From positions 191,832 through 255,831 of the forward strand of contig JAQUQI010000001.1 in assembly GCA_028716165.1 (NCBI GenBank): a DNA stretch of 64,000 nucleotides, given 5' to 3'. The notes under the pieces are model-generated. The model searched no databases. It was not told the origin of the DNA and saw only the letters and a list, made by a program, of their open reading frames with translations. The DNA is from Candidatus Omnitrophota bacterium (GTDB lineage Bacteria; Omnitrophota; Gorgyraeia; JABMRG01). Position numbers and translations under genes: made by a program. This document shows, one piece after another, positions 1 to 64,000 of the stretch. How positions within the stretch are numbered: position 1 is the stretch's first letter; each line of letters begins with the position of its first letter.

Positions 1-3000
1 TTTTTACAAATTCTTCTTTCGTTTTGTAGAAAACATGGTATCCATGGTTATGAATGTCTATATGAGCATTTAATATAATTTTAGGCAAATGTTCGTATTT
101 TTGTTCGGTTGCGGGAATTTTAATTATGATATTAGTATGGCCTGGCCTAGATTTGATAGGGACAGATTCTATGTCTATTCCTTTAATACTTGTTTTTTTA
201 ATTTGTTGGATTAGAGCATCGTGTATTTGTTCATCTCCGAGAGAAGCAACTTCATCTAATAAAATATGGGCCTTTTCGTATAGTTCTTCTAGTTTTTCTG
301 CTTCTGGTTTTACTTCTTCTTCAATTCTTATTTCCTCAGGCTTTTTTTTCAACCGCTTTTTTTCTTCCCTCAAAGAAAGCAGGTCAGTTTCCAACCTTTC
401 TTTTTCTTGCCTAAGCAAAGCAAGATCTTTCGTTAAAAACTCCTTTTGGCTTGTTAATTTTTCAACCTCTAAAAGAAGGTCTTGTTTTTGAAGCTGAAAC
501 CGAGCTATTTCAGCTGTTAATATTCTGTGTGCTTCTGCTGCTTGGGCTATTTCGTGTTTACTGTTACTTAAACTTACACGTAAAGCTTCCTGTGCTCGAG
601 ATAGCTCCGCGAAATTTGCTTGCTTTTGCTGGCCTTCTGACTTTAATGTCTGCAGATGATCTGTTAAATTTTGAAAATTCTTTTCAAGCTGGGTTATTTT
701 TTGCAAAAGATAATCTTTTTGCTCAGCAAGACTTTTTATTTCTTCCCCAAGCATACTTTTCTGCTCCTGCGCTAATAAGATTTCTTGCCTTTTCTGAGTT
801 ATTTGATTAAGCAGATCTTGCATTCTGGAATTTAATTTGTCCACCAATGATACTTTAGCGTTTATCTTAGTTTCTTCGTCAGCTTCCTGCTTATCTTTTT
901 CATCAGTAATTTTGGTTATTTGCGCACGAAGCGTATGTAACGCCGCCGTCAGTTTTGCCAACTCTGCTTGGTCTGACCGCAATTTATTTTCAAAAGAATC
1001 TTTACGCTTAGCAAGATCTGAAATATCCGCTTTATATCTGGCCTTTTCGTTTTTTAATTGGCTTAATTCTAAGTTAATATTATCCAGTGCCATTTTAACC
1101 CGATTAAAAACTTTTTCGGCCTCTAATCTCTGGTCTTCAATCTGTGCCAAATGAGCTTCAAGAGCCTTCTTATCTGTTTTTAGTTTTTCTATTTCAGATG
1201 ATAGGCCGGCTAAGGTGATATTTACTTGGGTAATTTGCTGATGAGTATTGTCTAATTGTTCTTCGGAAGAAGTTTTCTTGCTTGATAGTTCAGAGATCCC
1301 TGTTTCAATATCCTCTTTGGCTTTATTACGGGCTTGTATTTCAGCTTCAAGAGCAGATTTTGTTTTTTCTAAGGCTTGTATTTGCCGGCGCAGGTTTTCA
1401 GCATCTGAAGATATTACATCTTGCGTTGCTTTCTCTTTCTTGTCTATTTCTGCTTGTATATTTGCAAGGCGTTGCTCAAAAACAGTTATTTCTTGGACAA
1501 TATTATTTTTATCCTGCCTAAGCCGGGCTATATCAGCAGATAAAGCACTGTTATCAGCCTCAAGCTGATCCTTGCGAGCTTTAAGAGCCTCTATTTCACT
1601 TACAAGAGTGTTTCTTTCAGATTCCAAAGATCTTGTCTGCTCTTCAAGGGCTTTGGCCTGTTCTTGTGTAACTTGCGCAGATACGTCATCTTCAGAGGGC
1701 TCAACAAGTAAAACAGGCGGGACTTGAACTGGCAAAGGCCTTTCTTTTCTTTTTAAGGCCTTTTCCCTTAAGCGGCCCTCCCCCATTTTAAAAAGATAAG
1801 GCTTTAAAGGCAGGCTTAATTCTTCTAAAAGTTCTTTCTTCCTTTTTAATGTAGACTCACTTACTGTAAGAAGGCCTATATATTTACCCTCACCTATGTC
1901 TATACCAATTTCATCTTTTATAAAATTAGCTCTTTTTTCCAAATCTATCTTTTCCGACCGTGCAAGCCGCTGTATGTACTTTGCTTGCATATTAGCGCCA
2001 AGGGATTTGAGAAAGCCTTCCTGTGTGCACTGAGTTGATTCTTTTTGTTCTGGAGGAGCCCGTAGCGCAGGCTTTTCTGAAGCAGCCGGTATTTCGTCCT
2101 GTTGCTTGCTTATATCCCCTTTTAAACCTTCTACTTGCTTATATAAAGCATCTACTGCCTTACCCATTTGGGCAAGGGCATCTCTTGCTGCTTCAAGCTC
2201 TTTTAATTGTTCTAGTGCGGATTTCAGCCATTCGTTTGAATCTTCATTTTCAGCAGGCGGTGCTGTAATCTTACGATGTTTTGTCATACCAGCCAGAAAT
2301 ACACCTAGCTGCTTTTCAACATCATCGGTTTTCTTCTCAAGATCTGTAATTCTTCTTGCATTATGTTCGAGGTCATCGGCAATTCCTGCATCTGTTTTTT
2401 TAACTTCTGTAACAGGTGGTATTACAGCTGCGGCCACTGGCTTTTTTGTTGGTTCTGCGAGTTTTGCAGGTTCTGCTTGCGCTACTGGTACTACAGGTGC
2501 TAATGGTTTTGCAACCGCAGGAGCCTCTTGAGGTTGTTGATGTGCTTCAGTATCCGGTTTCTGTTGCTCTCTAAGAAGCCTTTCAAGTTCTACGGCTTTA
2601 TCTTTATTTTCTGCGGCACTTCTTTTGACGGCTTCTTCATCCTGTTTTGCTTGAACTAAGAGCCTTTTTGCCTCTTTAAGCTCATCGTCTTTCTGCTTTA
2701 AAGACGCCTCAAGTGCGTTTGACTCTGTTATTTTCGATTTAAGGGCTTTATTTCGTACTAATAAAGATAGAATTGAAACTACAGAAATACCTATAAGCAA
2801 TAAGAGTGATAAAATGGCTAGTGTTTTTTGAAGGGCAGAGCTGTCTTGCCAGAATCTGCTTAATGTGTGGGGGGCTTCTGTCTCTTGTTTAAGTTTTTGT
2901 TCATATACTTTTTGCTGAGCAGAGAGCTCTTTTTCAAGGCTGGCTACCTTTTCTTCCTGCTCTGTTATTTTATCCTGCTGTTGGCTGATTCTATCTTCAT

Positions 3001-6000
3001 AGGCCTTTGCTTGCCTCTGAGAATCTTCCAGGCTTTGGGCAAGGGTTTCTGCCTTTTGTCTTTGCTCACCAAGCTTATCTTTTAAATCCCGGGCCATTAC
3101 TTCTGCCTGATCTGCCTGACTTTGGAGTAAATCCTTAATTTCTGCTATCTTTTCTACAAATTCGTCCTGAGCGCCTGTAACCTTATCATGCAATTCAGAA
3201 AATCTTTCTAAAATCTCTGCTTTTTCTTCCTGTAAGGACTCTACATCACTTTCTAAAGCCTGAGCTCTGTCTTGAAGCTCAGCAATCCTTTGTCTATCCT
3301 GTAATCTTTCGCGGGCTTCTCTTAATTGCCCTAATGGTTGGCGCCTTAAGCCCTGTTCCTCTAAAGCCTGGGCCAAGCGCCCCATATCAGGCAACCAATA
3401 CAAGTAATTACTTACCTGCTCAAGGCTGCCTTTACCTTTTCTTAAGGAATTTAAAGCCATTCTCAGCCGTGATAGATCAGCACGAGAAAGTGAGTAGTCT
3501 TTTTCAGCGCCACGTAAGGCCTCTACTGTCTGGCGGCCAATTCTTACGCCCTCCCACCAGAAGGTACGGCTGTCCCTGTCCGCAAGCTGGCATATCAGTG
3601 AGGCTATTTCAGAATACCTTACTGCTTCAATTCTTTGTATATCAACCTGCTCTTGTTGCGTTAATGGTATTATAACTTCCGCGAGTTGAGTTTGCGCATT
3701 AGACATGCTGGCCAGGCCCATTGTAAAAATGAATGCTGAGATAAGCAGTATGTTTCGAAGTATTTTAGTGGGGTTGAAATTTTTAAAGAATGTGGGTTTT
3801 GCAGATGAGATACCTGATGAAGATGATTTGATATTGTCTTGGGTGCCAAATACCTCCTTAGAAGCAGGCGACGGTAAATCTATTTCTGGGAGATCTTTTT
3901 TAATTGTTTCGGTAGGCACAGGCTGCGACAAGTCTATTGGGGGCCCTCTCCTTTGCCATATTCTTCTTAAAAGTAATGTTTGCCAGGAGATATTGGGATC
4001 GACTCTTTTTTTCCAAAAATAATTCCATTGCGGACTGAAAGTTTCTATATACTCATTTCGTTCTGATTTATCATTCCAAAGTCCTAAATTCTTTAAATGG
4101 TCAAATCCTCCTATTTTTCTAATCGTCGTTGGTGCTGTAGGATGTTTTGTGTCGAAATAACGTTGAAGTATAGAAAAATTAGAAACAAAACTACTCATTA
4201 ATACTTCCTGAAAACCAACATAATCTGCATAGCGTGCTATTTCTTCAATAACCCTGTCTGCAATTTTTTCCACAGAAATGGGCCAAGATCTATCAGATGC
4301 AGGAAGCTGCATCGCATCAATTATCAATACGGGAATTCCTTCTCTTTCAGCTACTATTGTATATACATTTCCTACCCAAACTCCTTCTTGAAAAATCTTA
4401 AATACCAAAAATCCAGGGTCAAATAAAAACTGGGGAATGGTATTATAGAAAAAGGCTCCCGTCCTGCCTGAGATTGCTGTACAATCACCGCTTGCTTCAC
4501 CTATAGCTATATCATCGGGCGTCCTGCCAAATAAAACCATCTCAAATCTAATGTCTTGCGCGTCTTCCAAATCAAGGTCTCTTGCCTCATGCAAAATAAT
4601 AAGCTGATCTAGATAATCATTTACTTCGGCCAATTCTCTTTGCAAAAGCTTATTTAAATCAGCGCTTAATTCGTGAGTTTTCTCAAGTGAAATAATTTCT
4701 GAGCCTAGTCCCACACGTAAACATTCTTCTATTAAACCAAGGGCTTCTAAATAAGTGTTTTCATTAAGTGATGTTCGCAGATTAACTAAGCGTGCTTTAA
4801 AACGCATAAATGCCAAGCTTTTAAGCAATAAAAAATAATTTTGTACTGCTGTCCGCTGATTAACTCGTTCCCAAAAAGTTGGTTTATTTAAATGGTCTCT
4901 TTCTTTTTTTATTTTATATAAAATTTCTCTTTCTGTCTCATATCTATGCAAAATAGGTTCACATTCCTCAATCAAAGAATTTAGGAATTTTTCAATAAAT
5001 TTCTCTATCTGTTCATTTCTATCACGTTTAATATCATTTTCTTTTATTATGAACGAAAATACGTGCCTTGGCTGGTCAAAATCATTGCTTAAACCTAAAT
5101 GATTTGTGTCTATTTTAAATTGCCTATAAAAATCTTGGCCAACAAAAAATTCATGAATGGATTTATAATCTGAAAGTACAGTAAACAATAACTTCATTAC
5201 TTTAAGCGATTGGTTGCGAGAGATGCCCACATCCCAGGGTAGTTTTATATCAATATGTGACGGCAATCTTTGCCTTAACGTAGGATTAATTTTTAGTAAC
5301 ACCTGCCCTAATAAATCCTGTATTTCAAATGGAAGATGATATTCTTCGTATAAAGGCCTGAGTAGCCGAGGTGAAGGTGCCGTATTGTTAAAATAGTCGG
5401 AACGAATATAATCTGTCTTGTCCTTTTTCTCATAAGGATATGAATATGCGTCTTCTTTAAGCAATTTATACAAAAAGCAAAAGATCTTATACAGTAGAAA
5501 TATCCCTGTAGCTATGCCTACTAATAAAAGCATAGATTCAGCAAAAGTGGTAACAGAACTTTTAACAATAGTAGCTGCACGAGCCATATTAGTAAAAGAT
5601 AATAAGAAAAAACCTGTAAAAATAAGTTTTAAAGGCACGGATCTGCTAATAGAGGGGCTGGCAAATTGCAAGCTAGGCATTTCCCTTTCTTTTGGTAGAA
5701 TTGTACCTAATTCTTTTTCCAGCTGTTCGATGAATGCTATGCGCGACTTCATTTTTACTTCTATTTCATGTATTTCTTGAATCATCTTATCTAATTCAGT
5801 TTTCTTCTTATCTATTGCCGGTTTTAAAGCGCCTATTACTGCAGTTCTTTTAAAATTAACTGCCTTATTGTAACTTTGCTGTAATTGACGAAGTTCTGTT
5901 GATATATCCTCAACAAGTGCTTGTAACCGAATAGTTTCAGCTTGAAATCCGGCAAACAGTCGCTGCGATTCTGCAATTTCCTTTTGGTATCTTAAGCTCT

Positions 6001-9000
6001 CTTTTGTTATATGTCTAATTTTTTTTGTTTTCGGCTCAATTTCAAATTTATACCCATTAACAGGTCTGAAATCACCTGTCGCTTCACTGCTAAAAAACTG
6101 AACATATTCTTTACTAAAACCAAATTCCTGTGCATATTCTGACGAGCCAGCTTTTTTTAAATTTAAGCTTTCTTGGATTATTCCATCATCTTTAATTGCC
6201 TGAAAAATTGCAGTTTTAATGCTTTCCGATCTTGTAGATGGGGTTGAACTTATTACAAGAAAGTCAAACCCTTCGTAAGCCAACCAATTTTTTAACTGTT
6301 GAATTAAATTCTTTGCAAGGTTCCTCCTGCGGGCATTCCATTCATCACCATTATTATCAGAAAGGGGGTGATGAGACATTTGAAGAACATCCAAAAATAA
6401 TCCTGTCCTATTTTCATTATCTTTGACTACTAACGAATATATATTGCCTATCCATTTGCCATTTTCAACTACTTTAAACAAAAAAAACGCCGGATCAACA
6501 ACTGTGTTAAATGAGTCAGAAAAATGCATATTCGCATGAGAAATACCGCTTTGAGGACTTGCCGAGCAATCTCCACTAACATTACCTTTCAAGAAATCAC
6601 TTATAGTTTTTCCTGATAAGAAAAACTGCAATATTCCTTCGCCTCCTACTCCAATGGCATTATTTGTATCAATAATTTTCCTTTTTAAGAAAGGAATTAC
6701 TTGCTGTTTAATGCGGGGGTTGGAAGTAAGCCTGCTCATTTTTTGAGATAACTCAAAAAGTTCCTGCCAGTACATAGAAATAAGTTCTAATCTTTGGAAT
6801 TCATCGTTTATAGTAAATATCTCATTTCTGCTTTCCTTTATTTCATCGGAAGAACTAAAAGCAAGTATTTCAATAAGTTGTAGAATACATGGCAACCTGT
6901 CTTGAGAAGGTATATCTTCCCAGCCTAACATCATCTTCAACAATCTTGAGGCCACGCCAGCAACATTTTCTTTAGTAATGAATTCTTCTACCTCTTGCTT
7001 GCCCAGAAGATCCTTTTTAGCTTTTGCGAAATTTCTATATAAATTTGGCCATTTGTTACGTAAATTTATAATAATATCTTGAACTGCTCTTACTTCATCA
7101 GACATAGGCATAATATTAGAGAAGTCTCTTTCATGTTTTTCAGTAATAGCTACGTCATATAATATTCTAAATTTCTCACCTGGCTTGTTAAATTCGGAGT
7201 TCAAAGCTTGGGTTCCTTGGCGAAAAGTTCTATAAAATATGGGGTTTTCAGTTTCAAAATAAGAATAAAGACCATCGCGACCCATCTTAGACATTGCTTT
7301 TTGAATTCCAGTATGAGTTAAATCTGAACTTATAGTGTTTTCTTTAACTGCACTAATCCATTCTTCTGCACTAACCGCGTCTCTTATATCCGCAAGATGA
7401 GAAGGCACACCTAATTTGACCAATTTCTGCTCTACAATATATTTCCTTGCTTTTTCTACTCTCTCTTCCACGCTTCTTGTAGGATACGTTAACTCAACTA
7501 AGAGATTATAACTGACGGCAAGAACTTCACCAAATTTAGCTCTATATTGGTTCAAAGCTGTGGCTAAATTGCGCCTATCTTTCCTTTTTCCTTCTTCAGA
7601 CAAACAAAATTCCAAAATTAATTTCATACCCCTGGCAAACGGCTCAATAATTTCTTTATCAAGACGTGATATAATTTCCATCCAGAATAAGAATTCTTTT
7701 TTATCTGGAACAACATGCACGAGTTCTGATATCGCAGTCCTTAAAAGATTGACAGATTCTATCTTTTGCCAAGATATTTTTGATTCAACATTATCGATAG
7801 CGGCGATTATTTCCCAAGAGTCTTTTTGATTGGCCGTATATTTGCGTGCTGCTTCTTCTTTGGCCTGGGCATAAGCCTTAAGGTCTGAATATGCAGCTAG
7901 TACTCTTTGGCTTCCAGACTTCCAGATGGTATCCTCTAATTCGGTTAATTTATTAAGCCAAAAAACAAAAGTGTTTTTATCTGTCGAATCTTGCGTAATC
8001 GCGATGATAATATCTTTAAAAGCAACTATTGCATCTGTATTTTTTCTTGTTACCTTATTTTTAAAATCATCAATTAATCCCAAAAAGCTTACTTTCTCTT
8101 GGGCAGTTCTACTAATTTTATTTGCTGCCGCTTTAACTGCCTGTTTATAATCTCTCAAATTCATATAAACTAATAAAATTTTTTGTTTGCCAGACTGCCA
8201 TACAGCCTTATCAAAGTTGTCCAGCGTTTGTATCCAATATAAATAATCTTCTAACCCGTCAGCATTTCTAGTTAGTTCGGGGATAATATCTTTAAGCAGA
8301 TCTGCTGAATTTAAGCCATAACTAGCTATTTTATCTTTTAAATTATTAGTAGCATTGACAAGTTGGGTTTTTTGCTGGTTATTATGCGTAAATTTTCTGA
8401 CAGCTTCCTCTTTGGCCCGCTCAAATTCCAAAAGATCACTGTAAACCTTAATTACAGATTGAATTCCTGATTTCCAGATCTTAATATCAATACTAGCCAA
8501 TACACCAATCCAATAAACAAATTCATTTAGATTTCTTGCATTTTCGATAAGTTGAGGCAATGCAATTTTTAAAAGACCAGCGGCATTTAACCCGTGGGCA
8601 TCTAAAACAGTTTTCAGATTATCAATAACTACAGATACCTGTCGCTGGTCATCGGACGAATGAGCAAATTTACCTAAAGCTGCCTTATGTGCTTCTTTAA
8701 ATTCTTTTAAGTCTGCGTAAATACTTAGGATACACTGAGAAGACTGCCATAAATCTTTATGAAGTTCTATTAATAAATTCATCCACGAAACAAATTCTTC
8801 TAAGCTTTGAGAATCTTGAGTTACTTTAAGTATTACATCCTTAAGCAGGCTGACACCACTTATCTGGTTTTGTTCTAATTTTATTTTTAAATCATTTATT
8901 ATGTTTAAAAGGCGCTGTTTGTCACCACTATTTTTAGTAAATTTATGTACAGTTGCTTCTTTTGTCTGAACATAGGAAACTAAATCAGAATAAATTTGTA

Positions 9001-10444
9001 ATACACGCTCTTTCTTTTTCCAATTGCCACTTGCACATAACCGAGTAATTTTGGACTCATGCCTTACATCCATCCAATTTTTTAATAAATTTTCCAGCGT
9101 CTCAGTGTGCATTCTTGAAAATGTACCTGCAGTATCATTTATTAAATCATCAGAAATGTCTTCAGGAAAATTGGTATTCACCGTTGAGAGCCGTATAAAG
9201 GTAAAGGGGTAACAAAACAAGCGCCATAGCATTCTTGATAGATCTATACCTCTCCCAATCAAAAACGGCAATCCTATGGCTATAAGTGGCATAGCAATTA
9301 TTTCTGTTAACCAAGCTACCCACTTAACAGCAGGCGTAGCATTATCAGTTCCTAACTGCCACCAATTAAAGCTATAGGCAGCCCATAATAACAGGCCTCC
9401 AATAAACCATCCCGCACCAGCTAGACCACCACTAAAATCATCAACGTCACGGTAAAAATCACCTACCCACTCACTTTTTACAGGTATAATTTCTTTAAGG
9501 GTTTTCCAGTATGACAAGGAAGGAATACGAGAATCTCTTTTGTTAATTGATAGGTAATTGCCGAGTAAAACGCCGGAAGCGCTTCCTATAATTGGAAAAC
9601 TTAAAGACGCAATACGCAGCGAAATTACACCTACTGGACTAATGAGAATTGCGGAGCAAACAATAGCACCTATAAGTAGACTGATAACACCTACGACTTT
9701 TCCTTCTTTTGCAATTGAAAGGCCTCCAACAATCATGCCTCCAAATATTCCCAAAAAACCTGCTACAAAAGAATAGGGATTACGTAAGATTTGCAATATT
9801 GAAACCGTTCCACTACTTATAATACCGAAAGGTATAAGTGAAATAGCATAACTAGCCACAACCCCAAAAATAGCCCACATAAAAACATCCTTGGCTATTG
9901 CACCGTGCCTATTACCAAACAAACGCATAGTATGCTTGGGGCTAGAAAAGAAAAAGCTATAAGGCAACGGTGCTCTTTTTGTATGTATTGGTTTAAATTT
10001 CTTAACGGGCTTTGCAGTGATTAAGTTTTCTGGGTGGCTTTCTTTCTGGACTAGTAAATGTTGCTGCTCCGGGGAAGCGCCTGATGAAGATGATCTGATA
10101 TTGTCTTGTTTGTCTGGAAAAATAGGTGAGCCATCTTTAAGGCGTTCTGTGGTATCAGCTGTATTTAGTTTATTATGAAGATAATCAACATCTAAAGATT
10201 TAATGAGCGCAATTGTTTCAGGGTCTATACTACCTAAATCAACGCCCTTATATCCTAATGCCCCCTCTATTTCTAGGCTAATAGGATTTGACTTTACAGA
10301 TTGTGCTCTTAAAGCAGAGTCATTATTGAATGAAAAGTCCCAATTACATGCCCACGAGATATCGTGGAGTAAAAAGGCAAGGATTATAACTATAGAAATG
10401 ATTTTAAAGATAAAACGGCTGGTCTTATTACGCTGCCACACCAT
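1..10444 (-). CDS. Giant hypothetical protein, at least 3,481 aa. It starts at ATG 10444 with an N-terminal signal anchor (MVWQRNKTSRFIFKIISIVIILAFLLHDISWA) and continues past the window start, so it is 3'-truncated here. It is membrane-anchored, with ~92-aa tandem repeats, a duplicated SGDC[ST]A-motif domain and a long C-terminal coiled coil.
   Basis: There are no long plus-strand ORFs across 10.4 kb. I translated the minus strand manually, and the frame agrees at the start codon (10444), at ~8000, at ~5500, at 3780-4080 and at the window edge (pos 1-61 read ...HIDIHNHGYHVFYKTKEEFVK). The translation is protein-like throughout: heptad-like E/K/Q/L-rich text at 130-3400, and hydrophobic helices at ~9200-10000, ~3720-3790 and ~2770-2840. 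The ORF tool probably skipped it because no stop codon lies in the window. Confidence 0.7.
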   Translation of the reverse strand, partial: MVWQRNKTSRFIFKIISIVIILAFLLHDISWACNWDFSFNNDSALRAQSVKSNPISLEIEGALGYKGVDLGSIDPETIALIKSLDVDYLHNKLNTADTTERLKDGSPIFPDKQDNIRSSSSGASPEQQHLLVQKESHPENLITAKPVKKFKPIHTKRAPLPYSFFFSSPKHTMRLFGNRHGAIAKDVFMWAIFGVVASYAISLIPFGIISSGTVSILQILRNPYSFVAGFLGIFGGMIVGGLSIAKEGKVVGVISLLIGAIVCSAILISPVGVISLRIASLSFPIIGSASGVLLGNYLSINKRDSRIPSLSYWKTLKEIIPVKSEWVGDFYRDVDDFSGGLAGAGWFIGGLLLWAAYSFNWWQLGTDNATPAVKWVAWLTEIIAMPLIAIGLPFLIGRGIDLSRMLWRLFCYPFTFIRLSTVNTNFPEDISDDLINDTAGTFSRMHTETLENLLKNWMDVRHESKITRLCASGNWKKKERVLQIYSDLVSYVQTKEATVHKFTKNSGDKQRLLNIINDLKIKLEQNQISGVSLLKDVILKVTQDSQSLEEFVSWMNLLIELHKDLWQSSQCILSIYADLKEFKEAHKAALGKFAHSSDDQRQVSVVIDNLKTVLDAHGLNAAGLLKIALPQLIENARNLNEFVYWIGVLASIDIKIWKSGIQSVIKVYSDLLEFERAKEEAVRKFTHNNQQKTQLVNATNNLKDKIASYGLNSADLLKDIIPELTRNADGLEDYLYWIQTLDNFDKAVWQSGKQKILLVYMNLRDYKQAVKAAANKISRTAQEKVSFLGLIDDFKNKVTRKNTDAIVAFKDIIIAITQDSTDKNTFVFWLNKLTELEDTIWKSGSQRVLAAYSDLKAYAQAKEEAARKYTANQKDSWEIIAAIDNVESKISWQKIESVNLLRTAISELVHVVPDKKEFLFWMEIISRLDKEIIEPFARGMKLILEFCLSEEGKRKDRRNLATALNQYRAKFGEVLAVSYNLLVELTYPTRSVEERVEKARKYIVEQKLVKLGVPSHLADIRDAVSAEEWISAVKENTISSDLTHTGIQKAMSKMGRDGLYSYFETENPIFYRTFRQGTQALNSEFNKPGEKFRILYDVAITEKHERDFSNIMPMSDEVRAVQDIIINLRNKWPNLYRNFAKAKKDLLGKQEVEEFITKENVAGVASRLLKMMLGWEDIPSQDRLPCILQLIEILAFSSSDEIKESRNEIFTINDEFQRLELISMYWQELFELSQKMSRLTSNPRIKQQVIPFLKRKIIDTNNAIGVGGEGILQFFLSGKTISDFLKGNVSGDCSASPQSGISHANMHFSDSFNTVVDPAFFLFKVVENGKWIGNIYSLVVKDNENRTGLFLDVLQMSHHPLSDNNGDEWNARRRNLAKNLIQQLKNWLAYEGFDFLVISSTPSTRSESIKTAIFQAIKDDGIIQESLNLKKAGSSEYAQEFGFSKEYVQFFSSEATGDFRPVNGYKFEIEPKTKKIRHITKESLRYQKEIAESQRLFAGFQAETIRLQALVEDISTELRQLQQSYNKAVNFKRTAVIGALKPAIDKKKTELDKMIQEIHEIEVKMKSRIAFIEQLEKELGTILPKEREMPSLQFASPSISRSVPLKLIFTGFFLLSFTNMARAATIVKSSVTTFAESMLLLVGIATGIFLLYKIFCFLYKLLKEDAYSYPYEKKDKTDYIRSDYFNNTAPSPRLLRPLYEEYHLPFEIQDLLGQVLLKINPTLRQRLPSHIDIKLPWDVGISRNQSLKVMKLLFTVLSDYKSIHEFFVGQDFYRQFKIDTNHLGLSNDFDQPRHVFSFIIKENDIKRDRNEQIEKFIEKFLNSLIEECEPILHRYETEREILYKIKKERDHLNKPTFWERVNQRTAVQNYFLLLKSLAFMRFKARLVNLRTSLNENTYLEALGLIEECLRVGLGSEIISLEKTHELSADLNKLLQRELAEVNDYLDQLIILHEARDLDLEDAQDIRFEMVLFGRTPDDIAIGEASGDCTAISGRTGAFFYNTIPQFLFDPGFLVFKIFQEGVWVGNVYTIVAEREGIPVLIIDAMQLPASDRSWPISVEKIADRVIEEIARYADYVGFQEVLMSSFVSNFSILQRYFDTKHPTAPTTIRKIGGFDHLKNLGLWNDKSERNEYIETFSPQWNYFWKKRVDPNISWQTLLLRRIWQRRGPPIDLSQPVPTETIKKDLPEIDLPSPASKEVFGTQDNIKSSSSGISSAKPTFFKNFNPTKILRNILLISAFIFTMGLASMSNAQTQLAEVIIPLTQQEQVDIQRIEAVRYSEIASLICQLADRDSRTFWWEGVRIGRQTVEALRGAEKDYSLSRADLSRLRMALNSLRKGKGSLEQVSNYLYWLPDMGRLAQALEEQGLRRQPLGQLREARERLQDRQRIAELQDRAQALESDVESLQEEKAEILERFSELHDKVTGAQDEFVEKIAEIKDLLQSQADQAEVMARDLKDKLGEQRQKAETLAQSLEDSQRQAKAYEDRISQQQDKITEQEEKVASLEKELSAQQKVYEQKLKQETEAPHTLSRFWQDSSALQKTLAILSLLLLIGISVVSILSLLVRNKALKSKITESNALEASLKQKDDELKEAKRLLVQAKQDEEAVKRSAAENKDKAVELERLLREQQKPDTEAHQQPQEAPAVAKPLAPVVPVAQAEPAKLAEPTKKPVAAAVIPPVTEVKKTDAGIADDLEHNARRITDLEKKTDDVEKQLGVFLAGMTKHRKITAPPAENEDSNEWLKSALEQLKELEAARDALAQMGKAVDALYKQVEGLKGDISKQQDEIPAASEKPALRAPPEQKESTQCTQEGFLKSLGANMQAKYIQRLARSEKIDLEKRANFIKDEIGIDIGEGKYIGLLTVSESTLKRKKELLEELSLPLKPYLFKMGEGRLREKALKRKERPLPVQVPPVLLVEPSEDDVSAQVTQEQAKALEEQTRSLESERNTLVSEIEALKARKDQLEADNSALSADIARLRQDKNNIVQEITVFEQRLANIQAEIDKKEKATQDVISSDAENLRRQIQALEKTKSALEAEIQARNKAKEDIETGISELSSKKTSSEEQLDNTHQQITQVNITLAGLSSEIEKLKTDKKALEAHLAQIEDQRLEAEKVFNRVKMALDNINLELSQLKNEKARYKADISDLAKRKDSFENKLRSDQAELAKLTAALHTLRAQITKITDEKDKQEADEETKINAKVSLVDKLNSRMQDLLNQITQKRQEILLAQEQKSMLGEEIKSLAEQKDYLLQKITQLEKNFQNLTDHLQTLKSEGQQKQANFAELSRAQEALRVSLSNSKHEIAQAAEAHRILTAEIARFQLQKQDLLLEVEKLTSQKEFLTKDLALLRQEKERLETDLLSLREEKKRLKKKPEEIRIEEEVKPEAEKLEELYEKAHILLDEVASLGDEQIHDALIQQIKKTSIKGIDIESVPIKSRPGHTNIIIKIPATEQKYEHLPKIILNAHIDIHNHGYHVFYKTKEEFVK

Positions 10445-10875
10445 GAATAAACCCCTATTTGAGACGTTTATACAATCTTTGAAAAAAGACTTATAAAGAT
10501 AATAGCATAATCCGCGTTTTCTGTCAACAAAAATTTGTATTTAGTAGTGTCAAGATAATTGTGCACTTGCGTATTTAAGTTCAGATTGAATTGAGTCTTT
10601 AGACATATCCTCTGGTATTGTTATGTTAAGGTACTTTATGATACCAAAGATCCATAAGTTTAAAGATTTCGCTTTACATATTGCCATTGTCTTGCGACCG
10701 TATCCTGGGAGAGGTCTAAGTCTCTCATGGGCATATCCTCCCTGGGACATCACGTCCCGGTTATTGTCGCTAATAACCAAAGGATATGCCTTTTTTATTG
10801 TGATTTCAATGAACTTTTATACTGAAAGTGCACAGAATATTTTACATTATGTTAAATCAAGGCAGGTGGCAGGTT

Positions 10876-12678
10876 TTATTTCGCGGGATTGGGCACGTCA
10901 CTCCAATTGTAATCTGTCTGTAATAATAAAGCCGTTTGTATAAATGCCATATGGGAATAGCCCTGGGGAAAATTACCGGTAAGGCGTCCTGTCCCGGGCT
11001 CTATGTCTTCAGAAAATAACCCGAACCTGTTGGCATGCCTTATAATATTATCAAACATAAGCTTTGCCTTGTCCTTACAACCTATAAGATAGAGAGCATT
11101 TATCATCCAAAAAATACACACAATAAAAGAATTTTTCGGCACGCCAAGGCCGTCATCTCCGAGATACCTGAAAACAAAATTATCCTTTACCAGCATTTCC
11201 ATGCTTTTTGCGACCGTATTTTTCATGCGGGCATCGGCCTTGTCAATAAAACCATAATGCAGCATGAGAAGGTTAGCGGCATCAAGCTCATCCGAACCAT
11301 AATACATTGTAAATGAGCCTATTCTGTCATTCCAGCCGTTTTTTAAGACATCGTCCTTAATCTCTGAAGCTATTTCAAGCCATTTGCGGACATACTGGTT
11401 TTTGCCTATCCTTTTGGCTATGGCCGCGGCCCTGTTCATTGCCACCCAGCTCATCAGCTTGGAATGGACATAATGCCTGGGCTCCTGCCTGCGTTCCCAC
11501 ATGCCCTGATCGGGCATCATCCATTGCTGTGACGCTATAAAAGCCGATGTCCTGACCGCTGTCCATATCTCCTCATTAAAATCTATCTTGACCCTTTTAT
11601 TTAGCACAAAATACGTGTATATGGCTTCTATCAGCTGGCCGTATATATCATTTTGCGTTTGGCGATACGCGTTATTGCCTATGCGCACAGGCTTGGAATT
11701 TTCATATCCGCTTAAATGTTCAAGCAGTTTTTCCTCCAGCACTTTTTCTCCGTTTATACCGTACATAATGGATATATTGGCCCTCTTGGAAAGCATGCGG
11801 TTTAGAATAAAATCCATATAATTTGACGCTGTCTTTAAATGTCCTATCCTTATATACAGGTCCACTACCATAGCGCTGTCGCGTATCCAGCAATACCTGT
11901 AATCCCAGTTTCTGTCCTTGCCTATTATCTCCGGAAGCGATGTTGTGGGGGCGGCAATAACAGCGCCGGTCTTTTGATATGTCATAAGCTTGAGCGTTAT
12001 AGCCGACCTTATAACCATATCCCTGAATTGCCCGGGCACATTTGTCCGATAGGCCCAATCCAGCCAGTATGTCTTGGTCTTTTCATATTCAATATAGACC
12101 TTATCGGTATTAATATCCTCAAGCTTCTCATGATAGGAAAAAAGCGCGTAAGAGGTAGCTCTTAACTCCATAGGTTCAGACCTGATTATTTTGTCAAGGT
12201 CAAGATTGCTATACAGGTAAAAACTGTTATATGCGCCCTTTTGGGATATAATCTTGATATAATCGCCTTCATTGCACAAATCAGCCTGCGCGCAGGCATA
12301 GTTAGGCATAGGCTTTAATTCAAAAATTATCTTAGGGTTGCCTGAAACAAGCAAAATGTCCCTGTGTATCTCGGGCGGGCAATAGCACTCTTCTCTGGCA
12401 TTGATAAACCTGGGCATATAATCTCTTACTTCAAAGGTGCCGTCTTTGGTGACAAACACCGTTTTAAGTATCGGGGTACGCGGTATATATGCCTGTGTAA
12501 TGCTTATCGTATCAACGCCTTTGATCCTGAAATAGCCCCCAAGGCCTTCATCTAATAACCGGGCAAAGACAGAGGGCGAATCAAAATACGGCAGGCACAG
12601 CCAGTCAATGGAGCAGTCGCTTCCTATCAGGGCCGCTGTAGTGCAATTGCCTATTATAGCGTAATCATAATTTTTCAT
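10876..12678 (-). CDS. Glycoside hydrolase family 15 protein (glucoamylase or trehalase-like), 600 aa.
   Basis: Length and (alpha/alpha)6-type composition fit GH15-related glucoamylase or glucodextranase proteins. The N-terminus reads MKNYDYAIIGNCTTAALIG. Confidence 0.55.
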   Translation of the reverse strand: MKNYDYAIIGNCTTAALIGSDCSIDWLCLPYFDSPSVFARLLDEGLGGYFRIKGVDTISITQAYIPRTPILKTVFVTKDGTFEVRDYMPRFINAREECYCPPEIHRDILLVSGNPKIIFELKPMPNYACAQADLCNEGDYIKIISQKGAYNSFYLYSNLDLDKIIRSEPMELRATSYALFSYHEKLEDINTDKVYIEYEKTKTYWLDWAYRTNVPGQFRDMVIRSAITLKLMTYQKTGAVIAAPTTSLPEIIGKDRNWDYRYCWIRDSAMVVDLYIRIGHLKTASNYMDFILNRMLSKRANISIMYGINGEKVLEEKLLEHLSGYENSKPVRIGNNAYRQTQNDIYGQLIEAIYTYFVLNKRVKIDFNEEIWTAVRTSAFIASQQWMMPDQGMWERRQEPRHYVHSKLMSWVAMNRAAAIAKRIGKNQYVRKWLEIASEIKDDVLKNGWNDRIGSFTMYYGSDELDAANLLMLHYGFIDKADARMKNTVAKSMEMLVKDNFVFRYLGDDGLGVPKNSFIVCIFWMINALYLIGCKDKAKLMFDNIIRHANRFGLFSEDIEPGTGRLTGNFPQGYSHMAFIQTALLLQTDYNWSDVPNPAK

Positions 12679-12761
12679 ATTTATATATCCGGCTCAATAA
12701 CATTATTCTATACACAGGCCTGTTTTATGTCAATGCCTATTAAGCCCGAAGCTGTCAGGCG

Positions 12762-14072
12762 TCAAGATATTTTTCGCTTCCTTGATATCCTTTGCCTTGA
12801 CGGATTGAAGTAACCCAGCATCAATGACGGAAAATTGCGGCGCAGGCCCATAATTACCTTACGCATGCCCAAAAGTTCTTCCTTTTCCGGAGAAAATCCA
12901 ATAGACTTGAAATAATAAACCGGGTCTATGTTAAGATTCCTTAGCTGTATCATGTCTATACCCGACGACCTGATAAAAGACAGGAACCCGTCTGATTCAT
13001 TTCTGGAATCCGTAAACCCGGGTAAGGACAGATAGTTAATTGAGACAAACCCTGAAGCCTGCTTTGCCTTTTTAATTGATTCCATTACATGGCTAAACTT
13101 GTAATCCGCCGGCCTGTAATACCTGTCATAATAAAGTTCTTGCACGCTGTTTATACTGACCCTTATACTGTTAAGGCCTGCCCGAAATAATCTCTCCACG
13201 GCTTTTGGCTTACTTGCATTTGTATTCAAATTGATAATGCCCTTGCCCGATTTGCTTCTTATTATTCTGATAGCTGCCTCAAGCGTATCGGATACCATTA
13301 AAGGCTCTCCCTCACAGCCCTGCCCAAAACTAACAATAGGGTCCTTGACATTACCCATATGGAATAAGGCCACCTCGGCTATTTCATCGGGGCTGGGGAC
13401 AAATTTTATCCGGGGCTGGGTGATAGAACATCTCTTATCGGGCTGATGGGATATGCACCCTACGCATCTTGAATTGCAATACGGCGATGAAGGAAGAGGC
13501 GCTTCGTAACGAGCCAGAAAAAGATTTTTTGCCGCGGGACAGGCATAGCACAGGGCGCACTTTTCAAGATGCCTGAAAAGCCTGTTTTTCGGAAATAATC
13601 TCCGGGCATTCCTTATGCCTGATTTGATCTTGGCAATATCCATAAACCGCAAGTCCTGGCGTAATTCCTTATCAACCCTCATGGCGGCAGTGTATAATTT
13701 TTCTTTATACAGGCATACGGCGGAATACGAAAAAAGAGGCAGGGGCCTGGCATGTTCCGATTCAACATAACAGCAATTATACGTTATCGTGTAACCGGGC
13801 GACAGGAAGGCTGAAACCGCGAAACATGGAAGCCTTTTTTTTGAATACGGGTCCCTTTTCACGGCAATGTATTTTTTTAGGCTTTTATCATATCCTATGG
13901 GGGCCCTGTCCGGCATGATAAAAAGCTCGCTGGCAGCGGGAAGCTCAATCAGATCATCCGCTGACAATGGAAAAAATATGCCTGCTTTCATTCCGCATGG
14001 GGCAAGGCCTGAAACAGGATATATCCCGCCTTTTCTATCGGCAACAATAAGTTTAAGCTTGTCCATTTTCAT
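12762..14072 (-). CDS. Radical SAM domain protein of unknown function, 436 aa.
   Basis: CNSRCVGC (Cx3Cx2C) lies mid-protein, with a GQGCEGEPLM glycine-rich SAM motif. A ~200-aa N-terminal extension carries extra Cys residues (CALCYACP). It is co-oriented with hydE. Confidence 0.6.
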   Translation of the reverse strand: MKMDKLKLIVADRKGGIYPVSGLAPCGMKAGIFFPLSADDLIELPAASELFIMPDRAPIGYDKSLKKYIAVKRDPYSKKRLPCFAVSAFLSPGYTITYNCCYVESEHARPLPLFSYSAVCLYKEKLYTAAMRVDKELRQDLRFMDIAKIKSGIRNARRLFPKNRLFRHLEKCALCYACPAAKNLFLARYEAPLPSSPYCNSRCVGCISHQPDKRCSITQPRIKFVPSPDEIAEVALFHMGNVKDPIVSFGQGCEGEPLMVSDTLEAAIRIIRSKSGKGIINLNTNASKPKAVERLFRAGLNSIRVSINSVQELYYDRYYRPADYKFSHVMESIKKAKQASGFVSINYLSLPGFTDSRNESDGFLSFIRSSGIDMIQLRNLNIDPVYYFKSIGFSPEKEELLGMRKVIMGLRRNFPSLMLGYFNPSRQRISRKRKIS

Positions 14073-14988
14073 ATGAGCAAACCGCTCTCCTTAACCCGTC
14101 ATAAGTTGTTACGCGGGGCAAATACCCCAAATCTTCTTTTATCCTGTCTATGCTGTAAAGCCTGTCTTTGGTAAAATACGAAACCTTATGCCTGATAAAG
14201 GGCATAAAAGACAAACCCGCGATAAGAAACCCCGGCAGATACAAAGGCGGTTTCGCTTTAAGGCATTTTGCCGTATATTCAAGGAACTCGGCTATAGTCA
14301 AAACTTCTTTATCAGCTACTATATACGTGCCTTCATAAGCTTTTTCATTAACAATGGCCTGAACCATTACGTCTACCACATTGTCAATATAGACAAGTTG
14401 TATCCTCGCCGAGCCTGTGCCGATAACCGGTATCAGCCTTTTTTTTACAAGCCTGCATATAAAACGCAAAAGATGGGGTTCATTTTCGCCGTATACCATA
14501 ACAGGCCTAATTATAGATATTTTAAGGCCTTTCTGCCTGTATAAAAATGCCGCTTTTTCAGCCTCAACTTTTGAACAACCATATCTATTGGTAAATGAAT
14601 ACGGCATATCGTCTTTAAGAGGGGCCGCGCTATTTCCGCTTATAACCGCTATAGAGCTCAAATATACGGCCCTTTTAACGCCTTGGTCAAGGCAGGCCTT
14701 AAAAACATTATAACTGCCGTCTTTGTTTACCTTCAAAAGCCTTTTGAGCGGGCCATTACCGACGAGCGCGGCGCAATGAAACACTATATCAGGCTTTTGT
14801 TTGCCTAATACATCCTGCACGGACCGGATATCCTCAATATCAATATAAACAGGTTTAACTTTTGATAAAATCCGGCCCAGGCAAGACAGCTTTCGTCCGG
14901 CACAAATTACTTCATGCCCTTGCTCAACCAGCCTAGTAGCAAGCCTCTTGCCTATAAAACCCGTTGCTCCTATAACAAGCGCTTTCAT
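14053..14988 (-). CDS. NAD(P)-dependent epimerase/dehydratase family protein (SDR), 311 aa.
   Basis: N-terminal Rossmann motif MKALVIGATGFIGKRL and a YxxxK-type region. Confidence 0.6.
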   Translation of the reverse strand: MKALVIGATGFIGKRLATRLVEQGHEVICAGRKLSCLGRILSKVKPVYIDIEDIRSVQDVLGKQKPDIVFHCAALVGNGPLKRLLKVNKDGSYNVFKACLDQGVKRAVYLSSIAVISGNSAAPLKDDMPYSFTNRYGCSKVEAEKAAFLYRQKGLKISIIRPVMVYGENEPHLLRFICRLVKKRLIPVIGTGSARIQLVYIDNVVDVMVQAIVNEKAYEGTYIVADKEVLTIAEFLEYTAKCLKAKPPLYLPGFLIAGLSFMPFIRHKVSYFTKDRLYSIDRIKEDLGYLPRVTTYDGLRRAVCSYENGQA

Positions 14989-16019
14989 AAATTTACCTTA
15001 AAGCCTCGGACAGAATCCCCCGCATGCGCCATAGCGTCGCCGGCATTATGCGATGCATATCTTCCTATCCGCTCCAGCATGGCCTTTGCCCGGGCCATTG
15101 AATCCAGCGGGTTTTCTCCAATGCAAAATTTACCGGGATAAATATCATAATGGCTCCTAAAAGCCGGCGGAGTAATGTCCGGCATAAAAACATTCGCACC
15201 GCATTTGAGAGCCTTTTCAATACCGTCTTTAGCAATCGTGCCGATAGCCGTTGTCGCCGGTATATGGGCGAGCGGCAATGCCAATCTTGCCGCGGCTATA
15301 ACACGCAATGCCAACTCAAGCCCGCCCGGGACATTATTTCCAAGAGGCGTATTGGGATGAGGTATAAACGGGCCTATTCCTATCATATCAAGGCCGAGTT
15401 CCCGCATTAAAAGTATATCATCGCAAAGCGTATCATATGTTTGACCCGGTAAGCCTGTCATGATACCGGATCCTGTCTGAAACCCCAAAGACTTCAGGCG
15501 TTTTATGCAGGATATCCTGTTATCATAGCAAGAGGGTTTTAGCTTTTTAAAAAGAGGCCTGTCTGAAGTTTCAAACCTTAAGAGATATCTATCGGAGCCG
15601 GCATCCTTGAGACTTTTATATTCGTCAAAATCCAGCTCCCCTAACGACAATGTAATACGGCAATCTGATTCTGATTTTATCCTCTTTATTATAGCGCACA
15701 GGTTATCCGTGCCATAGGCCTTGTCCTCGCCCGACTGTAAAAGTATCGTCTTATAACCGTGCCTGATTGCTCCAAGCGCTGTGTCTATTATTTCACCGGC
15801 GCTCATCCTGTAGCGCTTGACAAGGCCATTACCTTTCCTTAATCCGCAATACAGGCAGTTGCACGCGCAGTAATTGGAAAACTCTATAATACCTCTTATG
15901 TGGACCTCGTTTCCAAAACGCGCCGCCCGCTCGGAGTCTGCCGCGGCAAAAAGAGCGCCGGGGTCATCAGACTTTAACCATCGCAGGATATCTTCTCTTT
16001 TTATGTCCGGCATAATCAA
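14985..16019 (-). CDS. hydE: [FeFe]-hydrogenase maturase HydE (biotin-synthase-like radical SAM).
   Basis: CACNCLYCGLR Cx3Cx2C motif near the N-terminus, ~344 aa, BioB-like. Sits with hydG and hydF. Confidence 0.8.
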   Translation of the reverse strand: MIMPDIKREDILRWLKSDDPGALFAAADSERAARFGNEVHIRGIIEFSNYCACNCLYCGLRKGNGLVKRYRMSAGEIIDTALGAIRHGYKTILLQSGEDKAYGTDNLCAIIKRIKSESDCRITLSLGELDFDEYKSLKDAGSDRYLLRFETSDRPLFKKLKPSCYDNRISCIKRLKSLGFQTGSGIMTGLPGQTYDTLCDDILLMRELGLDMIGIGPFIPHPNTPLGNNVPGGLELALRVIAAARLALPLAHIPATTAIGTIAKDGIEKALKCGANVFMPDITPPAFRSHYDIYPGKFCIGENPLDSMARAKAMLERIGRYASHNAGDAMAHAGDSVRGFKVNL

Positions 16020-17512
16020 AAATAAAGGTCTCTCTCGCCTTTTTTTACCCGCTCATATAATTTGATAAATTCGCAAAACATATCCGGCATCTGTTCTTTT
16101 ATCTGTTTTATCTCCGATTCTATAACAGGTTCGGATTTTTTCTTTACCTCTTCTGTCGCGAAATCATCAAGCCATTCCCTGAATGTCAATACCGCGTTAA
16201 GCTTGCAAAATTTCCCTTCCTGCCCACTGCGCAATAATTCCATAATACACTTGCCTGTCCTGCCGCAGCGATAACCTGCCGTGCAAAAAGAACTTATATA
16301 CCCCATTGAGGCAAACTCGCCTATTACCTCCTCCAGACTGCCGGTATCGCCAAGGATAAACTGTTCTCTCTTGCCGTCAAGGCAGGCGTCATTGTCCGAG
16401 TAAGCGCCGATGCCTATTTTTGTAGAAGCGTCTGTTTGCGTGATACCAAGCGCCAATGCCTGCCGCCTCATCTGCCGCGTTTCGCGCGCGGTAATTATCA
16501 TGCCTGTATAAGGAACTGCCAGCCTTAAAACAATAATAAGCTTTTTGAAATCATCGTCTGATACTTTATGCCCCAAGGCGCTTATAAAAGGCGTGTTATC
16601 GGCAGGCTCAAGTCTGGGAAACGAAATAGTATGAGGGCCGATACCGAAATCCTCCTCAAGGGCCAATGAATGCGCGACAAGGCCCATGACCTCAAATCTC
16701 CAATCATAAAGCCCGAACAAGACGCCTATCCCGACATCATCTATACCGGCCTCCTGCGCCCTGTGCATGGTATACAAGCGCCATCCATAATTGTTTTTTA
16801 TGGTGCCGTGCGGATGGACCGTATTGTAAGTATCGCGGTGATAAGTCTCCTGAAAAACCTGGTATGTGCCTATTCCCGCTTCACGCAACCGGGCCAGCTC
16901 TTCCACCCTAAGAGGCGGGGCATTAACATTAACCCGTCTGATATTCCCAAACCCGTTTTTTGTTTTTACCTTTACGTCATATATGGCCTTTATCGTATCT
17001 ACCATATAGTCTATGCCGCAATCCGGATGTTCACCATAAACGACAACAAGCCTCTTGTGCCCTATTTCTCCGGCAAGCACTTTTACCTCGGATTTGACCT
17101 GCTCAAGGCTAAGCAATACCTTTTTTGACCGGTTATTGGAGCTTCGGAAACCGCAATAAAGGCAGTTATTTACACATAGATTGCTAAGATAAAGCGGGGC
17201 AAAAGTCACTATCCTGTTATCATACACCTTTTTCTTTATCTCCGCCGCGGCCCGCGCCATCAGCAAGATCAGGTCTTTGTCTTTAACGTTTAACAGGTAT
17301 GCCGTCTCCTCAAGGCTTAATGACTGTATGCTCATGGACTTGTCTATTATATCGCTTATTCTTTTTTTATCATTACCGTTACACGTATCCAGCTTTGCGA
17401 GTATTAAACTCTCATCAATAAAATCCCTGCCTGATTTCAGGTATTTTTCAACCTGGCACAGGGCCGGCCTGTTTTCAGACCACTGCCTCAAATCCTGACC
17501 GCAAATATTCAT
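16016..17512 (-). CDS. hydG: [FeFe]-hydrogenase maturase HydG (ThiH-like tyrosine lyase radical SAM).
   Basis: CVNNCLYCGF radical SAM motif, 498 aa, and a C-terminal auxiliary cluster motif CTAGYRCGRTGKC. Overlaps hydE and hydF by 4 bp. Confidence 0.85.
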   Translation of the reverse strand: MNICGQDLRQWSENRPALCQVEKYLKSGRDFIDESLILAKLDTCNGNDKKRISDIIDKSMSIQSLSLEETAYLLNVKDKDLILLMARAAAEIKKKVYDNRIVTFAPLYLSNLCVNNCLYCGFRSSNNRSKKVLLSLEQVKSEVKVLAGEIGHKRLVVVYGEHPDCGIDYMVDTIKAIYDVKVKTKNGFGNIRRVNVNAPPLRVEELARLREAGIGTYQVFQETYHRDTYNTVHPHGTIKNNYGWRLYTMHRAQEAGIDDVGIGVLFGLYDWRFEVMGLVAHSLALEEDFGIGPHTISFPRLEPADNTPFISALGHKVSDDDFKKLIIVLRLAVPYTGMIITARETRQMRRQALALGITQTDASTKIGIGAYSDNDACLDGKREQFILGDTGSLEEVIGEFASMGYISSFCTAGYRCGRTGKCIMELLRSGQEGKFCKLNAVLTFREWLDDFATEEVKKKSEPVIESEIKQIKEQMPDMFCEFIKLYERVKKGERDLYF

Positions 17513-18780
17513 TGTAAAAACTCTTTCCTCTCCGAATATGATACTACTCCGGCGTTAAGGTTAAATGGGGACAATGCCCTGGGTAAAACTCCTTTCACGT
17601 ATGATATGCACATACCGTAGTTTGTCATGGCAATGTTATGGGCGGCGGCCTGTTCCATCCTTGCCAGCATCTCCCGTCTTGATACCATGCATCCGCCGCA
17701 TTGTATAATCAGCTTGTATTCTTTCAGATTATCAGGAAAATCCCTGCCGGCACAGGAATCAAAGCGGATATCCTGGCCCGTATAATCTTTTATCCACCAC
17801 GGTATCTTTACCCTGCCTATGTCATCCTCTATCGGATGGTGGCTGCAACTCTCGGCTATAAGAACCTTATCGCCTGAAACCAGTTTGTCTATAACGCGCG
17901 CGGCCCTGGCCATGGCCTGGAGATCGGATTTCATTCTCGCGAATAATATTGAAAATGTGGTGCATTTTATATCGCGCGGGGTCTGGTCAAAAACCTGGCG
18001 GACGACTTGAGAATCACAGACCACGATCGCGGGAGGTACCTTTAATCCGCGCAGGGCATTAATATATCCGTCCTCTTTTACGACAAGCGCCATCTGGCCG
18101 TTATCCAGGGCGTCTCTTATGGTCTGCACTTGTGGCAATATTATCCGGCCCTTCGGCGCTTCCATGTCTATCGGGACCACCAATACGGCAATGCCTCCTT
18201 GCGGCATAAGGTCGCCTATTATAGGAGGAGGTTTTAAAAAATCTACCGGGACTATATCAATAAGGCATTTTTTGAATTCATGTATGGTAGCATTCCGGCG
18301 TTTGCTATCAATGCTTGATGAAATAATTATATGCCGCGTATAAGAACCCGCCTTATCAATAAAATCTTTATTGGGCATACCGGTATCGGATTTATTTATT
18401 ACTATGATAAGAGGGGCATTCTCTTTTTCCGCGCGCCGGGCTATGGATTCCTCATAATCCTGCCATATGCCGGGCTCTATAATTAACGTATATATATCCG
18501 CCCTTTTAAATACGGCCTCGGTTTTTTTAAGGCGCAGGGAAGAAAGCGAAGATATATCGTCAATACCGGCAGTATCCATAAAAAGCACGGGCCCTATAGG
18601 AAGAAGCTCCATCGTTTTCTCAACAATGTCAGTAGTCGTCCCGGGAACAGGCGAGGTTATGGATACGTCCTGATTGGTTATATAATTAAGAAACGCGGAT
18701 TTGCCCGTATTGACGCGGCCAAACAGCCCTATCTGAAGGCGGAGGGATTTAGGCGTCTTGAGCATCACGGCCTCCCGCAT
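17509..18780 (-). CDS. hydF: [FeFe]-hydrogenase maturation GTPase HydF. The real start is possibly the internal Met at ~18765.
   Basis: N-terminal P-loop GRVNTGKSAFLN and G-domain motifs (DTAG, NKSD). C-terminal cluster-binding motifs ESCSHHP and IQCGGCMV. 423 aa. Confidence 0.8.
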   Translation of the reverse strand: MREAVMLKTPKSLRLQIGLFGRVNTGKSAFLNYITNQDVSITSPVPGTTTDIVEKTMELLPIGPVLFMDTAGIDDISSLSSLRLKKTEAVFKRADIYTLIIEPGIWQDYEESIARRAEKENAPLIIVINKSDTGMPNKDFIDKAGSYTRHIIISSSIDSKRRNATIHEFKKCLIDIVPVDFLKPPPIIGDLMPQGGIAVLVVPIDMEAPKGRIILPQVQTIRDALDNGQMALVVKEDGYINALRGLKVPPAIVVCDSQVVRQVFDQTPRDIKCTTFSILFARMKSDLQAMARAARVIDKLVSGDKVLIAESCSHHPIEDDIGRVKIPWWIKDYTGQDIRFDSCAGRDFPDNLKEYKLIIQCGGCMVSRREMLARMEQAAAHNIAMTNYGMCISYVKGVLPRALSPFNLNAGVVSYSERKEFLQ

Positions 18781-19036
18781 ACGGTTTGCTCAACGATGAT
18801 TTGACGCTTATGCCCGCGATCTTTCCCAATTTACCCGTCAAGGCGCCTAATTCGTCTGTTGTCGCGTCAACAACCAGAGTTATAACATTAAGGCCCTTTT
18901 TGCCGCTGGGCACACCCATTCTCGCTAATATGATATCCCCGTAACCGGAGAGTATCTCATTTACCCTGGGGGCGTTTTTCTTCCTGTCCTCTACTATAAT
19001 ACCAATAAATCCCAGGCGTTTGTCTGTATTTGCCAT
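18749..19036 (-). CDS. Small ACT/NikR-C-like putative iron-only hydrogenase system regulator (TM1266-like), 95 aa.
   Basis: About 90 aa, with an IVEDR...VNEIL...GRMGVP...TGKLG pattern typical of the small protein family found next to hydEFG. Its 3' end overlaps the hydF start. Confidence 0.55.
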   Translation of the reverse strand: MANTDKRLGFIGIIVEDRKKNAPRVNEILSGYGDIILARMGVPSGKKGLNVITLVVDATTDELGALTGKLGKIAGISVKSSLSKPYAGGRDAQDA

Positions 19037-19075
19037 CGGTGGCGCCTTTTTACGCGTTTGATTCTTAAAATATTT

Positions 19076-19127
19076 CTTTTAAAAAAATAAACCCCAAAAT
19101 TACCAAAAATAAGCGGTAAGTTTGGGG
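19076..19127 (-). terminator. Rho-independent terminator ending the hydrogenase operon, just downstream of hydA1.
   Basis: The minus-strand transcript reads CCCCAAACTTACC-gcttattttt-GGTAATTTTGGGG, a 13-bp stem with one mismatch, followed by the U-tract tttattttttt. Confidence 0.6.
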
Positions 19128-19217
19128 AAATATTAAATACATGGTTTCCTTGGCTTTAGATTTTCAATCCTTACCGCAGAACGATTATGTTTAAAGGCCC
19201 TTGCCGGAAAGAGCCTT

Positions 19218-20963
19218 TTACTTTCTATAAAGAGGCCTTGGCAGATAATGAGTGTGTAAAAGCTTGTGTGATTTCTCGCTTAACGGTTTTATCAGAAATT
19301 CTTTATACAGTTTGATTATATATGGATTTTCATGCGCGAATCTTAACTTCCTGTCACTGTCATCCTGATACAAGCCCTTGGCCCTTATCACCCTTAACTG
19401 GTCAGTGGCTCCGTAGGGTTGGCCGCCGCCGCCTACACACCCGCCCGGACATGCCATAACTTCTATAAAATCATAAGGTATTTCTTTGCCTTTAGCGGAT
19501 GCTTCATGGACCCTGTCTAATACGCATTCAACATTACCCATGCCATGGGCCACTGCTATCCTGACCCTGGCGCCTTTTATGTCTATCTCGGCCTCCTTTA
19601 CGCCCAGCAATCCTCTTACAGGCGTAAATTCCACCTCTTTTAAGTTTTCGCCTGTCGCGTAAAAATACGCTGTTCTTATGGCAGCCTCCATAACGCCTCC
19701 TGTGGCGCCGAATATCACGCCCGCCCCGGTATAATCGCCGAGCATATGGTCAGGTTCTTCATCGGGGAGGTTTAGGAAATCAATGCCTGCCTGCTTTATC
19801 ATGCGGGCTAATTCTCTTGTCGTGATAGATATATCAACATCCTGCTGGCCTGATGAAAACATTTCCTTGCTTCTGGCAATCTCGTATTTTTTTGACGTGC
19901 ACGGCATTACAGAGACCATGAATATCCTGGATGCCTCAATCTTGTTCTTGTCCGCGTAATAGGTCTTTGCCAAAGCGCCCACCATTTCATGGGGGGATTT
20001 AGCCGACGAAAAATGTTCTATCATATCGGGATAAAACTTTTCCATAAAATCAACCCACGAAGGACAGCATGTGGTAATAAGCGGAAGCGGGCCTTTCTTA
20101 TGGACAAACCTGTTTATAAATTCAGACGCCTCCTCTATTACCGTAAGATCAGCGCCGAAACATGTGTCAAAGACAGCCTTAAACCCCATCCTTCTTAAAG
20201 CAGTGTAGATCTTGCCAGTCAGGTTCTCCCCCGGCCTGCACCCAAAGGCCTCTCCAAGAGCAACGCGGACAGCAGGGGCTATCTGCACCACGGGGTACTT
20301 ATCATTATCATAAAGCGCTTTCCAGACCGCGGGCGTCTGATCGTATTCAGCGATGGCCCCGGTAGGGCAATGGGCGGAGCACTGCCCGCATCTTATACAG
20401 GGGCTTTCTGCCAGTTCTATGTCCCCTGCCGCCGATATCCTGGTGCTGTGGCCTCTTTCCAGAAAAGAAAGGGCCCACACATCCTGCTGTTTCTGGCATA
20501 CTTGGACGCATCTTCCGCACAATATGCATTTTTCAGGCACAAGGGTTATTGTCTTTGTTGAATCGTCATTGGGTATCTGCCGCAAAAACTGGGGAAAAGC
20601 CGATTCTCTTATGCCGAAGTCCGAAGCGAGCTTCTGCAATTCGCAATTATTGTTTCTTGCGCATTTCAGGCAGTCGTTGGGATGGTTGGAGAGTATAAGC
20701 TCTAAGACATTTCTCCTTATGTCCTGCAATTCATCATCATGGGTTATTATGTCCATACCCTCTTCCAGCGGGGTACAGCACGAACGCAGCATCTTATTAC
20801 TGCCTTTTATTTTTACTATACATATGCCGCAGGCCCCTGTGGCATCAAGATCAGGGTGTTTGCAAAGAGACGGTATATTTATCTGTATTTCTTTGGCCGC
20901 GTCAAGTATGCTGGTTCCTTTTTTGACGCTGACCTCAATGTTGTTGATTTTAGCTTTTATCAT
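19218..20963 (-). CDS. hydA: [FeFe]-hydrogenase catalytic subunit HydA, bifurcating group A3 type, 581 aa.
   Basis: N-terminal 2Fe-2S ferredoxin-like domain plus 4Fe-4S domains. H-cluster motifs: L1 TTCCPSW, L2 MPCTSKKYE, L3 EVMACPGGCVGGGGQP. Confidence 0.9.
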   Translation of the reverse strand: MIKAKINNIEVSVKKGTSILDAAKEIQINIPSLCKHPDLDATGACGICIVKIKGSNKMLRSCCTPLEEGMDIITHDDELQDIRRNVLELILSNHPNDCLKCARNNNCELQKLASDFGIRESAFPQFLRQIPNDDSTKTITLVPEKCILCGRCVQVCQKQQDVWALSFLERGHSTRISAAGDIELAESPCIRCGQCSAHCPTGAIAEYDQTPAVWKALYDNDKYPVVQIAPAVRVALGEAFGCRPGENLTGKIYTALRRMGFKAVFDTCFGADLTVIEEASEFINRFVHKKGPLPLITTCCPSWVDFMEKFYPDMIEHFSSAKSPHEMVGALAKTYYADKNKIEASRIFMVSVMPCTSKKYEIARSKEMFSSGQQDVDISITTRELARMIKQAGIDFLNLPDEEPDHMLGDYTGAGVIFGATGGVMEAAIRTAYFYATGENLKEVEFTPVRGLLGVKEAEIDIKGARVRIAVAHGMGNVECVLDRVHEASAKGKEIPYDFIEVMACPGGCVGGGGQPYGATDQLRVIRAKGLYQDDSDRKLRFAHENPYIIKLYKEFLIKPLSEKSHKLLHTHYLPRPLYRK

Positions 20964-20965
20964 AA

Positions 20966-22768
20966 TTACTCCTTAATAACGGCGTCAAATTTGCATACCT
21001 CAAAACACTTTCCGCATTTTACGCACTTGGCCGCGTCTATAGTATAGCCCTGTTTGGAATCGCCGGTTATGGCCTTGACGGGACAATTTTTCGCGCAGAG
21101 CCCGCAGCGCCTGCATTTTTCGGTAATTATGCGATACGTCATAAGTTCGGCGCACTTGCCTGAACGGCATTTTTTAAGCTTTACATGCTCTTCATATTCG
21201 TCTCTGAAAAACCTTAAAGTTGACAATACGGGATTGGGGGCGGTTTGGCCCAGGCCGCAGAGTGAAGCGCGTTTTACAGTATTGCATATTCTTTCAAGCT
21301 TTACGATATCATCCATTGAGGCCCTGCCGGAGGCAATCTTTTTTAGATACTCAAGCATCTGGTATCCGCCTATACGGCAAGGCGCGCACTTCCCGCATGA
21401 TTCATCCACGCAAAAACCCAGATAGAATTTGGCAATATCAACCATGCAATCGGTTTCATCCATGACTATCATTCCGCCCGAGCCCATAATAGAGCCGAGC
21501 TTTTGCAGATTCTCATAATCTACAGGCGTATCAATGTATTCCACGGGTATCACGCCGCCGGAGGGCCCGCCGGTTTGAACAGCCTTGATCTTTTTATCAT
21601 CTATTAACCCGCCGCCTATATCATAAACGATCTCTCTTATCGTTATACCCATGGGGACTTCTATTAGCCCTGAATTCTTGACCTTTCCTGTAAGCGCGAA
21701 TACCTTGGTGCCCTTAGAATTCTGACTGCCTATGGAAGAAAACCACTTGGCCCCTTTCGTGAATATAACAGGCACATTGGCCAATGTCTCCACATTGTTT
21801 ATAACAGTAGGCCTTGACCACAGACCCCTGACAGACGGATAAGGCGGCCTCGGAGTCGGGACGCCGCGCTTGCCTTCAATTGAGGCGATAAGCGCTGTTT
21901 CTTCGCCGCAGACAAAGGCTCCGGCCCCAAGCCGTATCTCAAGTTCAAAGTTGAAATCACTGCCTAATATTCCGTTGCCGACAAGGCCGTATCCTCTGGC
22001 CTGTTCTATCGCATTTTGTATCCGCTTAATGGCCAACGGATATTCGGCCCTTATGTAGAAAAAACCCTTGCTCGCGCCTGTCGCGTAGCCGGCTATAAGC
22101 ATGCCCTCTATTACGGAATGAGGGTCGCCTTCCAATATGCCCCTGTCCATATAAGCCCCGGGGTCTCCTTCGTCGCCATTACATATTACGTATTTTTCAT
22201 CGGCCTCTATGTCCTTGGCAAAATTCCATTTCATCCACGTAGGAAAGCCTCCGCCGCCTCTGCCGCGCAGGCCGCTGTCCTTAAGCTGTTTTAACACATT
22301 GTCCTGGCTTTTGCCCGCTAATACGGCCTTGAGCCCCTGATAACCGTCACGGGCGATATAATCATCTATGCTTTCGGGATCTATGACGCCGCAATTTCTT
22401 AATACGACCTTGAGTTGTTTTCCGGATTTATCTTCATATCTGGCCGAGTCAAAGATTTTTTTACCGCATATATGCTGTTCAATAATACTGCGGGCAACGT
22501 CTTCATTAACATTCCTATAAATCACCGGCCCTGACCAGGCAGTATTAACTTCAACTACAGGCTCCGCGAAACACAAGCCGTTACATCCTGTCTTCTTAAG
22601 ACAAACATCAAGGCCTTTTTCATCTATAAGCTTTTTTATCAGGTCAAAAACGGCCGAAGCGCCCGCGGCGATACCGCATGTGCTCATGCCTACCCTTATG
22701 CACGTCTTGGGTTCTTTCCTGAATTTATTCCTTATCTGGTCAATATCGTTTTTTATGATTTTTGACAT
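20966..22768 (-). CDS. hydB: Hydrogenase flavoprotein subunit HydB (NuoF-like, NADH-binding), 600 aa. Carries an N-terminal thioredoxin-like 2Fe-2S module and C-terminal 2x[4Fe-4S] ferredoxin.
   Basis: GLRGRGGGGFPTWMKW FMN/NADH motifs, a CGKCAPCR cluster, and C-terminal CRRCGLCAKNCP...CVKCGKCFEVC. Confidence 0.85.
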   Translation of the reverse strand: MSKIIKNDIDQIRNKFRKEPKTCIRVGMSTCGIAAGASAVFDLIKKLIDEKGLDVCLKKTGCNGLCFAEPVVEVNTAWSGPVIYRNVNEDVARSIIEQHICGKKIFDSARYEDKSGKQLKVVLRNCGVIDPESIDDYIARDGYQGLKAVLAGKSQDNVLKQLKDSGLRGRGGGGFPTWMKWNFAKDIEADEKYVICNGDEGDPGAYMDRGILEGDPHSVIEGMLIAGYATGASKGFFYIRAEYPLAIKRIQNAIEQARGYGLVGNGILGSDFNFELEIRLGAGAFVCGEETALIASIEGKRGVPTPRPPYPSVRGLWSRPTVINNVETLANVPVIFTKGAKWFSSIGSQNSKGTKVFALTGKVKNSGLIEVPMGITIREIVYDIGGGLIDDKKIKAVQTGGPSGGVIPVEYIDTPVDYENLQKLGSIMGSGGMIVMDETDCMVDIAKFYLGFCVDESCGKCAPCRIGGYQMLEYLKKIASGRASMDDIVKLERICNTVKRASLCGLGQTAPNPVLSTLRFFRDEYEEHVKLKKCRSGKCAELMTYRIITEKCRRCGLCAKNCPVKAITGDSKQGYTIDAAKCVKCGKCFEVCKFDAVIKE

Positions 22769-22780
22769 TTAGTTTGGCCT

Positions 22781-23659
22781 TTATTTTGTTTCCGCGGCGG
22801 ATTCTTTTACGTAGGCGGAGATTATATTCAACACATCTTCTTTCTTTACCTTGCCGTGTATTTTATTATTTATCATTACAACAGGGGCGAGCCCGCAGCA
22901 GCCAAGGCATCTGACTATCTGCAAATGGAATAAACCGTCCTGCGTAGTCTGGCCTTCTTCAATGTCAAGTATGCTCTTAAACTCCTGGAGTATATCGTTG
23001 GCGCCTTTCAGATAGCAGGCGGTACCCATGCACAAGGAAATTGTGTATTTACCCGGCGGGTCAAGCTTAAAATAATTGTAAAAAGTTATAACCTCGTATA
23101 TGCGCGCCAGCGGGACATCAAGCATGCGCGACAATTCAAACGATATTCCTCTTGGGACATACCCATAGTGATTTTGTATTTCATGCAATATCATGACAAG
23201 AGAGCCTTTTTTCCCTTTCCATCTTTCGGCCAGGGTATTTATTTCATCTATTATCTCTCTATGCCTTTTACCCGTCTTGCTAATATGGCCTTCTATCAGC
23301 TTGAGCAGGGCCTCGGGTTTTATGGGCTTTTCAACAATAGCCCTTACCGGAAGATTTTTGGGATCAGGCTTGAGTTCAACCGGGAAATTAATCTCCTTGT
23401 GCGCGCCCGTGATAAGTATTATCGGTATGTTCTTACTGGCGGCATCCTCCGATATGATCTTTGCCGTGTCAAGGCCTTCCGTCTTATAAGACATCATCAT
23501 ATCCAGCAGTATAAGATCAGGCGATTCACTCTTCACCTTCTGCACGCCCTCCGTGCCCTCAAAGGCGTTTATAGTATTATAACCGCTGTTGTTAAGGAGC
23601 ACTGAAATAGCTTCAACAAAATCCTTATCATCATCAATAATCAAAATAGTATTGCGCAT
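22781..23659 (-). CDS. hydC: Fusion protein: N-terminal response-regulator receiver (REC) domain joined to a NuoE-like thioredoxin-like [2Fe-2S] ferredoxin (HydC), 292 aa.
   Basis: REC: ILIIDDD...DLILLDMMM...IILITG...EKPIKPE. NuoE: CMGTACYLKGA...CLGCCGLAPV. This is the first gene of hydC-B-A set 1. Confidence 0.8.
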   Translation of the reverse strand: MRNTILIIDDDKDFVEAISVLLNNSGYNTINAFEGTEGVQKVKSESPDLILLDMMMSYKTEGLDTAKIISEDAASKNIPIILITGAHKEINFPVELKPDPKNLPVRAIVEKPIKPEALLKLIEGHISKTGKRHREIIDEINTLAERWKGKKGSLVMILHEIQNHYGYVPRGISFELSRMLDVPLARIYEVITFYNYFKLDPPGKYTISLCMGTACYLKGANDILQEFKSILDIEEGQTTQDGLFHLQIVRCLGCCGLAPVVMINNKIHGKVKKEDVLNIISAYVKESAAETK

Positions 23660-23662
23660 TTT

Positions 23663-25501
23663 TTAACCTTTTTTTAGCTTAAAAATAAAAGAATTGCCGC
23701 CAGTTTTTGGCTCAACCCATATACTGCCGCCGTGAAGCCGTATGATTTCTCTGGTGATAAAAAGGCCGATGCCCGTCCCCTTGACCTTATCCTCGCCTTC
23801 ATAATGAAGGCGCGAAAACTTTTTGAAAAGCCTGTCCATATCAATAACCGATATGGGTTTGCCTTCATTATACACCTCTATCTCTATATAGCCTTCGGAG
23901 ACCCTTGAGGAAAGGATTATATTTCCATCCCTTTTGCCATATTTTATCGCGTTTGTCAAGAGATTGTTTGCCGCAATACGCAGAAGGCCCGAATCAGCCG
24001 TGACTTTTATATCACCGGCTATATTGTTTTGTATAGTCATTTTCTTATCCTGGGCCTGATGTATAAGCGCCTCAACGGAGGGGTCAAATATTTCCTTTTT
24101 TATAAAAAACTCCGTTTTTCTTAATACCATCTCCTGTTTTTCAATCCTGCTCAAATTGAGAAAATTCTTTACTGTCTGCGTAAGATAATCAAGGTTGCGC
24201 GAAACAGAGTCAAGCGCCTTTGTCTGCGCTTCATTGATAGGCCCGAGTAATTTATTATTGAGCGAATATACATTCAATATTATAGAAGCCAATATGCCCT
24301 TCAGCTCGTGGGACACAAATCCGACGAGATCCAGATAGCTCTTGTTCATCATCTCGCATTCCTGTTTTGAAGACAAAAGGCTTTTTTCCCGTTCCGACAA
24401 TTTTACGGCCATAGCATTAAACGCGCCCGCAAGCCGGTCAAATTCCTTGATTGAACTATTCTCAACAAGCCTGGACGACAGATCTCCTTGCGATATGCGG
24501 CTTGACGCGTCAAGGGCCTTGTATAAAGGGCTCAATATCTTTGAGGCAAGTATATAAGAAGTGAACATCGCCAGAAAAGCCGCTACGGCTATGATGGCCA
24601 AAAACATCAGAAACCGTTCAATCATCAAATCATTAAACGGTTTTTCAAGCATCCCCACATATAATATACCTATGGTATCGCCGGTCAAATTTTTTATTGG
24701 CCTATACGCGGTAAGATACCAATCAGAGACTACAAAGGCCCTGCCGTTCCAATAACCGTCTTTTCGCATGACCTTATCGTATACTTCTTCGGATACCCTT
24801 GTGCCTATAGCGCGTTGGCTTGCAAGGGTCAGGACATTGGTGGTTATCCTGACGTCGTCTTGAAATATCGTAACGGTCCCTACCGGCAGATTATTGTAAA
24901 ATTCATGGCCGAAGACAACGTCTCTTATATTATCCACAAGGGCAAAATCCCTGTTAATTATCCTCCCGGCATAACGTGCCGCCGATACATTTCCGGCCTC
25001 ATCCATTACCGGCATGGCGTATTCTATAGCAAGCGCGCTTTCGGAAAAAAGCTTATCGTCGGGCCTGGCCATGGGCGTATATTCTATCTTGGTTTTTACC
25101 CTGTCAAGCAATACATTGGAGATGGCCTTCAATTCATCGGCTTCTATAATCCGGCTGCCGCCGCAAAGATTACCTTTAAACGCGGCGCGGACAATATCGC
25201 TTTTGACCGCGTCTTTTAAGGATACCGGCACTTCATAGACATAATCAACATCCAATATGCCTTTTACGGATATAAGGCTTTTGGTATCTCGGGTAAGGAT
25301 AAGGGCTGTTTTTATTTTCTCCAATTCATTGTCATATACTATACGGGCGGCCTCTATTTTTTTGGCGACCTCTTTTTGCGCCCGGGCTACAATATCATGC
25401 TGTATAGTATAATAGCCGAGAAAGGCCGTAAGGAGCGCTGTTACAACAATTTGAAGAAACAGCGTGAAAAATATATAAAATTTCAAATTACGGGTTTTCA
25501 T
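23663..25501 (-). CDS. Sensor histidine kinase with two TM helices, a ~280-aa extracytoplasmic Cache-like sensor, HAMP, HisKA and HATPase_c; 612 aa.
   Basis: TM1 at residues ~8-30, TM2 at ~296-320. H-box FVSHELKGIL. G-boxes GTGIGLFITREIIRLHGGSIWVE. Confidence 0.8.
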   Translation of the reverse strand: MKTRNLKFYIFFTLFLQIVVTALLTAFLGYYTIQHDIVARAQKEVAKKIEAARIVYDNELEKIKTALILTRDTKSLISVKGILDVDYVYEVPVSLKDAVKSDIVRAAFKGNLCGGSRIIEADELKAISNVLLDRVKTKIEYTPMARPDDKLFSESALAIEYAMPVMDEAGNVSAARYAGRIINRDFALVDNIRDVVFGHEFYNNLPVGTVTIFQDDVRITTNVLTLASQRAIGTRVSEEVYDKVMRKDGYWNGRAFVVSDWYLTAYRPIKNLTGDTIGILYVGMLEKPFNDLMIERFLMFLAIIAVAAFLAMFTSYILASKILSPLYKALDASSRISQGDLSSRLVENSSIKEFDRLAGAFNAMAVKLSEREKSLLSSKQECEMMNKSYLDLVGFVSHELKGILASIILNVYSLNNKLLGPINEAQTKALDSVSRNLDYLTQTVKNFLNLSRIEKQEMVLRKTEFFIKKEIFDPSVEALIHQAQDKKMTIQNNIAGDIKVTADSGLLRIAANNLLTNAIKYGKRDGNIILSSRVSEGYIEIEVYNEGKPISVIDMDRLFKKFSRLHYEGEDKVKGTGIGLFITREIIRLHGGSIWVEPKTGGNSFIFKLKKG

Positions 25502-25552
25502 AAAACCTTTTCCATTCCCGCCTAAAGTACCGCGCGGTATTGCCAGATAGAT

Positions 25553-25894
25553 TTATCGGCGTATTTTATTAATAGAGTTTACGGCAAGCAGGGCATACGT
25601 CATAACGCTTGCCCCTCCGACAAGAACGGCCACCATGCACGCCTCTATCATTTCATCCTTGGACCAGCCCGCGTCAAGGCAGTGCTTGACAGCCCTGGGT
25701 ATGCAAACAGGGCATTTCTGGCTAACGCCGGCAACCAGGAGTAAAAGCCATTTCATTTTTTGGCTTATCCTTCCTTTTCCGGTCATAGCATTCTTGCTTT
25801 GAATAAAAGCCTCGTATTGCCCGGGCACAGACTTTTTGACATCATTCATAAGCGCCTGGAATTTCTTCAATATATCATCTGATCCATATTTCAT
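25553..25894 (-). CDS. Carboxymuconolactone decarboxylase/AhpD-like family protein. The ORF-track start at 25993 would overlap hydA2, so the internal Met (MKYGSDD) at 25894 is preferred.
   Basis: About 113 aa from the internal start, with a KCPVCIPRAVKH CxxC...H motif like the AhpD core. Confidence 0.5.
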   Translation of the reverse strand: MKYGSDDILKKFQALMNDVKKSVPGQYEAFIQSKNAMTGKGRISQKMKWLLLLVAGVSQKCPVCIPRAVKHCLDAGWSKDEMIEACMVAVLVGGASVMTYALLAVNSINKIRR

Positions 25895-25944
25895 ATCACG
25901 CCTCTTTTTTATATCGGTTGCCGTATTAGATAAAACAGGCCTTA

Positions 25945-27870
25945 TCAACTGCCGGAGCCGGGCCCGCGCTTTGTTTTTTTGACATTTATCCATTTGCCGC
26001 GGGCGGTATAACCTGTATGCAGCAATTTATGGCTAAGATGGCCGCATGGGCCTTCTTTAAAATATTGCTCGTATATTTGTTTGACAACAGGGTTTTCGTG
26101 TGATTTTCTTAATACAAGGCTTTCGTCCTCGGCGTAGATTGCCTTTATACGGGCGCCCCTGATATCAGGGCCTGTGGGTATAGGCTGGCCGCCGCCGCCA
26201 ATGCAACCGCCCGGGCATGCCATTACCTCAATAAAATGATAGTCGTCCAGCTGTCCTTCGCAGAGCATGTCCATGACTTTTTTGGCATTAGCCGTGCCGT
26301 GCGCTACCATAACCTTCAGGGTAACGCCTTCTAAAAACTTCCATTGCTCCAGGGTATCTTTGATAATAATCTGCGCTTTTCTTATTCCTTCCACTCCCCT
26401 TACAGGCATTACGCGTAAATTTTCAAAAGGCGCCTCGCGGCCTGTAACCAGTTCGTAAGCCGTCCTTATGGCAGCCTCCATTACTCCTCCCGTAGCGCCA
26501 AAAACAAGCCCGGCGCCGCTGCCGGTTCCAAGAGGATCGTCAAAATCAGACAGGGGCAAATTCGGCAGGTCTATGCCGCACTCTTTTATCATGCCCGCTA
26601 ATTCACGCGTCGTAAGGGCATAATCCACGTCTTTATACCCTGAACTGTTCATTTCAGGGCGTTGGCATTCAAATTTTTTCGCTGAACACGGCATCAGCGA
26701 AACAGAAACTATATCAGCCGGGTCAATATTATTCCTTTCGGCATACCAGGTCTTGGCTATAGCGCCGAACATCTGCTGAGGGCTTTTGGCTGTTGACAGG
26801 TGGCCTAATCTACCGGGATAAAAATGTTCAATAAATTTTACCCATCCCGGCGAGCAGGATGTTATCTGCGGAAGCCTGACACTCTTGTCTTTGCCGGCAA
26901 TGGCCTTTTTAAGCCTTAAAAGCAGTTCGGTCCCTTCTTCCATTATCGTAAGATCCGCGGTAAAATTGGTATCAAAAACCTTGTCAAAACCTATGCGTTT
27001 TATGGCAGTGTTCAGCTTTTTAGTAACACTTGTACCCGGTTTTAGGCCAAATTCCTCGCCGATAGCAGCCCTGGGGCTCGGCGCCGTCTGGATGATAACA
27101 TGCTTTTTGGCATCTTCAATAGCCTTCCATATTCCTTCAGCAGGGTCTTTGGCCTTTAATGCTCCGGTGGGGCATCTATTGATACACTGGCCGCAGTTAA
27201 TGCAGACTACATCGTTTAAAGGCATATCCATATAGGTGGATATTTTTGTGCCGGCACCCCTGTGCACAGCCTCCAAAGCTCCTACCTCCTGCAAATCAAT
27301 ACATGTCCTGACACAGCGCCGGCAGAGTATGCATTTATTCATATCGCGCTCAACAGCATAGCTTGACTGGTCTTTATCATATCTCGGGGCCTTGATGTGC
27401 CCGAATTTATAAGAAGTAACTCCGTATTCTTTTGCCAATACCTGCAATTCGCAGTTATTGTTACGCGCGCACGAATAACACTCGCCATAATGGTTTCTTA
27501 ACAATAATTGTATTATATTGCGCCGGGCACGGCGAATACGCGGCGAATATGTCCTTATATTTATCGGGCCGAATATGGGATACGAACAGGATGCCTGTAA
27601 AGTCCGCTCATTGTCCACTTCAACAACGCATATCCTGCATACGCCCGCCAGGCAGAGATCATCATGCTGGCAGAGGGTAGGTATCTTTATATTTACCATA
27701 CGCGCGGCCTCAAGTATGGTAGTGCCCATGGCAACCTTTACGGCTATGCCGTCAATATTAACCGTAATGTCGCCCCCAATAGCGTCTTTTTTTATCTCGC
27801 CCGTTTCCTGCCTTCTCTGGCTTACAGGCGCCCTTGATGTCTCACGCGCGAAAGCTTTATTATCAGCCAT
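25945..27870 (-). CDS. hydA: Second [FeFe]-hydrogenase large subunit (HydA2), 641 aa. It has a non-canonical L1 motif TSCSPGW, a 2Fe-2S N-domain and a ~35-aa N-terminal extension.
   Basis: L1 ITSCSPGW, confirmed on the DNA (26842-26862 reverse-complement = ACA TCC TGC TCG CCG GGA TGG). L2 SLMPCSAKKFE, L3 IEVMACPGGCIGGGGQP. N-terminus LCQHDDLCLAGVCRIC. Confidence 0.85.
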   Translation of the reverse strand: MADNKAFARETSRAPVSQRRQETGEIKKDAIGGDITVNIDGIAVKVAMGTTILEAARMVNIKIPTLCQHDDLCLAGVCRICVVEVDNERTLQASCSYPIFGPINIRTYSPRIRRARRNIIQLLLRNHYGECYSCARNNNCELQVLAKEYGVTSYKFGHIKAPRYDKDQSSYAVERDMNKCILCRRCVRTCIDLQEVGALEAVHRGAGTKISTYMDMPLNDVVCINCGQCINRCPTGALKAKDPAEGIWKAIEDAKKHVIIQTAPSPRAAIGEEFGLKPGTSVTKKLNTAIKRIGFDKVFDTNFTADLTIMEEGTELLLRLKKAIAGKDKSVRLPQITSCSPGWVKFIEHFYPGRLGHLSTAKSPQQMFGAIAKTWYAERNNIDPADIVSVSLMPCSAKKFECQRPEMNSSGYKDVDYALTTRELAGMIKECGIDLPNLPLSDFDDPLGTGSGAGLVFGATGGVMEAAIRTAYELVTGREAPFENLRVMPVRGVEGIRKAQIIIKDTLEQWKFLEGVTLKVMVAHGTANAKKVMDMLCEGQLDDYHFIEVMACPGGCIGGGGQPIPTGPDIRGARIKAIYAEDESLVLRKSHENPVVKQIYEQYFKEGPCGHLSHKLLHTGYTARGKWINVKKTKRGPGSGS

Positions 27871-29068
27871 GAAATTCTTTCTCCTTTTCTACCGCCTTTG
27901 ACAGCTTATACTCCCGCTTAAAATGGCCGATCGCGGATATGAAAGGCTTGGGGCACGATTGGCCCAGCCCGCATTTTGAGGCTGTCTGCATAGTCTCGGA
28001 CAAAGACAATAACTCATCCAGATATTTCTTGCTGCAAAGCCCATTTCTTATCATGTTTAAGCCTTCAAGCAGAACGGGAATTCCTTCTCTGCATGGAGTG
28101 CATTGGCCGCATGATTCATCCTTGAAAAATCTCAAGAAATTCTCCACGACTTCAAGCATGCGGCGTTCTTTTGAAAAAACTATAAGAGAGCCTCCTGTTG
28201 AGAAATCCTCAAAACAGACAGCCCTGCTAAAATGCCTTCTGGCGACAATCTCCCCGGAGGCTCCGGCAGAGACCGCCTTAGCGTTTTCTCCGCCAGCAAT
28301 TTTTAATATAGACTTTATATCGGAACCAAACTCTACTTCATAGACGCCCGGCCTTTTGCAATCGCCTGATACGCTTAGTAGTTTTGTCCCTGTTGATTTC
28401 GCTGTGCCGAAACTCTTAAACCAATCGGCGCCTTTTTCCACAATATGAGCAAAATTACTGAATGTCTCAACATTATTCAATACCGTCGGATAACCGTTAT
28501 AGCCCGTATTTACCGGAAAAGGCGGCCTGTTTCTCGGCTCGCCGCGGCAGCCCTCAAGCGATTCTATCAATGCTGTTTCTTCGCCGCACACATAAGCGCC
28601 AGAGCCAAGTTTTATTTCAATATCAAAATCAAAACCCTGCCTGCCCATAATGGACATGCCCAGGGCGTTTTCTTTTCGCATCCCTTCAAGAACGCCTTCA
28701 AGAAAACCCGTAAACGATTTGTATTCGCCGCGAAGGTATAAAAAACCCGTATCAGCGCCGCTTGCAAAAGCGGCAATAGCCATACCCTCAAAGATAAGGC
28801 GCGGATATTCCAAAAGCATTACCCTGTCTTTAAAAGTTCCGGGTTCGCCTTCATCCGCGTTACAGACAACATATTTTTTTTCAGAACGCGCGGCAGATAC
28901 CAGATTAAGCTTTATGCCGGCGGGAAAACCCGCCCCTCCTCTGCCGCGAAGGCCCGAATCCCTTATCCGGCTCAATACACCGGCCCTGCCAAGCTCTATG
29001 GCTTTTTTTAACCCCGCGTACGGAATAATTTCGCTGAAGATGACCGCGCCTTTTCTTTTTTCAGGCAT
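27863..29068 (-). CDS. hydB: NuoF-like flavoprotein subunit (HydB2), short form at 401 aa, lacking the extra N- and C-terminal Fe-S modules.
   Basis: GLRGRGGAGFPAGIKL, YVCGEETALIESLEG, ESCGQCTPCREG. Confidence 0.8.
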   Translation of the reverse strand: MPEKRKGAVIFSEIIPYAGLKKAIELGRAGVLSRIRDSGLRGRGGAGFPAGIKLNLVSAARSEKKYVVCNADEGEPGTFKDRVMLLEYPRLIFEGMAIAAFASGADTGFLYLRGEYKSFTGFLEGVLEGMRKENALGMSIMGRQGFDFDIEIKLGSGAYVCGEETALIESLEGCRGEPRNRPPFPVNTGYNGYPTVLNNVETFSNFAHIVEKGADWFKSFGTAKSTGTKLLSVSGDCKRPGVYEVEFGSDIKSILKIAGGENAKAVSAGASGEIVARRHFSRAVCFEDFSTGGSLIVFSKERRMLEVVENFLRFFKDESCGQCTPCREGIPVLLEGLNMIRNGLCSKKYLDELLSLSETMQTASKCGLGQSCPKPFISAIGHFKREYKLSKAVEKEKEFHG

Positions 29069-29567
29069 AATCTCTCCTTGTTAATGGCTTCTTTGAAAGC
29101 CTGCGGACTATATCTTTGACATCTTTTGGCGTAATATTGCCGACCAGTTCACCGTCTATTAAAGCGGCGGGCGCCTGGTCGCACATGCCTATGCATCCGG
29201 TCTCTTCAAGAACTATATTTTTATATTTACCCGGGCGGCCTTTTTTTATCTTTAAGGCTTTTTCAAACTCCTTTTGTATCTTCCCACTGCCCGCCATTAT
29301 ATTAGGCATACAATTGCTTATCCGTATCGTATGCCTGGCTTTCGGGCCTGACGTAAGAAAGGCGTAGAAGGTTACCACAGAATACACCTCAACAGGGTGT
29401 ATCCCGAACCTGTCGGCCGTCTCCTGCATATCCTTATCCGATATATATCCTTTTTTCTGTTGTATGCCTTGCAATACAGGCAATAATTTTGAGCGCGTTT
29501 CATCACACACGATAATTTCTTTGCCGTCTTTTACCGTCTTTTTTGTTACAGCGCATTGTTTAACCAT
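29061..29567 (-). CDS. hydC: NuoE-like thioredoxin-like ferredoxin subunit (HydC2), 168 aa. The second Cys of the first CxxxxC pair appears replaced (CMPNIM).
   Basis: VYSVVTFYAFL...IRISNCMPNIMAG...ETGCIGMCDQAPA. Overlaps hydB2 by 8 bp. Confidence 0.65.
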   Translation of the reverse strand: MVKQCAVTKKTVKDGKEIIVCDETRSKLLPVLQGIQQKKGYISDKDMQETADRFGIHPVEVYSVVTFYAFLTSGPKARHTIRISNCMPNIMAGSGKIQKEFEKALKIKKGRPGKYKNIVLEETGCIGMCDQAPAALIDGELVGNITPKDVKDIVRRLSKKPLTRRDYA

Positions 29568-29584
29568 AAAACCAGGCCCCCTGT

Positions 29585-29956
29585 TTATTTTCCTGTGATT
29601 GAATTGACCTTATTAATAAGGTCTTCCGGGCTTACAGGTTTTTCAAGAAATCCGGCGCAAGGCAATACTTCATCACAACTGCCATAATCGTATCCGGTAA
29701 CCTTACTTACGCCGCTAAGCATTATTACGGGCGTTGGCAGGCCTTTGGCCTTAAGCCTGGCCGCCAAAGCTATGCCGTCATCAGCCTCCTGCATCATAAT
29801 ATCAAGAAATATAATATCAAAAGCCTCTTTGTCTATTATCAATTCAGCATCCTTTACATTATGGGCCATGGACACGCTATGCCCTTTTGCCTCAAGCACA
29901 GCCTTGCCCGCTTCGGCAAATTCCCTGTCATCATCCACCATTAAAATCCTGGCCAT
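29585..29956 (-). CDS. Stand-alone response-regulator receiver (CheY-like). Preferred start is MARILMVDDD, with a strong SD AGGAGG 7 nt upstream.
   Basis: ILMVDDD...DIIFLDIMM...VIMLSG...LEKPVSPEDL. The ORF-track start at 30013 has no SD. Confidence 0.75.
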   Translation of the reverse strand: MARILMVDDDREFAEAGKAVLEAKGHSVSMAHNVKDAELIIDKEAFDIIFLDIMMQEADDGIALAARLKAKGLPTPVIMLSGVSKVTGYDYGSCDEVLPCAGFLEKPVSPEDLINKVNSITGK

Positions 29957-30083
29957 AATACCCTCCTGATTTTCCACCGAAACGATAAACCCAAAATTTA
30001 TACCCCGTCCCATGTGCCGGAGTTTGAAACCCCGCAGTCAGGATAACTGCCGGCCTTTCCGGCGCGCGATTACAATCACCAAT

Positions 30084-30701
30084 TCAGGCAAAAAAAGTAA
30101 GTGTTTCAAGCGCGCGGGAGAGATCCACATCTTCAACCCTGACACCTTCGGGCACATTAAGTTTTACAGGAGCAAAATTCATTATACAGCGTATGCCTGA
30201 TCCGATTATCTTGTCGGCAACCGCCTGCGCCGCGCGGGCAGGCGTTGTTATTATCGCTATGGATATACGTTTTGCCGCGGCAATATCAGCCATCTTTTCC
30301 ATAGGCTCAATAGTAATACCGGCTATGGTCTTTCCTATTTTTTTCGGGTTTATATCAAATACCGCGACAATATTCAACCCGTCTTTGGCAAAGCCCGGAT
30401 ATATCATTAATGCGGAACCCAATCTGCCGGCACCCGCAATGCATATGTTCCAATCCTGGTCTTTTCTTAATATGGATTCAAGGGCCTTTCTTAACTCATT
30501 GGTATTGTACCCTGCTCCGCTTATGCCAAAGGAGCCGAAAAAACCCAGATCTTTCCTCACCTGGGCATCGCTTAGATTAAGCCTTGCGCCTATAGTAGAT
30601 GACGACACCTTGCCTATATTAAGCTCGGATAAGGCCTTGACTTCTCTTAAGTAAGCGAATAACCTTGATATGGTCCCTGTGGGAATTTTTTTTTCTTTCA
30701 T
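30084..30701 (-). CDS. rex: Redox-sensing transcriptional repressor Rex.
   Basis: N-terminal wHTH (ISRLFAYLREV), Rossmann NADH-binding NICIAGAGRLGSAL, ~205 aa. First gene of the hydrogenase operon. Confidence 0.75.
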   Translation of the reverse strand: MKEKKIPTGTISRLFAYLREVKALSELNIGKVSSSTIGARLNLSDAQVRKDLGFFGSFGISGAGYNTNELRKALESILRKDQDWNICIAGAGRLGSALMIYPGFAKDGLNIVAVFDINPKKIGKTIAGITIEPMEKMADIAAAKRISIAIITTPARAAQAVADKIIGSGIRCIMNFAPVKLNVPEGVRVEDVDLSRALETLTFFA

Positions 30702-30723
30702 AAAGCAATCACTTATCTTAAAT

Positions 30724-30763
30724 CTGTAATTAATTTCACAGATACTGTGCTTTTTTTCACGAA
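30724..30763 (-). promoter_or_regulatory. Two adjacent Rex-box-like palindromes between the -10 and the rex start codon. Minus-strand reads cGTGAAaaaaaGCACag and cTGTGAAattaaTTACAGa.
   Basis: They match the TTGTGAA-N4-TTCACAA consensus at 10-11 of 14 positions, with the GTG/CAC cores and N4 spacing intact. Confidence 0.3.
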
Positions 30764-30772
30764 TAGGTTTTT

Positions 30773-30801
30773 ATATTAACTCATTTTTTAAGCTGTGTCA
30801 A
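30773..30801 (-). promoter_or_regulatory. Sigma70-like promoter for the rex-hydrogenase operon: -35 TTGACA (30801..30796) and -10 TAATAT (30778..30773), 17-nt spacer.
   Basis: Read directly on the minus strand: TTGACAcagcttaaaaaatgagtTAATAT. Confidence 0.4.
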
Positions 30802-30859
30802 GAATAAAATCAAACCAGGCAATCCATGCAAAACCATCACAAATAGATAATGCGGGCGA

Positions 30860-31507
30860 TTACTTAAAGATAAAACCTGTCTCGCGCGACCAAAACAAAA
30901 GATCTAATTCGTCAAGCGGTATATGAACGGTTTCGGAAAACCGCCTCATTCGGCCTTCCAGAAATAAATAGGTTTTTTTACTGATGGAGCGGGGAATTTC
31001 TTTTATAATATTTAATCTCTTTAAATTCTTAAGGATATGGGTATCAAGTATAGCCAGGTCCCGGCCAAGGCCGACATTGCGCAAAAAATGGCTTGCCTCC
31101 TTATACCCTATCCCCTTAATATTGGAAACCAGCCACTGCCTTGCCTCGCGGGGATTAGCGGCATTAAAAATATTTTTAAAACCACTGCCGGATTTTTTTA
31201 CAAAAACATTCCTTGCCAGAGTAAGATATAAAGCCTTATTGTTGTGAAACCTTACAATGCCATTTATATTAGCGGCTATCCGGACCCTGCTTCCGGTAAA
31301 TAAGAGGCCTTTTGCTTTCAGTTTCTTAACAGCCCGCGCCCCGTTTAATGCCTTTGAGCCCGGGGTAAAAATACAAAACGCGAGCTCTTCAAATGCCTGT
31401 TTCGGCGTAAGAGGCAAAGGCCTCTTAAAAGACTTTAGCCTCGCGGTAATGCCTGCTTTTTTAATCTTATACTCATATAGAAGGTTTTTAATATTGGCAC
31501 AAGACAT
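30860..31507 (-). CDS. HhH-GPD N-glycosylase/DNA lyase (Ogg2-like 8-oxoguanine DNA glycosylase).
   Basis: About 215 aa. The HhH region (GIGYKEASHFLRNVGL) and ILDTHILKNL pattern are typical of archaeal/Thermotoga-type Ogg. Confidence 0.45.
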   Translation of the reverse strand: MSCANIKNLLYEYKIKKAGITARLKSFKRPLPLTPKQAFEELAFCIFTPGSKALNGARAVKKLKAKGLLFTGSRVRIAANINGIVRFHNNKALYLTLARNVFVKKSGSGFKNIFNAANPREARQWLVSNIKGIGYKEASHFLRNVGLGRDLAILDTHILKNLKRLNIIKEIPRSISKKTYLFLEGRMRRFSETVHIPLDELDLLFWSRETGFIFK

Positions 31508-31522
31508 GATAAAGAAGTTATT

Positions 31523-32437
31523 TTATAGGCTAAAACGGCTCACGATATAACGAAAAGCGGACAGCGCCGCCTTGGCGCCTTCGCCGGCGGCAACTATTAT
31601 CTGTTTTTCAGGCACATTGGTTACGTCTCCCGCGGCGAATAACCCCTCTTCGCTTGTCCGGCAAAGACAGTCTATCTCTATTTCGCCCTCGGAGTTTTTC
31701 TTTATATTTTCCATAAAACCGGAATTAGGCGTAAGCCCGATTTCAATAAATACGCCTTCAAGAGGCAAATGCTCCGCGCCATGCGGCAATGTTATGTCCA
31801 GGCCTGTTACGAATTTATTGCCGGTTATAGCGCGCACAACAGCTCTGTTATATACCTTAACATTTCCGGCTTTTTCAAGCGCCTTTTGCAAAATAGCGTC
31901 TCCGGAAAGCAATTCATCATTATTAATAATGCTGACAAAGCCTGCGATCTTTGAAAGCGCTATGGCCGCGGTAATAGCGGAATTTCCGCCGCCTACGACA
32001 CAAACCCTTTTGCCGGCAAAAATTGGCCCGTCGCAGGTAGCGCAATAAGCAACGCCTTTATTCCGGAACTCTTCTTCACCAGGCACATCAAGCCTTTTGG
32101 GGGTCTTTCCCGAGGCGGCTATCACGGCCCTGGCATTATAAGAACCTTTTATGGTCTTTACGGTAAAAATACCGCCTTCTTTGGCAAGAGATTGAACAGT
32201 CTCGTCTTCTCTGGCGTCTATACCATAAAGCTTTATGTGTTTTCTAAACTTATCCGATAATTCGGCCCCTGTTATTATATTATATCCTGTGTAATTCTCT
32301 ATATCCGAGGCCCACAATGCCTGGCCGCCTATATCCTTGCCCAGCACCAAAAGCTTCATCCCCTTGCGGGCCGCGTATATGGCCGCCGTTATCCCGGCAG
32401 GGCCGGCGCCGATTATTATCAGATCATATGTGGTCAT
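31523..32437 (-). CDS. trxB: Thioredoxin-disulfide reductase.
   Basis: FAD motif IIGAGPAGITAA, redox CATCDG, NADPH motif GGGNSA. 304 aa. Confidence 0.8.
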   Translation of the reverse strand: MTTYDLIIIGAGPAGITAAIYAARKGMKLLVLGKDIGGQALWASDIENYTGYNIITGAELSDKFRKHIKLYGIDAREDETVQSLAKEGGIFTVKTIKGSYNARAVIAASGKTPKRLDVPGEEEFRNKGVAYCATCDGPIFAGKRVCVVGGGNSAITAAIALSKIAGFVSIINNDELLSGDAILQKALEKAGNVKVYNRAVVRAITGNKFVTGLDITLPHGAEHLPLEGVFIEIGLTPNSGFMENIKKNSEGEIEIDCLCRTSEEGLFAAGDVTNVPEKQIIVAAGEGAKAALSAFRYIVSRFSL

Positions 32438-32670
32438 ATGCCTAATTTACTGCTTATCGCGGCTTTGTCAAAACCTATTATAATATCGCCGTCTATATCC
32501 ACGACAGGCACCCCCATTTGAGAACTTTTTTCAATCATCTCATCCGCCCTAGCAGGGTCTGATGCCACGTCTATATCATCAAAAACTATATTATTCTCTT
32601 TTAAGAATGCCTTAAGCCTCAAACAATGAGGGCAGGTATTAGTGCTGTATACCATTATTTTTTGCGCCAT
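32434..32670 (-). CDS. Glutaredoxin-like small protein (CPHC active site).
   Basis: MVYSTNTCPHCLRLKAFL, 78 aa. Confidence 0.6.
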   Translation of the reverse strand: MAQKIMVYSTNTCPHCLRLKAFLKENNIVFDDIDVASDPARADEMIEKSSQMGVPVVDIDGDIIIGFDKAAISSKLGI

Positions 32671-33160
32671 ATAAACCTCCCTTGGATAAATTTTCCCTTA
32701 TACCCCATATTAATCTTACATGACTTTTTTCCTGGTCTATTATCATCTCTATAACAGGCTTGTCTTTATCGGGTAATATCTTTTTCATCTGTTCGTAAAT
32801 CAGTATAGAGTCTTTCTCAATGCCAAGGCTGAAATCAACCGCGTCTTTTACCGTGTCTATATCTGAAACCCTTTTTCTAAAATCATCGTCTGATTTAAAC
32901 AGATAACCGCCGGCCACGGCATTAAGATAATAAAGGTATTCCTGTCCATACGCCTGGCACGGCTGATAACCGCCTATTGAAGATAGTATGGCCAAAAAAT
33001 CCTTCTCGTGTTTTTTCTCTTCTTCGGCCATATCGTTAAAAAACCGGGCGATAGCCTTGTCTTTGCATTTTTTGGCAAAGCCTGAATAAAATTGGGCGCC
33101 GTTTTTTTCAATCTCAACAGCTACTTCAATAATATCGCTTACCGAATATCTCTCGTCCAT
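32639..33160 (-). CDS. Ferritin-like diiron protein of the rubrerythrin family, with no rubredoxin domain. Preferred start is MDERYS at 33160, with a GGGGA SD.
   Basis: ExxH motifs EEEKKHEKDF and DQEKSHVRL. ORF track gives 32639..33202. Confidence 0.5.
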   Translation of the reverse strand: MDERYSVSDIIEVAVEIEKNGAQFYSGFAKKCKDKAIARFFNDMAEEEKKHEKDFLAILSSIGGYQPCQAYGQEYLYYLNAVAGGYLFKSDDDFRKRVSDIDTVKDAVDFSLGIEKDSILIYEQMKKILPDKDKPVIEMIIDQEKSHVRLIWGIRENLSKGGLYGAKNNGIQH

Positions 33161-33161
33161 A

Positions 33162-33350
33162 TCAATTCCCCGTTTTTTCCATAGGCTGGCCGCAGCATAC
33201 AAGCTCTCCGCCGCCTACGCTGGTTACTGTAACTTCATTACCGCATATATTGCATACATAGTGTTCGCCGACATTTTCAACCGCCATAACCCCTCCTTTG
33301 GCCGAACGGCCTTTCCAAGATACAATATTATTTTCTAAGCATATCGGCAA
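33162..33350 (-). CDS. Desulforedoxin-like small protein. The start is possibly the internal MAVENV at 33287.
   Basis: YVCNICGNEV...GGELVCCGQPM, the CxxC...CC desulforedoxin signature. Its stop lies 1 nt before the downstream ferritin-like start. Confidence 0.5.
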   Translation of the reverse strand: MPICLENNIVSWKGRSAKGGVMAVENVGEHYVCNICGNEVTVTSVGGGELVCCGQPMEKTGN

Positions 33351-33382
33351 GGCTTTAACCCGCGCCTGACTGTCTTTAAATA

Positions 33383-34333
33383 TCAGTATTTAACGGCCCT
33401 TAAAACAGCCTTTAAAGCGTCGGATGATTCCTTCAGCTTTTTTTGTTCAATATCCGATAATTCCAGCCGAAGAATTTTCTTTATGCCTGACTTGTTTACC
33501 ACGCAGGGCAGGCTCAAGCAGATATCTTTTATTCCGTAATAATCGTCAATAAGAGCCGATACCGGCAGAACGGAATTCTCATCCCTTATCATTGCCTCAA
33601 CGATCCTGACCAGAGCAAGCGCGACGGCATAGCATGTCGCCCCTTTCGCGTTTATTATTTCATACGCGGCGTTTTTGACCTGATTAAAGATACCGTCAAG
33701 TTCTTTGCCGTAATCGCATTTCGCCTTGCACAGGGGACAGTATTCCTTCAAGACCATGCCCGCGATATTAGCATGGCTCCACAGCGGTAATTCAGTATCT
33801 CCGTGTTCACCCACAATATAGGCATGGACATTTCTGGCGTCTATATTGCAGTGCCTGCCTATAAGAAATCTTAACCGCGAGCTGTCTAAAACCGTGCCCG
33901 AGCCGATAACTCTGGACGGGTCAAACCCGGATATCTTATAGGTAATATAGGTAAGAATATCAACCGGATTTGTCACAATAAGAAGGAGCGCGTCCTGGGC
34001 GTATTTTATGACTTGAGGTATGATTTCGGCAAATATACGCGCATTGGCCTGGACAAGGTCTATCCTGGTCTGATTGGGTTTCTGCCTTGCGCCCGCTGTA
34101 ATAACAACAATATCAGCTCCCCGGCAGGCTTCATAACCGCTGTGATATATAAGGACAGGCTTTATAAAACTCGCCCCATGGTTTAAATCCATGGATTCGC
34201 CCCGTGAAAGATCGTTATTATTGTCAATAAGCGCTATTTCACGGGCAATACCGTTAATGCTTAAGGCAAAAGCGAATGCCGAACCGACATTACCGCAGCC
34301 TACTATAGCTATTTTTGGCCTCAACGCCTTCAC
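33383..34333 (-). CDS. ldh: L-lactate dehydrogenase.
   Basis: IAIVGCGNVGSAFA, ITAGARQKPNQTR (the Gln points to lactate specificity), GEHGDTELPLWS. Confidence 0.75.
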   Translation of the reverse strand: MKALRPKIAIVGCGNVGSAFAFALSINGIAREIALIDNNNDLSRGESMDLNHGASFIKPVLIYHSGYEACRGADIVVITAGARQKPNQTRIDLVQANARIFAEIIPQVIKYAQDALLLIVTNPVDILTYITYKISGFDPSRVIGSGTVLDSSRLRFLIGRHCNIDARNVHAYIVGEHGDTELPLWSHANIAGMVLKEYCPLCKAKCDYGKELDGIFNQVKNAAYEIINAKGATCYAVALALVRIVEAMIRDENSVLPVSALIDDYYGIKDICLSLPCVVNKSGIKKILRLELSDIEQKKLKESSDALKAVLRAVKY

Positions 34334-34356
34334 GTAAACTCCTCCTTAAAAAAAAT

Positions 34357-35004
34357 TCAATCCACAATTTCCTTGAGCTGTAAAATATCATCTATTATAA
34401 AATCCGGCGCGGAGCGTTCTATATCGTCTCTTTTTCCTATGCCGTATGTTACCGCGCATGTCTTTATGCCGGAAGCTTTTCCGGCTAAAACATCAATATC
34501 CATATCTCCCACCATAAGAACGCGGCGCTTGTCATTAACGCTTGTTTTTTTAAACAGCCTGTCAAATTGGCATCTGCTCGGCTTAAGGCAGCTCGTATTA
34601 TCATCACCGATAATATTGTTAAAATAACGCTCAATACCCAGCTTACGCAGTATCAGTAATGAAGAGTTGTGATTCCGGTTGGTCACAACGGCCTTCTCCT
34701 TGTTGCAAAAAAAATCAAGCATTTCCAGCACGCCGGGATAAAGATAAGCGTTATCTGCCGGATGCTTCTGATAATACTGCCTGTATATTTCAAAGGCGCG
34801 GTCTTTCAGGCTGGCGAAATCTTTGCCTAAACAGGCCCTGATAAGCTCATTGATGCCGTTTCCTACGCAGGAAATTACCTCGTCAAAAGACTTTTCTTTA
34901 AGCCCAAGCCGGACAAGCATATGGTTGACAGCTTCTACTATATCCTGCCGCGAATCAACTAAGGTTCCGTCCAGATCAAATATAATCATTTTAATATTTG
35001 CCAT
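34357..35004 (-). CDS. HAD-superfamily hydrolase (phosphoglycolate phosphatase-like).
   Basis: IIFDLDGTLVDS motif I, VVTNR motif II, VGDMDIDVLAG motif IV. Confidence 0.55.
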   Translation of the reverse strand: MANIKMIIFDLDGTLVDSRQDIVEAVNHMLVRLGLKEKSFDEVISCVGNGINELIRACLGKDFASLKDRAFEIYRQYYQKHPADNAYLYPGVLEMLDFFCNKEKAVVTNRNHNSSLLILRKLGIERYFNNIIGDDNTSCLKPSRCQFDRLFKKTSVNDKRRVLMVGDMDIDVLAGKASGIKTCAVTYGIGKRDDIERSAPDFIIDDILQLKEIVD

Positions 35005-35044
35005 GATAAACCGGGTATCCGTTATTTTTTAATGCAGAGCTTTT

Positions 35045-35761
35045 TCAATAACCCGTAAAGCCCTCTTTTATCAGGCGCTCTTTCGGAAAAGACATATTGT
35101 CAATAAGCATCCGGTCCAGGACAGATACCATTGCCGGCGGGCCGCACAGGTAAAAAACCCTTTCGGCATAATCAGGCACCTCTTCTCGTATCATATCGCT
35201 GTTTATAAAACCCGTCCTGCCTTTCCACCCGTCAAGGTCTTTGGCCTGGGCAGAAGTAAGAGTATATATTATCTTCAGGTTCTTTACGCTCTGCGCCATG
35301 GCATCAAGGTCTTTTTTAAATATAATATCTTTTTTGGTATTATTTCCGTAGAAAAGGGCGATATCCGAGGATATGCCCTTATCTGCGATATATTTGAGTA
35401 TGCTCCTGATAGGGGTTATGCCGATACCTCCCGAAAGAAAGGCCGCCTTGCCAGGAATACCCTCATAGATAAAATTACCCAGCGGCCCTTTTATCCTGGC
35501 AGTATCGCCCGGTTTAAGAACAGCCAGCGCTTTTGAAAAATCACTGTCTGTAAGGCGTTTTGTAAATTCAATATAACCTGTTTCAGTCGGGGAATTTGAA
35601 AAAGAAAAGTGCTTGACCGCCTCCCTGCCGTTTACAATAATACCTACAAAAAAGAATTGCCCCGGCCTGAACGCGAATTCCCCGGAAAAGGCAAACCTGA
35701 AACTCTTCACCCCGGGCGCCCTATCTATCACATCAATAACACGAGTATCAAAAGATATCAT
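35045..35761 (-). CDS. FNR-like FAD/NAD(P)-binding oxidoreductase.
   Basis: GGIGITP NAD-binding motif and a C-terminal YLCGPPAM. 238 aa. Confidence 0.55.
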   Translation of the reverse strand: MISFDTRVIDVIDRAPGVKSFRFAFSGEFAFRPGQFFFVGIIVNGREAVKHFSFSNSPTETGYIEFTKRLTDSDFSKALAVLKPGDTARIKGPLGNFIYEGIPGKAAFLSGGIGITPIRSILKYIADKGISSDIALFYGNNTKKDIIFKKDLDAMAQSVKNLKIIYTLTSAQAKDLDGWKGRTGFINSDMIREEVPDYAERVFYLCGPPAMVSVLDRMLIDNMSFPKERLIKEGFTGY

Positions 35762-35764
35762 ATA

Positions 35765-36205
35765 CTATGTCCGGGCTTCATTAAACCAGGCACCGTGTAT
35801 ATTGCATAAAGCCACTACCTCTACCTTTGCCCCCGGCCTTTTGAGGTGCAGGCAGGCGGCGGGGTTGGGTATCTCCGGCATGAAATGCACGCGTGAAACA
35901 AATTTCTTATCCACATAAAAATCAATATGAATAATATAATGAGCGGCTTCCATCGGGTGTTGAACCTGGCCCAGCCTGGCATGTATATCCAGGCATCCTT
36001 CGGGAACAAGGCCGCATTTCTTTTCCACGGCAATCACGGGTATATGCTTTTTTTCAAGCTCTGCCTGGCCGGGCGTTTCTCCTGATGAACGCATAGCAGA
36101 CATATCTTCTGTAAACGCTGCCTTAGCGGCGCCGCATACGGGGCATTTTTCGGGCGCCGAGTCAAAAGCTATATACTTGCAAACCTTGCAGACATGCCCT
36201 TTCAT
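35765..36205 (-). CDS. Superoxide reductase (desulfoferrodoxin family) with a non-canonical N-terminal CxxC...CxxC zinc-ribbon or rubredoxin-like domain.
   Basis: N-terminus CKVCKY...CPVCGA. SOR-center ligand pattern HIPV...H...H...LCNIHGAW. Confidence 0.65.
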   Translation of the reverse strand: MKGHVCKVCKYIAFDSAPEKCPVCGAAKAAFTEDMSAMRSSGETPGQAELEKKHIPVIAVEKKCGLVPEGCLDIHARLGQVQHPMEAAHYIIHIDFYVDKKFVSRVHFMPEIPNPAACLHLKRPGAKVEVVALCNIHGAWFNEART

Positions 36206-36278
36206 TTTTTACCTCCAGCTTTTTTAAGTCTATCCTTTTCTCACCGTATGGATAAAAATTACCGCGTCTTGCGGCATA

Positions 36279-36854
36279 TTAATAATTTTCGCAAAGCAGC
36301 TCATAATACGCCTGGGGGTGCAGGCAGGCGGGGCATTTATCCGGCGCCTCTTTGCCCTCATGCACATAACCGCAGTTACGGCATTTCCATCTGACCGTAT
36401 TGGGCTTGCGGAAAACCGTATTTTCTTTCACGTTTTTAAGCAGTTTGCGGTATCTTTTTTCATGCTCTTCCTCAACCTCCGCTATCTCTTTAAACTGGTC
36501 GGCTATCTCTCCAAATCCTTCTTTGCGCGCCGTTGCTTCAGCATCCTTGTAAAGTTTTGTCCATTCCTCGTTTTCGCCGTCCGCGGCGGCCGTAAGATTC
36601 TGGACAGTATCCCCGATAATCCCTGCCGGATATACGGCCTGTATCCGGACATCGCCGCCTTCCAAATATTTAAAAAATCTTTTGGCGTGCTCTTTCTCGT
36701 TTTCAGCCGTTTCCAGGAATATGGCCGCTATCTGTTCATAGCCGGCTTTTTTCGCTATGCCGGCAAAATACGTATAACGGTTTCTGGCCTGCGATTCTCC
36801 GGCAAATGAAGCCAATAGGTTTTTTTCAGTTTCCGTGCCCTTAACGCTTTTCAT
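36279..36854 (-). CDS. rbr: Rubrerythrin: a diiron four-helix bundle plus a C-terminal rubredoxin domain.
   Basis: ENEKEHAKRF and EVEEEHEKRY ExxH motifs. C-terminus CRNCGY...CPAC. Confidence 0.85.
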   Translation of the reverse strand: MKSVKGTETEKNLLASFAGESQARNRYTYFAGIAKKAGYEQIAAIFLETAENEKEHAKRFFKYLEGGDVRIQAVYPAGIIGDTVQNLTAAADGENEEWTKLYKDAEATARKEGFGEIADQFKEIAEVEEEHEKRYRKLLKNVKENTVFRKPNTVRWKCRNCGYVHEGKEAPDKCPACLHPQAYYELLCENY

Positions 36855-36855
36855 A

Positions 36856-37341
36856 TTAGTTCTCCTTTCTTTTTATACCTTGTTTTAAAATATCACGCGG
36901 AGTAAGGTCAACGATCTTTTCCACGCGCATATATATTATATATTCCGGTTCAGGCAAAATGGCTTCAGGGTGGCTGCTGTGCCCCCTGTCTCCTTTTATA
37001 TTCCTTATCAGTCTGCCGGACAACCTTGAGGTTATCTTCCTGTTCCAGGCCAAAAGCATATCCTGCTGTATGTCCTCTTTATCCACTATCCTGGCCCGGC
37101 CTTTTAAAGAATATCCGATAAACTTATGCTCATCAACAGCCGTAAGGCTGATAACCGGGTTCCTCTTTAAGTTCTTATAGGTTGACTGTTTATAGAGATC
37201 TAAAAGTTGTATATATCCGCGCGGGTCAATGGTAACTATGCCTTTACAGGAATTATGCGCATAACCATCCCTGCCGATGGTAGATACCACGGTGTAATTC
37301 TGTTTATTCAAAAAATGGATAATATCATCGCTTATGCGCAT
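36856..37341 (-). CDS. Pyridoxamine 5'-phosphate oxidase-like FMN-binding protein.
   Basis: The size (161 aa) and split-barrel-like pattern fit. Weak call. Confidence 0.4.
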   Translation of the reverse strand: MRISDDIIHFLNKQNYTVVSTIGRDGYAHNSCKGIVTIDPRGYIQLLDLYKQSTYKNLKRNPVISLTAVDEHKFIGYSLKGRARIVDKEDIQQDMLLAWNRKITSRLSGRLIRNIKGDRGHSSHPEAILPEPEYIIYMRVEKIVDLTPRDILKQGIKRKEN

Positions 37342-37351
37342 AAAGCCTCTT

Positions 37352-37789
37352 TTAATTTAAAACAGGTCTGATAAAATCAAAATACGCGGCTAAAATAACA
37401 GCAAGGGCTGAAAAGAAAAATATGAAAAAATAATTAATAGTATCTTTTTTAGAAGATAATTTACATATAATAGAGGCCAGTATATCATAGTCATGGCCCG
37501 ACAGCGGCTCTTTTGAAAACAGCTTATCTGCCATTCTCGTCTTGGACAGCTCTTTTTGCATAAGCTTGTCGTATTGAAATTTATAGGCAAAAAATATAAA
37601 AAACCCGATAATGCTAATATACCAGAAAATCTTTGCCAAAAGCGGGTTTGTATCCATAATCAAATTTACCGCCCGCATGGTTATAACCGATACAAAACCG
37701 ATAAAAAACAATATCCACGACACAAAAGGCTCTCTGCACTTCTTCAGCCTGATGCAATCACCGCATATCAATTGGCCTCTATCTTTCAT
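37352..37789 (-). CDS. Hypothetical membrane protein with an N-terminal CxxC...C and three predicted TM helices.
   Basis: Hydrophobic segments WILFFIGFVSVITM, IFWYISIIGFFIFFAY and YFFIFFFSALAVILAAYF. Confidence 0.3.
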   Translation of the reverse strand: MKDRGQLICGDCIRLKKCREPFVSWILFFIGFVSVITMRAVNLIMDTNPLLAKIFWYISIIGFFIFFAYKFQYDKLMQKELSKTRMADKLFSKEPLSGHDYDILASIICKLSSKKDTINYFFIFFFSALAVILAAYFDFIRPVLN

Positions 37790-37800
37790 GCCCTTATCCC

Positions 37801-38031
37801 TTAAACCGACACGACCCGGCTGACCGCGGGTATCTGCTTCTTCAGTTGGCTCTCAATGCCCTGCTTCAACGTCATCTGGCTCATAGGGCATCCGGCGCAG
37901 GCGCCCTTTAATCTTACCTTTACCGTCCCATCGTCGCTGACGCTGACAAGTTCCACATCCCCGCCATCAGCCTGCAGTGCCGGCCTGATTTTGTTAATAG
38001 CCTCTCTAACATTATTTTCAAGCATATGCAT
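37801..38031 (-). CDS. nfu: Nfu/NifU C-terminal-domain Fe-S scaffold protein.
   Basis: GACAGCPMS CxxC motif, 76 aa. Confidence 0.6.
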   Translation of the reverse strand: MHMLENNVREAINKIRPALQADGGDVELVSVSDDGTVKVRLKGACAGCPMSQMTLKQGIESQLKKQIPAVSRVVSV

Positions 38032-38215
38032 TCTCCCTTTATAAGCGTAAACGCCTGGATTAGTATAGACAATCGTTAATTATTACGCGGACCGCAAAAA
38101 GCATGATAAAAAGCGGGCCTTTTAGAGTCATGCCCAGGACCTCATACTGCAGCCTTCTTTACAATGGGCAACAGCCCTTAACATCCACTTTTTTGTAAAC
38201 ATCATATCACCTCCT

Positions 38216-38821
38216 CTACTTATAATGCCTGCCGGAATATTCTTCCAGAAGGCTTATAACACGGTCTTTGCACTTGCCGCATACAGTGCCTGATTTTGTT
38301 TTTTCCTGCAAGGCTGAATATGTACGCGCTCCTTCCTTAACTGCATTTTCTATTTCTTTATCCGTAACATTCATACACTGGCATATTATTTGCTCATTAT
38401 TTCTTTTAATCTTATTAGGCATGCCTTTTCTTTTATAATAATCATCTATCGCCGCGCGAAGGGCCTTGTCTCCGAGAACAGAGCAATGTATCTTGTGTTC
38501 AGGCAGGCCGCCAAGCTCGGCCGCGATATCTTTGGGCGATATATTATACGCGTCCTCAACCTTCATGCCTTTTACTTTTTCCGATAAAATGGACGTGGAA
38601 GCTATGGCGCTGGCACAGCCAAATGTTTTCCACTTGCAATCAGTGATAATGCCTCTCTTATCAACTTTTATTGCCATCATCATCTGATCGCCGCATTTTA
38701 TATTGCCGACAATGCCTTTGCCGTCTTCCTTATACGAGGCCTCGTCTGATAACACATTCCTTGGATTGGCAAAATGATCTTTTACGATATCCGTATAGAC
38801 CCACTCCACTGGTTTATCCAT
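38216..38821 (-). CDS. nifU: NifU-like Fe-S cluster scaffold: an IscU-type N-domain plus a BFD-like [2Fe-2S] domain.
   Basis: GNIKCGDQMMM, TFGCASAIAS and HCSVLG (IscU Cys), then CQCMNVTDKEI...CGKCKD. Confidence 0.7.
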   Translation of the reverse strand: MDKPVEWVYTDIVKDHFANPRNVLSDEASYKEDGKGIVGNIKCGDQMMMAIKVDKRGIITDCKWKTFGCASAIASTSILSEKVKGMKVEDAYNISPKDIAAELGGLPEHKIHCSVLGDKALRAAIDDYYKRKGMPNKIKRNNEQIICQCMNVTDKEIENAVKEGARTYSALQEKTKSGTVCGKCKDRVISLLEEYSGRHYK

Positions 38822-38827
38822 ATAAAA

Positions 38828-40015
38828 TTATCCTTTTTTAAAATAAGATGATGACATGCCCCGCACCTTTTTAATAACAGCGGGAAGCCTTTCTATCACA
38901 TAATCAATATCTTCGTCTGTAGTCTCTCTGCCCAGGCTGAAACGTATAGCTCCATGGGCATCTTCAGCCTCCATGCCTATTGCCAAAAGCACATGCGAAG
39001 GCTCTAGCGAGCCGGAAGCGCAGGCTGAACCTGTGGAAACGGCTATGCCTTCCATGTCAAGATAGAGCATTACCGCTTCTCCTTCAGCCGCCTTAAACGA
39101 AACGTTCAATGTGCCCGGAAGGCAATCCTCGGGATGGCCGTTAAAACTTATATCATCTATATTATCTTTTATAAAATCTTTTAGCCTTTGCTTTAACCGC
39201 GTAAGGCGGCGCGCCTCTTGCGCCATCTCATTCCTCCTGCAGGCAATTGCGGCCGCCATGCCTATTATGCCGATAGTGTTTTCCGTGCCCGCCCTGCGGC
39301 CTTTCTCCTGATGCCCGCCGCGTATAAAAGGGCAGAAGGGCGCTTTTGATCTGGCATATAAAGCGCCTATACCTTTGGGCCCATAAATTTTATGCGCGGA
39401 AAAAGATAAAAAATCAACCCCGAGCTCTTTCACGTCAACGGGCAGTTTACCTACGGCCTGAACAGCGTCTGTATGCAGTAATGCGCCGTTGCGATGCGTT
39501 ATATCAGATATGCTTTTTATATCCTGGATAGTCCCTATTTCATTGTTTGCCATCATTATTGAAACAAGCACGGTATTTTCATTTATCATATCCTTCAAAC
39601 GGCCAATATCAATCTTACCGGAGCGCTGGACTCCGGCCCTGGCCACCGTCATCCCTTTTTGCCCCATGCACTTAGATGTCTCAATAACGCAAGGATGTTC
39701 TATATCGGATACGATAATCTGGCGCTTTCCGCCGTATTTGGAGGAGCATAGGGCGGAACAGCATGAAAGCATATTTAATACAGTATTATTTGCTTCCGAA
39801 CCGCTGCCGACAAATATAATTTCATCCGGATCGGCATTGATAAACGAGGCCATATCGGCCCTTGCCGTCTCTATGGCGGATTTTGCCTGCCTGCCGAAAA
39901 AATGAAGGCTTGAGGCATTGCCATAGATATCAAACAGCCCGCTGATAGCTTTTTTAACTTCAGGATGAAGCGGGGTCGTCGCGTTATTATCAAGATACAC
40001 GTTTCTGTCTTTCAT
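38828..40015 (-). CDS. nifS: Cysteine desulfurase NifS/IscS.
   Basis: PLP lysine SFSAHKIYGPKGIGALY, catalytic Cys loop STGSACASG. 395 aa. Confidence 0.85.
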   Translation of the reverse strand: MKDRNVYLDNNATTPLHPEVKKAISGLFDIYGNASSLHFFGRQAKSAIETARADMASFINADPDEIIFVGSGSEANNTVLNMLSCCSALCSSKYGGKRQIIVSDIEHPCVIETSKCMGQKGMTVARAGVQRSGKIDIGRLKDMINENTVLVSIMMANNEIGTIQDIKSISDITHRNGALLHTDAVQAVGKLPVDVKELGVDFLSFSAHKIYGPKGIGALYARSKAPFCPFIRGGHQEKGRRAGTENTIGIIGMAAAIACRRNEMAQEARRLTRLKQRLKDFIKDNIDDISFNGHPEDCLPGTLNVSFKAAEGEAVMLYLDMEGIAVSTGSACASGSLEPSHVLLAIGMEAEDAHGAIRFSLGRETTDEDIDYVIERLPAVIKKVRGMSSSYFKKG

Positions 40016-40452
40016 TTTTTAAACGCCTTTTCCTTTCTGCGCAAAAGCAAAAGCCCTTTTAGCGTGTAGAGTTTAAGGTAATCCCCGATAACAGACCTAA
40101 GCCCGAGCCATAGCCCCCTGACCTTGCAATCATCAAAATGGGAGCAGTCTTTTCGCCTGGCCCTGGGCCGTTCACAGACAAGTTGTAAAACGCTTTTTTC
40201 TACTGCCAATACGATATCCATTGCCGTGATGTCCGCGGGCCGCCTGGAAAGCACATAACCTCCTTTTGATCCGCGGGCGCTTTTTACTATCCCGGCTCGT
40301 CTTAACGCGCGCAGTAATTGTTCAACGTAATCGTACTCTATACTCTCTCTCTTGGAAATAAGGCCCACAGGGGTAGGCTTACCCTGCTCATACCTGTCCG
40401 CCAGTATAATAGCGCATGATAAAGCGTAATCCAAACGAGAACTTATCTTCAC
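40012..40452 (-). CDS. iscR: Rrf2-family transcriptional regulator (IscR-like, with a Cys cluster).
   Basis: N-terminal wHTH MKISSRLDYALSCAIILA. CERPRARRKDCSHFDDC three-Cys motif. Confidence 0.65.
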   Translation of the reverse strand: MKISSRLDYALSCAIILADRYEQGKPTPVGLISKRESIEYDYVEQLLRALRRAGIVKSARGSKGGYVLSRRPADITAMDIVLAVEKSVLQLVCERPRARRKDCSHFDDCKVRGLWLGLRSVIGDYLKLYTLKGLLLLRRKEKAFKK

Positions 40453-40489
40453 CCTATTTTACTCCCCATTATTTCTCTAATGCGAAATA

Positions 40490-40518
40490 AATATACAATA
40501 TCCGCTATTTTTTGTCAA
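40490..40518 (-). promoter_or_regulatory. Sigma70-like promoter for the iscR-nifS-nifU operon: -35 TTGACA (40518..40513) and -10 TATATT (40495..40490), 17-nt spacer.
   Basis: Minus strand reads TTGACAaaaaatagcggatattgTATATT, ~35 nt upstream of the iscR ATG. Confidence 0.45.
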
Positions 40519-40530
40519 GTATTATTTTAA

Positions 40531-40890
40531 TGAGCACATAAGTTACGCGACCGTAAGGAAGCGTAACTTATAAGTGCGAATGCATCCTGAAAATACGACG
40601 AACAGGAGTATTTGAAGGATCCAGGTGTCAATACAGTATACGGGAGCATTGTCAGGATCTAATTGTGAACATAAGTTACGCGACCGCCAGCAAAGCGTAA
40701 CTTATAAATGAGCACATAAGTTACGCGACCGTAAGGGAGCGTAATTTAATAGTGCGAATGCATCCTGAAAATACGACGAACAGGAGTATTTGAAGGATCC
40801 AGGTGTCAATACAGTATACGGTAGCATTATCAGGATCTAAGTGCGAATGCATCCTGAAAATACGACGAACAGGAGTATTTGAAGGATCCA
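40531..40890. repeat. Intergenic tandem repeat array: a 178-bp unit in two copies plus an extra partial copy. It contains three copies of a 34-bp hairpin-forming palindrome and three copies of a ~50-88-bp B-unit.
   Basis: Palindrome copies (ATAAGTTACGC-N12-GCGTAACTTAT): 40538-40571 is perfect; 40671-40705 has a variant spacer; 40716-40750 is degenerate. B-unit copies (gtgcgaatgcatcctgaaaatacgacgaacaggagtatttgaaggatcca...) lie at 40574-40662, 40752-40840 and 40841-40890. Confidence 0.85.
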
Positions 40891-40957
40891 AGATTACCTT
40901 AATTGTCACGAGGATAATTGATAGGTGTAGTACGATAACCTGATAAAAATAAGCGGG

Positions 40958-41926
40958 TCACAGATATTTTCCAGAGCCAAGATAGCCCGCATAATCCTTC
41001 ACAGCCTTGTCCATATCCATAAAACTGTGATCGCATCCGGCAGATCTTAATTTAGCAATAACAGCCTTGGTAAAATACTGGTATTGTTGTTTAATATTTT
41101 GCGGCATGTCAATATATTCTATAACAGGCTCTTTGCCTAAAGCTTTAAATAGAGCGCGCGCTAACTCGTTCCAGGTATAAGCGCGGCCTGTTCCCACATT
41201 ATATATCCCTCTCTTACCGGGATTTGATAAAAAAAACCACATTATATCAACAACGTCTTTTACGTATACAAAATCTCTCATCTGTCCGCCATCGGCATAT
41301 TCCGGTTTGTATGACTTAAAAAGCTTAAGCCTGCCGGTTTCTTTTATCTGATAATATCCTTTATTAATCATGCTTCTCATGTCCTGCTTGTGATACTCAT
41401 TGGGCCCATAGACATTAAAAAACTTAAAACCTACTACCTTATCGGCAATCTTATTGTCTAATACCCACAGATCAAATTTATGTTTTGACCGGCCGTATTC
41501 ATTCAATGGTTGAAGTTTCAAAGTGGATGAATCATCATCACTATAACCCAACTCGCCGCTGCCGTAAGTCGCCGCGCTGCTCGCGTAATAAAAAGGCTTA
41601 TTATTCTTTATTGACCACAGGGCAAGCTCTTTGGTATATAAAAAATTATTATGGTCAAGGTATTTGCTGTCCGTCTGCGTTGTGTCGGCGCAGGCGCCTA
41701 AGTGCACTATCACATCTATGGCATCATTCATGCGGCCTGTCCCAATGAGCCTGCGAAAATCATCGCGTTCAATGTATCCGGCAATATTTTTTCCTTTTAT
41801 GTTCGCGCTGTCTTTAGCCTTACAGCCAATATCTACAACGATAATATCCTTTATGCCCTGCGTATTAAGCTTCCACAAAAAAACACTTCCTATAAAACCC
41901 GCCCCGCCTGTCACTGCTATCTTCAT
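40958..41926 (-). CDS. NAD-dependent sugar-nucleotide epimerase (ADP-L-glycero-D-manno-heptose 6-epimerase HldD-like).
   Basis: MKIAVTGGAGFIGS and a YGRSK catalytic motif. 322 aa. Confidence 0.55.
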   Translation of the reverse strand: MKIAVTGGAGFIGSVFLWKLNTQGIKDIIVVDIGCKAKDSANIKGKNIAGYIERDDFRRLIGTGRMNDAIDVIVHLGACADTTQTDSKYLDHNNFLYTKELALWSIKNNKPFYYASSAATYGSGELGYSDDDSSTLKLQPLNEYGRSKHKFDLWVLDNKIADKVVGFKFFNVYGPNEYHKQDMRSMINKGYYQIKETGRLKLFKSYKPEYADGGQMRDFVYVKDVVDIMWFFLSNPGKRGIYNVGTGRAYTWNELARALFKALGKEPVIEYIDMPQNIKQQYQYFTKAVIAKLRSAGCDHSFMDMDKAVKDYAGYLGSGKYL

Positions 41927-42795
41927 ATCTGATTCTCCGGATTTATATACTCATCCGCCCTGTAAGAACTTCTTACATAAGGAGCGCTGGCGGTATATTT
42001 AAAACCAAGTTCCTTTGCCTTGATCTTATAATATTCAAAAATATCAGGGCTTATATAATTTTTTACGGGATAATGCCGTTTACTCGGCGGAAGATACTGC
42101 CCTATACTTAAAAAATCGCAACCCGCCCGGCGTAAGTCGGCTAATACCTCAAGCACTTCCTTATCATTTTCGCCAAGGCCCAGCATTATACCGCTTTTTG
42201 CCAAAATAGCGCCTTGTGACAAAGTCTTCACAGCCTCCAGCACGGCCAGCGACCTGTTATAATCAGCTTCCGGCCTTATCCGCGGATAAAGCCTGGGCAC
42301 GGTTTCAACATTGTGGCCTATAATAACGGGCGAGGCCTGGACAATCTTGTCTATGTCGTCTATATGGCCCTTAAAATCCGGGATAAGCACTTCAACGCTT
42401 GTGCCATTATTTAAACTGCGGACAGAACATATAGTCCGCGCAAAATGTCCGGCACCGCCGTCTTGTAAGTCATCTCTGGTAACACTCGTAATTACAACGT
42501 GGCTTAATCCAAGCCGCTTAACCGCTTCTGCCACATGGCCCGGTTCGGCATCATCCGTTTCACAGGGCGCGTGTTTTTGGACATTACAAAATTTACATCC
42601 CCTTGTGCAATTGCCGCCTAATATCATGAATGTCGCGATACCCCTTGAGAAACATTCCGAAATATTAGGGCAGGCCGCCGCTTCGCACACTGAATAAAGG
42701 CCTAAGCCTCTTAATAGCGCCTTCATGCGGCCGCAATCCCTTAAGTTTATTTTCTTATCAAGCCACGCCGGCTTTATCTTAGTCAATATCGGCAT
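41923..42795 (-). CDS. lipA: Lipoyl synthase. Preferred start is MPILTK at ~42795; the ORF track extends to 42888.
   Basis: CEAAACPNISECF auxiliary cluster and CTRGCKFCNV radical SAM Cx3Cx2C. Confidence 0.85.
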   Translation of the reverse strand: MPILTKIKPAWLDKKINLRDCGRMKALLRGLGLYSVCEAAACPNISECFSRGIATFMILGGNCTRGCKFCNVQKHAPCETDDAEPGHVAEAVKRLGLSHVVITSVTRDDLQDGGAGHFARTICSVRSLNNGTSVEVLIPDFKGHIDDIDKIVQASPVIIGHNVETVPRLYPRIRPEADYNRSLAVLEAVKTLSQGAILAKSGIMLGLGENDKEVLEVLADLRRAGCDFLSIGQYLPPSKRHYPVKNYISPDIFEYYKIKAKELGFKYTASAPYVRSSYRADEYINPENQI

Positions 42796-43576
42796 AAAGA
42801 TTCCACCTGTCTGTTCCGTATTTACAAGCCAAAAGTTTTTTAAGCAAACTATCTTCCGCGGGATTAAGCGCGTCACGGATAAACCCAACGGAAAAACTCT
42901 TCTGAAATGAATCTATGATATTATATTTTACTTCTTCAAAAGTAATTTCCCTGCCCGCGGCCTGGCTCAATGAATAGGGCCTGAAACTGGCACGCGGATT
43001 TTTACCCTTCAATAATAAATCATATTTTTCAGGACACGGACAAAGAGGTATTGACCCATGTTGAAATATCAAGCCACGGCTTCTCCGTTGGGCATTGCCT
43101 CCTATTTTTTTATCTCCTATAACGATATCGTATTTTTCCCTGCTCCTAAAACAAACCCAGCCTGATTTTGGCGTTTTATCATGTAATAGAGAAAATCCGG
43201 CCTCAAGCCCCATTGCCCTGTATGCCCTAATCAAAAAAGCGCATAAATATCTGTATGTCTCCTTGGCAAAGCAGGGGCTTTGTATATCTCTTTCGGAACA
43301 TACAATGCTGTATGTAAGCTCTTTATCGTGAAAAACAATACCGCCTCCGGACATCCTCCTTACAAAACCTATATTAAGTCCGCGGCAGGCCTCAAGGTCA
43401 AGTTCTTTTAAGGGGTCTTGAAAAAGGCCTATGGAGAATGCCGACGGATGCCATCCGTATATCCTTAATACCGGAAGAGACGAGGCGCTGTCATACGCCT
43501 GGAACAAGGCCTCATCCAGGGCCATATTATACCTGCAATCGCCCTGGCCTGTTTCAAGAAGCCTCCATTTATTCAT
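42779..43576 (-). CDS. Lipoate-protein ligase/octanoyltransferase family protein (LplA/LipM-like BPL_LplA_LipB domain). Preferred start is MNKWRLL at 43576.
   Basis: Conserved Lys region KKIGGNAQRRSRGLIFQHGSI. Confidence 0.6.
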   Translation of the reverse strand: MNKWRLLETGQGDCRYNMALDEALFQAYDSASSLPVLRIYGWHPSAFSIGLFQDPLKELDLEACRGLNIGFVRRMSGGGIVFHDKELTYSIVCSERDIQSPCFAKETYRYLCAFLIRAYRAMGLEAGFSLLHDKTPKSGWVCFRSREKYDIVIGDKKIGGNAQRRSRGLIFQHGSIPLCPCPEKYDLLLKGKNPRASFRPYSLSQAAGREITFEEVKYNIIDSFQKSFSVGFIRDALNPAEDSLLKKLLACKYGTDRWNLYADID

Positions 43577-45080
43577 ATGTTTGCAAAGGACATGCCTTGC
43601 CGGGAGACGGAGATAGCGGACGAGCGCCGGCAGAAGGCCTCCAGCACAGATCAAGCTCTCTGGCGGCCTTTACCTCATCCATACGGCTTACAGGGGTTGT
43701 AACAGGCATATCATGAAATTTATTGGCGTCCCTGCGGGCTAATTCAGCGGCTTCTATCATTGCTTCTATGAACTCGTCTAAAGTCTCTTTTGATTCGGTT
43801 TCGGTCGGCTCAATCATCATGGCCTCCCTGACAATAAGCGGAAAATATATCGTGGGCGGGTGAAAACCCCTGTCAATAAGAAATTTAGCTATATCTAATG
43901 CCTTTACCCCGTTTTCAGACTGTCTTTGCGCGGACAGGACACACTCGTGCATACAGCGCTTGCCATAAGCAACATCATAATATTGTTTAAGCCTGCACAT
44001 GCAATAATTGGCATTAAGCACGGCATATTCGCTGGCTTTTATAAGCCCTTCCCTGCCAAGTATCAATATATACGCGTAGGCTTTTAATATAACGGCAAAA
44101 TTACCGTAGAAAGGCGCGATATAGCCTATGGATTTAGGATTATTGTATTCAAGATAGAATGCCCCCGCCGGCCTTTTCATCACCCTTGATACAGGCAGAA
44201 AATCCACCAGCTGGCTGGCTACGCCGACAGGGCCGGCGCCTGGGCCTCCGCCGCCATGGGGCGTGGCGAATGTCTTATGAAGATTAAGATGGACAAGATC
44301 AAAACCCAAATCACCGGGACGGCACTTGCCCATTATCGCGTTAAGATTAGCGCCGTCATAATACACCAGAGCGCCTGCTGAATGCGCGATGTCGGTTATC
44401 TCCTTTATGGCAGGATTAAATATGCCCAGCGTGTTTGGGCATGTAAGCATGACAGCCGCCATGTCCTCACTCAAAGAATCCTTGAATTGGCGCATGTCCA
44501 TACAGCCGTCAGGGCCTGTTTTTATTACCTTGACATCATAACCGGCTATCGCGGCGCTGGCGGGATTTGTGCCATGAGAAGAGTCGGGGACTATAACACA
44601 TCTCCTGCGCCGGCCTTTATTCTTGTGATACGCGGCTATAAGCATGATACCGGTAAGCTCTCCATGAGCGCCGGCTAAAGGCTGCATAGTAAAAGCCGCC
44701 ATGCCCGTTATCTCGCAGAGAAGCTTTTCCATATTGTATAAGACCTCAAGCGCGCCCTGTGAAAGCCTGCCGCCGCCGAGTAATTGCGGGATAAGAGGAT
44801 GCAGTCCGGAAAATCCCTCCATACAGGCAATCTTCTCCGTAAATTTCGGATTATACTTCATGGTGCACGAACCGAGCGGATAAAAATTATTATCAACCGA
44901 AAAATTCATGCGGGAAAGATTAGTATAGTGCCTTACAACATCAAGTTCCGACACTTCGGGCAGAAAAGCCCCGTGATTTCGGGCATACCTAATACCTATA
45001 TCCTTTTTCCGCGGCACATCAGGGGCGGGCAGGCTAAAACCCGTCCTTGATTTAACGCTCTTTTCAAATATTAATTTCAT
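43569..45080 (-). CDS. gcvPB: Glycine dehydrogenase (decarboxylating) subunit 2.
   Basis: N-terminus FLPEVSELDVVRHYTNLSRMNFSVD and a PLP region. 503 aa. Confidence 0.9.
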   Translation of the reverse strand: MKLIFEKSVKSRTGFSLPAPDVPRKKDIGIRYARNHGAFLPEVSELDVVRHYTNLSRMNFSVDNNFYPLGSCTMKYNPKFTEKIACMEGFSGLHPLIPQLLGGGRLSQGALEVLYNMEKLLCEITGMAAFTMQPLAGAHGELTGIMLIAAYHKNKGRRRRCVIVPDSSHGTNPASAAIAGYDVKVIKTGPDGCMDMRQFKDSLSEDMAAVMLTCPNTLGIFNPAIKEITDIAHSAGALVYYDGANLNAIMGKCRPGDLGFDLVHLNLHKTFATPHGGGGPGAGPVGVASQLVDFLPVSRVMKRPAGAFYLEYNNPKSIGYIAPFYGNFAVILKAYAYILILGREGLIKASEYAVLNANYCMCRLKQYYDVAYGKRCMHECVLSAQRQSENGVKALDIAKFLIDRGFHPPTIYFPLIVREAMMIEPTETESKETLDEFIEAMIEAAELARRDANKFHDMPVTTPVSRMDEVKAARELDLCWRPSAGARPLSPSPGKACPLQTYE

Positions 45081-46408
45081 AACACCTTTTCCAATGCCTG
45101 GACAAACTGCTCTATATCCTCTTTTGTCCTCTTTTCGGTAACAGCCACAAGAAGATAATTGTTCATACCCTTATAAAATTTACCTAATGGAAAACCCGGG
45201 GCAAAGCCTTTGTCTATCATCTTTTCAACAACAACATCCGCGTTCCTGGGAAGGGCAATGGTAAATTCGTTGAATGTCGGAGAACTCCTTTTCACCTTAA
45301 GGCCTGGTATCTTCTCAACGCAGTCCTTGGCGTATTCACATTTATCATAATTTAATCTGGCAAGTTCTTCCATGCCTGTTTTGCCAAGAAGTGACAAGTA
45401 TATGCCTGCCCTTAAAGCGCATAATGCCTCGTTTGAGCATATGTTTGATGTAGCGCGCTCTCTTCGTATGTGTTGTTCTCTTGCCTGCAAAGTCAGCACA
45501 AACCCGCGCCTTCCTTCCCTATCCGTGCCAGCTCCCACTATCCTTCCGGGCATCTTGCGCGTAAGAGCCTGCTTGCAGGCTATAAACCCAAGATATGGCC
45601 CGCCAAAAGAAAGAGGCATGCCCAGGCTCTGGCCCTCTCCGGTAGCTATATCCGCCCCCATTTCAGCAGGAGTCTTTAGCATGCCAAGCGATACGGGGTA
45701 AACACTGATTATGGAAAGAGCCCCCACGGAATGGGCCTTTTGCGCGATATCGGAATGGTCGTCTACGGCGCCGAAAAAATTAGGATTTTGCGTTACCACG
45801 GCGGCGGTTTTTTCATCCAGATACCTAAATATCTCTTCGCGGCAGCTTTGGCCGTGTATAACAGGCGTTTCCACAAATTCAATATTAAGATTTGACATAT
45901 AGGTATAAAGCATTGTCCTGTATATCATGTTCAATCCGCTATCCATTATTATTTTTGTCCGGCCGGTCGCTCTTATTGCCATCATAGCCGCCTCGTAAAT
46001 AGCCGTTCCGCCGTCATATAAAGAAGAATTTGCGCAATCCATGCCCGTGAGCTGGCATATCATACTCTGGTACTCATAGATTGCCTGCAGCCAGCCCTGG
46101 GAACACTCCGCCTGATACGGAGTATAGGCTGTATAAAACTCTGACCTGCCGGCCATCATATCAACTGCCGCCGGTATATAGTGGTCATAAAACCCGGCGC
46201 CAAGAAAGTTTTTTAATGAGACAATATTTTTTTGAGCAATCCGGGACAGGCGGGAAATAACCTCCTGTTCTGATAAAGACTGCGGGATATTAAATGATTT
46301 GGGCCTTAATTCGGGCTTTATCCCGTCAAATAATTCATCAATAGACGATACGCCTATCGCCTCAAGCATCTGACGAGTCTGTTCTTCCGTGTGCGGGATA
46401 TAATTCAT
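45077..46408 (-). CDS. gcvPA: Glycine dehydrogenase (decarboxylating) subunit 1.
   Basis: 443 aa with typical P-protein alpha features, 4-bp coupling to gcvPB. Confidence 0.9.
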   Translation of the reverse strand: MNYIPHTEEQTRQMLEAIGVSSIDELFDGIKPELRPKSFNIPQSLSEQEVISRLSRIAQKNIVSLKNFLGAGFYDHYIPAAVDMMAGRSEFYTAYTPYQAECSQGWLQAIYEYQSMICQLTGMDCANSSLYDGGTAIYEAAMMAIRATGRTKIIMDSGLNMIYRTMLYTYMSNLNIEFVETPVIHGQSCREEIFRYLDEKTAAVVTQNPNFFGAVDDHSDIAQKAHSVGALSIISVYPVSLGMLKTPAEMGADIATGEGQSLGMPLSFGGPYLGFIACKQALTRKMPGRIVGAGTDREGRRGFVLTLQAREQHIRRERATSNICSNEALCALRAGIYLSLLGKTGMEELARLNYDKCEYAKDCVEKIPGLKVKRSSPTFNEFTIALPRNADVVVEKMIDKGFAPGFPLGKFYKGMNNYLLVAVTEKRTKEDIEQFVQALEKVL

Positions 46409-46794
46409 GCGTTCAATTCATCCAAATATTTTTTATATTCATACTGGTCAAGAAGGCCCTGTTTTTCAGAAAGATCGCGGGTTTTAATGACGGCGAACCA
46501 GGCTTTTTCATACGGAGACTGGTTGACTATTTCCGGATTTGCCACGATTTCTTCGTTTATCCTGGCAACCTTACCCGACAAAGGAGCGTATACGTCCGAA
46601 GCGGCCTTCACGGATTCAACCGTCGCTATAACCGATGATTTTTGAATATCAGCTCCCGGCGCGGGCAGTTGAACAAAAGTAATGTCCCCTAATGAAAACT
46701 GCGCGTAATCCGTGATTCCAATAGTTGCCATGTCCGATTCTATCTTTACCCATTCATGTTCTCTGGTATAGAGCAATCCTTCAGGTATATTCAT
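46405..46794 (-). CDS. gcvH: Glycine cleavage system H protein.
   Basis: Lipoyl-lysine motif ESVKAASDVYAPLSG. 129 aa. Confidence 0.85.
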   Translation of the reverse strand: MNIPEGLLYTREHEWVKIESDMATIGITDYAQFSLGDITFVQLPAPGADIQKSSVIATVESVKAASDVYAPLSGKVARINEEIVANPEIVNQSPYEKAWFAVIKTRDLSEKQGLLDQYEYKKYLDELNA

Positions 46795-47888
46795 TTCCTC
46801 AATGTCCCTTTCCTATAAAACGGCTTGTCTGTAATCCTGGCCGGTAATTCAAACCTTTCATTTTTTATCAATACGCGCGCGCCTATCCAATCATAACCGT
46901 TCTCAACATAACCCATGCCCACACCAATACCCAGGCTGGGGGCGAATGATCCGCTGGTAACGTATCCTGCCTCTTTTTCTTCAATATAGATTTTATCTCC
47001 ATGGCGCGGGCTTTGCCTTGTCCCCATGGTAAATACTATAAGCCTTTTTTGAAGCCCATCGCATCTCTGTTTTAATAATGCGGGTTTTCCAATGAAATCC
47101 TTTTTAAGGTCAAGAAAAACCTCAAATCCGGCTTCAAGCGGAGTAGTAGATTCATCAATATCCTGCCCGTATAAAGGATAGCACATCTCAAGCCTTAATG
47201 TGTCCCTTGCTCCAAGGCCCGCGGGCCTTACGCGTTCATCGGCAAGTATGGCCTGCCATAATTGCTGGGCAAAGCGGCTGTCGGCATATATCTCAAACCC
47301 AAGTTCACCGGTATATCCGGTACGGCTTATCACCGCGTTACAACCAATCAATTCAAACCTGCCGTGCTTGTAATACCCAAGCGCGTTTATGCCGTCACCC
47401 GCCAACGCCTTCATAATCTCCGATGACAAAGGCCCCTGGATATCCAGTTTAGCGGTCTTATCCGATATGTCTTCAATGGAGATATCCGGCGGCAATTTTT
47501 GCCGCAAATAAGCCAAGTCATTATCTTTAGTCGCGGCATTTACAACAAACATCCATTCATCCTCGCCCATTCTATAGGCTACGAGGTCATCAATGATTCC
47601 TCCTGATTCGTTAAGGATAAAACCGTATCTACAGCCTCCGACAGGCATTAAGGCGAGATTAGAGGTAAAACAAAGGTCTTTTTCCATGTCCCGGGCAGTG
47701 CCGCGAATTAAAAACTCACCCATATGGCATATGTCAAATAACGATGCTGACTGTCTTGTCCAATTATGTTCGGCGATAATACCTTTATATTGTATAGGCA
47801 TCATCCATCCGCCAAAAGGGCCAAGCCTGGCAGACAGCTGTTTATGATTTGACAATAAGGGGGTGTATTTCAATTGCGCATTTTCCAT
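46791..47888 (-). CDS. gcvT: Glycine cleavage system T protein (aminomethyltransferase).
   Basis: 365 aa and first gene of the gcvT-H-PA-PB cluster. Confidence 0.85.
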   Translation of the reverse strand: MENAQLKYTPLLSNHKQLSARLGPFGGWMMPIQYKGIIAEHNWTRQSASLFDICHMGEFLIRGTARDMEKDLCFTSNLALMPVGGCRYGFILNESGGIIDDLVAYRMGEDEWMFVVNAATKDNDLAYLRQKLPPDISIEDISDKTAKLDIQGPLSSEIMKALAGDGINALGYYKHGRFELIGCNAVISRTGYTGELGFEIYADSRFAQQLWQAILADERVRPAGLGARDTLRLEMCYPLYGQDIDESTTPLEAGFEVFLDLKKDFIGKPALLKQRCDGLQKRLIVFTMGTRQSPRHGDKIYIEEKEAGYVTSGSFAPSLGIGVGMGYVENGYDWIGARVLIKNERFELPARITDKPFYRKGTLRK

Positions 47889-48060
47889 TAAAGATTACCT
47901 TTAAAAAAATATTAAACTATAATAAATACGGGCAGTATAAGGAAATACGACGCGTTGGCTGCGGCAATACGTATCAAACCTGCGGCATATTCGCGTTAGC
48001 GCTTTGATAAATAATTACATAAAAACGCCTTACTCACGATACTGCGCGAAGGCAAAGCCC

Positions 48061-48450
48061 TTACGGCAGATCGGAGGGCAGATATTGAAAGTCCTCGTGG
48101 CCTGTATTCTTTTCGCTGGGCCCGTTAGGCAGTGTGTATCTGTAAAGCCAATCACCGGATGCATTGCATATCTCAAGTTTGGGCCCTGAAACTATCTGAT
48201 ATATCAATTTACTGCCCGCGGGCTGGCTTATCTTAAGATAATCCCAGGCGCCGGCAACCGGAAGCCCTCCTATGCCGTATTTAAGGTCATAATATTTTGC
48301 GCCAGCGCGCACAAGATCCAATATGCCGGAAGTCTCTTTGTATTCAATGGTCTTTTTTAATTTTCCGTAAGCAGGCAGAGAAGCGACGGCAAGCACGGCA
48401 ATTACAAAAACCACTATCAACATTTCTATTAACGTAAACGCCCTTTTCAT
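48061..48450 (-). CDS. Type IV pilin or pseudopilin with a prepilin N-terminal methylation motif.
   Basis: MKRAFTLIEMLIVVFVIAVLA. Confidence 0.6.
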   Translation of the reverse strand: MKRAFTLIEMLIVVFVIAVLAVASLPAYGKLKKTIEYKETSGILDLVRAGAKYYDLKYGIGGLPVAGAWDYLKISQPAGSKLIYQIVSGPKLEICNASGDWLYRYTLPNGPSEKNTGHEDFQYLPSDLP

Positions 48451-48499
48451 GTTTTACCCTCCGGCAAAATTTATTACGCCATATAAAAAATACCCGCGG

Positions 48500-49012
48500 T
48501 TACAGGTCTATGGCCTTACAGCGCGACATGGCTCCTGCCCTGCCGTACCCTATGGCGCCTGTCGCCGTATCCTTTAACCATATATTTGCCTGTAAATAAT
48601 TGCCGCCTATTAGTTCAAAAACAGGCGCCTTAGAAGAGTCTATAAGATCCGTTATCGGGGTATCGGCCGCGGACGGCAAAACACTGCTTCTATACAATAT
48701 GCCTGACGAAGCCCAATACCTCATCTCATAGTCCACTCCTTCCGACTGAAAATTAAAAGTAACCTCATTCGGAATGCTGACATCAATAATATCAGCCCTT
48801 ATCGCGTCTTTTTTAATATACTCAAGCACATTGGCCAGGTCTTCAGTAATAACGGTTTCCTTGCTCTCTGATTTTAGAAAACTCAACATTGACACCGACG
48901 CGGAAATGCCGGCGGCAAAAACCACGGCAATGAGCATGGCAACAAGCAAAAACTCAATTAACGTGATCGCGGTTTCTGAACCCAAAAAACCTTTACCCTT
49001 ACGATAATTCAT
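48500..49012 (-). CDS. Type IV pilin-like or pseudopilin protein.
   Basis: Prepilin-like GSETAITLIEFLLVAMLIAV. Confidence 0.5.
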   Translation of the reverse strand: MNYRKGKGFLGSETAITLIEFLLVAMLIAVVFAAGISASVSMLSFLKSESKETVITEDLANVLEYIKKDAIRADIIDVSIPNEVTFNFQSEGVDYEMRYWASSGILYRSSVLPSAADTPITDLIDSSKAPVFELIGGNYLQANIWLKDTATGAIGYGRAGAMSRCKAIDL

Positions 49013-49412
49013 TCCACTTGACTTCCACCGTTATCGCTTTGAATTCAACACCTGAACCAAGATCAGTATCGCTTATCGTATAACCTGTATTTGTCATCTG
49101 GACTTTGGGCCTTAAGGCCATTGCCCAGGCATTGTAGTCCTCCTGGCACACGGAGTCGGCGGCATTAAGATCCTTAGCTTCCGCGTCAACCATATCATGG
49201 TATCTCCCGATACCGCCATAACCGGTCCTGACCTTGTCAAGCCAGGATTGAGCATTATAATAAGCCTCTAATTCATTCTTTGTAAACATGCGCAGATGGG
49301 CTATAGACATATAAACAGCAAACGCCGAACCTATTACTATGGCCATGACCAAGACAGATACCATTATCTCAACTAATGTAAAAGCCCTGTTTTTATGGTT
49401 TGGGCAAGTCAT
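48999..49412 (-). CDS. Type IV pilin-like protein.
   Basis: NRAFTLVEIMVSVLVMAIV. Confidence 0.6.
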   Translation of the reverse strand: MTCPNHKNRAFTLVEIMVSVLVMAIVIGSAFAVYMSIAHLRMFTKNELEAYYNAQSWLDKVRTGYGGIGRYHDMVDAEAKDLNAADSVCQEDYNAWAMALRPKVQMTNTGYTISDTDLGSGVEFKAITVEVKWNELS

Positions 49413-49762
49413 AGGCTGAAATCGCTTTCGTTTATAGTAGCGGATACCCTTAACTTGTTTGCCGTTGCGTCAAACTGCACATTAACCTCAACAGGGACCC
49501 CGTCAATAACCATAGTTTGCGGCGAGGCCCAGGGGTCCGGAGTCCAGCCGGCATAACCTGTCCGGAACCTGTTAAACGTCTCATACAAAGCTGCCTCCGC
49601 ATAATTGATAGCCTGAAACCTCTTCAGCCGCGTTACGGACAAGGGTATTTTATTAAAAAATATATTAACAACAGATACAAGGCCTATAATTATACAAATA
49701 GTAAAAATCAAAGCCACTATAATCATGCCTTGCCGGGATTTTTTAAGGCTCATATTATGCAT
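49409..49762 (-). CDS. Minor pseudopilin-like hypothetical protein with an N-terminal TM helix.
   Basis: KSRQGMIIVALIFTICIIIGLV, and it sits in the pilin cluster. Confidence 0.35.
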   Translation of the reverse strand: MHNMSLKKSRQGMIIVALIFTICIIIGLVSVVNIFFNKIPLSVTRLKRFQAINYAEAALYETFNRFRTGYAGWTPDPWASPQTMVIDGVPVEVNVQFDATANKLRVSATINESDFSL

Positions 49763-49873
49763 TATGTTTTTTATATTTTATATTATGTGAAAATAAATGT
49801 CAAATGTTATAGGCGCGCGGGCGCAAGAAACCTGTCTTGAGACAGGATAGAGGCGCCTGCCGCGGCCGCAGGG

Positions 49874-50605
49874 TTAAAAACAAGAGTTCCTGCATGGCGG
49901 GTATAAAAAAGCTAATTTTATCATGTGGAAACAAGACATGGCGCACTGCAGTATCCCCATCTTGCTTTTCCCCTTCCGCCTGCGGTTAAATGTGTATAAA
50001 ATTTCTTCTCTGCGCCTGTAACTGCCCTTGACAAGCACTTCAAGCAAAACCTTATAGCCTATGGGTTTTATCGCGCTGGCTTCTATAACCTTTTTACGGA
50101 ATATGAAAAATCCGGACATCGGATCGTTTATGCCGGTTACCGCCCGCGGCAAAAGTATCCCGGCAAACAAACACGCCAACCGCGATATTACTGCGCGCAG
50201 GGGATTTAAGCCGGACATAATTAAGGCGGAAAAGTGCCTTCCGGCAATAACTATGTCAATATCATCCCGGCGCGACATCATATCCAGCATAGCAGTAAGC
50301 GTATGCGGCGGATGCTGAAAATCAGCATCCATTACCCCCAGAATATCTCCGTTGGCAATAGACCAGCCATCGGCCACCGCGCTCGCCAGGCCCTGCCTCC
50401 GCTTCCGGCGCAATATACGTATCCTTGCGTCCGAGAGGGATAACTCCCGCGCCAGGCGCCAGGTTCCGTCAGCGCTGTTATCATCAACGATTATTATCTC
50501 AAATACGGTGTTACGTGCCTCAAGCACCCCGATAATATCACGGCAGATGGCTTTTATGTGCGGGGCCTCATTATATGTAGGCAGGACCAAAGAAAACTTA
50601 CTCAT
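49874..50605 (-). CDS. GT2 glycosyltransferase (polyprenyl-phosphate sugar synthase-like).
   Basis: FSLVLPTYNE...IIIVDDNSADGT and a DAD motif (VMDADFQH). Confidence 0.6.
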   Translation of the reverse strand: MSKFSLVLPTYNEAPHIKAICRDIIGVLEARNTVFEIIIVDDNSADGTWRLARELSLSDARIRILRRKRRQGLASAVADGWSIANGDILGVMDADFQHPPHTLTAMLDMMSRRDDIDIVIAGRHFSALIMSGLNPLRAVISRLACLFAGILLPRAVTGINDPMSGFFIFRKKVIEASAIKPIGYKVLLEVLVKGSYRRREEILYTFNRRRKGKSKMGILQCAMSCFHMIKLAFLYPPCRNSCF

Positions 50606-50620
50606 TCTAACGCTTTCTAA

Positions 50621-51919
50621 TCAAATGCCTGCCTCGGGCCCGGGCTTCAAGCATTCACCGCGGTCGGATTTCTGCCTGCCGTTTTCATTTGAAACTATAA
50701 AAGCGCATAACAACCAAAAGATAACCGCTGTCTGCGGCACAAAAAAACTGAAATCCAGCATATTATGGATCAAAAATACAAATACCGCGCCCAGGCATGC
50801 CGATTTAAAGGCATAGTCCTCAAAAACAGGCCGGGCTTTTTTCAATCCCCTGATAGCGGCCAGGACAACAGATGCGGCAAACCAGATAAATACCGCCATA
50901 CCCATAATACCTGTTTCTATCCATAACTGCAGGAAAAGATTATGGGCCATTGTGCTCTCAAACTGCGCATAAGGCGCGTAAAGCCTGTAAAGAAATCCAA
51001 AACCTTCCAGGCCCACGAACTGAAAGGGCTGATCAGTTATGATCCTCATTGCCGTTTTCCAGAATTCCAGCCGGCCCGCCAACGACAGGAGCATCTTATC
51101 GGTCCCCGTGTCGTAAATAATCCTGCTCGTAGTCAAGCAGGCCATGGCCGCAAACACAACAGCGCAAAAAACCGCCAGTGTTATTCTAAACCGTTTTTCG
51201 CGCGGAGCGCCTTTGGCTGACATTAACAGGTTCAGCAAAAATACGCCTATCGCAAAACTTACCAGGCCCGCGGCAGACCTTGTAAGCCATAATGAATAAC
51301 AATTCATCAAAAGCGCTAACAAACAGGCGCCTCTGAAGGCCTTGCTTTTTACGACGAAACAAAAAAATAAGGCGATGAGGTTTACCATGGATAAATACGA
51401 CGCCAAAAGATTCGGCGTGACGAACGTGGAAATCGTCCTTTGCCTTAAAGCTATATCGGTTATATAAAGCGCCTCTTTTTCCGACAATCCGAGGGCGCGC
51501 TCCTGTATGAGCGGCGCTATCTTTTCAAAAAACACAAAATATTGAAAAATGGCGCGTGCTGATATTAAAATAGAGCCGATAACAAGCATAAACGCCAACT
51601 GCTTTTTCATTTTATCCTCAATGCCCGCGACTGTGATAAAAACAAAGGCGTAAAATAACATATTGCACATACCGGTAAAAGCGCCGGGCCTGTAAAGCGC
51701 GTAAAAAGACGTAAAGAACACCACAAAAAGCCATAAAGATAAAGGCAGTATCAAAGCCTTGTTATTCAGCCAGGACCTATTTACTGCCGCTATGCCGAAC
51801 AGGCCCGCGGCAAAAAGCGCGTATAAAGTATAGGTTTGAGTTTTGAACGCGTCCGAGGAAAAAAAAGGCAGCAGGAATGCGACTGCCATTACAATTATCC
51901 ATAATATTTTTTTAGGCAT
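50621..51919 (-). CDS. O-antigen ligase / Wzy_C-family polytopic membrane protein. Possibly a PglL/PilO-like O-oligosaccharyltransferase.
   Basis: More than 10 predicted TM helices, 432 aa, located between the pilin genes and the glycan genes. Confidence 0.45.
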   Translation of the reverse strand: MPKKILWIIVMAVAFLLPFFSSDAFKTQTYTLYALFAAGLFGIAAVNRSWLNNKALILPLSLWLFVVFFTSFYALYRPGAFTGMCNMLFYAFVFITVAGIEDKMKKQLAFMLVIGSILISARAIFQYFVFFEKIAPLIQERALGLSEKEALYITDIALRQRTISTFVTPNLLASYLSMVNLIALFFCFVVKSKAFRGACLLALLMNCYSLWLTRSAAGLVSFAIGVFLLNLLMSAKGAPREKRFRITLAVFCAVVFAAMACLTTSRIIYDTGTDKMLLSLAGRLEFWKTAMRIITDQPFQFVGLEGFGFLYRLYAPYAQFESTMAHNLFLQLWIETGIMGMAVFIWFAASVVLAAIRGLKKARPVFEDYAFKSACLGAVFVFLIHNMLDFSFFVPQTAVIFWLLCAFIVSNENGRQKSDRGECLKPGPEAGI

Positions 51920-51984
51920 ATTACTCCCGTCTCATGTCCGCATCCGGACAGTTTGGAATACCAATTTAATAAACACCCGCGATA

Positions 51985-52986
51985 TCAAGCATGGGCACGA
52001 GTTACTTTAACACATATAAACGTAAAAACAAAAATCGCGAGCACGAAACAAGATAAGACCCACGGCTTGATGCCGGGGGGCAGGCACTGGAGCAGGATCG
52101 CGCTCAAACCCGATGCCAGGCACAGAGAATACATAATAGCCAGCACCTTAAATTGGCTGTAGCCTTTACACATGAGCAGTAAAACCAGATGGTCAGCGCT
52201 TTTTTTAAATACCGGAATATGTTTTATCTTCCGTACGCATACCGTAAATACCAGGTCAAAAATGGGAAGCGACATTATAAGTAAAGGTACCAACAGCGCC
52301 AGCCTCTGGCTGATGTCAACGGCATAATGAATCTTCAAGGCGCAGCAAGCAAAGATATAGCCCAACAGCATACTGCCTGAATCTCCGAGATAAAATCTTG
52401 CCGGAGGCCTGTTATAAGCCAATGCCGCCAGTGTTGCCCCTGCCAAAGCGCAAAAGAAAACACACAGGATTAGCGCGCCGGAAAAAGAGCTTAAAAAAAG
52501 AAAAGTCGCGCATATGATAAAGCTTATGCCCGGACAGAGCCCGTCCATTATGTCAAGAAAATTAAAGGCATTGATAAGGGCCACAATCCAAAAAAGACTT
52601 AAGACCACGTTCATCCATTCCGGAATAAACACTATTGACGTCCTGATGCCAAAAAATACCGCTATGCACGCGGCCGCTATTTGGCCTGTCAACTTACCGG
52701 CAACAGAAAGATTTCTAATATCGTCTATTAATCCGACAAAAAACAGGGCGCTTGCTCCCCATACCATATCCATCAAAAATGAGGCGTCTTTTTGCCGGCT
52801 GTTTAAAAGCACGAGGGCCGCGGTTAAAACAACCGCGTAAACCGAAATACCCAGCAGCATGGGCTTTTCCTTGTTGGTTGAAAGCCTGCTCATTGATAAA
52901 GGCTTTTCAAGGACTATTGGCAAAATAAGGCATATCAAAAAAGAGCAAATAAAAAATATCATGTCACACCCCTCCTGCCCGCCCAT
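51985..52986 (-). CDS. Polyprenyl-phosphate N-acetylhexosamine-1-phosphate transferase (WecA/MraY family initiating GT).
   Basis: DDIRNLSVAGKL and NAFNFLDIMDGL motifs. Polytopic membrane protein. Confidence 0.65.
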   Translation of the reverse strand: MGGQEGCDMIFFICSFLICLILPIVLEKPLSMSRLSTNKEKPMLLGISVYAVVLTAALVLLNSRQKDASFLMDMVWGASALFFVGLIDDIRNLSVAGKLTGQIAAACIAVFFGIRTSIVFIPEWMNVVLSLFWIVALINAFNFLDIMDGLCPGISFIICATFLFLSSFSGALILCVFFCALAGATLAALAYNRPPARFYLGDSGSMLLGYIFACCALKIHYAVDISQRLALLVPLLIMSLPIFDLVFTVCVRKIKHIPVFKKSADHLVLLLMCKGYSQFKVLAIMYSLCLASGLSAILLQCLPPGIKPWVLSCFVLAIFVFTFICVKVTRAHA

Positions 52987-54091
52987 AGAGGCTCTGTATA
53001 CGGTTTACCATATATGACAAATGGTTTTGCGGTTTAAAACTGTCCGCGGCATTTTTTGAAAACGCGCGCAATTTTTTGCTGTCAGAAGCGAGAATCAATA
53101 TATCGCGCGCCAGGCCAAGGCAATCTCCTTTTTCCTCTAAAAATCCGTTGACACCGTTTGAGATAATCTCCGGTATGCCGCCCGCCTTGGTCGCTATCAC
53201 CGGTTTACCTGCCGCAAACGCCTCCAGTATGACTACAGGCAGGCCCTCCCAGCGTGATGTCAGCAAAAGCATATCCACACGGGAAAGGATATCGGCAATA
53301 TCTTCCTGCCAGCCTAAAAACTTTATATAACCGTCTACTCCAAGCCTTGAAGCCTGCTCCGATGCTAAAGGGCGCAGAAGTCCGTCACCGGCCGATATAA
53401 ACTCAACAGCCTTGTTTTTATCCGTAACCAATTTTACCACTTTTATAAAATCCATAGGCGCTTTCTGCGGCTTAAAACAGGCTATAAAGCCCACCCTTAC
53501 GGTATCATCTCTTTTACCGGGATTTATTCCACCGGCAAAACCATCCCTATCAATGCCATAGGATATTTTAGCATATTTTTCGCCTCTACTGTTAACATAT
53601 TTGAGCCCTGCCATCATATCTTTATCAGAAACAACTATTAATTTTGTGGTTATTAATGATGTAATTTTTTCAAACATCCTGTAAGCAAACCTGGTAAACG
53701 CGCCCGACTCAATGTAAAAAGGCCAGCCGTGAACGGTATGAAAAACATATTTTACCCCTGAAAGGCGCGCGGCCCATCGTCCAATTATACCGGCCTTTGA
53801 ACTATGCGTATGGACAACAGATATTTTGTAACGCCGCAGATAATACGCTATTTTAAAAAAAGACCGCGCGTCTTTTACTAGATTAATGTCACGGACAAGG
53901 CTGTCAATAACGATGACCTTTAACCCCTGTATAAGCCCTGCCTTCTTAGCAAGATATCCTCCATCCGAAGTAAAAAGAAAAACGTCATACAGCGCCCTGT
54001 CAAGACAAGCAAGCAGGGAAAGCGTGGTCTTTTGCGCGCCGCCAAGCTCAAGGCCGGTTATAATATGAGCGAGCCTTATCTTGGGCATCAA
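52964..54091 (-). CDS. GT4-family glycosyltransferase.
   Basis: EGLPVVILEAFAAGKPVIATKAGG (E-x7-E region). Confidence 0.6.
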   Translation of the reverse strand: MMPKIRLAHIITGLELGGAQKTTLSLLACLDRALYDVFLFTSDGGYLAKKAGLIQGLKVIVIDSLVRDINLVKDARSFFKIAYYLRRYKISVVHTHSSKAGIIGRWAARLSGVKYVFHTVHGWPFYIESGAFTRFAYRMFEKITSLITTKLIVVSDKDMMAGLKYVNSRGEKYAKISYGIDRDGFAGGINPGKRDDTVRVGFIACFKPQKAPMDFIKVVKLVTDKNKAVEFISAGDGLLRPLASEQASRLGVDGYIKFLGWQEDIADILSRVDMLLLTSRWEGLPVVILEAFAAGKPVIATKAGGIPEIISNGVNGFLEEKGDCLGLARDILILASDSKKLRAFSKNAADSFKPQNHLSYMVNRIQSLYGRAGGV

Positions 54092-55413
54092 AAACCCAGC
54101 CTGTTATTATTTATATTATCGGCCGTCATTTTTGCCTCCAGCATGCATTCCTCCATTGACATGTATTTCCAGCCTCCGTACCTGCCGATAGAATAGATTC
54201 CGCGCGCGCGCAGAAAATCATCAATACTTTTCACGAGCCCGTTTCGGCCGCGGATAGGATAAGCATATTTTATCCGGCATAATTTTTCGGATAGGACCCG
54301 GTCGCGGCCGGACAATATGCCGGCCTTTCTAAGGTCATGTATCACGCGTTCCCTGACCTGGGTGTCATCCATTTTCAAAGGCCTGTCATCCGTATACGAA
54401 ACCTCCGCGTATAATGAACTAGCGCCGTTAGGACAAAGATTGTCAGAAAAATTAGAAAAAAACCCAACCCTATAAAACACGTATTTTCTCTCCGGGAAAT
54501 AAATCCAGTGTTTATCAGAAATACTATTTCTGTCTATACCGAGATTCAGGTTCAGGACTGAAACAAACTTTAACCTGCCGGCAGCGTGTTTTAAGGCAGG
54601 AGGAGCGGCATCTATTAATCCTATAAGCTCTGGCAGAGGCATAGTTGAAATAAGCGTATCAAAATAGGCCGTTTCTCCCGCGGCAAACCTTACTTTCCTT
54701 TGAGAAATATCTATCGCCTTGACTTCCTTGTTAAAAAAAACCTTTTCTTTAATCCCGGCACAAAAAGCATCCGATAAAACCTGTATACCGCCATGCGACG
54801 GGTAAAAAAATATCCTGTTATAGCCAAAACCCCTTTTAAAATCAGACACAGCCCCGCGTATGGCATAGTCAAGCCTGGGCTTGGGTATAAATTTATCAAC
54901 CCAGTCTATGCCGACACCGCTTAAGGGGGTCTTCCACAGTTTCCGGTTATACGGAAACATAAAATGCTTGGCAACCCCGCTGCCAAGACTCTCCAATATC
55001 CAATCCCGTAAATTGTCCGCGGGCTTTTTATTGCGGGCATCGGATACCTGCGCGTGGGCCATCTCAAGCAGGCAGTCCTTAATCACGGCCGGAGGCAGTT
55101 TATACGTATTAACCTGAAAAGGATATCTTGTATATATGCCCTTGGACAATATCCAGGACCTCCTGCGCTTTTTATCCAGGCGGACCGGGCTTATCAATTT
55201 TTCAACAAGATTTTTTACCCAGGAGGTTTTAAAATGCAGAAGATGGCCTGCTTTATCAAAAATAAAACCATCCACCTTTTCCGAAGATGCTGTTCCGCCG
55301 GCAAACCGGTTTTTTTCAAACAAAGCATAATCGCCCTTGAGATGATAGGCCGCACTCAAGCCCGTAATCCCGGCCCCGATTATTAATATTTTATTATTAC
55401 GCCTGTTCATCAT
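54088..55413 (-). CDS. FAD-dependent oxidoreductase, amine-oxidase/UDP-galactopyranose-mutase-like.
   Basis: KILIIGAGITGLSAAYHL dinucleotide motif and an FMFPYNRKLW motif. Confidence 0.45.
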   Translation of the reverse strand: MMNRRNNKILIIGAGITGLSAAYHLKGDYALFEKNRFAGGTASSEKVDGFIFDKAGHLLHFKTSWVKNLVEKLISPVRLDKKRRRSWILSKGIYTRYPFQVNTYKLPPAVIKDCLLEMAHAQVSDARNKKPADNLRDWILESLGSGVAKHFMFPYNRKLWKTPLSGVGIDWVDKFIPKPRLDYAIRGAVSDFKRGFGYNRIFFYPSHGGIQVLSDAFCAGIKEKVFFNKEVKAIDISQRKVRFAAGETAYFDTLISTMPLPELIGLIDAAPPALKHAAGRLKFVSVLNLNLGIDRNSISDKHWIYFPERKYVFYRVGFFSNFSDNLCPNGASSLYAEVSYTDDRPLKMDDTQVRERVIHDLRKAGILSGRDRVLSEKLCRIKYAYPIRGRNGLVKSIDDFLRARGIYSIGRYGGWKYMSMEECMLEAKMTADNINNNRLGF

Positions 55414-55486
55414 AATACGTAAATTCCATATTTTAAAATACCGCGCGCCGCGTTACGGCATATCATCATAATACGCCAAAGCGGGC

Positions 55487-56440
55487 CTAATACCGGCTCG
55501 GAAAACAATATTTTCTCTTAGCCAGGGCCCTGCGTATCCAATAATGGCCTTTTAAGGCGCGTATAACTTGCCTCCGGCAAAAAAAGGCATAAGCCAATTC
55601 CAAAAGCCCGAATAACAGGGCTGGTACGATGTGTAATATTAATCCGGCCGCGGATTCATTTTTCAACATAACTATATAACGGTTTTTTATTAACCACGCG
55701 TGCATTTTATTGTCAAGATACCTGCGCGCGAAAGGCTTATTTAACCCCGCATCGGGCCGGAATGAGCCGCCGCGGATATGATAGGCTGCTGCCGAAGGGA
55801 CATAATAACCTCTCCAGCCGTAATTTCTTCCGCGCCAAGCGGCATCAAGGTCTTCATAAAACATAATGAGGTCCTCGTCAAAATACTGGCAGTCATATTT
55901 TATATCCTCAAGCATCTTTTTCCGGTAAAAAGCGGCCGCGCCGCCGGGGCCGAATATAAAGGCTTCTTTTTCAAAAGACTTGCCGGCGGCTTTTCCATAA
56001 CCTTTTTCTTTGGCCCTGCGAAATATGTCAGGCCTAATGCCGACACTGTCTATTGTTTCGGCATCATCTCTAAAAACTTTTCCGCTTACCATGCCTATAT
56101 TTTTACCGGCAAAAAATCCTCTGCTGGCTTCGCTTATAAAATTCGCGTCTAACACAACATCATCATTAAGACAGAGTATGTATTCGCCCCTGCTTATAAA
56201 TACGCCTTTGTTTAAAGACGCGGCGTAAAAAAGGTTCACGGGGCTTTCGTATACCGCGACTTTCGGAAAATCGCATTTTAGCTTACGCGAAAAACCGCTA
56301 TCAAGAGAATTATCTATAACAATCACCTCCGCGGGAGGCAGTGTTTGCGCGTCCAAAGACCTAAGGCATCTTGAAATATAATCCCCGGCGCCTTTTGTAA
56401 CAACAATAACACTTATAAAAGCGCCGTCAGGCCTATTCAT
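55487..56440 (-). CDS. GT2 glycosyltransferase.
   Basis: ISVIVVTKGAGDYISRCLRSL...VIVIDNS and LNDDV. Confidence 0.55.
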   Translation of the reverse strand: MNRPDGAFISVIVVTKGAGDYISRCLRSLDAQTLPPAEVIVIDNSLDSGFSRKLKCDFPKVAVYESPVNLFYAASLNKGVFISRGEYILCLNDDVVLDANFISEASRGFFAGKNIGMVSGKVFRDDAETIDSVGIRPDIFRRAKEKGYGKAAGKSFEKEAFIFGPGGAAAFYRKKMLEDIKYDCQYFDEDLIMFYEDLDAAWRGRNYGWRGYYVPSAAAYHIRGGSFRPDAGLNKPFARRYLDNKMHAWLIKNRYIVMLKNESAAGLILHIVPALLFGLLELAYAFFCRRQVIRALKGHYWIRRALAKRKYCFPSRY

Positions 56441-57315
56441 GGCACGGGCCTCAAAATATCCTCCGGAAGACTGCCTGCTCTGGCATACCGGTTGAATATG
56501 AACAAATACATAAAACGAAATGATTCGTAAAATACCTGCAGTATTTTATACGCGGAATGGGCTGGCGGGCAAACATTTTTTTTAATCATCAATTTACGGT
56601 TGCGGTATGATAAATATTGGCGCACCCTTTTATCCGTGTGAAAACTGCCGCCCTTATGAAAGCAAACCGCGCAAGGGCAATAAAGCGATGACCAGCCGGC
56701 ATTTCGGCATCTTAACGCCAAGTCTATGTCCTCTACCAAAAAGAAGAACCTTTTGTCAAAATACCCTGTCTCCTGCTTCACCTCTTCAAGCATATCGCGC
56801 TTATAGAAAGCGGCGGCCGAGCAGGGGCCTGTCACCTTACAGAGATGTTTACCGTTTCTATCCGCCGGCATTCCTTTATCATAATCATAGAATCTCTTTA
56901 TCGCGGTCAGGTAAATACCGTGGCTATATACTCTTCCGCCGTCTTCTGTTAGTATGTTGGGCTGGACCATGCCGGTATCCGGGGTAAGTTTAGGCCTCAA
57001 TTCTTTAAAAGCCTCTATGAAACCATTGCCCAAAATAATGTCACTGTCCAGTGTTAGCACCCATTCGCCTTCCGAACGCGCTATGGCCTGGTTCCTTGCC
57101 TGGGCAGCGCCGAGGTTTTGCCTGTTTTCAATAAACCTGACACTGCCATACGCGCTCTTCAATGCCTCAACAGATCTGTCGCTGGATCCATTATCTACGA
57201 TAATCACCTCTACGCCGGGGCCTGCCTGGCCTGATATCGAGTCCAGGCAATTTTTCAACAATGCGCCGCTGTTACAGGAAACAATAATTACGGAAATATC
57301 CATTCTATATGTCAT
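56437..57315 (-). CDS. GT2 glycosyltransferase.
   Basis: ISVIIVSCNSGALLKNCL...VIIVDNGSSD and LDSD. Confidence 0.55.
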   Translation of the reverse strand: MTYRMDISVIIVSCNSGALLKNCLDSISGQAGPGVEVIIVDNGSSDRSVEALKSAYGSVRFIENRQNLGAAQARNQAIARSEGEWVLTLDSDIILGNGFIEAFKELRPKLTPDTGMVQPNILTEDGGRVYSHGIYLTAIKRFYDYDKGMPADRNGKHLCKVTGPCSAAAFYKRDMLEEVKQETGYFDKRFFFLVEDIDLALRCRNAGWSSLYCPCAVCFHKGGSFHTDKRVRQYLSYRNRKLMIKKNVCPPAHSAYKILQVFYESFRFMYLFIFNRYARAGSLPEDILRPVP

Positions 57316-58399
57316 TTATTATTTTTGCCAATTTGCCGCCCATAACTTCTAAACTGTAATCAAGCAATACCGCCTGCCTGGCCCGGCAGCCCAATTCCCG
57401 CCTTAACACATTGTCACGGCACAATAAGCGCATATAATGGGCAAACTCATCTTTACCCGAAGCCAAAAATCCCGTTTTGCCGTCGGACAATATACGGCAG
57501 GCCTCGCCCGTGGCGCTGGCTATAACGGGTTTGCCCATTGCCATGTACTCAAATAATTTTGTCGGGCTTTTTGCGGCGTTAAAACGGCTGTTCTGGATAA
57601 GAGGCAACAGGCAGATATCAACCTGGGACAGCGCGGCAGGCATATCATCGGGCTGGACCCAGCCGCAAAATTCAATCCTGTCAGCGCAGTTTAAATAAAG
57701 GGCGTCCTTTCTGATCTGTTCATAATAACTACCACAGCCGGCTATTTTAAGATAAATATCCGCGCGTTCTTTTTTAAGCTCTGAAAAACAAGAAAGCATA
57801 AACCTGATATTATCAAACATGTCCTTGTGGAAAACGGTCCCTGCCCAAAAAAACACTATCCTGCCTTTCTCGTTACTCCCGACAGGGGTAAACAAACGGG
57901 TATCAACGCCTGTCGGCAAATAATAGATACGCCTGCTGAAAGGCCGCAAATATTTCTTAAGGTAAAAACTCGCGGCAATGCAGGCATCGGCATATCCGGC
58001 CATCCTTCTGGTAAAATATTCCATTTTGGAAGAAGGGAATATCCAATAATACCTCGGATTTTCCCTGATATTCCAGTCATCACAATCAAATATAATCTTA
58101 TTCCTGTTCATGACAGAGGCCATGATCGGCGCCAAAACATGGTAATTCAGCCTTTGAATAAAAAAAATATTTCGCCCTCCTTCGCGCGCCAGACGACGGA
58201 ATGCCCGGATATTATATCCTATTTTTTCGGACAAAGACATGCCGTATTCTTGCTCTCCATCACGAGCGCCAAGGTCATCCGCAAAAGAAAATACCTTCGT
58301 CTCAAAGCCTGCCAGGCGTAACTGCCTTGCCAGATTATAGCATCTTATCCTTGCCCCGGCCTGCCGATAACCTTCTCTTGTAACAAATATTACTCTCAT
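57305..58399 (-). CDS. GT4/GT1-type glycosyltransferase.
   Basis: C-terminal EYMAMGKPVIASATG E-x7-E-like motif. Confidence 0.5.
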   Translation of the reverse strand: MRVIFVTREGYRQAGARIRCYNLARQLRLAGFETKVFSFADDLGARDGEQEYGMSLSEKIGYNIRAFRRLAREGGRNIFFIQRLNYHVLAPIMASVMNRNKIIFDCDDWNIRENPRYYWIFPSSKMEYFTRRMAGYADACIAASFYLKKYLRPFSRRIYYLPTGVDTRLFTPVGSNEKGRIVFFWAGTVFHKDMFDNIRFMLSCFSELKKERADIYLKIAGCGSYYEQIRKDALYLNCADRIEFCGWVQPDDMPAALSQVDICLLPLIQNSRFNAAKSPTKLFEYMAMGKPVIASATGEACRILSDGKTGFLASGKDEFAHYMRLLCRDNVLRRELGCRARQAVLLDYSLEVMGGKLAKIINDI

Positions 58400-58416
58400 A
58401 AAAAATTCCGGCTATA

Positions 58417-59925
58417 TTAATCGCCTGGCCGCGACGCGCTAAGTCTGGCATATTCACAGCGATATTTTATATATCGGAGGGCCTTAGAAACGGCAAAAAC
58501 AATACCCCTGGCGCGCATATAGTTCAAAAAGCGTTTAAGCCCTGTTAAAAAACCCATTCTCCTTCTGGCGTATTCCCCCCATACCTGATAAGCCCGCGCC
58601 TTTGCCTGTTCAAGGTCTCCGAGGCTAAGCCTGTCGGGCTTAAAGACACAATGGTAATGGCCGTCATACTTAGACCAGTCCCTGGTAAGTATCCTGCCAG
58701 AATTATCCAGCGAATTAAATAATGCTGTCCCCGGAAAAGGGGTCAATATGGAAAACTGGACAGAATCAGGCCCCAAGATAAGCGCCTGTTTTATGCTATC
58801 GCGTATAGTCTCTTTGGTCTCTCCCTCCAATCCAAAGCAAAATGTCAGGTGGACTTTTATGCCCAAGGCCTTTGTTAAGGTAATCATGCGAAAGCTGTCT
58901 TTTAATCTCATATTTTTGTTTGATCTTTTTACCAGGGACTGGGCGCCGGACTCAACCCCGTATTTCACTGCCCATAGGCCGGCGGCTTTGAGTTCCTTCA
59001 ACAGCTCTCTGTCCATTAAATCAGCCCTTGCCATAATGGCCCAAGGTGTTGTATGCAGACCTCTTTTTCTTATCTCTTTGCAAAAATCCAATATCCTGTC
59101 GCGTCCGATATTCCATGTATCATCATCAAAATATACTGATTTAAATTTCATCTCCCTTATAAGATATTCCATTTCATCAACCACGTCCTTGACCGACCTT
59201 GCCCTGTAGTGCCTGCCTCTATACATCACCTGGGGCCAAAGGCAGAAGTTACAGCCAAAAGGGCATCCCCGGGATGCCAGCATCTGAACGCTCGGAGTAG
59301 GCATTTCCCCTGGGGCGTCCAGATATTTTTCCATTGGCAGCCCTGCCCTGTCCGGCCAGGGCAAGAGGTCCACGTCAAACGGGCCCCTTTCCGGCGTCTT
59401 AACTATTTTGCCGGCATCCCTGTATATAAGCCCTTTTACTTTACGCATATCTCTTCCGGTCAAGCGGCTCTGGACAAGTTCAAGCAAAGTAAATTCGTAT
59501 TCCGCGCGCAAGACATAATCAATAAAAGAATGGTCTTTTAAAAAAGACTCTTCATATATTAAGGAATTGGGCCCGCATAGTATTATTGTCCTTCCCGAGC
59601 AAGCAAGGTTTTTGAGCGCCTTCATATCATCCATAAACGACGGAACGGATGTTTCGGCAACCAAAATATCAGGTGCCATTGACCTGATATTTTCCATAAA
59701 CACAGATTCGGGCATACGTTCAGCCGCGCAGTCAAGAATACCGGCATTAAAACCATTTCTTTTAAGCAGTGATGAAGCGTGGGCAAGAAAAAAAGGAAAC
59801 GGCATATAATCGCCTTCCGATGCGTCTTTTAAATGGGGCCAGCGCGACCCTGCCCGCACGCCCCATCTGCCGTCTTTCTGCCACGGTAAATTAACCAGTA
59901 ATATTTTAGGACCCGTTGCCATCAA
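58417..59925 (-). CDS. B12-binding-domain radical SAM protein (class B).
   Basis: N-terminal B12-like domain and CPFGCNFCLWP Cx3Cx2C. 502 aa. Confidence 0.65.
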   Translation of the reverse strand: MMATGPKILLVNLPWQKDGRWGVRAGSRWPHLKDASEGDYMPFPFFLAHASSLLKRNGFNAGILDCAAERMPESVFMENIRSMAPDILVAETSVPSFMDDMKALKNLACSGRTIILCGPNSLIYEESFLKDHSFIDYVLRAEYEFTLLELVQSRLTGRDMRKVKGLIYRDAGKIVKTPERGPFDVDLLPWPDRAGLPMEKYLDAPGEMPTPSVQMLASRGCPFGCNFCLWPQVMYRGRHYRARSVKDVVDEMEYLIREMKFKSVYFDDDTWNIGRDRILDFCKEIRKRGLHTTPWAIMARADLMDRELLKELKAAGLWAVKYGVESGAQSLVKRSNKNMRLKDSFRMITLTKALGIKVHLTFCFGLEGETKETIRDSIKQALILGPDSVQFSILTPFPGTALFNSLDNSGRILTRDWSKYDGHYHCVFKPDRLSLGDLEQAKARAYQVWGEYARRRMGFLTGLKRFLNYMRARGIVFAVSKALRYIKYRCEYARLSASRPGD

Positions 59926-60893
59926 TGTGTCCTTTCGTTTTTAAAATAAGAATGCCCGCAAGTTCTATACCATTGCACGGACTCATCAAGCCCCCGGCTA
60001 AGATTGAATTCAGGGGCATAGCCTAAAACCCTTGACATTTTGTTTATCTCGGCGCACCTGTTCAACACATCGTTTAAGCGTTTGGGCGTAAACCTGATAT
60101 TTGCCTTGCTGCCGGTAACCTCTATTATGGCCCGCGCCAGCGACAATATTGAAGTCCTGACGCCTGTGCCGATGTTTATCACTTCCCCGTCGCAGGCTTT
60201 AGCGAATAAAGCCTTCTCCGAACTGTTTACCACGTCCGCGATAAAAGTAAAATCCCTTGTCTGGCTTCCGTCACCGTATATTGCTATGTCCTCCCCGGCC
60301 AGCGCGCGCTTAATCAATATCCCGACAACAAAGCCGTAAGGCGAGGCATTTTGCCTGGGGCCATACACATTAAAAAACCTCAACGAACAAGTCCTTAAAC
60401 CGTATTTTTCATAATAAGCCCTGCAAAACCTCTCTCCTATTAATTTGACGGCCGCGTATGTCAGGCTCGGATTTATACAGCTTTTTTCATGGGTAGGTAT
60501 TTCCACCGGCTCGCCATAAACTTCCGATGATGAAGCGTAAATAATTTTTTTGACATTGTGCCTTAACGATAAATCCATGATATTTTTGATACCGTCAATA
60601 TCCTCAAGAACACTGAAAGGCCTCTCCTGGGTCCTCCTTACCCCTACTACGGCGGCATAGTGATAAACCGCGTCTATATTATACGATTTAAACACGCCCT
60701 CAATCTCACTGCGCCTGTTCACGTTCGCGTTTATAAAAATAAATTCTCCGCCTGTTTCGCGCGCTGAATCAAGATTTTTAGGACTGCCTGTCAACATATT
60801 ATCTACGCATACCACCCTGTGGCGCAGATTCAAAAACCTGTCGCATAAATGTGAACCGATAAAACCGGCCCCGCCTGTTATCAGAATATTCAT
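59922..60893 (-). CDS. NAD-dependent sugar-nucleotide epimerase/dehydratase.
   Basis: MNILITGGAGFIGSHLCDRFL and YAAVK. Confidence 0.7.
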   Translation of the reverse strand: MNILITGGAGFIGSHLCDRFLNLRHRVVCVDNMLTGSPKNLDSARETGGEFIFINANVNRRSEIEGVFKSYNIDAVYHYAAVVGVRRTQERPFSVLEDIDGIKNIMDLSLRHNVKKIIYASSSEVYGEPVEIPTHEKSCINPSLTYAAVKLIGERFCRAYYEKYGLRTCSLRFFNVYGPRQNASPYGFVVGILIKRALAGEDIAIYGDGSQTRDFTFIADVVNSSEKALFAKACDGEVINIGTGVRTSILSLARAIIEVTGSKANIRFTPKRLNDVLNRCAEINKMSRVLGYAPEFNLSRGLDESVQWYRTCGHSYFKNERTH

Positions 60894-60939
60894 AAGCGCC
60901 TGCCGCCTTTTACCTTTCTTTTAAACATATTGTTTCGGA

Positions 60940-61605
60940 TTAAGCCCGGCCAGCTTTCCATTTGAGCATCATCCATATGGCTTTCAATCCGTCCCGTTTA
61001 CGCATGCCGTTTTTTTTGTCATTGTATATCGTTTTGACAAAAACCTGTTCATATCGTAACTTATGCCTTATGGTCTTATAGGCTATTTCGGTGACAATTC
61101 CATACCCTGCCGATTCCCACCGCAGGCTGTCATAACAATCAGCCCTGAAGGCGTGGAAACCCGTCTGTGTGTCAATTATGTCCGAAGCGAATAATGCCCT
61201 GGCAATAAAAGATAAAAAAGCATTGCCCGCTCTTTTTCCGATAGGCATCCTGTTGTCTCTCGGACGCATACCGAATACTATCTGCGCCCTATTTTCCAAT
61301 ATGGGCTTAAGCAGTCTTGGTATATCAGCCGGATCATGCTGGCCGTCGGCATCCATGGTCACAATAATGTCCGCCCCGTTGTTGACGGCATAATCACAGC
61401 CGGTCCGCGTAGCAAAGCCGGCGCCTTTGTTACATTCAAGTTTTATGACGCTGGCGCCTTTGTTTTTTGCTATCACAGGCGTGTCGTCGCAAGAATGGTC
61501 GTCAACAACTACAACCTTCTGGACAAAATCCAGAGCGCTCTCTATTACCCTGCCTATCCTGGCCTGCTCGTTGTGCGCCGGCACAACCGCTACAATGCTC
61601 TCCAT
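60940..61605 (-). CDS. GT2 polyprenyl-phosphate glycosyltransferase (DPM1/GtrB-like). Preferred start is MESIVAV; the ORF track extends to 61629.
   Basis: VAVVPAHNE...VVVVDDHSCDDT and TMDADGQHDP. Confidence 0.6.
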   Translation of the reverse strand: MESIVAVVPAHNEQARIGRVIESALDFVQKVVVVDDHSCDDTPVIAKNKGASVIKLECNKGAGFATRTGCDYAVNNGADIIVTMDADGQHDPADIPRLLKPILENRAQIVFGMRPRDNRMPIGKRAGNAFLSFIARALFASDIIDTQTGFHAFRADCYDSLRWESAGYGIVTEIAYKTIRHKLRYEQVFVKTIYNDKKNGMRKRDGLKAIWMMLKWKAGRA

Positions 61606-61674
61606 TATTTTCCGCCTTACAATTTTCAAAGACTCTTTTTTCGGGCCGTGGTTTAAGAAAAAACCCTTAACTCG

Positions 61675-63639
61675 TCATTTTACTGCCGTTAATTTCGGGA
61701 CAGACCGTATCTTCTTAATCACATAATCGTAATCAAGCCCGATCTTGTCTATGTAATCCCTGATAGCCTGCCAACGCGGCCTGTTCTCCGCTAAGACAAG
61801 CCTCAAGGCTTCCTGCCTGCTCAAAACCCCTTCTCTTATCTGGTTGCTCCTGAAGGCATCATTCTCGGTAAAACCGCCCAAAGTATAATATATAAAATTA
61901 TAAAAAGGCGAGGTAAGGTCATCTATGCGCCATGTTTGTATTGTGTCCCGGGCGGATTCCCAGTCATATTCATTTTTAAGAGTTGTTATCACCTCGGCCT
62001 CGTCCCACGGAATATAATGCCATAAATACAGATAATCGTAAGTCTGTATATAGGTGGCCCAGTAGCCAAAAAACGTTGACCATATGGAACTGTTAAAATA
62101 AGCGGGGTTTAGCATAAACTGTTTAACGGCATTTATGGAAAACTGCAGGCGGCCGGCGAAAGTCAGGTTATGGATAACACCCTGGGGTTCTCCTGACGGT
62201 ATGCCGAGAAAGCCCCATTTAAAATCCGTGTTTTCAAATTCATTGCCGCGCGCCATGACCACCAATCCGATACCATACTCTTTAGCTGTTCTCTTTATAT
62301 AATATTCGGCCGGCTTGTCCCCGGCCATGAACAAAACCACCATACCGGGATGCGGCCTCTTAAACCATGCGTTGATATTCCGCCGGACATAATCCCTCTG
62401 CGCCCGGATGTCTGCGGACATTACAATATGTTCCACGCCCAGTTTTCCGCAAAGGCGGGCCTGGTTTCTATACGCGGAATCGGATGTCATACCCCAGTCA
62501 AAAGTAAAAGCAACAGGGTTCATCTTCAACACGGTCTTGACATAATGAAGGGCAAAAGAGCTGTCTCTGCCGCCGCTCAATGCCACAAGGCAGTCGGGCC
62601 TGCCGTCATTTCTGCGATATTTTGAAACAACATTTTCTAAAGCGGGCTTGCCTTTATAAACCAATTTTTTATGGGCCAGGCAATAATTGCATATCCCGTC
62701 ATTGTTAAACCGGATAAAAGGTATCGTTTCAGGCAATACGCATCTGGCGCATCTTTTTAGCGCTTCCCATCCGGCTTGCCCGGCGCCCGCTTCATTTCTG
62801 TCCAATAGCCGCGAAAAATACGTATCAGTTTTATGGCTTATCTTACCGCGAACTAATAATTTTCTATTTATATCAAACGTTGTCTTGACAAAATCTCTAA
62901 ACCGAAGGCAAAAAGCGGTCCCGGCCTTCACTTGGCTGACAATACAATTACCGGCATAAGACTGCGGTATTGATTTTCTGATAAATTTCTCAAGAATAGT
63001 CCTTTGGGATGAAAAAAAACAAAAACCCTTGCCCGTATCGGCACAATAATAAAGAGATCCCGTATTCGTTGCCAAAACAATGCTGTCGTGTTCTATCATT
63101 AACGCGGCTATTGAGGCTGAACCGTCAATATTTTCATAAAGCTTTATGACAGCCTCCTTCAGGCCCATGCCTTGCTCAATAAACAACTCCAAAAGACCGA
63201 ATATCCTTCCATGCCGCGGCGCTGTTTTGCCTAAAACCTGCGCGGAAGCATTGTCTAAAACAGTCGGGTCCGCGATAAAACCGTCATAGACACCCGACAG
63301 CCGGCCCCCTGTAGCAGGCTGTATATCGGTACCGCTACTAGCGTTAAGCCCCGCGCAAGCCAAAAAAACCGCCGGAGTTGATATCGTCCTGCCGCGCGAT
63401 GGAAAGATACGGCTGATTGAGGCCCGGCAGAACTCTTTATACGCTCTTGTGTTAAGCAATCTGCGCGCGCGAACATTATCTTTACAGCAAGATAACTTTT
63501 CTTCGGCAAAAAACAAAGCCCCGGCGGTATCTTTGCCTCTTGATTCTGAAAGCAAAAACAACCCCCTCATCGCTTCTTTCACGGAAGAGGCCGATATATT
63601 CAAGCCTTTCTTTAATACAAACCCCGAAATACCGCTCAT
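61675..63639 (-). CDS. Asparagine-synthetase-like PP-loop amidotransferase. The N-terminal nucleophile Cys is replaced (MSGISGF).
   Basis: PP-loop LVALSGGRDSS. 654 aa. The N-terminal Ntn domain starts MS- rather than MC-. Confidence 0.55.
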   Translation of the reverse strand: MSGISGFVLKKGLNISASSVKEAMRGLFLLSESRGKDTAGALFFAEEKLSCCKDNVRARRLLNTRAYKEFCRASISRIFPSRGRTISTPAVFLACAGLNASSGTDIQPATGGRLSGVYDGFIADPTVLDNASAQVLGKTAPRHGRIFGLLELFIEQGMGLKEAVIKLYENIDGSASIAALMIEHDSIVLATNTGSLYYCADTGKGFCFFSSQRTILEKFIRKSIPQSYAGNCIVSQVKAGTAFCLRFRDFVKTTFDINRKLLVRGKISHKTDTYFSRLLDRNEAGAGQAGWEALKRCARCVLPETIPFIRFNNDGICNYCLAHKKLVYKGKPALENVVSKYRRNDGRPDCLVALSGGRDSSFALHYVKTVLKMNPVAFTFDWGMTSDSAYRNQARLCGKLGVEHIVMSADIRAQRDYVRRNINAWFKRPHPGMVVLFMAGDKPAEYYIKRTAKEYGIGLVVMARGNEFENTDFKWGFLGIPSGEPQGVIHNLTFAGRLQFSINAVKQFMLNPAYFNSSIWSTFFGYWATYIQTYDYLYLWHYIPWDEAEVITTLKNEYDWESARDTIQTWRIDDLTSPFYNFIYYTLGGFTENDAFRSNQIREGVLSRQEALRLVLAENRPRWQAIRDYIDKIGLDYDYVIKKIRSVPKLTAVK

Positions 63640-63663
63640 CCCCTACCCCCTTTGTCTATTAAA

Positions 63664-64000
63664 TTACTTCTTTCTGTAAATAACTACCTCGGAACCGTCT
63701 TCAGGCACTTTGACGCGGGCAATCACTTCAAAAAGTTTTTCATGCGCTATAAGGGCTTTTTCAAAACAGCTCCTTATGTCTTCCCTGCTGCCGCGTGAGC
63801 CTATCGGTCCGGAATTCTTGTCAATAAGATAATCCGCTCCCGCAACCAGCCTATCCCAGTCATAAGTACCCGGTTCACGGGCATCAACTCCATCGGCCAT
63901 AATACAGCAATCCAGCTCAAACGGCATCCTTTTCATAACAAATTTATACTCAAGCGGATAAAAAATCTGCGGCAGGCCGAACAGGCACAATACCCTTTTC
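63664..64000 (-). CDS. Partial CDS, 5' end beyond the window. Hypothetical.
   Basis: The ORF stays open to the window edge. The track starts it at a TTG at 63990. Confidence 0.2.
   Translation of the reverse strand, partial: KRVLCLFGLPQIFYPLEYKFVMKRMPFELDCCIMADGVDAREPGTYDWDRLVAGADYLIDKNSGPIGSRGSREDIRSCFEKALIAHEKLFEVIARVKVPEDGSEVVIYRKK

Follow-up and report, generated by a model that had tools for sequence, protein, structure and literature searches.

A giant membrane-anchored protein of an Omnitrophota bacterium as a putative multidomain enzyme scaffold

The window, a stretch of 64,000 nucleotides of Candidatus Omnitrophota DNA, opens with a 10.4-kb minus-strand gene whose product belongs, judging from sequence comparison, to a rare, unnamed membrane-protein family with members of 4,000-7,000 residues, found mostly in Omnitrophota genomes. 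We incline to the reading that it is an inner-membrane-anchored multidomain enzyme scaffold with its mass mostly in the cytoplasm, in a family known mainly from Omnitrophota metagenome-assembled genomes. The gene and the features of its product are as follows (aa, residues of the product).

10499..10527, minus: promoter-like site, TTGACA-17-TATTAT with a TG extension (consensus match only, 11/12)
1..10444, minus: single open reading frame, 3,481 codons, 3' end at the window edge (translation and colinear relatives)
10349..10444, minus: N-terminal signal-peptide-like segment, aa 1-32, with an h-region at aa 11-29 after a K/R-rich n-region
9875..10348, minus: short N-terminal region, aa 33-190
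9245..9874, minus: family-conserved polytopic TM block of 5-6 hydrophobic segments, aa 191-400
7649..9031, minus: five 92-aa helical repeats, aa 472-932, each opening W[QK]S[GS]
7421..7648, minus: degenerate sixth repeat, aa 933-1008
6788..7492, minus: module A1, all-helical N-subdomain, aa 985-1219, invariant G/P/Y (KMGRDGLYSY...PGEKFR)
6065..6787, minus: module A1, GNAT-fold domain copy 1, aa 1220-1460, Asp1292-Cys1293
5564..5659, minus: internal signal-peptide-like segment 1, aa 1596-1627 (h-region 1603-1621, A-R-A at 1621-1623)
5471..5527, minus: TM, aa 1640-1658, predicted to bring the chain back to the cytoplasmic side
4589..5377, minus: module A2, helical N-subdomain, aa 1690-1952
3950..4588, minus: module A2, GNAT-fold domain copy 2, aa 1953-2165, Asp1987-Cys1988 (structure modelled)
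3695..3799, minus: internal signal-peptide-like segment 2, aa 2216-2250 (K-rich n-region, h-region 2228-2246)
2816..3694, minus: predicted extracytoplasmic loop, aa 2251-2543, ~120 aa followed by coiled coil
2759..2815, minus: TM, aa 2544-2562, with 4 K/R in the next 15 residues
245..2758, minus: predicted cytoplasmic helical/coiled-coil stalk, aa 2563-3400
2..244, minus: predicted start of an M20/M28-type metallopeptidase domain, aa 3401-3481, 'ILNAHIDI' at aa 3457-3464

Reading frame and family

The initial annotation described a single uninterrupted minus-strand frame encoding one protein of very large size, anchored in the membrane, equipped with long coiled coils and cut short by the window, and this description holds. 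Translation of positions 1-10444 gave 3,481 codons free of stops, with 285 and 358 stops in the other two minus-strand frames; at their stop rate, so long a frame would stay open by chance with a probability of ~1e-146. The ATG at 10444 is preceded by an AGGGG box, the promoter-like site lies ~55 nt upstream of it, and the nearest in-frame stop upstream is found at 10543. Relatives keep the N-terminus 'MVWQRNK..RFIFK...DISWA', and this conservation confirms the start at 10444. The gene has a GC content of 0.37 vs 0.45 in the rest of the window, and its GC3 of 0.29 is sharply unlike the 0.41-0.53 found there. Collapse of the assembly within the 92-aa repeats is unlikely, because the repeats are dissimilar in DNA, forming no tandem repeat at that level, and because the domain order recurs in more than 10 independent assemblies. 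The deviating GC content would suit several genes misassembled together or a frame open by chance, but such an artefact is very improbable in view of the chance value, the absence of DNA-level repeats able to collapse and the recurrence of the segment order in those assemblies, which include complete genes of 4,271-5,068 aa. We conclude that the 10.4-kb frame represents a single genuine gene, truncated where the window ends.

An exhaustive phmmer (HMMER) search of 1.84 billion representatives returned 75 matches, 24 of them below 1e-30, among them proteins of 2,482-6,788 aa with 33-41% identity that cover both A modules. Large relatives identified by BLASTP and phmmer (P0001-P0003, L002, L003, L006, L010, L012, L014 and L015) are colinear with the window protein over aa ~310-2250. 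They have a domain order in common: signal peptide, TM block, 92-aa helical repeats, A1, TM hairpin, A2, TM-bounded loop, coiled coil and M20/M28 metallopeptidase. Five of the eight genome loci of relatives are named Omnitrophota or Omnitrophica, which bears out the suggested tie to a candidate phylum known for giant genes. The full-length protein probably comprises 4,200-5,000+ aa, because complete relatives run on past the window end, for 731-1,008 residues counted from the NAHxD motif (at least 1,516 in the closest relative, L002b). General resources returned little: Pfam and NCBIfam searches with the whole protein and seven segments gave sub-threshold coiled-coil noise only, a k-mer-indexed homologue search found zero matches for aa 1-2260 and just two for the domain profile, and PDB sequence searches with the C-terminal 97 aa and with the domain profile yielded no significant match.

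Domain modules and the C-terminal peptidase

The signal anchor of the initial annotation corresponds to the hydrophobic segment at aa 11-29. The segment around it ends in 'SWA' followed by C33, and relatives keep D[ILV]xWA. Where the window protein has its short region of aa 33-190, relatives carry at least 1,000 aa with TPR/HEAT repeats. Other parts of the proposed architecture were likewise found: the polytopic TM region placed at ~9200-10000 (nt 9245-9874), the five to six ~92-aa repeats (five clear copies with pairwise identities of 23-37%, plus the degenerate sixth), the internal TM at ~3750 (nt 3707-3763), the further TM at ~2770-2840 (nt 2759-2815) and the Pro/Ala-rich linker at ~2400-2560 (aa 2636-2681, nt 2402-2539). 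A TM pair at aa 1603-1658 (nt 5471-5638) had been overlooked. More than 1,100 aa of coiled coil had been proposed; a helical region of ~1,100 residues is present, but only ~520 residues score strongly as coiled coil by a crude heptad score, chiefly aa 2938-3361, the strongest heptad run of the stalk. Nor does the coiled coil reach the C-terminal end, where the last ~80 residues instead appear to form the start of the M20/M28-type peptidase.

The two copies of a ~200-aa globular domain proved to be a true duplication (aa 1273-1454 vs 1968-2139, 31% identity, E 6e-16). Each A module joins a helical subdomain to a divergent domain of GNAT fold, in which an Asp-Cys dyad is invariant. The modelled A2 copy displays the core fold b1-a1-a2-b2-b3-b4-a3-b5-a4-b6, and it has the fold and strand order of the GNAT superfamily. 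No Pfam GNAT model matched the window segments at E <= 10, and none matched any of 10 homologues at E <= 0.01. In an alignment of 38 sequences, the Motif A pyrophosphate loop, Q/R-x-x-G-x-G/A between b4 and a3, is absent; b4 ends in '..IDAxQ', followed by a variable loop of 8-40 residues with no conserved Gly. The domains may fail to bind acyl-CoA, or may lack catalytic activity. Among these 38 diverse sequences no pair other than the Asp-Cys dyad is invariant, and invariance of this kind is typical of a catalytic or ligand-binding site.

Approximately 30-80 residues of the peptidase domain fall inside the window. The last ~55 residues align with L002b and L015 ('PKIILNAHIDI.. HG.HVFYK'), and L002b matches the window protein over aa 3068-3477 (E 1e-34). 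Of the expected metal-ligand motifs the window protein has H-x-D alone ('NAHID', aa 3459-3463), the window ending before the rest; we take the H-x-D within 'ILNAHIDI' to be the metal-ligand motif of the M20/M28 family. L002b and L015 run on into GALDDRAG and LEE motifs, and after H-x-D relatives carry GA(L)DD[KR]AG and [SL]EE. Pfam gathering scores were exceeded for M28 by L002b (22.1 vs 21.3) and L003b (39 vs 21.3) and for M20 by L006 (30.1 vs 24.6); M20 was matched in six of 12 relatives. Truncation of the domain at the window edge left the C-terminal 97 residues of the window protein with no Pfam match. L002b also weakly matches the solved tripeptidase 3rza (E 0.002). Relatives keep the H-x-D, Asp and Glu-Glu motifs of M20/M28/M42 (MH clan) metallopeptidases; the setting differs, in that a coiled coil of ~800 residues precedes the domain, which is embedded close to the C-terminal end of a giant membrane protein.

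Predicted topology and possible processing

Topology was assessed using a Kyte-Doolittle scan and charge counting. In nine of nine close relatives, the TM after A2 has 3-4 K+R upstream vs 0-2 downstream, and the next TM, after the loop, has 1-2 upstream vs 4-7 downstream. The loop of the closest relative, L002, opens with a LysM domain (SafA 7r1l, E 3.2e-8). This is the sole supported LysM loop: the window protein's own loop (aa 2250-2545) gave no LysM match at E <= 10, and PDB phmmer found none in the L015-type loop, for which BLAST against a YgaU LysM sequence returned E 0.011 over 26 residues. Stand-alone homologues of one A module have a hydrophilic N-terminus, without signal peptide or TM, in 25 of 26 cases. 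Owing to the TM charge bias, the LysM in the L002 loop and these soluble homologues, the A modules, the long coiled coil and the peptidase are predicted to lie in the cytoplasm. For aa 33-400 the topology signals conflict, with a conserved N-terminal signal peptide on one side and a K/R-rich stretch before the TM block on the other. For Omnitrophota proteins of at least 10 kaa, a 2026 preprint reports that the most frequent topology class is TM-anchored and faces the cytoplasm (10.64898/2026.06.07.730766).

In the scaffold that we propose, the TM hairpin would part A1 from A2, and an outward TM-bounded loop of ~290 residues would part A2 from the stalk. The GNAT-fold domains could carry out acyl or aminoacyl transfer, possibly via a thioester on the conserved cysteine, and the peptidase could trim or remove the acyl or peptidyl group. 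The coiled coil would dimerise and set these activities apart from one another along the membrane's inner side, whereas the outward loop, which in L002 carries the peptidoglycan-binding LysM, would fix the assembly to the envelope. Further conserved C-terminal sequence would follow the peptidase, beyond the window.

The internal hydrophobic segments raise the possibility, which we regard as tentative, that the product is a membrane polyprotein, cut by signal peptidase I at A32/C33, A1623/A1624 and A2250/Q2251 into three anchored proteins. Each internal segment combines a K/R-rich n-region with an h-region and carries a small-x-small motif where it ends on the outward side, the second closing with S-N-A before Q2251. 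The N-in/C-out orientation of the two agrees with the inferred topology. The first site reads A-x-A followed by Q or A in six of six relatives and the second [AS]-x-A in eight of nine; these cleavage-like motifs are kept although the proteins are just ~35% identical overall. The existence of stand-alone versions of one A module also speaks for processing. On the other hand, A-x-A after a TM may do no more than cap the helix, membrane interfaces often carry small residues, and our literature search found no bacterial precedent. Somewhat less likely still is the combined claim of a bacterial membrane polyprotein cut by signal peptidase I whose GNAT-fold modules form a new, cysteine-dependent branch of the superfamily; if true, one product of 4-5 kaa would yield three stoichiometric, separately anchored membrane proteins with one enzyme module each. 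Cleavage is compatible with the scaffold explanation, to which it adds a processing step.

Comparison with known systems and gene neighbourhood

In FimV/HubP-type envelope organisers, LysM lies in the periplasm and a membrane span links it to a large part in the cytoplasm, a layout resembled by L002 with its LysM, TM and large cytoplasmic helical/repeat region. By analogy, the family could act as a structural landmark or cytoskeletal scaffold whose GNAT-fold and peptidase domains serve for binding and not for catalysis. The long coiled coils and helical repeats, the TPR or HEAT repeats of relatives, the outward LysM of L002 and the missing CoA-binding loop would all fit such a role. We consider it improbable, since the Asp-Cys dyad stands out as the sole invariant pair and the relatives' peptidase retains its H-x-D, DD and EE motifs. 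The window protein, moreover, differs from FimV and HubP in lacking LysM, in having enzyme-fold modules and in showing no sequence similarity to them detectable in Pfam/NCBIfam searches.

The initial annotation connected the gene with cell-cell attachment or predation, pointing to neighbouring pilus and glycan loci. The adjacent genes encode a GH15 hydrolase, HydE/F/G and two [FeFe]-hydrogenase sets. Pilin-like genes at 48.0-49.8 kb and glycosyltransferases at 49.9-61.6 kb are at least 38 kb away, beyond ~30 housekeeping genes, and the window ORFs scanned included no pilus ATPase, platform or secretin. Operon linkage with the GH15 gene was rejected because of a 430-nt gap and the giant gene's own promoter-like site. 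The window had no match to tRNA, rRNA or Rfam models.

If the protein were a surface adhesin or predation factor, its bulk would be exported and the coiled coil would form an extracellular stalk for attachment to prey or host together with pili. M28 peptidases are often secreted, the N-terminal signal peptide is conserved, the window holds pilin-like genes, and the CoA loop that the GNAT-fold domains lack would be dispensable in an extracytoplasmic enzyme. Omnitrophota giant proteins have also been proposed to act on cell surfaces (10.1101/2023.11.21.568195). We nevertheless give this reading little credence, slightly less than the structural one, because charge bias, the location of LysM in L002 and the solubility of the stand-alone homologues place the large modules in the cytoplasm. 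The recognisable domains are the two GNAT-fold modules and the M20/M28 peptidase; Pfam/NCBIfam searches of the window protein found no adhesin, dockerin, Ig-like, SecA-DEAD, C39 or glycoside-hydrolase domain, and no secretion system adjoins the gene. The attachment claim is consequently unsupported, and the distant pilus and glycan loci lend it no weight.

Studies of Omnitrophota giant proteins describe chains of 10-147 kaa with recurring marks, namely SecA-DEAD, peptidase C39, dockerin/TSP3 and type II/IV secretion genes close by (West-Roberts et al. 2023, 10.1101/2023.11.21.568195; 10.64898/2026.06.07.730766); a signal peptide with TM helices and large cytoplasm-facing parts is among the reported topology classes (10.64898/2026.06.07.730766). 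The present family resembles these giants in the phylum of most relatives, in its TM anchoring and multidomain build, and in the fusion of enzyme domains, with HEAT/TPR scaffolding in relatives, in one chain. It differs in size (4-7 kaa; complete relatives 4.3-5.1 kaa) and in the absence of a secretion system beside the window gene, and Pfam detected no SecA_DEAD, Peptidase_C39, dockerin or TSP3 in the window protein or 12 relatives. Its own marks are two unannotated Cys-bearing GNAT-fold modules, the 92-aa repeats and the M20/M28 peptidase.

Very long Omnitrophota proteins are known as a phenomenon, and their role is debated between surface effectors and membrane-tethered cytoplasmic enzyme arrays. 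A giant, membrane-bound protein with coiled coils is readily read as an adhesin, which can mislead; the evidence here favours a mostly cytoplasmic protein. The locus offers a compact, alignable family of 4-5 kaa with complete relatives. One experimental handle on the family is the previously unannotated GNAT-fold domain with its invariant Asp-Cys dyad, which also occurs as small soluble proteins, and the conserved metallopeptidase is a second. With two internal signal-peptide-like segments and their conserved A-x-A, the idea that giant proteins are processed becomes testable.

Open frame and anatomy of the giant protein

As the initial annotation had proposed, minus-strand translation of window positions 1-10444 yielded a single uninterrupted frame of 3,481 codons with zero stops. 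The remaining two minus-strand frames contain 285 and 358 stops; given their stop rate, a frame this long would stay open by chance with a probability of ~1e-146. The frame is still open at window position 1; hence the protein is C-terminally truncated, as had also been noted. The ATG at 10444 is preceded by an AGGGG box, and the closest upstream in-frame stop lies at 10543. A near-consensus sigma-70-type site (TTGACA-17-TATTAT, TG-extended, 11/12 match) is located at 10527-10499 on the same strand. Since the N-terminus is kept in relatives (MLTWQNHRKLRIFIK...DLSWA and similar), the ATG at 10444 is the right start.

Hydrophobic segments were called by a Kyte-Doolittle scan, which returned 11 in the giant protein:

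aa 11-29, one segment
between aa 191 and 400, a block of six segments
aa 1603-1621 and 1640-1658, a pair of segments
aa 2228-2246, one segment
aa 2544-2562, one segment

Comparison of the chopped protein against itself revealed five 92-aa repeats at aa 472-932 (pairwise identity 23-37%), a degenerate sixth repeat, and a domain present in two copies (aa 1273-1454 and aa 1968-2139; 31% identity, E 6e-16). Similarity among the 92-aa repeats was looked for at the DNA level and none was found, which makes assembly collapse unlikely. Crude heptad scoring, with a shuffle for calibration, picked out ~520 strongly coiled-coil residues. Their main run (aa 2938-3361) is embedded in a longer E/K/L/Q/A-rich helical region, and NCBIfam and Pfam gave just sub-threshold SMC, Rad50 and filament-like matches over the coiled-coil region. 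A Pro/Ala linker is present at aa 2636-2681. The architecture drawn in the initial annotation is essentially correct, apart from its omission of the TM pair at aa 1603-1658.

A 29-nt direct repeat within the ORF (window 3813-3841 and 10080-10108, 28/29 identical) codes for 'QDNI[K/R]SSSSG' at aa 2202-2211 and 113-122. Both copies are followed by 'AKP..K.F.P..K' and then by a hydrophobic segment, while the flanking DNA is dissimilar. Gene conversion could account for the repeat, as could recent copying of a unit made up of linker and TM.

The duplicated domain and its family

A k-mer-indexed homologue search found no relatives. An exhaustive phmmer search with aa 1000-2199 against 1.84 billion representatives recovered 75 proteins at E <= 1e-3, including 24 with E below 1e-30. 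The top matches are 2,482-6,788 aa long, share 33-41% identity and are colinear with aa ~310-2250 of the giant protein, covering the TM block, the repeats, module A1, the TM hairpin and module A2 (A1 and A2 are paralogous, each with a helical subdomain and one copy of the duplicated domain). The giant protein is a member of a rare family and no orphan. Profile scans with the A2 domain found eight loci in genome collections and 13 in metagenome collections. Five of the eight genome loci carry the name Candidatus Omnitrophota or Omnitrophica; the others belong to a 'Saganbacteria' MAG, an 'Ohtaekwangia' MAG and one further bin. Complete genes at relative loci (L006, L007, L008, L012, L014, L015, L016, L020) encode 4,271-5,068 residues, and one relative open at both ends (L010, 2-20638) at least 6,879. 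Neither the window's own contig nor an identical copy of the adjacent GH15 protein occurs in the collections searched.

Between signal peptide and TM block, where the giant protein has just ~160 residues, many relatives (L007, L008, L011, L012, L019, L020) hold an extra conserved region with the motif 'IYHIQDAHA...LVLVEGG', along with TPR or HEAT repeats. A phosphoglucomutase-like 'SASHSEANYNGFK' motif, spotted by eye in the N-terminal part of L010, suggests that sugar-metabolism enzymes can be attached to the shared core.

The duplicated globular domain has the fold of Gcn5-related N-acetyltransferases (GNAT). In a 38-sequence core alignment just two columns are invariant, forming an Asp-Cys dyad (SxDC[TS]) that corresponds to D1292-C1293 and D1987-C1988 in the giant protein. 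Downstream of it follow the conserved strands DPGF..FK, W[VI]GN[VI]Y and L.ID..Q. The CoA-pyrophosphate loop Q/RxxGxG/A is absent from the same alignment, which has a variable loop without conserved glycine after strand b4. No Pfam model matched segments of the giant protein or ten homologues, and a PDB-sequence profile search with the domain returned nothing significant. The domain is thus a GNAT by fold but not by sequence model or cofactor motif, and therefore represents a divergent branch of the fold. The dyad is positioned directly past helix a1; in GNAT enzymes, the region just past this helix contributes to the acceptor site. The conserved cysteine may plausibly form a thioester intermediate.

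A second, more distant GNAT-fold branch consists of soluble proteins of ~750-830 aa with the core at aa ~385-600, 'GDLTGDCTAYH' and no Pfam annotation (phmmer relatives P0044, P0046, P0051-P0054, P0057, P0060, P0062, P0063, P0066, P0067, P0072).

Topology, internal signal-peptide-like segments and the C-terminus

Topology was inferred from three independent lines: charge bias, LysM position and stand-alone homologues. Lys/Arg counts in the 15-residue flanks of three TMs were compared in nine close relatives, the giant protein included. From the N-terminal to the C-terminal flank they fall from 3-4 to 0-2 at the TM after A2, rise from 1-2 to 4-7 at the TM that follows it, and rise from 0-1 to 2-4 at the TM preceding A2. 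By the positive-inside rule, this bias places the A modules in the cytoplasm, together with the long coiled coil and the peptidase, and puts the 180-370-residue loop between the first two of these TMs outside. In the closest relative (L002, an Omnitrophota MAG) the loop starts with a LysM domain (SafA LysM 7r1l, E 3.2e-8; Ecp6, 0.0035), and LysM domains bind peptidoglycan. L015-type loops are LysM-like by eye only, and a LysM looked for in the giant protein's own loop is absent. Among 26 stand-alone A-module homologues (400-830 aa), all but one combine a hydrophilic N-terminus with the absence of any TM-grade segment. Export of aa 33-190 would follow from the conserved signal peptide, yet the stretch preceding the TM block is very K/R-rich. 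With enzyme modules, coiled coil and peptidase placed in the cytoplasm by these three lines, the attachment or predation role proposed initially was not borne out.

Two TMs, the first one in the A1/A2 hairpin and the one following A2, carry a K/R-rich n-region, an h-region and small-x-small at the outward end (slash, putative cleavage position):

site 1, aa 1621-1623: NM-A-R-A/A in the giant protein; ALA/Q, AQA/Q (three times) and AYA/Q in relatives; 6/6
site 2, aa 2248-2250: S-N-A/Q in the giant protein; SWA/H, ANA/A, AHA/A and AFA/H in relatives; 8/9

The ninth sequence at site 2 has a lipobox-like LSSGC. At the extreme N-terminus, relatives carry D[ILV]xWA/ where it is present. Judged from their sequence, both internal segments have the anatomy of Sec signal peptides, oriented as the topology requires. 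A literature search turned up no bacterial precedent. In a 2026 Omnitrophota survey, which split proteins of at least 100 kaa (thousand residues) into chunks, internal signal-peptide calls outside the first chunk were dropped as chunking artefacts (10.64898/2026.06.07.730766). If signal peptidase I did cleave at both sites, the single chain would be split into three anchored proteins.

The last residues of the giant protein in the window read '...PKIILNAHIDIHNHGYHVFYKTKEEFVK'. In L001, a frameshifted relative on a low-coverage ENA contig, the coiled coil leads into a fragment ('AVILNAHMD...GADDKAG...SEEIG') with precomputed Peptidase_M20/M28/M42 matches. L002 aligns to aa 3068-3477 (E 1e-34) with the same 'ILNAHIDI', beyond which it reads 'TGALDDRAGV...FTDLEE'. 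Pfam matches were obtained among 12 relatives for M20 in six and M28 in five; L002b (from the closest relative, L002), L006 and L003b exceeded the gathering cut-off for M28 or M20. L002b also matched the solved tripeptidase 3rza weakly (E 0.002). The C-terminus is thus the predicted start of an M20/M28-type metallopeptidase, and alignment with L001, L002 and the Pfam-positive relatives indicates that the window ends ~30 residues into it. Past the NAHxD motif, complete relatives have 731-1,008 residues and L002b at least 1,516; the best estimate of full length would be ~4,200-5,000 residues or more. Regions conserved past the peptidase (P0003 aa ~4230-4560; L001 ~9300-9500; L015, L013 and L010 C-termini) contain 'GQGMFAPEEHAEVNEVI', 'LLAHEAIELGAK' and 'IHE[IL]GSAFFKLSH'. 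They are His/Glu-rich, lack annotation and may bind metal; in the giant protein, their counterparts are probably in the portion beyond the window.

Gene neighbourhood, composition and known giants

Every gene in the window is on the minus strand:

10876-12678, minus, GH15 (glucoamylase/trehalase-type) hydrolase immediately upstream of the giant gene
within 12762-29567, minus, upstream of the giant gene, three radical-SAM genes (HydE/G-like) and HydF, the [FeFe]-hydrogenase maturases
19218-23659 and 25945-29567, minus, two separate HydABC-type [FeFe]-hydrogenase sets
48061-49762, minus, four small pilin-like genes
49.9-61.6 kb, minus, glycosyltransferase/O-antigen cluster

Next past the hydrogenase sets are Rex, LDH, rubrerythrin, NifS/NifU, lipoate and glycine-cleavage genes; [FeFe]-hydrogenase, Rex, LDH and rubrerythrin genes constitute an anaerobic fermentative gene content. 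Upstream of HydB/HydA, one gene (22781-23659) joins an N-terminal response-regulator receiver domain to a 2Fe-2S thioredoxin-like subunit of the NuoE/HydC type. Its immediate upstream neighbour encodes a Cache-HAMP histidine kinase (23663-25501). Fusion and kinase may provide phosphorylation control of an electron-bifurcating hydrogenase.

The pilin-like genes have class III (prepilin-type) signals, e.g. 'AFTLIEMLIVV', and two match Pfam N_methyl; the window ORFs scanned included no pilus ATPase, platform or secretin. The pilin-like and glycosyltransferase genes lie at least 38 kb from the giant gene, which hydrogenase and GH15 genes adjoin, and hence do not lend the support first drawn from neighbouring pilus and glycan loci. 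Comparison of the neighbours of complete relatives showed no conserved partner gene. In L008, a PF10091 glucoamylase-like gene (18074-19876) lies 13 nt downstream of the giant gene, and here GH15 is immediately upstream; two such cases may be coincidence.

The giant gene has a GC of 0.37 and a GC3 of 0.29, against a GC3 of 0.41-0.53 (mean 0.49) for 16 other window genes. It is thus compositionally foreign to the window, whereas in seven relatives the giant gene is no lower in GC than its flanks, which suggests horizontal acquisition of this >10-kb gene from a low-GC lineage. The locus of the closest relative has 34% GC.

Omnitrophota giant genes have been described at >=10 kaa. SecA-DEAD, C39 and dockerin/TSP3 domains recur in them, secretion/pilus clusters lie next to them, and they were proposed to act at the surface or in predation (10.1101/2023.11.21.568195). 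Most are TM-anchored, the commonest topology class being cytoplasm-facing (10.64898/2026.06.07.730766). The giant protein resembles them in phylum, multidomain TM-anchored design and, probably, cytoplasm-facing topology. However, it has none of the SecA-DEAD, C39 or dockerin/TSP3 domains, falls short of them in size by an order of magnitude and is made of modules named in no curated library; a description of its family was not found in either study. Most likely, it is a membrane-tethered, largely cytoplasmic scaffold of two cysteine-bearing GNAT-fold modules and a metallopeptidase, which the coiled coil would space apart. A protein of 4-5 kaa in Omnitrophota is in itself unsurprising. Concrete and testable are the GNAT-fold domain with its Asp-Cys dyad, which lacks annotation, the internal signal-peptide-like segments with their conservation, and the compositional anomaly.

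What the first reader, a model, noticed from the sequence alone, without database searches (positions are those of the whole stretch)
19218..30801. Rex-headed ~11.5 kb operon holding two trimeric [FeFe]-hydrogenases, a Cache histidine kinase and two receiver domains
The minus-strand order is: promoter, Rex boxes, rex, REC, hydC2-hydB2-hydA2, an AhpD-like gene, HK, REC::hydC1, hydB1-hydA1, terminator. All junctions are 51 bp or less and several overlap by 4-8 bp, so this is probably one transcript. Rex controlling hydrogenase genes is established in Clostridia and Thermotogae. Here a complete two-component module sits between two HydABC sets, and both receivers lack DNA-binding output domains: one is stand-alone and one is fused to the NuoE-like electron-transfer subunit. 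That points to phosphorylation-dependent post-translational control of a flavin-based electron-bifurcating hydrogenase by an extracytoplasmic signal, layered on NADH/NAD+ transcriptional control. Known sensory [FeFe]-hydrogenase systems use PAS-HydS with Ser/Thr kinases, not this arrangement.
Basis: partly seen in the sequence, partly recalled or inferred. Interest (0 to 1): 0.85.

Follow-up and report, generated by a model that had tools for sequence, protein, structure and literature searches.

The report
Kinase-wired twin [FeFe]-hydrogenase operon
An uncultured Omnitrophota bacterium encodes two NADH-linked hydrogen-producing enzymes in one operon together with a membrane sensor kinase, probably sensing formate, whose only nearby targets are a receiver fused to one enzyme's small electron-transfer subunit and a free receiver encoded next to the other's, which suggests the signal acts on the enzymes rather than on DNA.

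Summary
On the minus strand lie a promoter, two degenerate Rex boxes, rex, a 123-aa receiver, hydC2-B2-A2, an AhpD-like gene, a Cache histidine kinase, REC::hydC1, hydB1 and hydA1.

Corrections:
- The rex-REC gap is 70-127 bp, not 51 bp or less.
- Set 2 has a 401-aa HydB that meets every published marker of non-bifurcating NADH-dependent enzymes. Only set 1 is the bifurcating type.
- The hydrogenase maturation genes (TM1266-family gene, hydF, hydG, hydE) follow directly.

New evidence:
- The REC::HydC fusion forms a family of at least 120 90%-identity clusters, mostly Omnitrophota. The phospho-acceptor Asp is kept in 109/120 and the [2Fe-2S] cysteines in 120/120.
- The kinase lies directly upstream in 19/21 species loci.
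- The kinase family sits in [FeFe]-hydrogenase clusters in 5/5 further loci sampled, including a cultured planctomycete. A free receiver is always present.
- No DNA-binding regulator was detected in the Omnitrophota loci labelled. One distant fused locus carries a sigma-54 regulator.
- The kinase's periplasmic domain matches only formate-bound Cache sensors in the PDB. It keeps their Arg/Thr/Thr/Tyr pocket.

Direct phospho-control of the enzymes is the best reading but is untested. I found no paper describing this arrangement. I rate it a new variant of a known kind.

The parts
30773..30801 (-). sigma-70-like promoter, TTGACA-17 nt-TAATAT
   Evidence: 10 of 12 positions matched. It is a consensus match only.
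30745..30762 (-). Candidate Rex box 1, TCGTGAAAAAAAGCACAG. Four mismatches to the consensus.
   Evidence: It starts 11 nt after the -10 element. The TCGTGA half-site is also found in boxes of orthologous loci.
30724..30741 (-). Candidate Rex box 2, CTGTGAAATTAATTACAG. Four mismatches to the consensus.
30084..30701 (-). rex, the NADH/NAD+-sensing repressor, 205 aa
   Evidence: PF06971 plus PF02629. (NF003995 scores 241 bits against a cut-off of 126).
29585..29956 (-). Stand-alone receiver REC1, 123 aa from M20. The longest ORF starts at 30013.
   Evidence: It has DD, D57, S87 and K109 and no output domain.
29061..29567 (-). hydC2, NuoE-like [2Fe-2S] subunit, 168 aa
27863..29068 (-). hydB2, a short NuoF-like FMN/NADH subunit of 401 aa, of the non-bifurcating type
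   Evidence: It has PGTFKDR, GSGAYVCGEE and AGASG, and lacks the N-terminal 2Fe-2S and C-terminal 2x[4Fe-4S] domains.
25945..27870 (-). hydA2, [FeFe]-hydrogenase catalytic subunit, 641 aa
   Evidence: The H-cluster motifs are TSCSPGW, MPCSAKKFE and MACPGGC.
25553..25894 (-). CMD/AhpD-like CxxC protein, 113 aa from M34
23663..25501 (-). Sensor histidine kinase, 612 aa. Order: TM1, periplasmic Cache_3-type domain, TM2, HAMP, HisKA (His398), HATPase_c.
22781..23659 (-). REC::hydC1 fusion, 292 aa. Receiver is residues 1-125, a long helix spans 115-147, and the NuoE-like [2Fe-2S] domain runs to residue 290.
20966..22768 (-). hydB1, full-length bifurcating-type NuoF-like subunit, 600 aa
   Evidence: It has PGAYMDR, GAGAFVCGEE and GGPSG, plus both extra Fe-S domains.
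19218..20963 (-). hydA1, [FeFe]-hydrogenase catalytic subunit, 581 aa
   Evidence: The motifs are TTCCPSW, MPCTSKKYE and MACPGGC.
19081..19127 (-). Terminator-like hairpin followed by a U-tract
18749..19036 (-). TM1266-family putative [FeFe]-hydrogenase system regulator (ACT-like), 95 aa
   Evidence: TIGR03959 scores 105 bits against a cut-off of 60.8.
14985..18780 (-). hydF, hydG and hydE, the H-cluster maturases
   Evidence: TIGR03918, TIGR03955 and TIGR03956 all score above their cut-offs.

Best explanation
This is a hydrogen-metabolism operon of a Candidatus Omnitrophota bacterium. I propose three layers of control.

(1) Transcription. Rex, encoded first, probably represses its own promoter when NADH/NAD+ is low. 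It would act through two weak operators that overlap the transcription start.

(2) Two different enzymes. HydA1B1C1 is a group-A3, electron-bifurcating-type hydrogenase that uses NADH plus ferredoxin. HydA2B2C2 is the S. wolfei Hyd1ABC type, predicted to couple NADH and H2 without ferredoxin.

(3) A dedicated two-component module. The membrane kinase reads a small periplasmic ligand, most likely formate. It then phosphorylates two receivers that have no DNA-binding output. One is fused through a continuous helix to the N-terminus of HydC1. The other (REC1) is encoded 17 bp upstream of hydC2.

Phosphorylation is proposed to change how the NuoE-like subunit sits on the NuoF/FMN module, or how the complex oligomerises. 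That would switch or bias electron flow between the bifurcating and the NADH-only hydrogenase according to external formate.

Shown here: gene content, domain architecture, conservation of catalytic and phospho-acceptor residues, and conserved gene linkage.

Inferred: phosphotransfer, the direct effect on the enzymes, formate as ligand, and a single transcript.
For: Anatomy and domains.

Receivers are phospho-competent:
- In the fusion family D53 is kept in 109/120, K111 in 120/120 and T84 in 112/120. The NuoE cysteines are kept in 120/120.
- All 17 REC1-type sequences (16 from loci plus the window's REC1) and all 9 free RECF-type receivers keep DD/D/T(S)/K.

Linkage:
- The kinase lies directly upstream of REC::hydC in 19/21 species-representative loci.
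- The same kinase family, at 47-50% full-length identity, sits in [FeFe]-hydrogenase clusters with a free receiver in 5/5 sampled loci. These include Limihaloglobus sulfuriphilus (only REC-hydC-hydB(401 aa)-hydA-HK) and Ca. Velamenicoccus archaeovorus.
- My labelling detected no DNA-binding regulator (no receiver with an output domain) in the Omnitrophota loci, and the Pfam-annotated loci show none.
- There is no other receiver or kinase gene in the window.

Fusion logic:
- Free RECF-type receivers, 41-53% identical to the fused one, occur where HydC is unfused.
- REC1-type receivers always abut hydC2.

Structure:
- The AF2 model has pLDDT 82. The receiver's alpha5 runs on as one helix (115-147) into the NuoE helical bundle.
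- The C-terminal half matches HydC/BfuC chains.
- HydC's cluster lies 12 A from HydB cluster B1, near the mobile bridge domains, and is proposed to matter for bifurcation (PMC9499530).

Enzyme typing: Losey criteria (PMC7311640) applied.

Sensor:
- Two transmembrane segments flank the Cache domain.
- The AF2 model has pLDDT 90.5.
- The top Foldseek hits are formate-bound sCache domains 8py1 and 8py0.
- A profile of the sensor hits only those two PDB sequences.
- R218, T221, T234 and Y266 align with the published formate-binding Arg/Thr/Thr/Tyr and are invariant in the 20-sequence alignment A3.

Rex:
- Rex represses [FeFe]-hydrogenase genes and itself in C. bescii (PMC6391272).
- Strong boxes occur upstream of rex in related loci.
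Against: - There are no experimental data for any member.
- In the distant locus L082 the same kind of kinase is followed by a sigma-54 activator as well as REC::NuoE. A transcriptional output encoded elsewhere in this genome is therefore possible.
- 11/120 fusion proteins have H, N or E at the acceptor position, and one fused locus (L018) has no kinase within 8 kb. The receiver may therefore also have a phosphorylation-independent role.
- In L015-L017 the kinase is a bare 229-230-aa core with no sensor, so the external signal is not universal.
- Formate is not certain. The pocket-floor Phe of the formate sensors is Tyr here (Y281). One published contact (T105/T100) could not be mapped. The sensor also carries an extra N-terminal module absent from the crystallised domains.
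- The Rex boxes here are 4 mismatches from consensus.
- The 127-bp rex-REC gap and a possible internal promoter leave the single-transcript claim open.
Confidence: 0.5

Rival explanations
1. The output is mainly transcriptional. The kinase's real target is a DNA-binding response regulator (for example an NtrC-type sigma-54 activator) encoded elsewhere in the genome. The two output-less receivers act as phosphate sinks or competitors that shape the response.
For: In L082 a Cache_3-Cache_2 kinase is followed by a REC plus Sigma54_activat protein, a REC-REC protein and then REC::NuoE. JGI labels many of these kinases 'NtrC family'. Phosphate-sink receivers are well known from general knowledge of two-component systems.
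Against: My labelling detected no such regulator in any Omnitrophota or Limihaloglobus locus examined, and none is present in the 64-kb window. A sink does not need to be fused to an Fe-S subunit, and the fusion is conserved across at least 120 clusters.
Confidence: 0.2
2. The information flows the other way. The redox state of the HydC1 [2Fe-2S] cluster changes the behaviour of the fused receiver, which then feeds back on the kinase as an inhibitor or sink. The hydrogenase would thus report electron pressure to the signalling system.
For: There is a precedent. The single-domain receiver FixT binds an Fe-S cluster and feedback-inhibits the kinase FixL (PMC7078487). The receiver and the Fe-S domain are joined by a continuous helix.
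Against: This requires a further, unseen output for the kinase. REC1 has no Fe-S domain yet is equally conserved next to hydC2.
Confidence: 0.12
3. REC1, encoded directly after rex, acts on Rex. It would modulate DNA binding so that the kinase signal is merged with NADH sensing at the promoter. Only the fused receiver would touch the enzyme.
For: rex and REC1 are 18-25 bp apart in L015 and L017. A rex-REC pair, divergent from hydCBA, is seen in five Fibrobacteres loci.
Against: REC1-type receivers abut hydC, not rex, in Limihaloglobus (which has no rex in the cluster) and in Riflebacteria. The Fibrobacteres receivers are a different type, with 33% identity to RECF and no hit to REC1.
Confidence: 0.08
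4. The receiver on HydC1 is a structural or pseudo-receiver domain used for complex assembly, with no signalling role. The kinase's position next to it is coincidental.
For: The acceptor Asp is lost in 11/120 family members. The alpha4 region is predicted to be non-helical with low confidence.
Against: The acceptor Asp, the acidic pair, the Thr and the Lys are kept in about 91-100% of members. The kinase is adjacent in 19/21 loci.
Confidence: 0.05

Closest known systems
Electron-bifurcating HydABC (Thermotoga maritima, Acetobacterium woodii, Thermoanaerobacter kivui; group A3)
   Same: HydA1B1C1 has the same three subunits. The H-cluster motifs, the full-length HydB with GGPSG, F367-type and A232/M234-type residues, and the HydC [2Fe-2S] cysteines are all present.
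   Different: HydC1 carries an N-terminal receiver domain. No solved HydC/BfuC/Nqo2 chain matches that half. A dedicated histidine kinase is encoded immediately upstream.
Non-bifurcating NADH-dependent [FeFe]-hydrogenase (Syntrophomonas wolfei Hyd1ABC, Syntrophus aciditrophicus HydAB; PMC7311640)
   Same: HydB2 has T/K at the 232/234 positions, Y at the 367 position, no GGPSG and no additional Fe-S domains. NuoE is a separate subunit, as in S. wolfei.
   Different: It is preceded by a conserved stand-alone receiver gene and linked to a kinase. Activity has not been measured.
Rex-controlled hydrogenase operons (Caldicellulosiruptor bescii and other Firmicutes and Thermotogae; PMC6391272)
   Same: rex is autoregulated and sits with [FeFe]-hydrogenase structural genes. 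The operator is of the TTGTGAANNNNTTCACAA type. Strong boxes occur in related Omnitrophota loci.
   Different: Here rex is the first gene of the hydrogenase operon, the boxes are degenerate, and a two-component module is embedded in the same operon.
Sensory [FeFe]-hydrogenases (HydS, group C): PAS plus Ser/Thr kinase/phosphatase systems, and group C3 with a histidine-kinase domain (PMC11406978)
   Same: These are signalling proteins encoded beside bifurcating hydrogenase genes. In Riflebacteria a HydS-like::HK fusion precedes a REC-hydC-hydB(short)-hydA unit like set 2.
   Different: The window has no HydS. The sensor is a periplasmic Cache domain, not an H-cluster domain. The target is a receiver on, or next to, the NuoE-like subunit.
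Formate-specific Cache_3-Cache_2 / sCache_3_3 sensor domains (PacF, Atu0526, 8py0, 8py1; PMC11804620)
   Same: The Pfam families are the same. These are the only PDB sequence hits and the top fold hits. The Arg/Thr/Thr/Tyr pocket residues are conserved.
   Different: The domain is attached to a histidine kinase rather than a chemoreceptor. The pocket-floor Phe is Tyr. There is an extra N-terminal alpha/beta module. Binding has not been tested.
Response regulators with non-DNA outputs (CheB, PleD, RssB, CpdR) and the Fe-S-binding receiver FixT (PMC7078487)
   Same: A receiver domain controls an enzyme or partner protein directly. FixT is a precedent for a link between a receiver and an Fe-S cluster.
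   Different: Here the output is the NuoE-like [2Fe-2S] subunit of a flavin-based hydrogenase. The papers I searched describe no such case.

Membership tests
Rex redox-sensing repressor | N-terminal winged-helix DNA-binding domain plus C-terminal Rossmann NAD(H)-binding domain | tested here: met
   PF06971 and PF02629. NCBIfam Rex models score above their cut-offs. GAGRLG motif is present in the sequence.
Rex redox-sensing repressor | Palindromic operator TTGTGAANNNNTTCACAA in the target promoter | tested here: inconclusive
   There is no site with 3 or fewer mismatches. Two 4-mismatch sites lie 21 bp apart just after the -10 element. Orthologous loci have 1-2-mismatch boxes.
Electron-bifurcating HydABC (group A3) | HydA with H-cluster motifs L1, L2 and L3 | tested here: met
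   Both HydA1 and HydA2 have them. NF040763 scores above its cut-off for both.
Electron-bifurcating HydABC (group A3) | HydB with an N-terminal [2Fe-2S] domain and a C-terminal 2x[4Fe-4S] domain, plus A/E232, M234, F367 and GGPSG (T. maritima numbering, PMC7311640) | tested here: met
   This row concerns HydB1 only. It has PGAYMDR, GAGAFVCGEE, GGPSG and Fer4 domains. Positions were assigned by motif context, not by a full alignment to TmHydB.
Electron-bifurcating HydABC (group A3) | The same HydB features, applied to set 2 | tested here: not met
   HydB2 is 401 aa and covers only the NuoF core. It has PGTFKDR, GSGAYVCGEE and AGASG.
Non-bifurcating NADH-dependent [FeFe]-hydrogenase (S. wolfei Hyd1ABC type) | T/S232, K/S/A234, Y367, no GGPSG and fewer Fe-S domains in the beta subunit | tested here: met
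   HydB2. Orthologues are 391-407 aa.
Non-bifurcating NADH-dependent [FeFe]-hydrogenase (S. wolfei Hyd1ABC type) | Ferredoxin-independent NADH/H2 activity | not testable with these tools
   This needs enzymology.
Two-component system | Kinase with an H-box His, HisKA and HATPase_c | tested here: met
   His398 lies in SHELKG and is nearly invariant.
Two-component system | Receiver with an acidic pair, a phospho-acceptor Asp, a Thr/Ser and a Lys | tested here: met
Two-component system | Phosphotransfer between this kinase and these receivers | not testable with these tools
   Only gene adjacency is available.
Formate-binding Cache_3-Cache_2 / sCache_3_3 domains | Pfam family match and an extracytoplasmic position | tested here: met
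   sCache_3_3 at 8.6e-30 and a partial Cache_3-Cache_2 match. The domain is flanked by two transmembrane segments.
Formate-binding Cache_3-Cache_2 / sCache_3_3 domains | PacF R142, T145 and T158, and the H-bonding Tyr (R3 Y167 / R6 Y160) | tested here: met
   These correspond to R218, T221, T234 and Y266, which are invariant in 20/20.
Formate-binding Cache_3-Cache_2 / sCache_3_3 domains | A Phe at the pocket floor (F182/F175) that excludes larger acids | tested here: not met
   The aligned residue is Tyr (Y281), which is invariant in the family.
Formate-binding Cache_3-Cache_2 / sCache_3_3 domains | The Thr contact T105/T100 | tested here: inconclusive
   It lies upstream of the aligned stretch.
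Sensory [FeFe]-hydrogenase (HydS, group C) | An H-cluster domain protein with a PAS or kinase domain in the cluster | tested here: not met
   The window has only two HydA genes, and neither carries a sensory domain.

The most novel reading that the evidence does not exclude
A formate-sensing histidine kinase directly gates two hydrogenases by phosphorylation. It would act on a receiver fused to the NuoE-like subunit of an electron-bifurcating enzyme, and on a free receiver that docks on the same subunit of an NADH-only enzyme. It would thereby decide within seconds whether reducing power leaves through the bifurcating or the NADH-only hydrogenase. This would be the first two-component, post-translational control of a flavin-based electron-bifurcating enzyme. 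Receiver::NuoE fusions also occur next to Hdr/Mvh-like genes, so it may be a general regulatory handle of the Bfu/HydABC enzyme family.
Probability: 0.33. Interest if true: 0.85.

Novelty: new variant of a known kind. Interest (0 to 1): 0.72.

Why it matters
HydABC-type enzymes set the H2, NADH and ferredoxin balance of anaerobic food webs. They are also models for flavin-based electron bifurcation, yet in the papers I searched their described regulation is limited to transcription by Rex and poorly understood sensory hydrogenases.

A receiver domain built into the NuoE-like subunit, with its own kinase, would give a defined and mutable switch (D53) on a bifurcating enzyme. Whether and how bifurcation is gated in vivo would then become testable.

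The probable formate input links the two main interspecies electron carriers, formate and H2, in a phylum with no isolated members (PMC10066038). Some members of that phylum are proposed to depend on external formate for acetogenesis (PMC10066038).

A minimal five-gene version exists in the cultured Limihaloglobus sulfuriphilus, so experiments are feasible.

Tried and rejected
- A strict Rex-consensus search allowing 3 mismatches found nothing at the promoter. Only 4-mismatch sites exist there, so I used comparative evidence instead.
- The consensus terminator scan listed nothing after hydA1. Folding was needed.
- I suspected the TSCSPGW motif of HydA2 (second Cys replaced by Ser) marked an inactive or sensory enzyme. 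I rejected this because A. woodii HydA, in a solved bifurcating complex, has the identical motif.
- The long ORF starts for REC1 (142 aa) and the AhpD-like gene (146 aa, overlapping hydA2) were rejected in favour of M20 and M34 on the basis of orthologue lengths.
- Rfam found no RNA family in the window.
- The ORF-poor first 10.5 kb has no tandem repeats or repeat families. It is one giant open frame.
- Literature searches found no description of a receiver-NuoE/HydC fusion or of this kinase-hydrogenase link. The searches covered receiver or response regulator with HydC/NuoE/[FeFe] hydrogenase, Omnitrophota hydrogenases, and Limihaloglobus.
- The formate contact T105/T100 could not be mapped, because the profile alignment starts later.
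- The library of 50%-identity representatives gave no organism names for the distant fused families.

Full report
**1. What is in the sequence**

The window comes from a Candidatus Omnitrophota genome. The fused protein is 100% identical to an NCBI protein from an Omnitrophica MAG on a 301-kb contig.

On the minus strand the ORF list, Pfam and NCBIfam give the following order:
- A TTGACA-17-TAATAT promoter at 30801-30773.
- rex, 30701-30084.
- A receiver-only gene.
- hydC2, NuoE-like, 29567-29061.
- hydB2, 401 aa, 29068-27863.
- hydA2, 27870-25945.
- A CMD/AhpD-like gene.
- A histidine kinase, 25501-23663, with sCache_3_3, HAMP, HisKA and HATPase_c.
- A 292-aa protein with Response_reg at 5-122 and 2Fe-2S_thioredx at 142-283, 23659-22781.
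- hydB1, 600 aa, 22768-20966.
- hydA1, 20963-19218.

Four details need correction.

1. Orthologue lengths place the receiver start at M20 (29956, 123 aa, behind AGGAGG) and the AhpD-like start at M34 (25894, 113 aa). The rex-REC gap is then 127 bp, or 70 bp for the longest ORF. All other junctions are overlaps of 8 bp or gaps of 2-51 bp.
2. The Rex boxes are weak (section 5).
3. After hydA1 there is a hairpin at the stop codon, and a second hairpin followed by UUUAUUUUUUU at 19127-19081.
4. A TM1266-family gene, hydF, hydG and hydE follow on the same strand down to 14985. The hydrogenase locus therefore extends beyond the stated coordinates.

**2. The two hydrogenases are not equivalent**

HydB1 is a full-length Bfu-type subunit. 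It has an N-terminal [2Fe-2S] domain, the NuoF core and two C-terminal [4Fe-4S] motifs. Its best solved relatives are HydB-type beta subunits of NAD(P)H-linked and electron-bifurcating complexes.

HydB2 aligns only to the NuoF core of those chains, for example residues 140-523 of 7t2r_B.

Losey et al. gave sequence criteria that separate bifurcating from non-bifurcating beta subunits (PMC7311640):
- A/E232 and M234 in bifurcating enzymes, against T/S232 and K/S/A234 in non-bifurcating ones.
- F367 against Y367.
- Presence against absence of GGPSG.

HydB1 reads PGAYMDR, GAGAFVCGEE and GGPSG. HydB2 reads PGTFKDR, GSGAYVCGEE and AGASG. I assigned positions by motif context.

Set 1 is thus the bifurcating type. 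Set 2 is the type of the NADH-only enzymes of S. wolfei and S. aciditrophicus. A comparable short subtype that lacks clusters B3-B5 has been described in Hydrogenedentota and judged non-bifurcating (PMC11406978).

Both HydA proteins keep the H-cluster motifs. HydA2 has an unusual TSCSPGW motif, but A. woodii HydA has the identical motif, so I do not read it as a defect.

**3. The receivers**

Both receivers have the complete CheY signature when aligned to CheY.

The fusion is a conserved family, not a local accident:
- 120 clusters at 90% identity, 52-100% identical to the query, all carry both Pfam domains. Nearly all named ones are Omnitrophota.
- Within them the acceptor Asp is kept in 109/120 (H in 6, N in 3, E in 2).
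- K111 is kept in 120/120, T84 in 112/120, and the four [2Fe-2S] cysteines in 120/120.

At the 50%-identity level there are further, distant fused families of 284-296 aa at 32-34% identity. IMG labels one of them 'NADH:ubiquinone oxidoreductase subunit E/CheY-like'.

The AlphaFold model has mean pLDDT 82. It shows a receiver whose alpha4 region (85-106) is non-helical and of low confidence. Its alpha5 continues as one helix (115-147) into the NuoE helical bundle. The C-terminal half matches HydC/BfuC/Nqo2 chains, and no solved chain covers both halves.

**4. Comparative genomics links the kinase, the receivers and the enzymes**

A scan of one genome per species returned 78 loci. I labelled their ORFs by BLASTP against the window proteins.
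- The full window order recurs in L002, L004, L006 (Ca. Gygaella obscura), L012, L015, L017 and L019.
- A shorter order recurs in six more loci. It runs rex, HK, REC::hydC, (small 2Fe-2S protein), hydB, hydA, free REC, then TM1266 and hydF where the labelling detected them.
- The kinase gene is immediately upstream of the fusion in 19/21 fused loci.

There are two receiver lineages:
- REC1-type receivers always abut hydC2. They are 50-80% identical within Omnitrophota, 60% in Limihaloglobus and about 40% in Riflebacteria.
- RECF-type receivers are either fused to HydC1 or free in the same cluster, at 41-53% identity. REC1 and RECF share only 29%.

The kinase family has 120 listed homologues of at least 46% full-length identity. 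I sampled five more loci:
- Limihaloglobus sulfuriphilus, a cultured planctomycete, has just REC, hydC, hydB (401 aa), hydA and HK.
- Ca. Velamenicoccus archaeovorus and three other Omnitrophota contigs have rex, HK, a 119-121-aa protein, hydB, hydA, an unfused hydC, radical-SAM maturase genes and a free REC of 126-128 aa. hydF is also present in three of the four.

None of these loci, and nothing else in the 64-kb window, encodes a receiver with a DNA-binding output.

Related themes appear in other phyla:
- Riflebacteria have a HydS-like::HK fusion, REC, HK, REC, hydC, short hydB and hydA.
- Chloroflexi have HK, REC, REC, hydA, nuoE and nuoF::gltD.
- Actinomycetota have hydA, nuoE::nuoF, HK, REC and REC.

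Two distant fused loci are instructive. L082 has the same kind of Cache kinase, then a sigma-54 activator, a REC-REC protein, REC::NuoE, NuoF and a HydA-like protein. L081 has REC::NuoE next to Hdr/MvhD-like genes with no H-cluster protein.

**5. Rex**

The protein is a clear Rex.

A search for TTGTGAANNNNTTCACAA allowing 3 mismatches finds nothing at the promoter. Two 4-mismatch sites, TCGTGAAAAAAAGCACAG and CTGTGAAATTAATTACAG, lie 11 and 32 nt after the -10 element. They are the only pair of sites with 4 or fewer mismatches lying 10-40 bp apart among 33 such sites in the window.

Upstream of rex in related loci there are 1-2-mismatch boxes (L008, L011, L014, L021, L044). There is also a conserved TCGTT(A/C)nnAATTTCACGA box right after the -10 element in L006, L012, L015 and L017.

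Rex repression of [FeFe]-hydrogenase genes and of rex itself has been shown experimentally in C. bescii (PMC6391272). Rex control here is likely but rests on weak sites.

**6. The signal**

The kinase has hydrophobic segments at about 8-33 and 296-320 that flank the Cache region, so the sensor faces outward.

The sensor is highly conserved across Omnitrophota and Limihaloglobus. Its AlphaFold model has pLDDT 90.5.
- The best Foldseek hits in the PDB are the formate-bound sCache domains 8py1 and 8py0.
- A profile of residues 170-300 hits only those two PDB sequences, at 1.2e-7 and 4.2e-6.

Monteagudo-Cascales et al. showed that Cache_3-Cache_2 and sCache_3_3 domains of this kind bind formate specifically. 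They named PacF R142, T145 and T158, and in the crystal structures an Arg, a Tyr, a Thr and a pocket-floor Phe, as markers (PMC11804620).

I used the alignment with chain index equal to paper number minus 12 for R3 and minus 8 for R6. This offset reproduces the published Arg, Tyr and Phe. The mapping is:
- The key Arg is HK R218.
- T145 is T221.
- T158 is T234.
- The Tyr is Y266.

All four are invariant in 20/20 homologues. The pocket-floor Phe is Tyr (Y281), and one Thr contact could not be mapped.

Formate is therefore my preferred ligand, at about even odds. In L015-L017 the kinase is only the 229-230-aa catalytic core, and its gene overlaps the stop of the AhpD-like gene. The external input is thus not universal.

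**7. Mechanism proposed, and its status**

Shown:
- The parts.
- Their conservation.
- Their linkage.

Inferred:
- The kinase phosphorylates D53 of REC::HydC1 and the equivalent Asp of REC1.
- The phosphorylated receivers act on the NuoE-like subunits.

In solved HydABC, HydC sits with HydB in the outer lobes. Its cluster is 12 A from HydB cluster B1, near the mobile bridge domains, and is thought to matter for bifurcation (PMC9499530). A receiver rigidly joined to HydC's first helix is well placed to alter that geometry or the oligomer.

The physiological sense would be to partition reducing power between a ferredoxin-coupled and an NADH-only hydrogenase according to external formate. Velamenicoccus-type Omnitrophota are proposed to take up formate for the methyl branch of acetogenesis (PMC10066038).

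The rivals are a transcriptional regulator elsewhere with the receivers as sinks, reverse signalling of the FixT kind (PMC7078487), REC1 acting on Rex, and a purely structural domain. They are listed with their evidence in the rival section.

**8. Novelty and score**

Papers on Omnitrophota and on multimeric hydrogenases mention group A3 enzymes but not this module. Targeted searches found no description of a receiver-HydC/NuoE fusion.

All components belong to known families. The wiring is new: a two-component system whose output is a subunit of a bifurcating hydrogenase, duplicated over two enzyme types, with a probable formate input. I rate it a new variant of a known kind.

Interest is 0.72. 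A specialist would be surprised, and the minimal version in a cultured planctomycete makes it testable. The central claim of direct post-translational control is still inference.

Noticed in passing
window 2-10540 (-): One open reading frame of at least 3513 aa runs off the window start. It has no Pfam hit, lies in DNA with a low-GC stretch (34-43% across 1-10,000) and shows strong AT skew. It looks like one of the giant proteins known from Omnitrophota. The ORF tool does not list it because it is cut by the window edge.
   Followed up: partly
window 26860-26840 (hydA2 residues 337-343): The H-cluster motif L1 reads TSCSPGW, with Ser in place of the second Cys of TSCCP. The A. woodii HydA of the solved bifurcating complex (7q4v) has the same motif.
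   Followed up: partly
window 25553-25894 (-); L015 8949-9979; L017 8950-9979: An AhpD/CMD-like CxxC protein lies between hydA2 and the kinase in 7 of the 8 labelled loci that carry hydA2 and the kinase (not detected in L019), and directly upstream of the kinase in the partial locus L016. In L015-L017 it overlaps the start of a sensor-less kinase core of 229-230 aa. It may be a redox or peroxide input to the kinase, or may protect the hydrogenase from oxygen.
   Followed up: partly
L038, L040-L043, L061, L063 (Riflebacteria): A 664-697-aa HydA-like::histidine-kinase fusion (a sensory hydrogenase with a kinase) is followed by REC, HK, REC, nuoE-like, a short nuoF-like gene (395-396 aa) and hydA. 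The set-2-type unit therefore appears under H2-sensor control in another phylum.
   Followed up: partly
L023, L024, L026, L028, L029 (Fibrobacteres): A rex gene followed by a 125-137-aa receiver gene is transcribed divergently from hydC-hydB-hydA. The HydC there is about 70% identical to the NuoE half of the fusion.
   Followed up: no
L082 2983-12713; L081 8001-16882: These are distant REC::NuoE fusions at 34% identity. In L082 the fusion comes after a Cache_3-Cache_2 kinase, a sigma-54 activator and a REC-REC protein. In L081 it sits next to NuoF, a ferredoxin-like protein and Hdr/MvhD-like genes, with no H-cluster protein.
   Followed up: partly
Fusion family P0001-P0120: 11 of 120 members have His, Asn or Glu at the phospho-acceptor position while keeping K111 and the Fe-S cysteines. 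One fused locus (L018) has no kinase within 8 kb upstream.
   Followed up: partly
window 12762-14988 (-); L083 3655-6912: An SDR/epimerase-like gene and a radical-SAM gene follow hydE with 4-bp and 20-bp overlaps. An epimerase plus radical-SAM pair also follows the hydG- and hydE-like radical-SAM genes in L083. They may be extra maturation or accessory genes.
   Followed up: no
window 31523-32437, 32639-33202, 30860-31507 (-): Immediately upstream of the operon lie a thioredoxin-reductase/AhpF-like flavoprotein, a ferritin-like/rubrerythrin-like protein and an N-glycosylase/DNA lyase. This is an oxidative-stress flavoured neighbourhood beside oxygen-sensitive hydrogenases.
   Followed up: no

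Follow-up and report, generated by a model that had tools for sequence, protein, structure and literature searches.

Electron-bifurcating hydrogenases set the balance of H2, NADH and ferredoxin in anaerobic communities. To our knowledge, next to nothing has been established about how these enzymes are controlled at the level of the protein; the links to signalling that have been made are putative sensory hydrogenases and kinases, whose action is assumed to be on transcription. A separate and familiar class is that of the response regulators with an enzymatic output, which includes the methylesterase CheB, the diguanylate cyclases PleD and WspR, and RpfG; in these proteins the receiver (REC) domain is N-terminal and is joined to its output through alpha5 and a short linker.

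The gene clusters of bifurcating hydrogenases have been found to carry kinase, phosphatase, DRTGG or HATPase genes, as well as the putative sensory hydrogenase HydS (PMC11406978, PMC8542988), and signalling genes in such clusters are also credited to Zheng et al. 2014, as cited in PMC9304861. In the HydS (group C) type of system, sensing falls to the hydrogenase-like protein, which is presumed to regulate other genes or proteins. The Bfu family is defined by a BfuB subunit with a NuoF FMN domain, an SLBB domain, a NuoF 4Fe-4S domain and a ferredoxin-type 2x[4Fe-4S] domain, together with a NuoE-like BfuC (PMC9304861). Cryo-EM and simulation of HydABC placed the N-terminal four-helix bundle of HydC at the HydB/HydA interface and led to the proposal that its C-terminal C1-cluster domain, whose conformation varies with redox state, swings "in" (near the FMN) or "out" (towards B3/B4) and so gates bifurcation (PMC10021017). 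A related proposal on the movement of HydC as a gate has been made in PMC9304861.

The locus described here lies in a window (by which we mean the whole stretch of DNA analysed) of 64,000 nucleotides from a Candidatus Omnitrophota bacterium. The source organism is an uncultured MAG. The window contains a tightly packed, co-directional cluster in which two hydrogenase modules are separated by a CMD/AhpD-like gene and a histidine kinase gene, in the following order:

30084..30701, minus strand: Rex-type redox-sensing repressor, at the head of the cluster
29585..30013, minus strand: REC2, a stand-alone receiver with its conserved core from MARILMVDDD (about 29956) and the catalytic set DD-D-S-F-K
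29061..29567, minus strand: HydC2, unfused NuoE-like protein of 168 aa, first Cys pair degenerate (SNCMPNIM)
27863..29068, minus strand: HydB2, minimal NuoF-like protein of 401 aa without the N-terminal 2Fe-2S and C-terminal ferredoxin domains
25945..27870, minus strand: HydA2, [FeFe]-hydrogenase of 641 aa, with TSCSPGW, that is, Ser at the second Cys of TSCCPxW
25553..25993, minus strand: CMD/AhpD-like protein (CPVC motif), lying between HydA2 and the kinase
23663..25501, minus strand: sensor histidine kinase of 612 aa, its stop codon 3 nt before the start of the fusion
22781..23659, minus strand: REC::HydC fusion gene, a single ORF with an ATG start, 292 aa plus stop
20966..22768, minus strand: HydB1, 600 aa, NuoF-like, Bfu-type BfuB
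19218..20963, minus strand: HydA1, 581 aa, [FeFe]-hydrogenase catalytic subunit
18749-19036, minus strand: TM1266-family protein, part of the downstream maturation set (14985..19036)
17509-18780, minus strand: HydF, maturation set
16016-17512, minus strand: HydG, maturation set
14985-16019, minus strand: radical-SAM protein, probably HydE, maturation set

From the kinase to HydA1 the genes are separated by very short gaps of 3 nt (kinase to fusion), 12 nt (fusion to HydB1) and 2 nt (HydB1 to HydA1), and the order HydC-HydB-HydA is the one found in known HydABC operons. HydB1 consists of an N-terminal Cys-rich region, the FMN/NADH site, an SLBB domain, the NuoF 4Fe-4S domain and a C-terminal 2x[4Fe-4S] ferredoxin (Pfam PF01512, PF10531, PF10589 and PF00037/PF12838). 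HydA1 has a NuoG-like N-terminus (PF13510, PF10588, PF02906 and PF02256 in all) and intact H-cluster motifs (TTCCPSW / MPCTSKKYE / EVMACPGGCVGG), and its match to the NCBIfam model "NADH-dependent [FeFe] hydrogenase group A6" scored 795 bits, above the cut-off of 765. HydA1, HydB1 and the fusion thus meet the domain definition of Bfu/group A3 HydABC, the NADH- and ferredoxin-dependent bifurcating activity itself being inferred. The fusion is the sole HydC gene for the HydB1/HydA1 pair, and its HydC part shares 64-73% identity with the unfused HydC proteins encoded at the corresponding operon position in a Planctomycetota MAG and in Fibrobacterota, Elusimicrobia and TA06. A promoter and terminator scan of positions 18500-31000 gave counts no different from those in shuffled sequence.

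Within the fusion gene, the following parts were delimited:

23276..23659, minus strand: REC domain (residues 1-128), with the D9-D11 acidic pocket, phospho-acceptor D53, T84 and K111-P112
23501-23503, minus strand: codon of D53
23249..23275, minus strand: hinge (residues 129-137, TGKRHREII) from REC alpha5 to the first HydC helix, family consensus G-x-E-H-R
22784..23248, minus strand: HydC/NuoE-like domain (residues 138-292), an N-terminal helical bundle followed by a thioredoxin-like [2Fe-2S] domain

The original prediction had described this ORF as a receiver joined in frame to a NuoE/HydC subunit, and the domain searches bear this out. Residues 5-122 matched Response_reg (PF00072; E 1.3e-17, 64.4 bits against a gathering cut-off of 30.2) over profile positions 1-110 of 111, and residues 142-283 matched 2Fe-2S_thioredx (PF01257; E 3.3e-47, 160 bits against a cut-off of 24.8), the two significant matches being contiguous and non-overlapping. 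In NCBIfam, the C-terminal half matched the HoxE, NuoE and FdsG equivalogs, and the N-terminal half matched a DivK-type model (DVU0259/DivK family, E 7e-17) and many other response-regulator models. The motifs that had been quoted (IIDDDKDF, LILLDMMM, IILITG, EKPIKPE, CMGTACYLKGA and CLGCCGLAPV) were all found in the translation. The HydC part aligns with NuoE/HydC references over the whole subunit: by phmmer, residues 138-289 cover the full length of the solved HydC subunits (E 8e-40 to 5e-31), the best match being T. kivui 8a6t_C (chain residues 15-166, E 8e-40). The [2Fe-2S] ligands C210, C215, C251 and C255 (C-x4-C ... C-x3-C) are the same four Cys ligands as in HydC of HydABC (T. kivui 8a6t_C, A. 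woodii 7q4v_C and T. maritima 7p5h_C) and in NuoE/Nqo2 of complex I. A Foldseek comparison of the fusion model with solved HydC/NuoE chains gave a probability of 1.0 with an rmsd of 7-9 A, this rmsd arising because the two HydC sub-domains differ in orientation. What sets the fusion apart from the solved or described HydC/NuoE proteins is about 130 extra N-terminal residues that place a REC fold on helix 1, where the others have none; a search of the PDB returned only NuoE/HydC chains and ordinary response regulators, and no solved chain spanning both domains. The protein is identical to NCBI MDD5503874.1, encoded on a 301-kb contig of a Candidatus Omnitrophica MAG, which is labelled there as "NAD(P)H-dependent oxidoreductase subunit E".

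The receiver had further been called a complete CheY-like one, which holds for its catalytic residues, while its predicted fold is not fully canonical. In the alignment, E. coli CheY D12/D13/D57/T87/K109 correspond to D/D/D53/T84/K111 of the fusion, so that the conserved Asp is present and the catalytic residues are as complete as in single-domain CheY/DivK-like regulators, in keeping with the significant Pfam and NCBIfam matches. Unlike those regulators, the fused REC is covalently attached to a redox-enzyme subunit and departs from the canonical shape: its beta4-beta5 segment is 26 aa long and proline-rich (21 aa in CheY), the alpha4 region is replaced by a conserved Pro-rich loop (FPVELKPDPKNLPV), and the switch position is Ile/Val, with no aromatic residue. 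An AlphaFold2 model (48-sequence alignment; pLDDT 81, pTM 0.54, inter-domain geometry not confident) contains beta1-beta5, alpha1, alpha2, alpha3 and alpha5 in the receiver, with residues 85-106 as a low-confidence loop (pLDDT about 60) and no alpha4. Because alpha4 is not predicted and the switch position is aliphatic, the output mechanism of this receiver may be atypical. The model predicts one continuous helix over residues 115-145, running from REC alpha5 into HydC helix 1, and a HydC part made up of helices (132-196) followed by a beta-alpha-beta domain; the conserved Gly of the hinge points to a short joint and not to a rigid rod.

The claim that this is a true gene fusion was substantiated, and the fusion was also found in other genomes. 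A homologue search of about 5.8 billion proteins recovered at least 120 clusters (90% identity) with 52-100% identity to the fusion. Every one of the 120 clusters listed is about 280-317 aa long and contains both PF00072 and PF01257, and the named clusters come from nearly exclusively Candidatus Omnitrophota MAGs, from many studies. ORF calling on one-genome-per-species contigs identified the in-frame fusion in 21 species-level genomes (L001-L021), almost all of them Omnitrophota. The G-x-E-H-R hinge at the REC/HydC junction is conserved across the homologues, and the four [2Fe-2S] Cys ligands are invariant in 120 of the 120 clusters listed. In the receiver, K111 is kept in all 120 of these, T/S84 in 114, the acidic-pocket residues in 108-116 and the phospho-acceptor D53 in 109, with H, N or E in the remaining 11. 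Since REC is retained in lineages without Asp53, the domain also has a role that is independent of phosphorylation. The fusion is not peculiar to the source genome, and public databases already hold fusion proteins under the name "NuoE".

The histidine kinase encoded directly upstream has the layout TM - sCache_3 - TM - HAMP - HisKA (H-box FVSHELKG) - HATPase_c, and 19 of the 21 fusion loci have an orthologue of it that stops 3-51 nt before the fusion begins. It is presumed to be the cognate kinase of the fused REC, and by its domains, H-box and conserved adjacency it satisfies the sequence criteria for a two-component pair with that receiver. No DNA-binding response regulator encoded in the window cluster was detected with Pfam, which leaves the fused receiver, perhaps together with REC2, as the obvious kinase target, although phosphotransfer is inferred. 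An adjacent kinase was found at 19 of 20 loci with an intact receiver compared with none of the four with a degenerate one (Fisher p = 4.7e-4); the genomes in this comparison are related, no phylogenetic correction was made, and the degenerate loci were limited to the four with readable upstream DNA. At one of these (P0116, receiver D53N) the only kinase is of the hybrid type and lies 1.8 kb away, beyond three unrelated genes; at P0099 (D53E) Rex is directly upstream, at P0048 (D53E) the upstream genes are unrelated, and at L020 / P0110, where the acidic pair of the receiver has been lost, a carbamoyltransferase is upstream. The four degenerate-receiver loci sit in different sub-clades. The one intact receiver without an adjacent kinase (L018) has genes for Rrf2, a ferredoxin and a hybrid-cluster protein upstream. 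From the gene spacing we infer that kinase and fusion are translationally coupled, and kinase adjacency and the catalytic residues of the receiver are lost together. Like the HydS-type systems, the locus embeds signalling proteins in a hydrogenase cluster; unlike them, it carries its receiver on a structural part of the catalytic complex and has a membrane kinase of the Cache type as its sensor.

In the second module of the window, REC and HydC were correctly predicted to be separate neighbours, as REC2 and HydC2 are distinct ORFs 17 nt apart. A REC gene immediately 5' of HydC2-HydB2-HydA2 is found in module 2 of Omnitrophota and Riflebacteria. Since REC2 and HydC2 are only 29% and 25% identical to the corresponding parts of the fusion, the pair is judged to be an old, distant paralogue rather than the source from which the fusion directly arose. 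Some single tblastn matches that span REC and HydC (in module 2 of L019, in the Riflebacteria loci and in L053/L061/L063) were initially read as additional fusions and were rejected when ORF calling resolved them into separate genes 13-25 nt apart.

Stand-alone receivers related to the fused one also occur in hydrogenase clusters. A search with the REC domain only gave 123 candidates, a list that did not include the fused orthologues and is no census; among the matches listed, the nearest non-fused relatives are stand-alone receivers of about 128 aa with 35-58% identity. All three of these relatives whose context was examined lie inside [FeFe]-hydrogenase clusters: Cache-kinase - HydB - HydA - HydC - REC in one (L084); HydB - HydA - HydC - HydG - HydE - REC - TM1266 - HydF in another (L085); and, in a Syntrophus MAG (L086), a REC gene right after a hydrogenase H-domain fused to HisKA-HATPase. 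All receivers in the fusion and hydrogenase loci have a beta4-beta5 segment of 24-28 aa, as against 21 in CheY. The consensus of this segment is GAxKExxFPFELKPxxxxLPVKxVxEKP in the fused type and GIRKxMxLPFxFEPDExWLPVKAVLEKP in the free receivers (those that follow HydA1 in other Omnitrophota and those of L044/45 and Brocadiia), and by this measure the fused and free receivers of hydrogenase clusters are clearly of the same kind. By the "Rosetta stone" logic of gene fusions, the existence of REC::HydC predicts that the free receivers bind HydC.

REC::NuoE fusions are not confined to this family. When 1.84 billion cluster representatives were scored, a set in which the Omnitrophota fusion family is one representative, at least eight further clusters (50% identity) had a REC plus NuoE-like architecture. 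Because the receivers of these other fusions differ in type, being canonical and having an alpha4 segment of 21 aa, the REC::NuoE fusion is inferred to have arisen several times independently. One such fusion lies in a Cache-kinase/NtrC/REC-REC/REC::HydC-HydB-HydA cluster (L079) and another, in a Pseudomonadota MAG, is near DRTGG, HATPase and a HydS-like protein (L081); a third, REC::NuoE-like, is part of a non-hydrogenase complex of the NuoEF-HdrA-MvhD-HdrBC type (L080). In the Hdr-linked fusions P0226 and P0231 the acid pocket is degenerate, and P0188 combines a NuoE-like domain with an OmpR-type winged helix. The JGI pipeline names one fusion cluster "NuoE/CheY-like chemotaxis protein". The REC-NuoE architecture is visible in databases, yet it is uninterpreted.

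The original prediction had gone on to propose a phospho-switch on the hydrogenase. Comparative support for this now comes from the kinase coupling, the co-loss, the hydrogenase-linked free receivers and the independent fusions, while the mechanism remains an inference. We envisage that the Cache-HAMP membrane kinase would sense an extracytoplasmic ligand and phosphorylate Asp53 of the fused REC, which would change the T84/K111 side of the domain, with its unusual loop in place of alpha4. This change might then travel through alpha5 and the hinge of about 5-9 residues into HydC helix 1, in the four-helix bundle, and phosphorylation would switch or tune the electron flow or the assembly state of the hydrogenase post-translationally. 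With so short a tether to a bundle helix at the HydB/HydA interface, a REC on helix 1 can be inferred to be well placed to alter the seating or the motion of HydC. Where REC is a separate small protein of the hydrogenase cluster, it would act by binding HydC. That the kinase phosphorylates Asp53 and that the switch acts through HydC is a reading to which we give a little better than even odds of being right, the phosphotransfer, the direction of signalling and the catalytic effect all being inferred without experimental data. Established from sequence are the domain architecture, the conserved catalytic and cluster residues, the operon setting, the joint retention of kinase and receiver chemistry, and the repeated linkage of REC to NuoE.

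Other explanations have to be weighed against this switch, and one of them, that a sequencing or assembly frameshift merged two genes, was the outcome that would have refuted the fusion. In one related genome (L031), REC and HydC are indeed two ORFs with a 4-nt overlap; the separate HydC still starts with hinge residues (MTGK...), and the split has the look of a later fission or of a sequencing error at this spot. The in-frame junction and its hinge recur across at least 120 clusters and in 21 genomes obtained in different studies, which rules out a merger, and we assign it practically no chance. It is very improbable, too, that the protein is a free redox-sensing response regulator with the NuoE-like domain as its sensor or effector. 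NuoE-like domains are known in regulator-like architecture, as in P0188, but the fusion fills the HydC slot before HydB and HydA (12 nt and 2 nt gaps) where no other HydC is present, its HydC part is 64-73% identical to operonic HydC, and it matches T. kivui HydC over its full length (E 8e-40). On these grounds we take the fusion to be a structural HydC subunit and not a free regulator.

Phosphate-sink receivers are an established motif, and information could conceivably flow in the reverse direction, with REC on HydC acting as a phosphate sink or relay whose rate is set by the redox state or conformation of the hydrogenase, so that the enzyme would report its redox or H2 status to a two-component pathway, for example through REC2 or the extra receivers. 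In several clusters a kinase does have more than one receiver: in the window REC2 accompanies the fused REC, six loci (L003, L008, L011, L013, L014 and L021) have an additional REC after HydA1, and L079 holds a REC-REC protein and an NtrC-type regulator; the conformation of the HydC C1 domain is, moreover, redox-dependent (PMC10021017). However, in many Omnitrophota loci (L007, L009 and L010) the fused REC is the sole receiver beside the kinase, and a sink would thus have no local competitor, and the window cluster encodes no output regulator; we regard reverse flow as unlikely. Alternatively, the domain could be a pseudo-receiver, a structural add-on that serves as an oligomerisation or docking interface independently of phosphorylation while the kinase signals elsewhere. 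The non-canonical alpha4 region, the degenerate acid pockets of the Hdr-linked P0226 and P0231, and the retention of the domain in the 11 of 120 listed clusters with H, N or E at position 53 would all fit such a role, which holds for the Asp-less sub-clades. The window protein itself, like 109 of the 120 clusters listed, has the complete catalytic set, its kinase is coupled at 3 nt and disappears in precisely those loci that have lost the catalytic residues, and many loci have no other nearby receiver for the kinase; given the intact chemistry and the coupled kinase, the chance that this protein is a pseudo-receiver appears slim.

Going beyond the phospho-switch in this one operon, it is possible, though we are doubtful of it, that two-component phosphorylation directly gates flavin-based electron bifurcation through a dedicated family of HydC-docking receivers. 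The receiver, part of a fusion in Omnitrophota and a free protein in Riflebacteria, Brocadiia, Eremiobacterota and others, would dock on the NuoE-like subunit and control its in/out swing or its seating on HydB, and a signal from the Cache-kinase, or H2 by way of a hydrogenase-kinase fusion, would switch Bfu enzymes on, off or between modes in seconds, without new gene expression.

The individual parts of this system (REC, HydC/NuoE and the Cache kinase) are ordinary, and signalling genes in hydrogenase clusters were already known. A full-text literature search turned up no account of a receiver that is joined to HydC/NuoE or acts on it. In CheB, PleD/WspR and RpfG the output is a self-contained enzyme, whereas here it is one subunit of an iron-sulfur flavoenzyme. 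What is new can be put in two ways, as a response regulator with an iron-sulfur flavoenzyme subunit as its output or as a HydABC with a built-in two-component switch, the mechanism being unproven. The arrangement suggests phosphorylation control of the hydrogenase itself, a mode that we did not find described for hydrogenases.

A receiver placed on HydC, the proposed moving gate of bifurcation, provides a concrete and testable handle on the control of these enzymes, and it may offer a switch for engineered H2 production. If confirmed, it would add a subunit of an iron-sulfur flavoenzyme complex as a new class of output for two-component signalling. Should the direct gating of bifurcation also prove true, the independent REC::NuoE fusions, including the Hdr-linked ones, would make phospho-gating a general control layer of Bfu-type enzymes.

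The second, paralogous hydrogenase set (module 2) departs from the usual sequence pattern in both its catalytic and its NuoE-like subunit, which are encoded at the following positions.

25945-27870, minus strand: HydA2, carrying the motif TSCSPGW.
29061-29567, minus strand: HydC2, with SNCMPNIM at the first cysteine pair.

In a comparison of HydA2-type genes, listed from L001, L002, L004, L006, L012, L015, L017, L019, L030, L038-L043 and L061 (loci in other genomes and metagenomes), TSCSPGW replaced the usual TSCCPxW in HydA2 and in all 14 full-length relatives of its type, and the same comparison found the Cys-Cys pair mostly retained in the HydA1-type genes. The serine falls at what we take to be the position of the proton-relay cysteine. 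Judged from sequence alone, module 2 may be a catalytically distinct or a sensory hydrogenase. In HydC2, one member of the first pair of cysteine ligands of the [2Fe-2S] site is missing, and a single or shifted cysteine is also found at this pair in several Omnitrophota orthologues (L002, L004, L015 and L017); C-x4-C is retained in the homologues from L019 and Riflebacteria. The partner of HydC2, HydB2 (401 aa), has neither the N-terminal 2Fe-2S nor the C-terminal ferredoxin domain, and module 2 therefore does not meet the definition of the bifurcating HydABC (Bfu) family.

The N-terminal region of HydB1, the partner of the REC::HydC fusion, also varies, as does the kinase encoded directly upstream of that fusion, which is preceded by a CMD/AhpD-like gene.

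20966-22768, minus strand: HydB1, a 600-aa ORF.
25553-25993, minus strand: CMD/AhpD-like protein with a CPVC motif, just ahead of the kinase.

In the NCBI annotation (P0291) HydB1 is 573 aa long and begins 27 codons past the first ATG of the ORF, and its JGI orthologues are 600 aa long; many relatives carry a small, separate gene for the ~115 N-terminal residues of HydB. In L015-L017 the kinase is reduced to a DHp+CA core of 229-230 aa without the Cache sensor, and lies directly behind the CMD/AhpD-like gene. The kinase might receive a redox input through the CMD/AhpD-like protein.

Two further stretches lie outside the hydrogenase genes.

2-10540, minus strand: a single stop-free frame of at least 3513 codons, open at the window start.
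30860-37341, minus strand: oxidative-stress and repair genes upstream of Rex.

The former belongs with the giant genes reported from Omnitrophota; the latter run encodes an Ogg glycosylase, a thioredoxin-reductase-like flavoprotein, two rubrerythrin-family proteins, an FNR-like reductase and a PNPOx-like protein.

Related domains also recur elsewhere in other combinations. In a Syntrophus sp. MAG (GCA_013824645.1; L086, 3907-7907), a 688-aa protein joins ferredoxin domains and an [FeFe]-hydrogenase H-domain to HisKA and HATPase_c; behind it are a receiver of the fused REC's subfamily and a REC-PAS-kinase hybrid, and the gene set looks like a candidate H2-sensing phosphorelay. In a Pseudomonadota MAG (GCA_043813155.1; L081, 4572-5342), one gene joins a REC to the lipoyl-carrier H-protein domain of the glycine-cleavage system; directly downstream come another REC::NuoE fusion, DRTGG, HATPase_c_2 and a HydS-like protein. 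The 301-aa metagenome protein P0188 combines a NuoE-like [2Fe-2S] domain with an OmpR-type winged-helix DNA-binding domain in one chain, so that the NuoE-like module stands where an OmpR-family regulator would have its receiver; from its domain content, this protein could be a redox-sensing transcription factor.

Finally, a REC::NuoE fusion whose receiver has a degenerate acid pocket heads a redox cluster in JGI metagenome 3300056889 (L080, 7001-13900) composed of NuoF-like, NuoG-N-terminal, HdrA-like, MvhD(FlpD) and HdrBC-like components. Since no hydrogenase is present in this cluster, the linkage of REC to NuoE reaches other NuoEF-type redox complexes.
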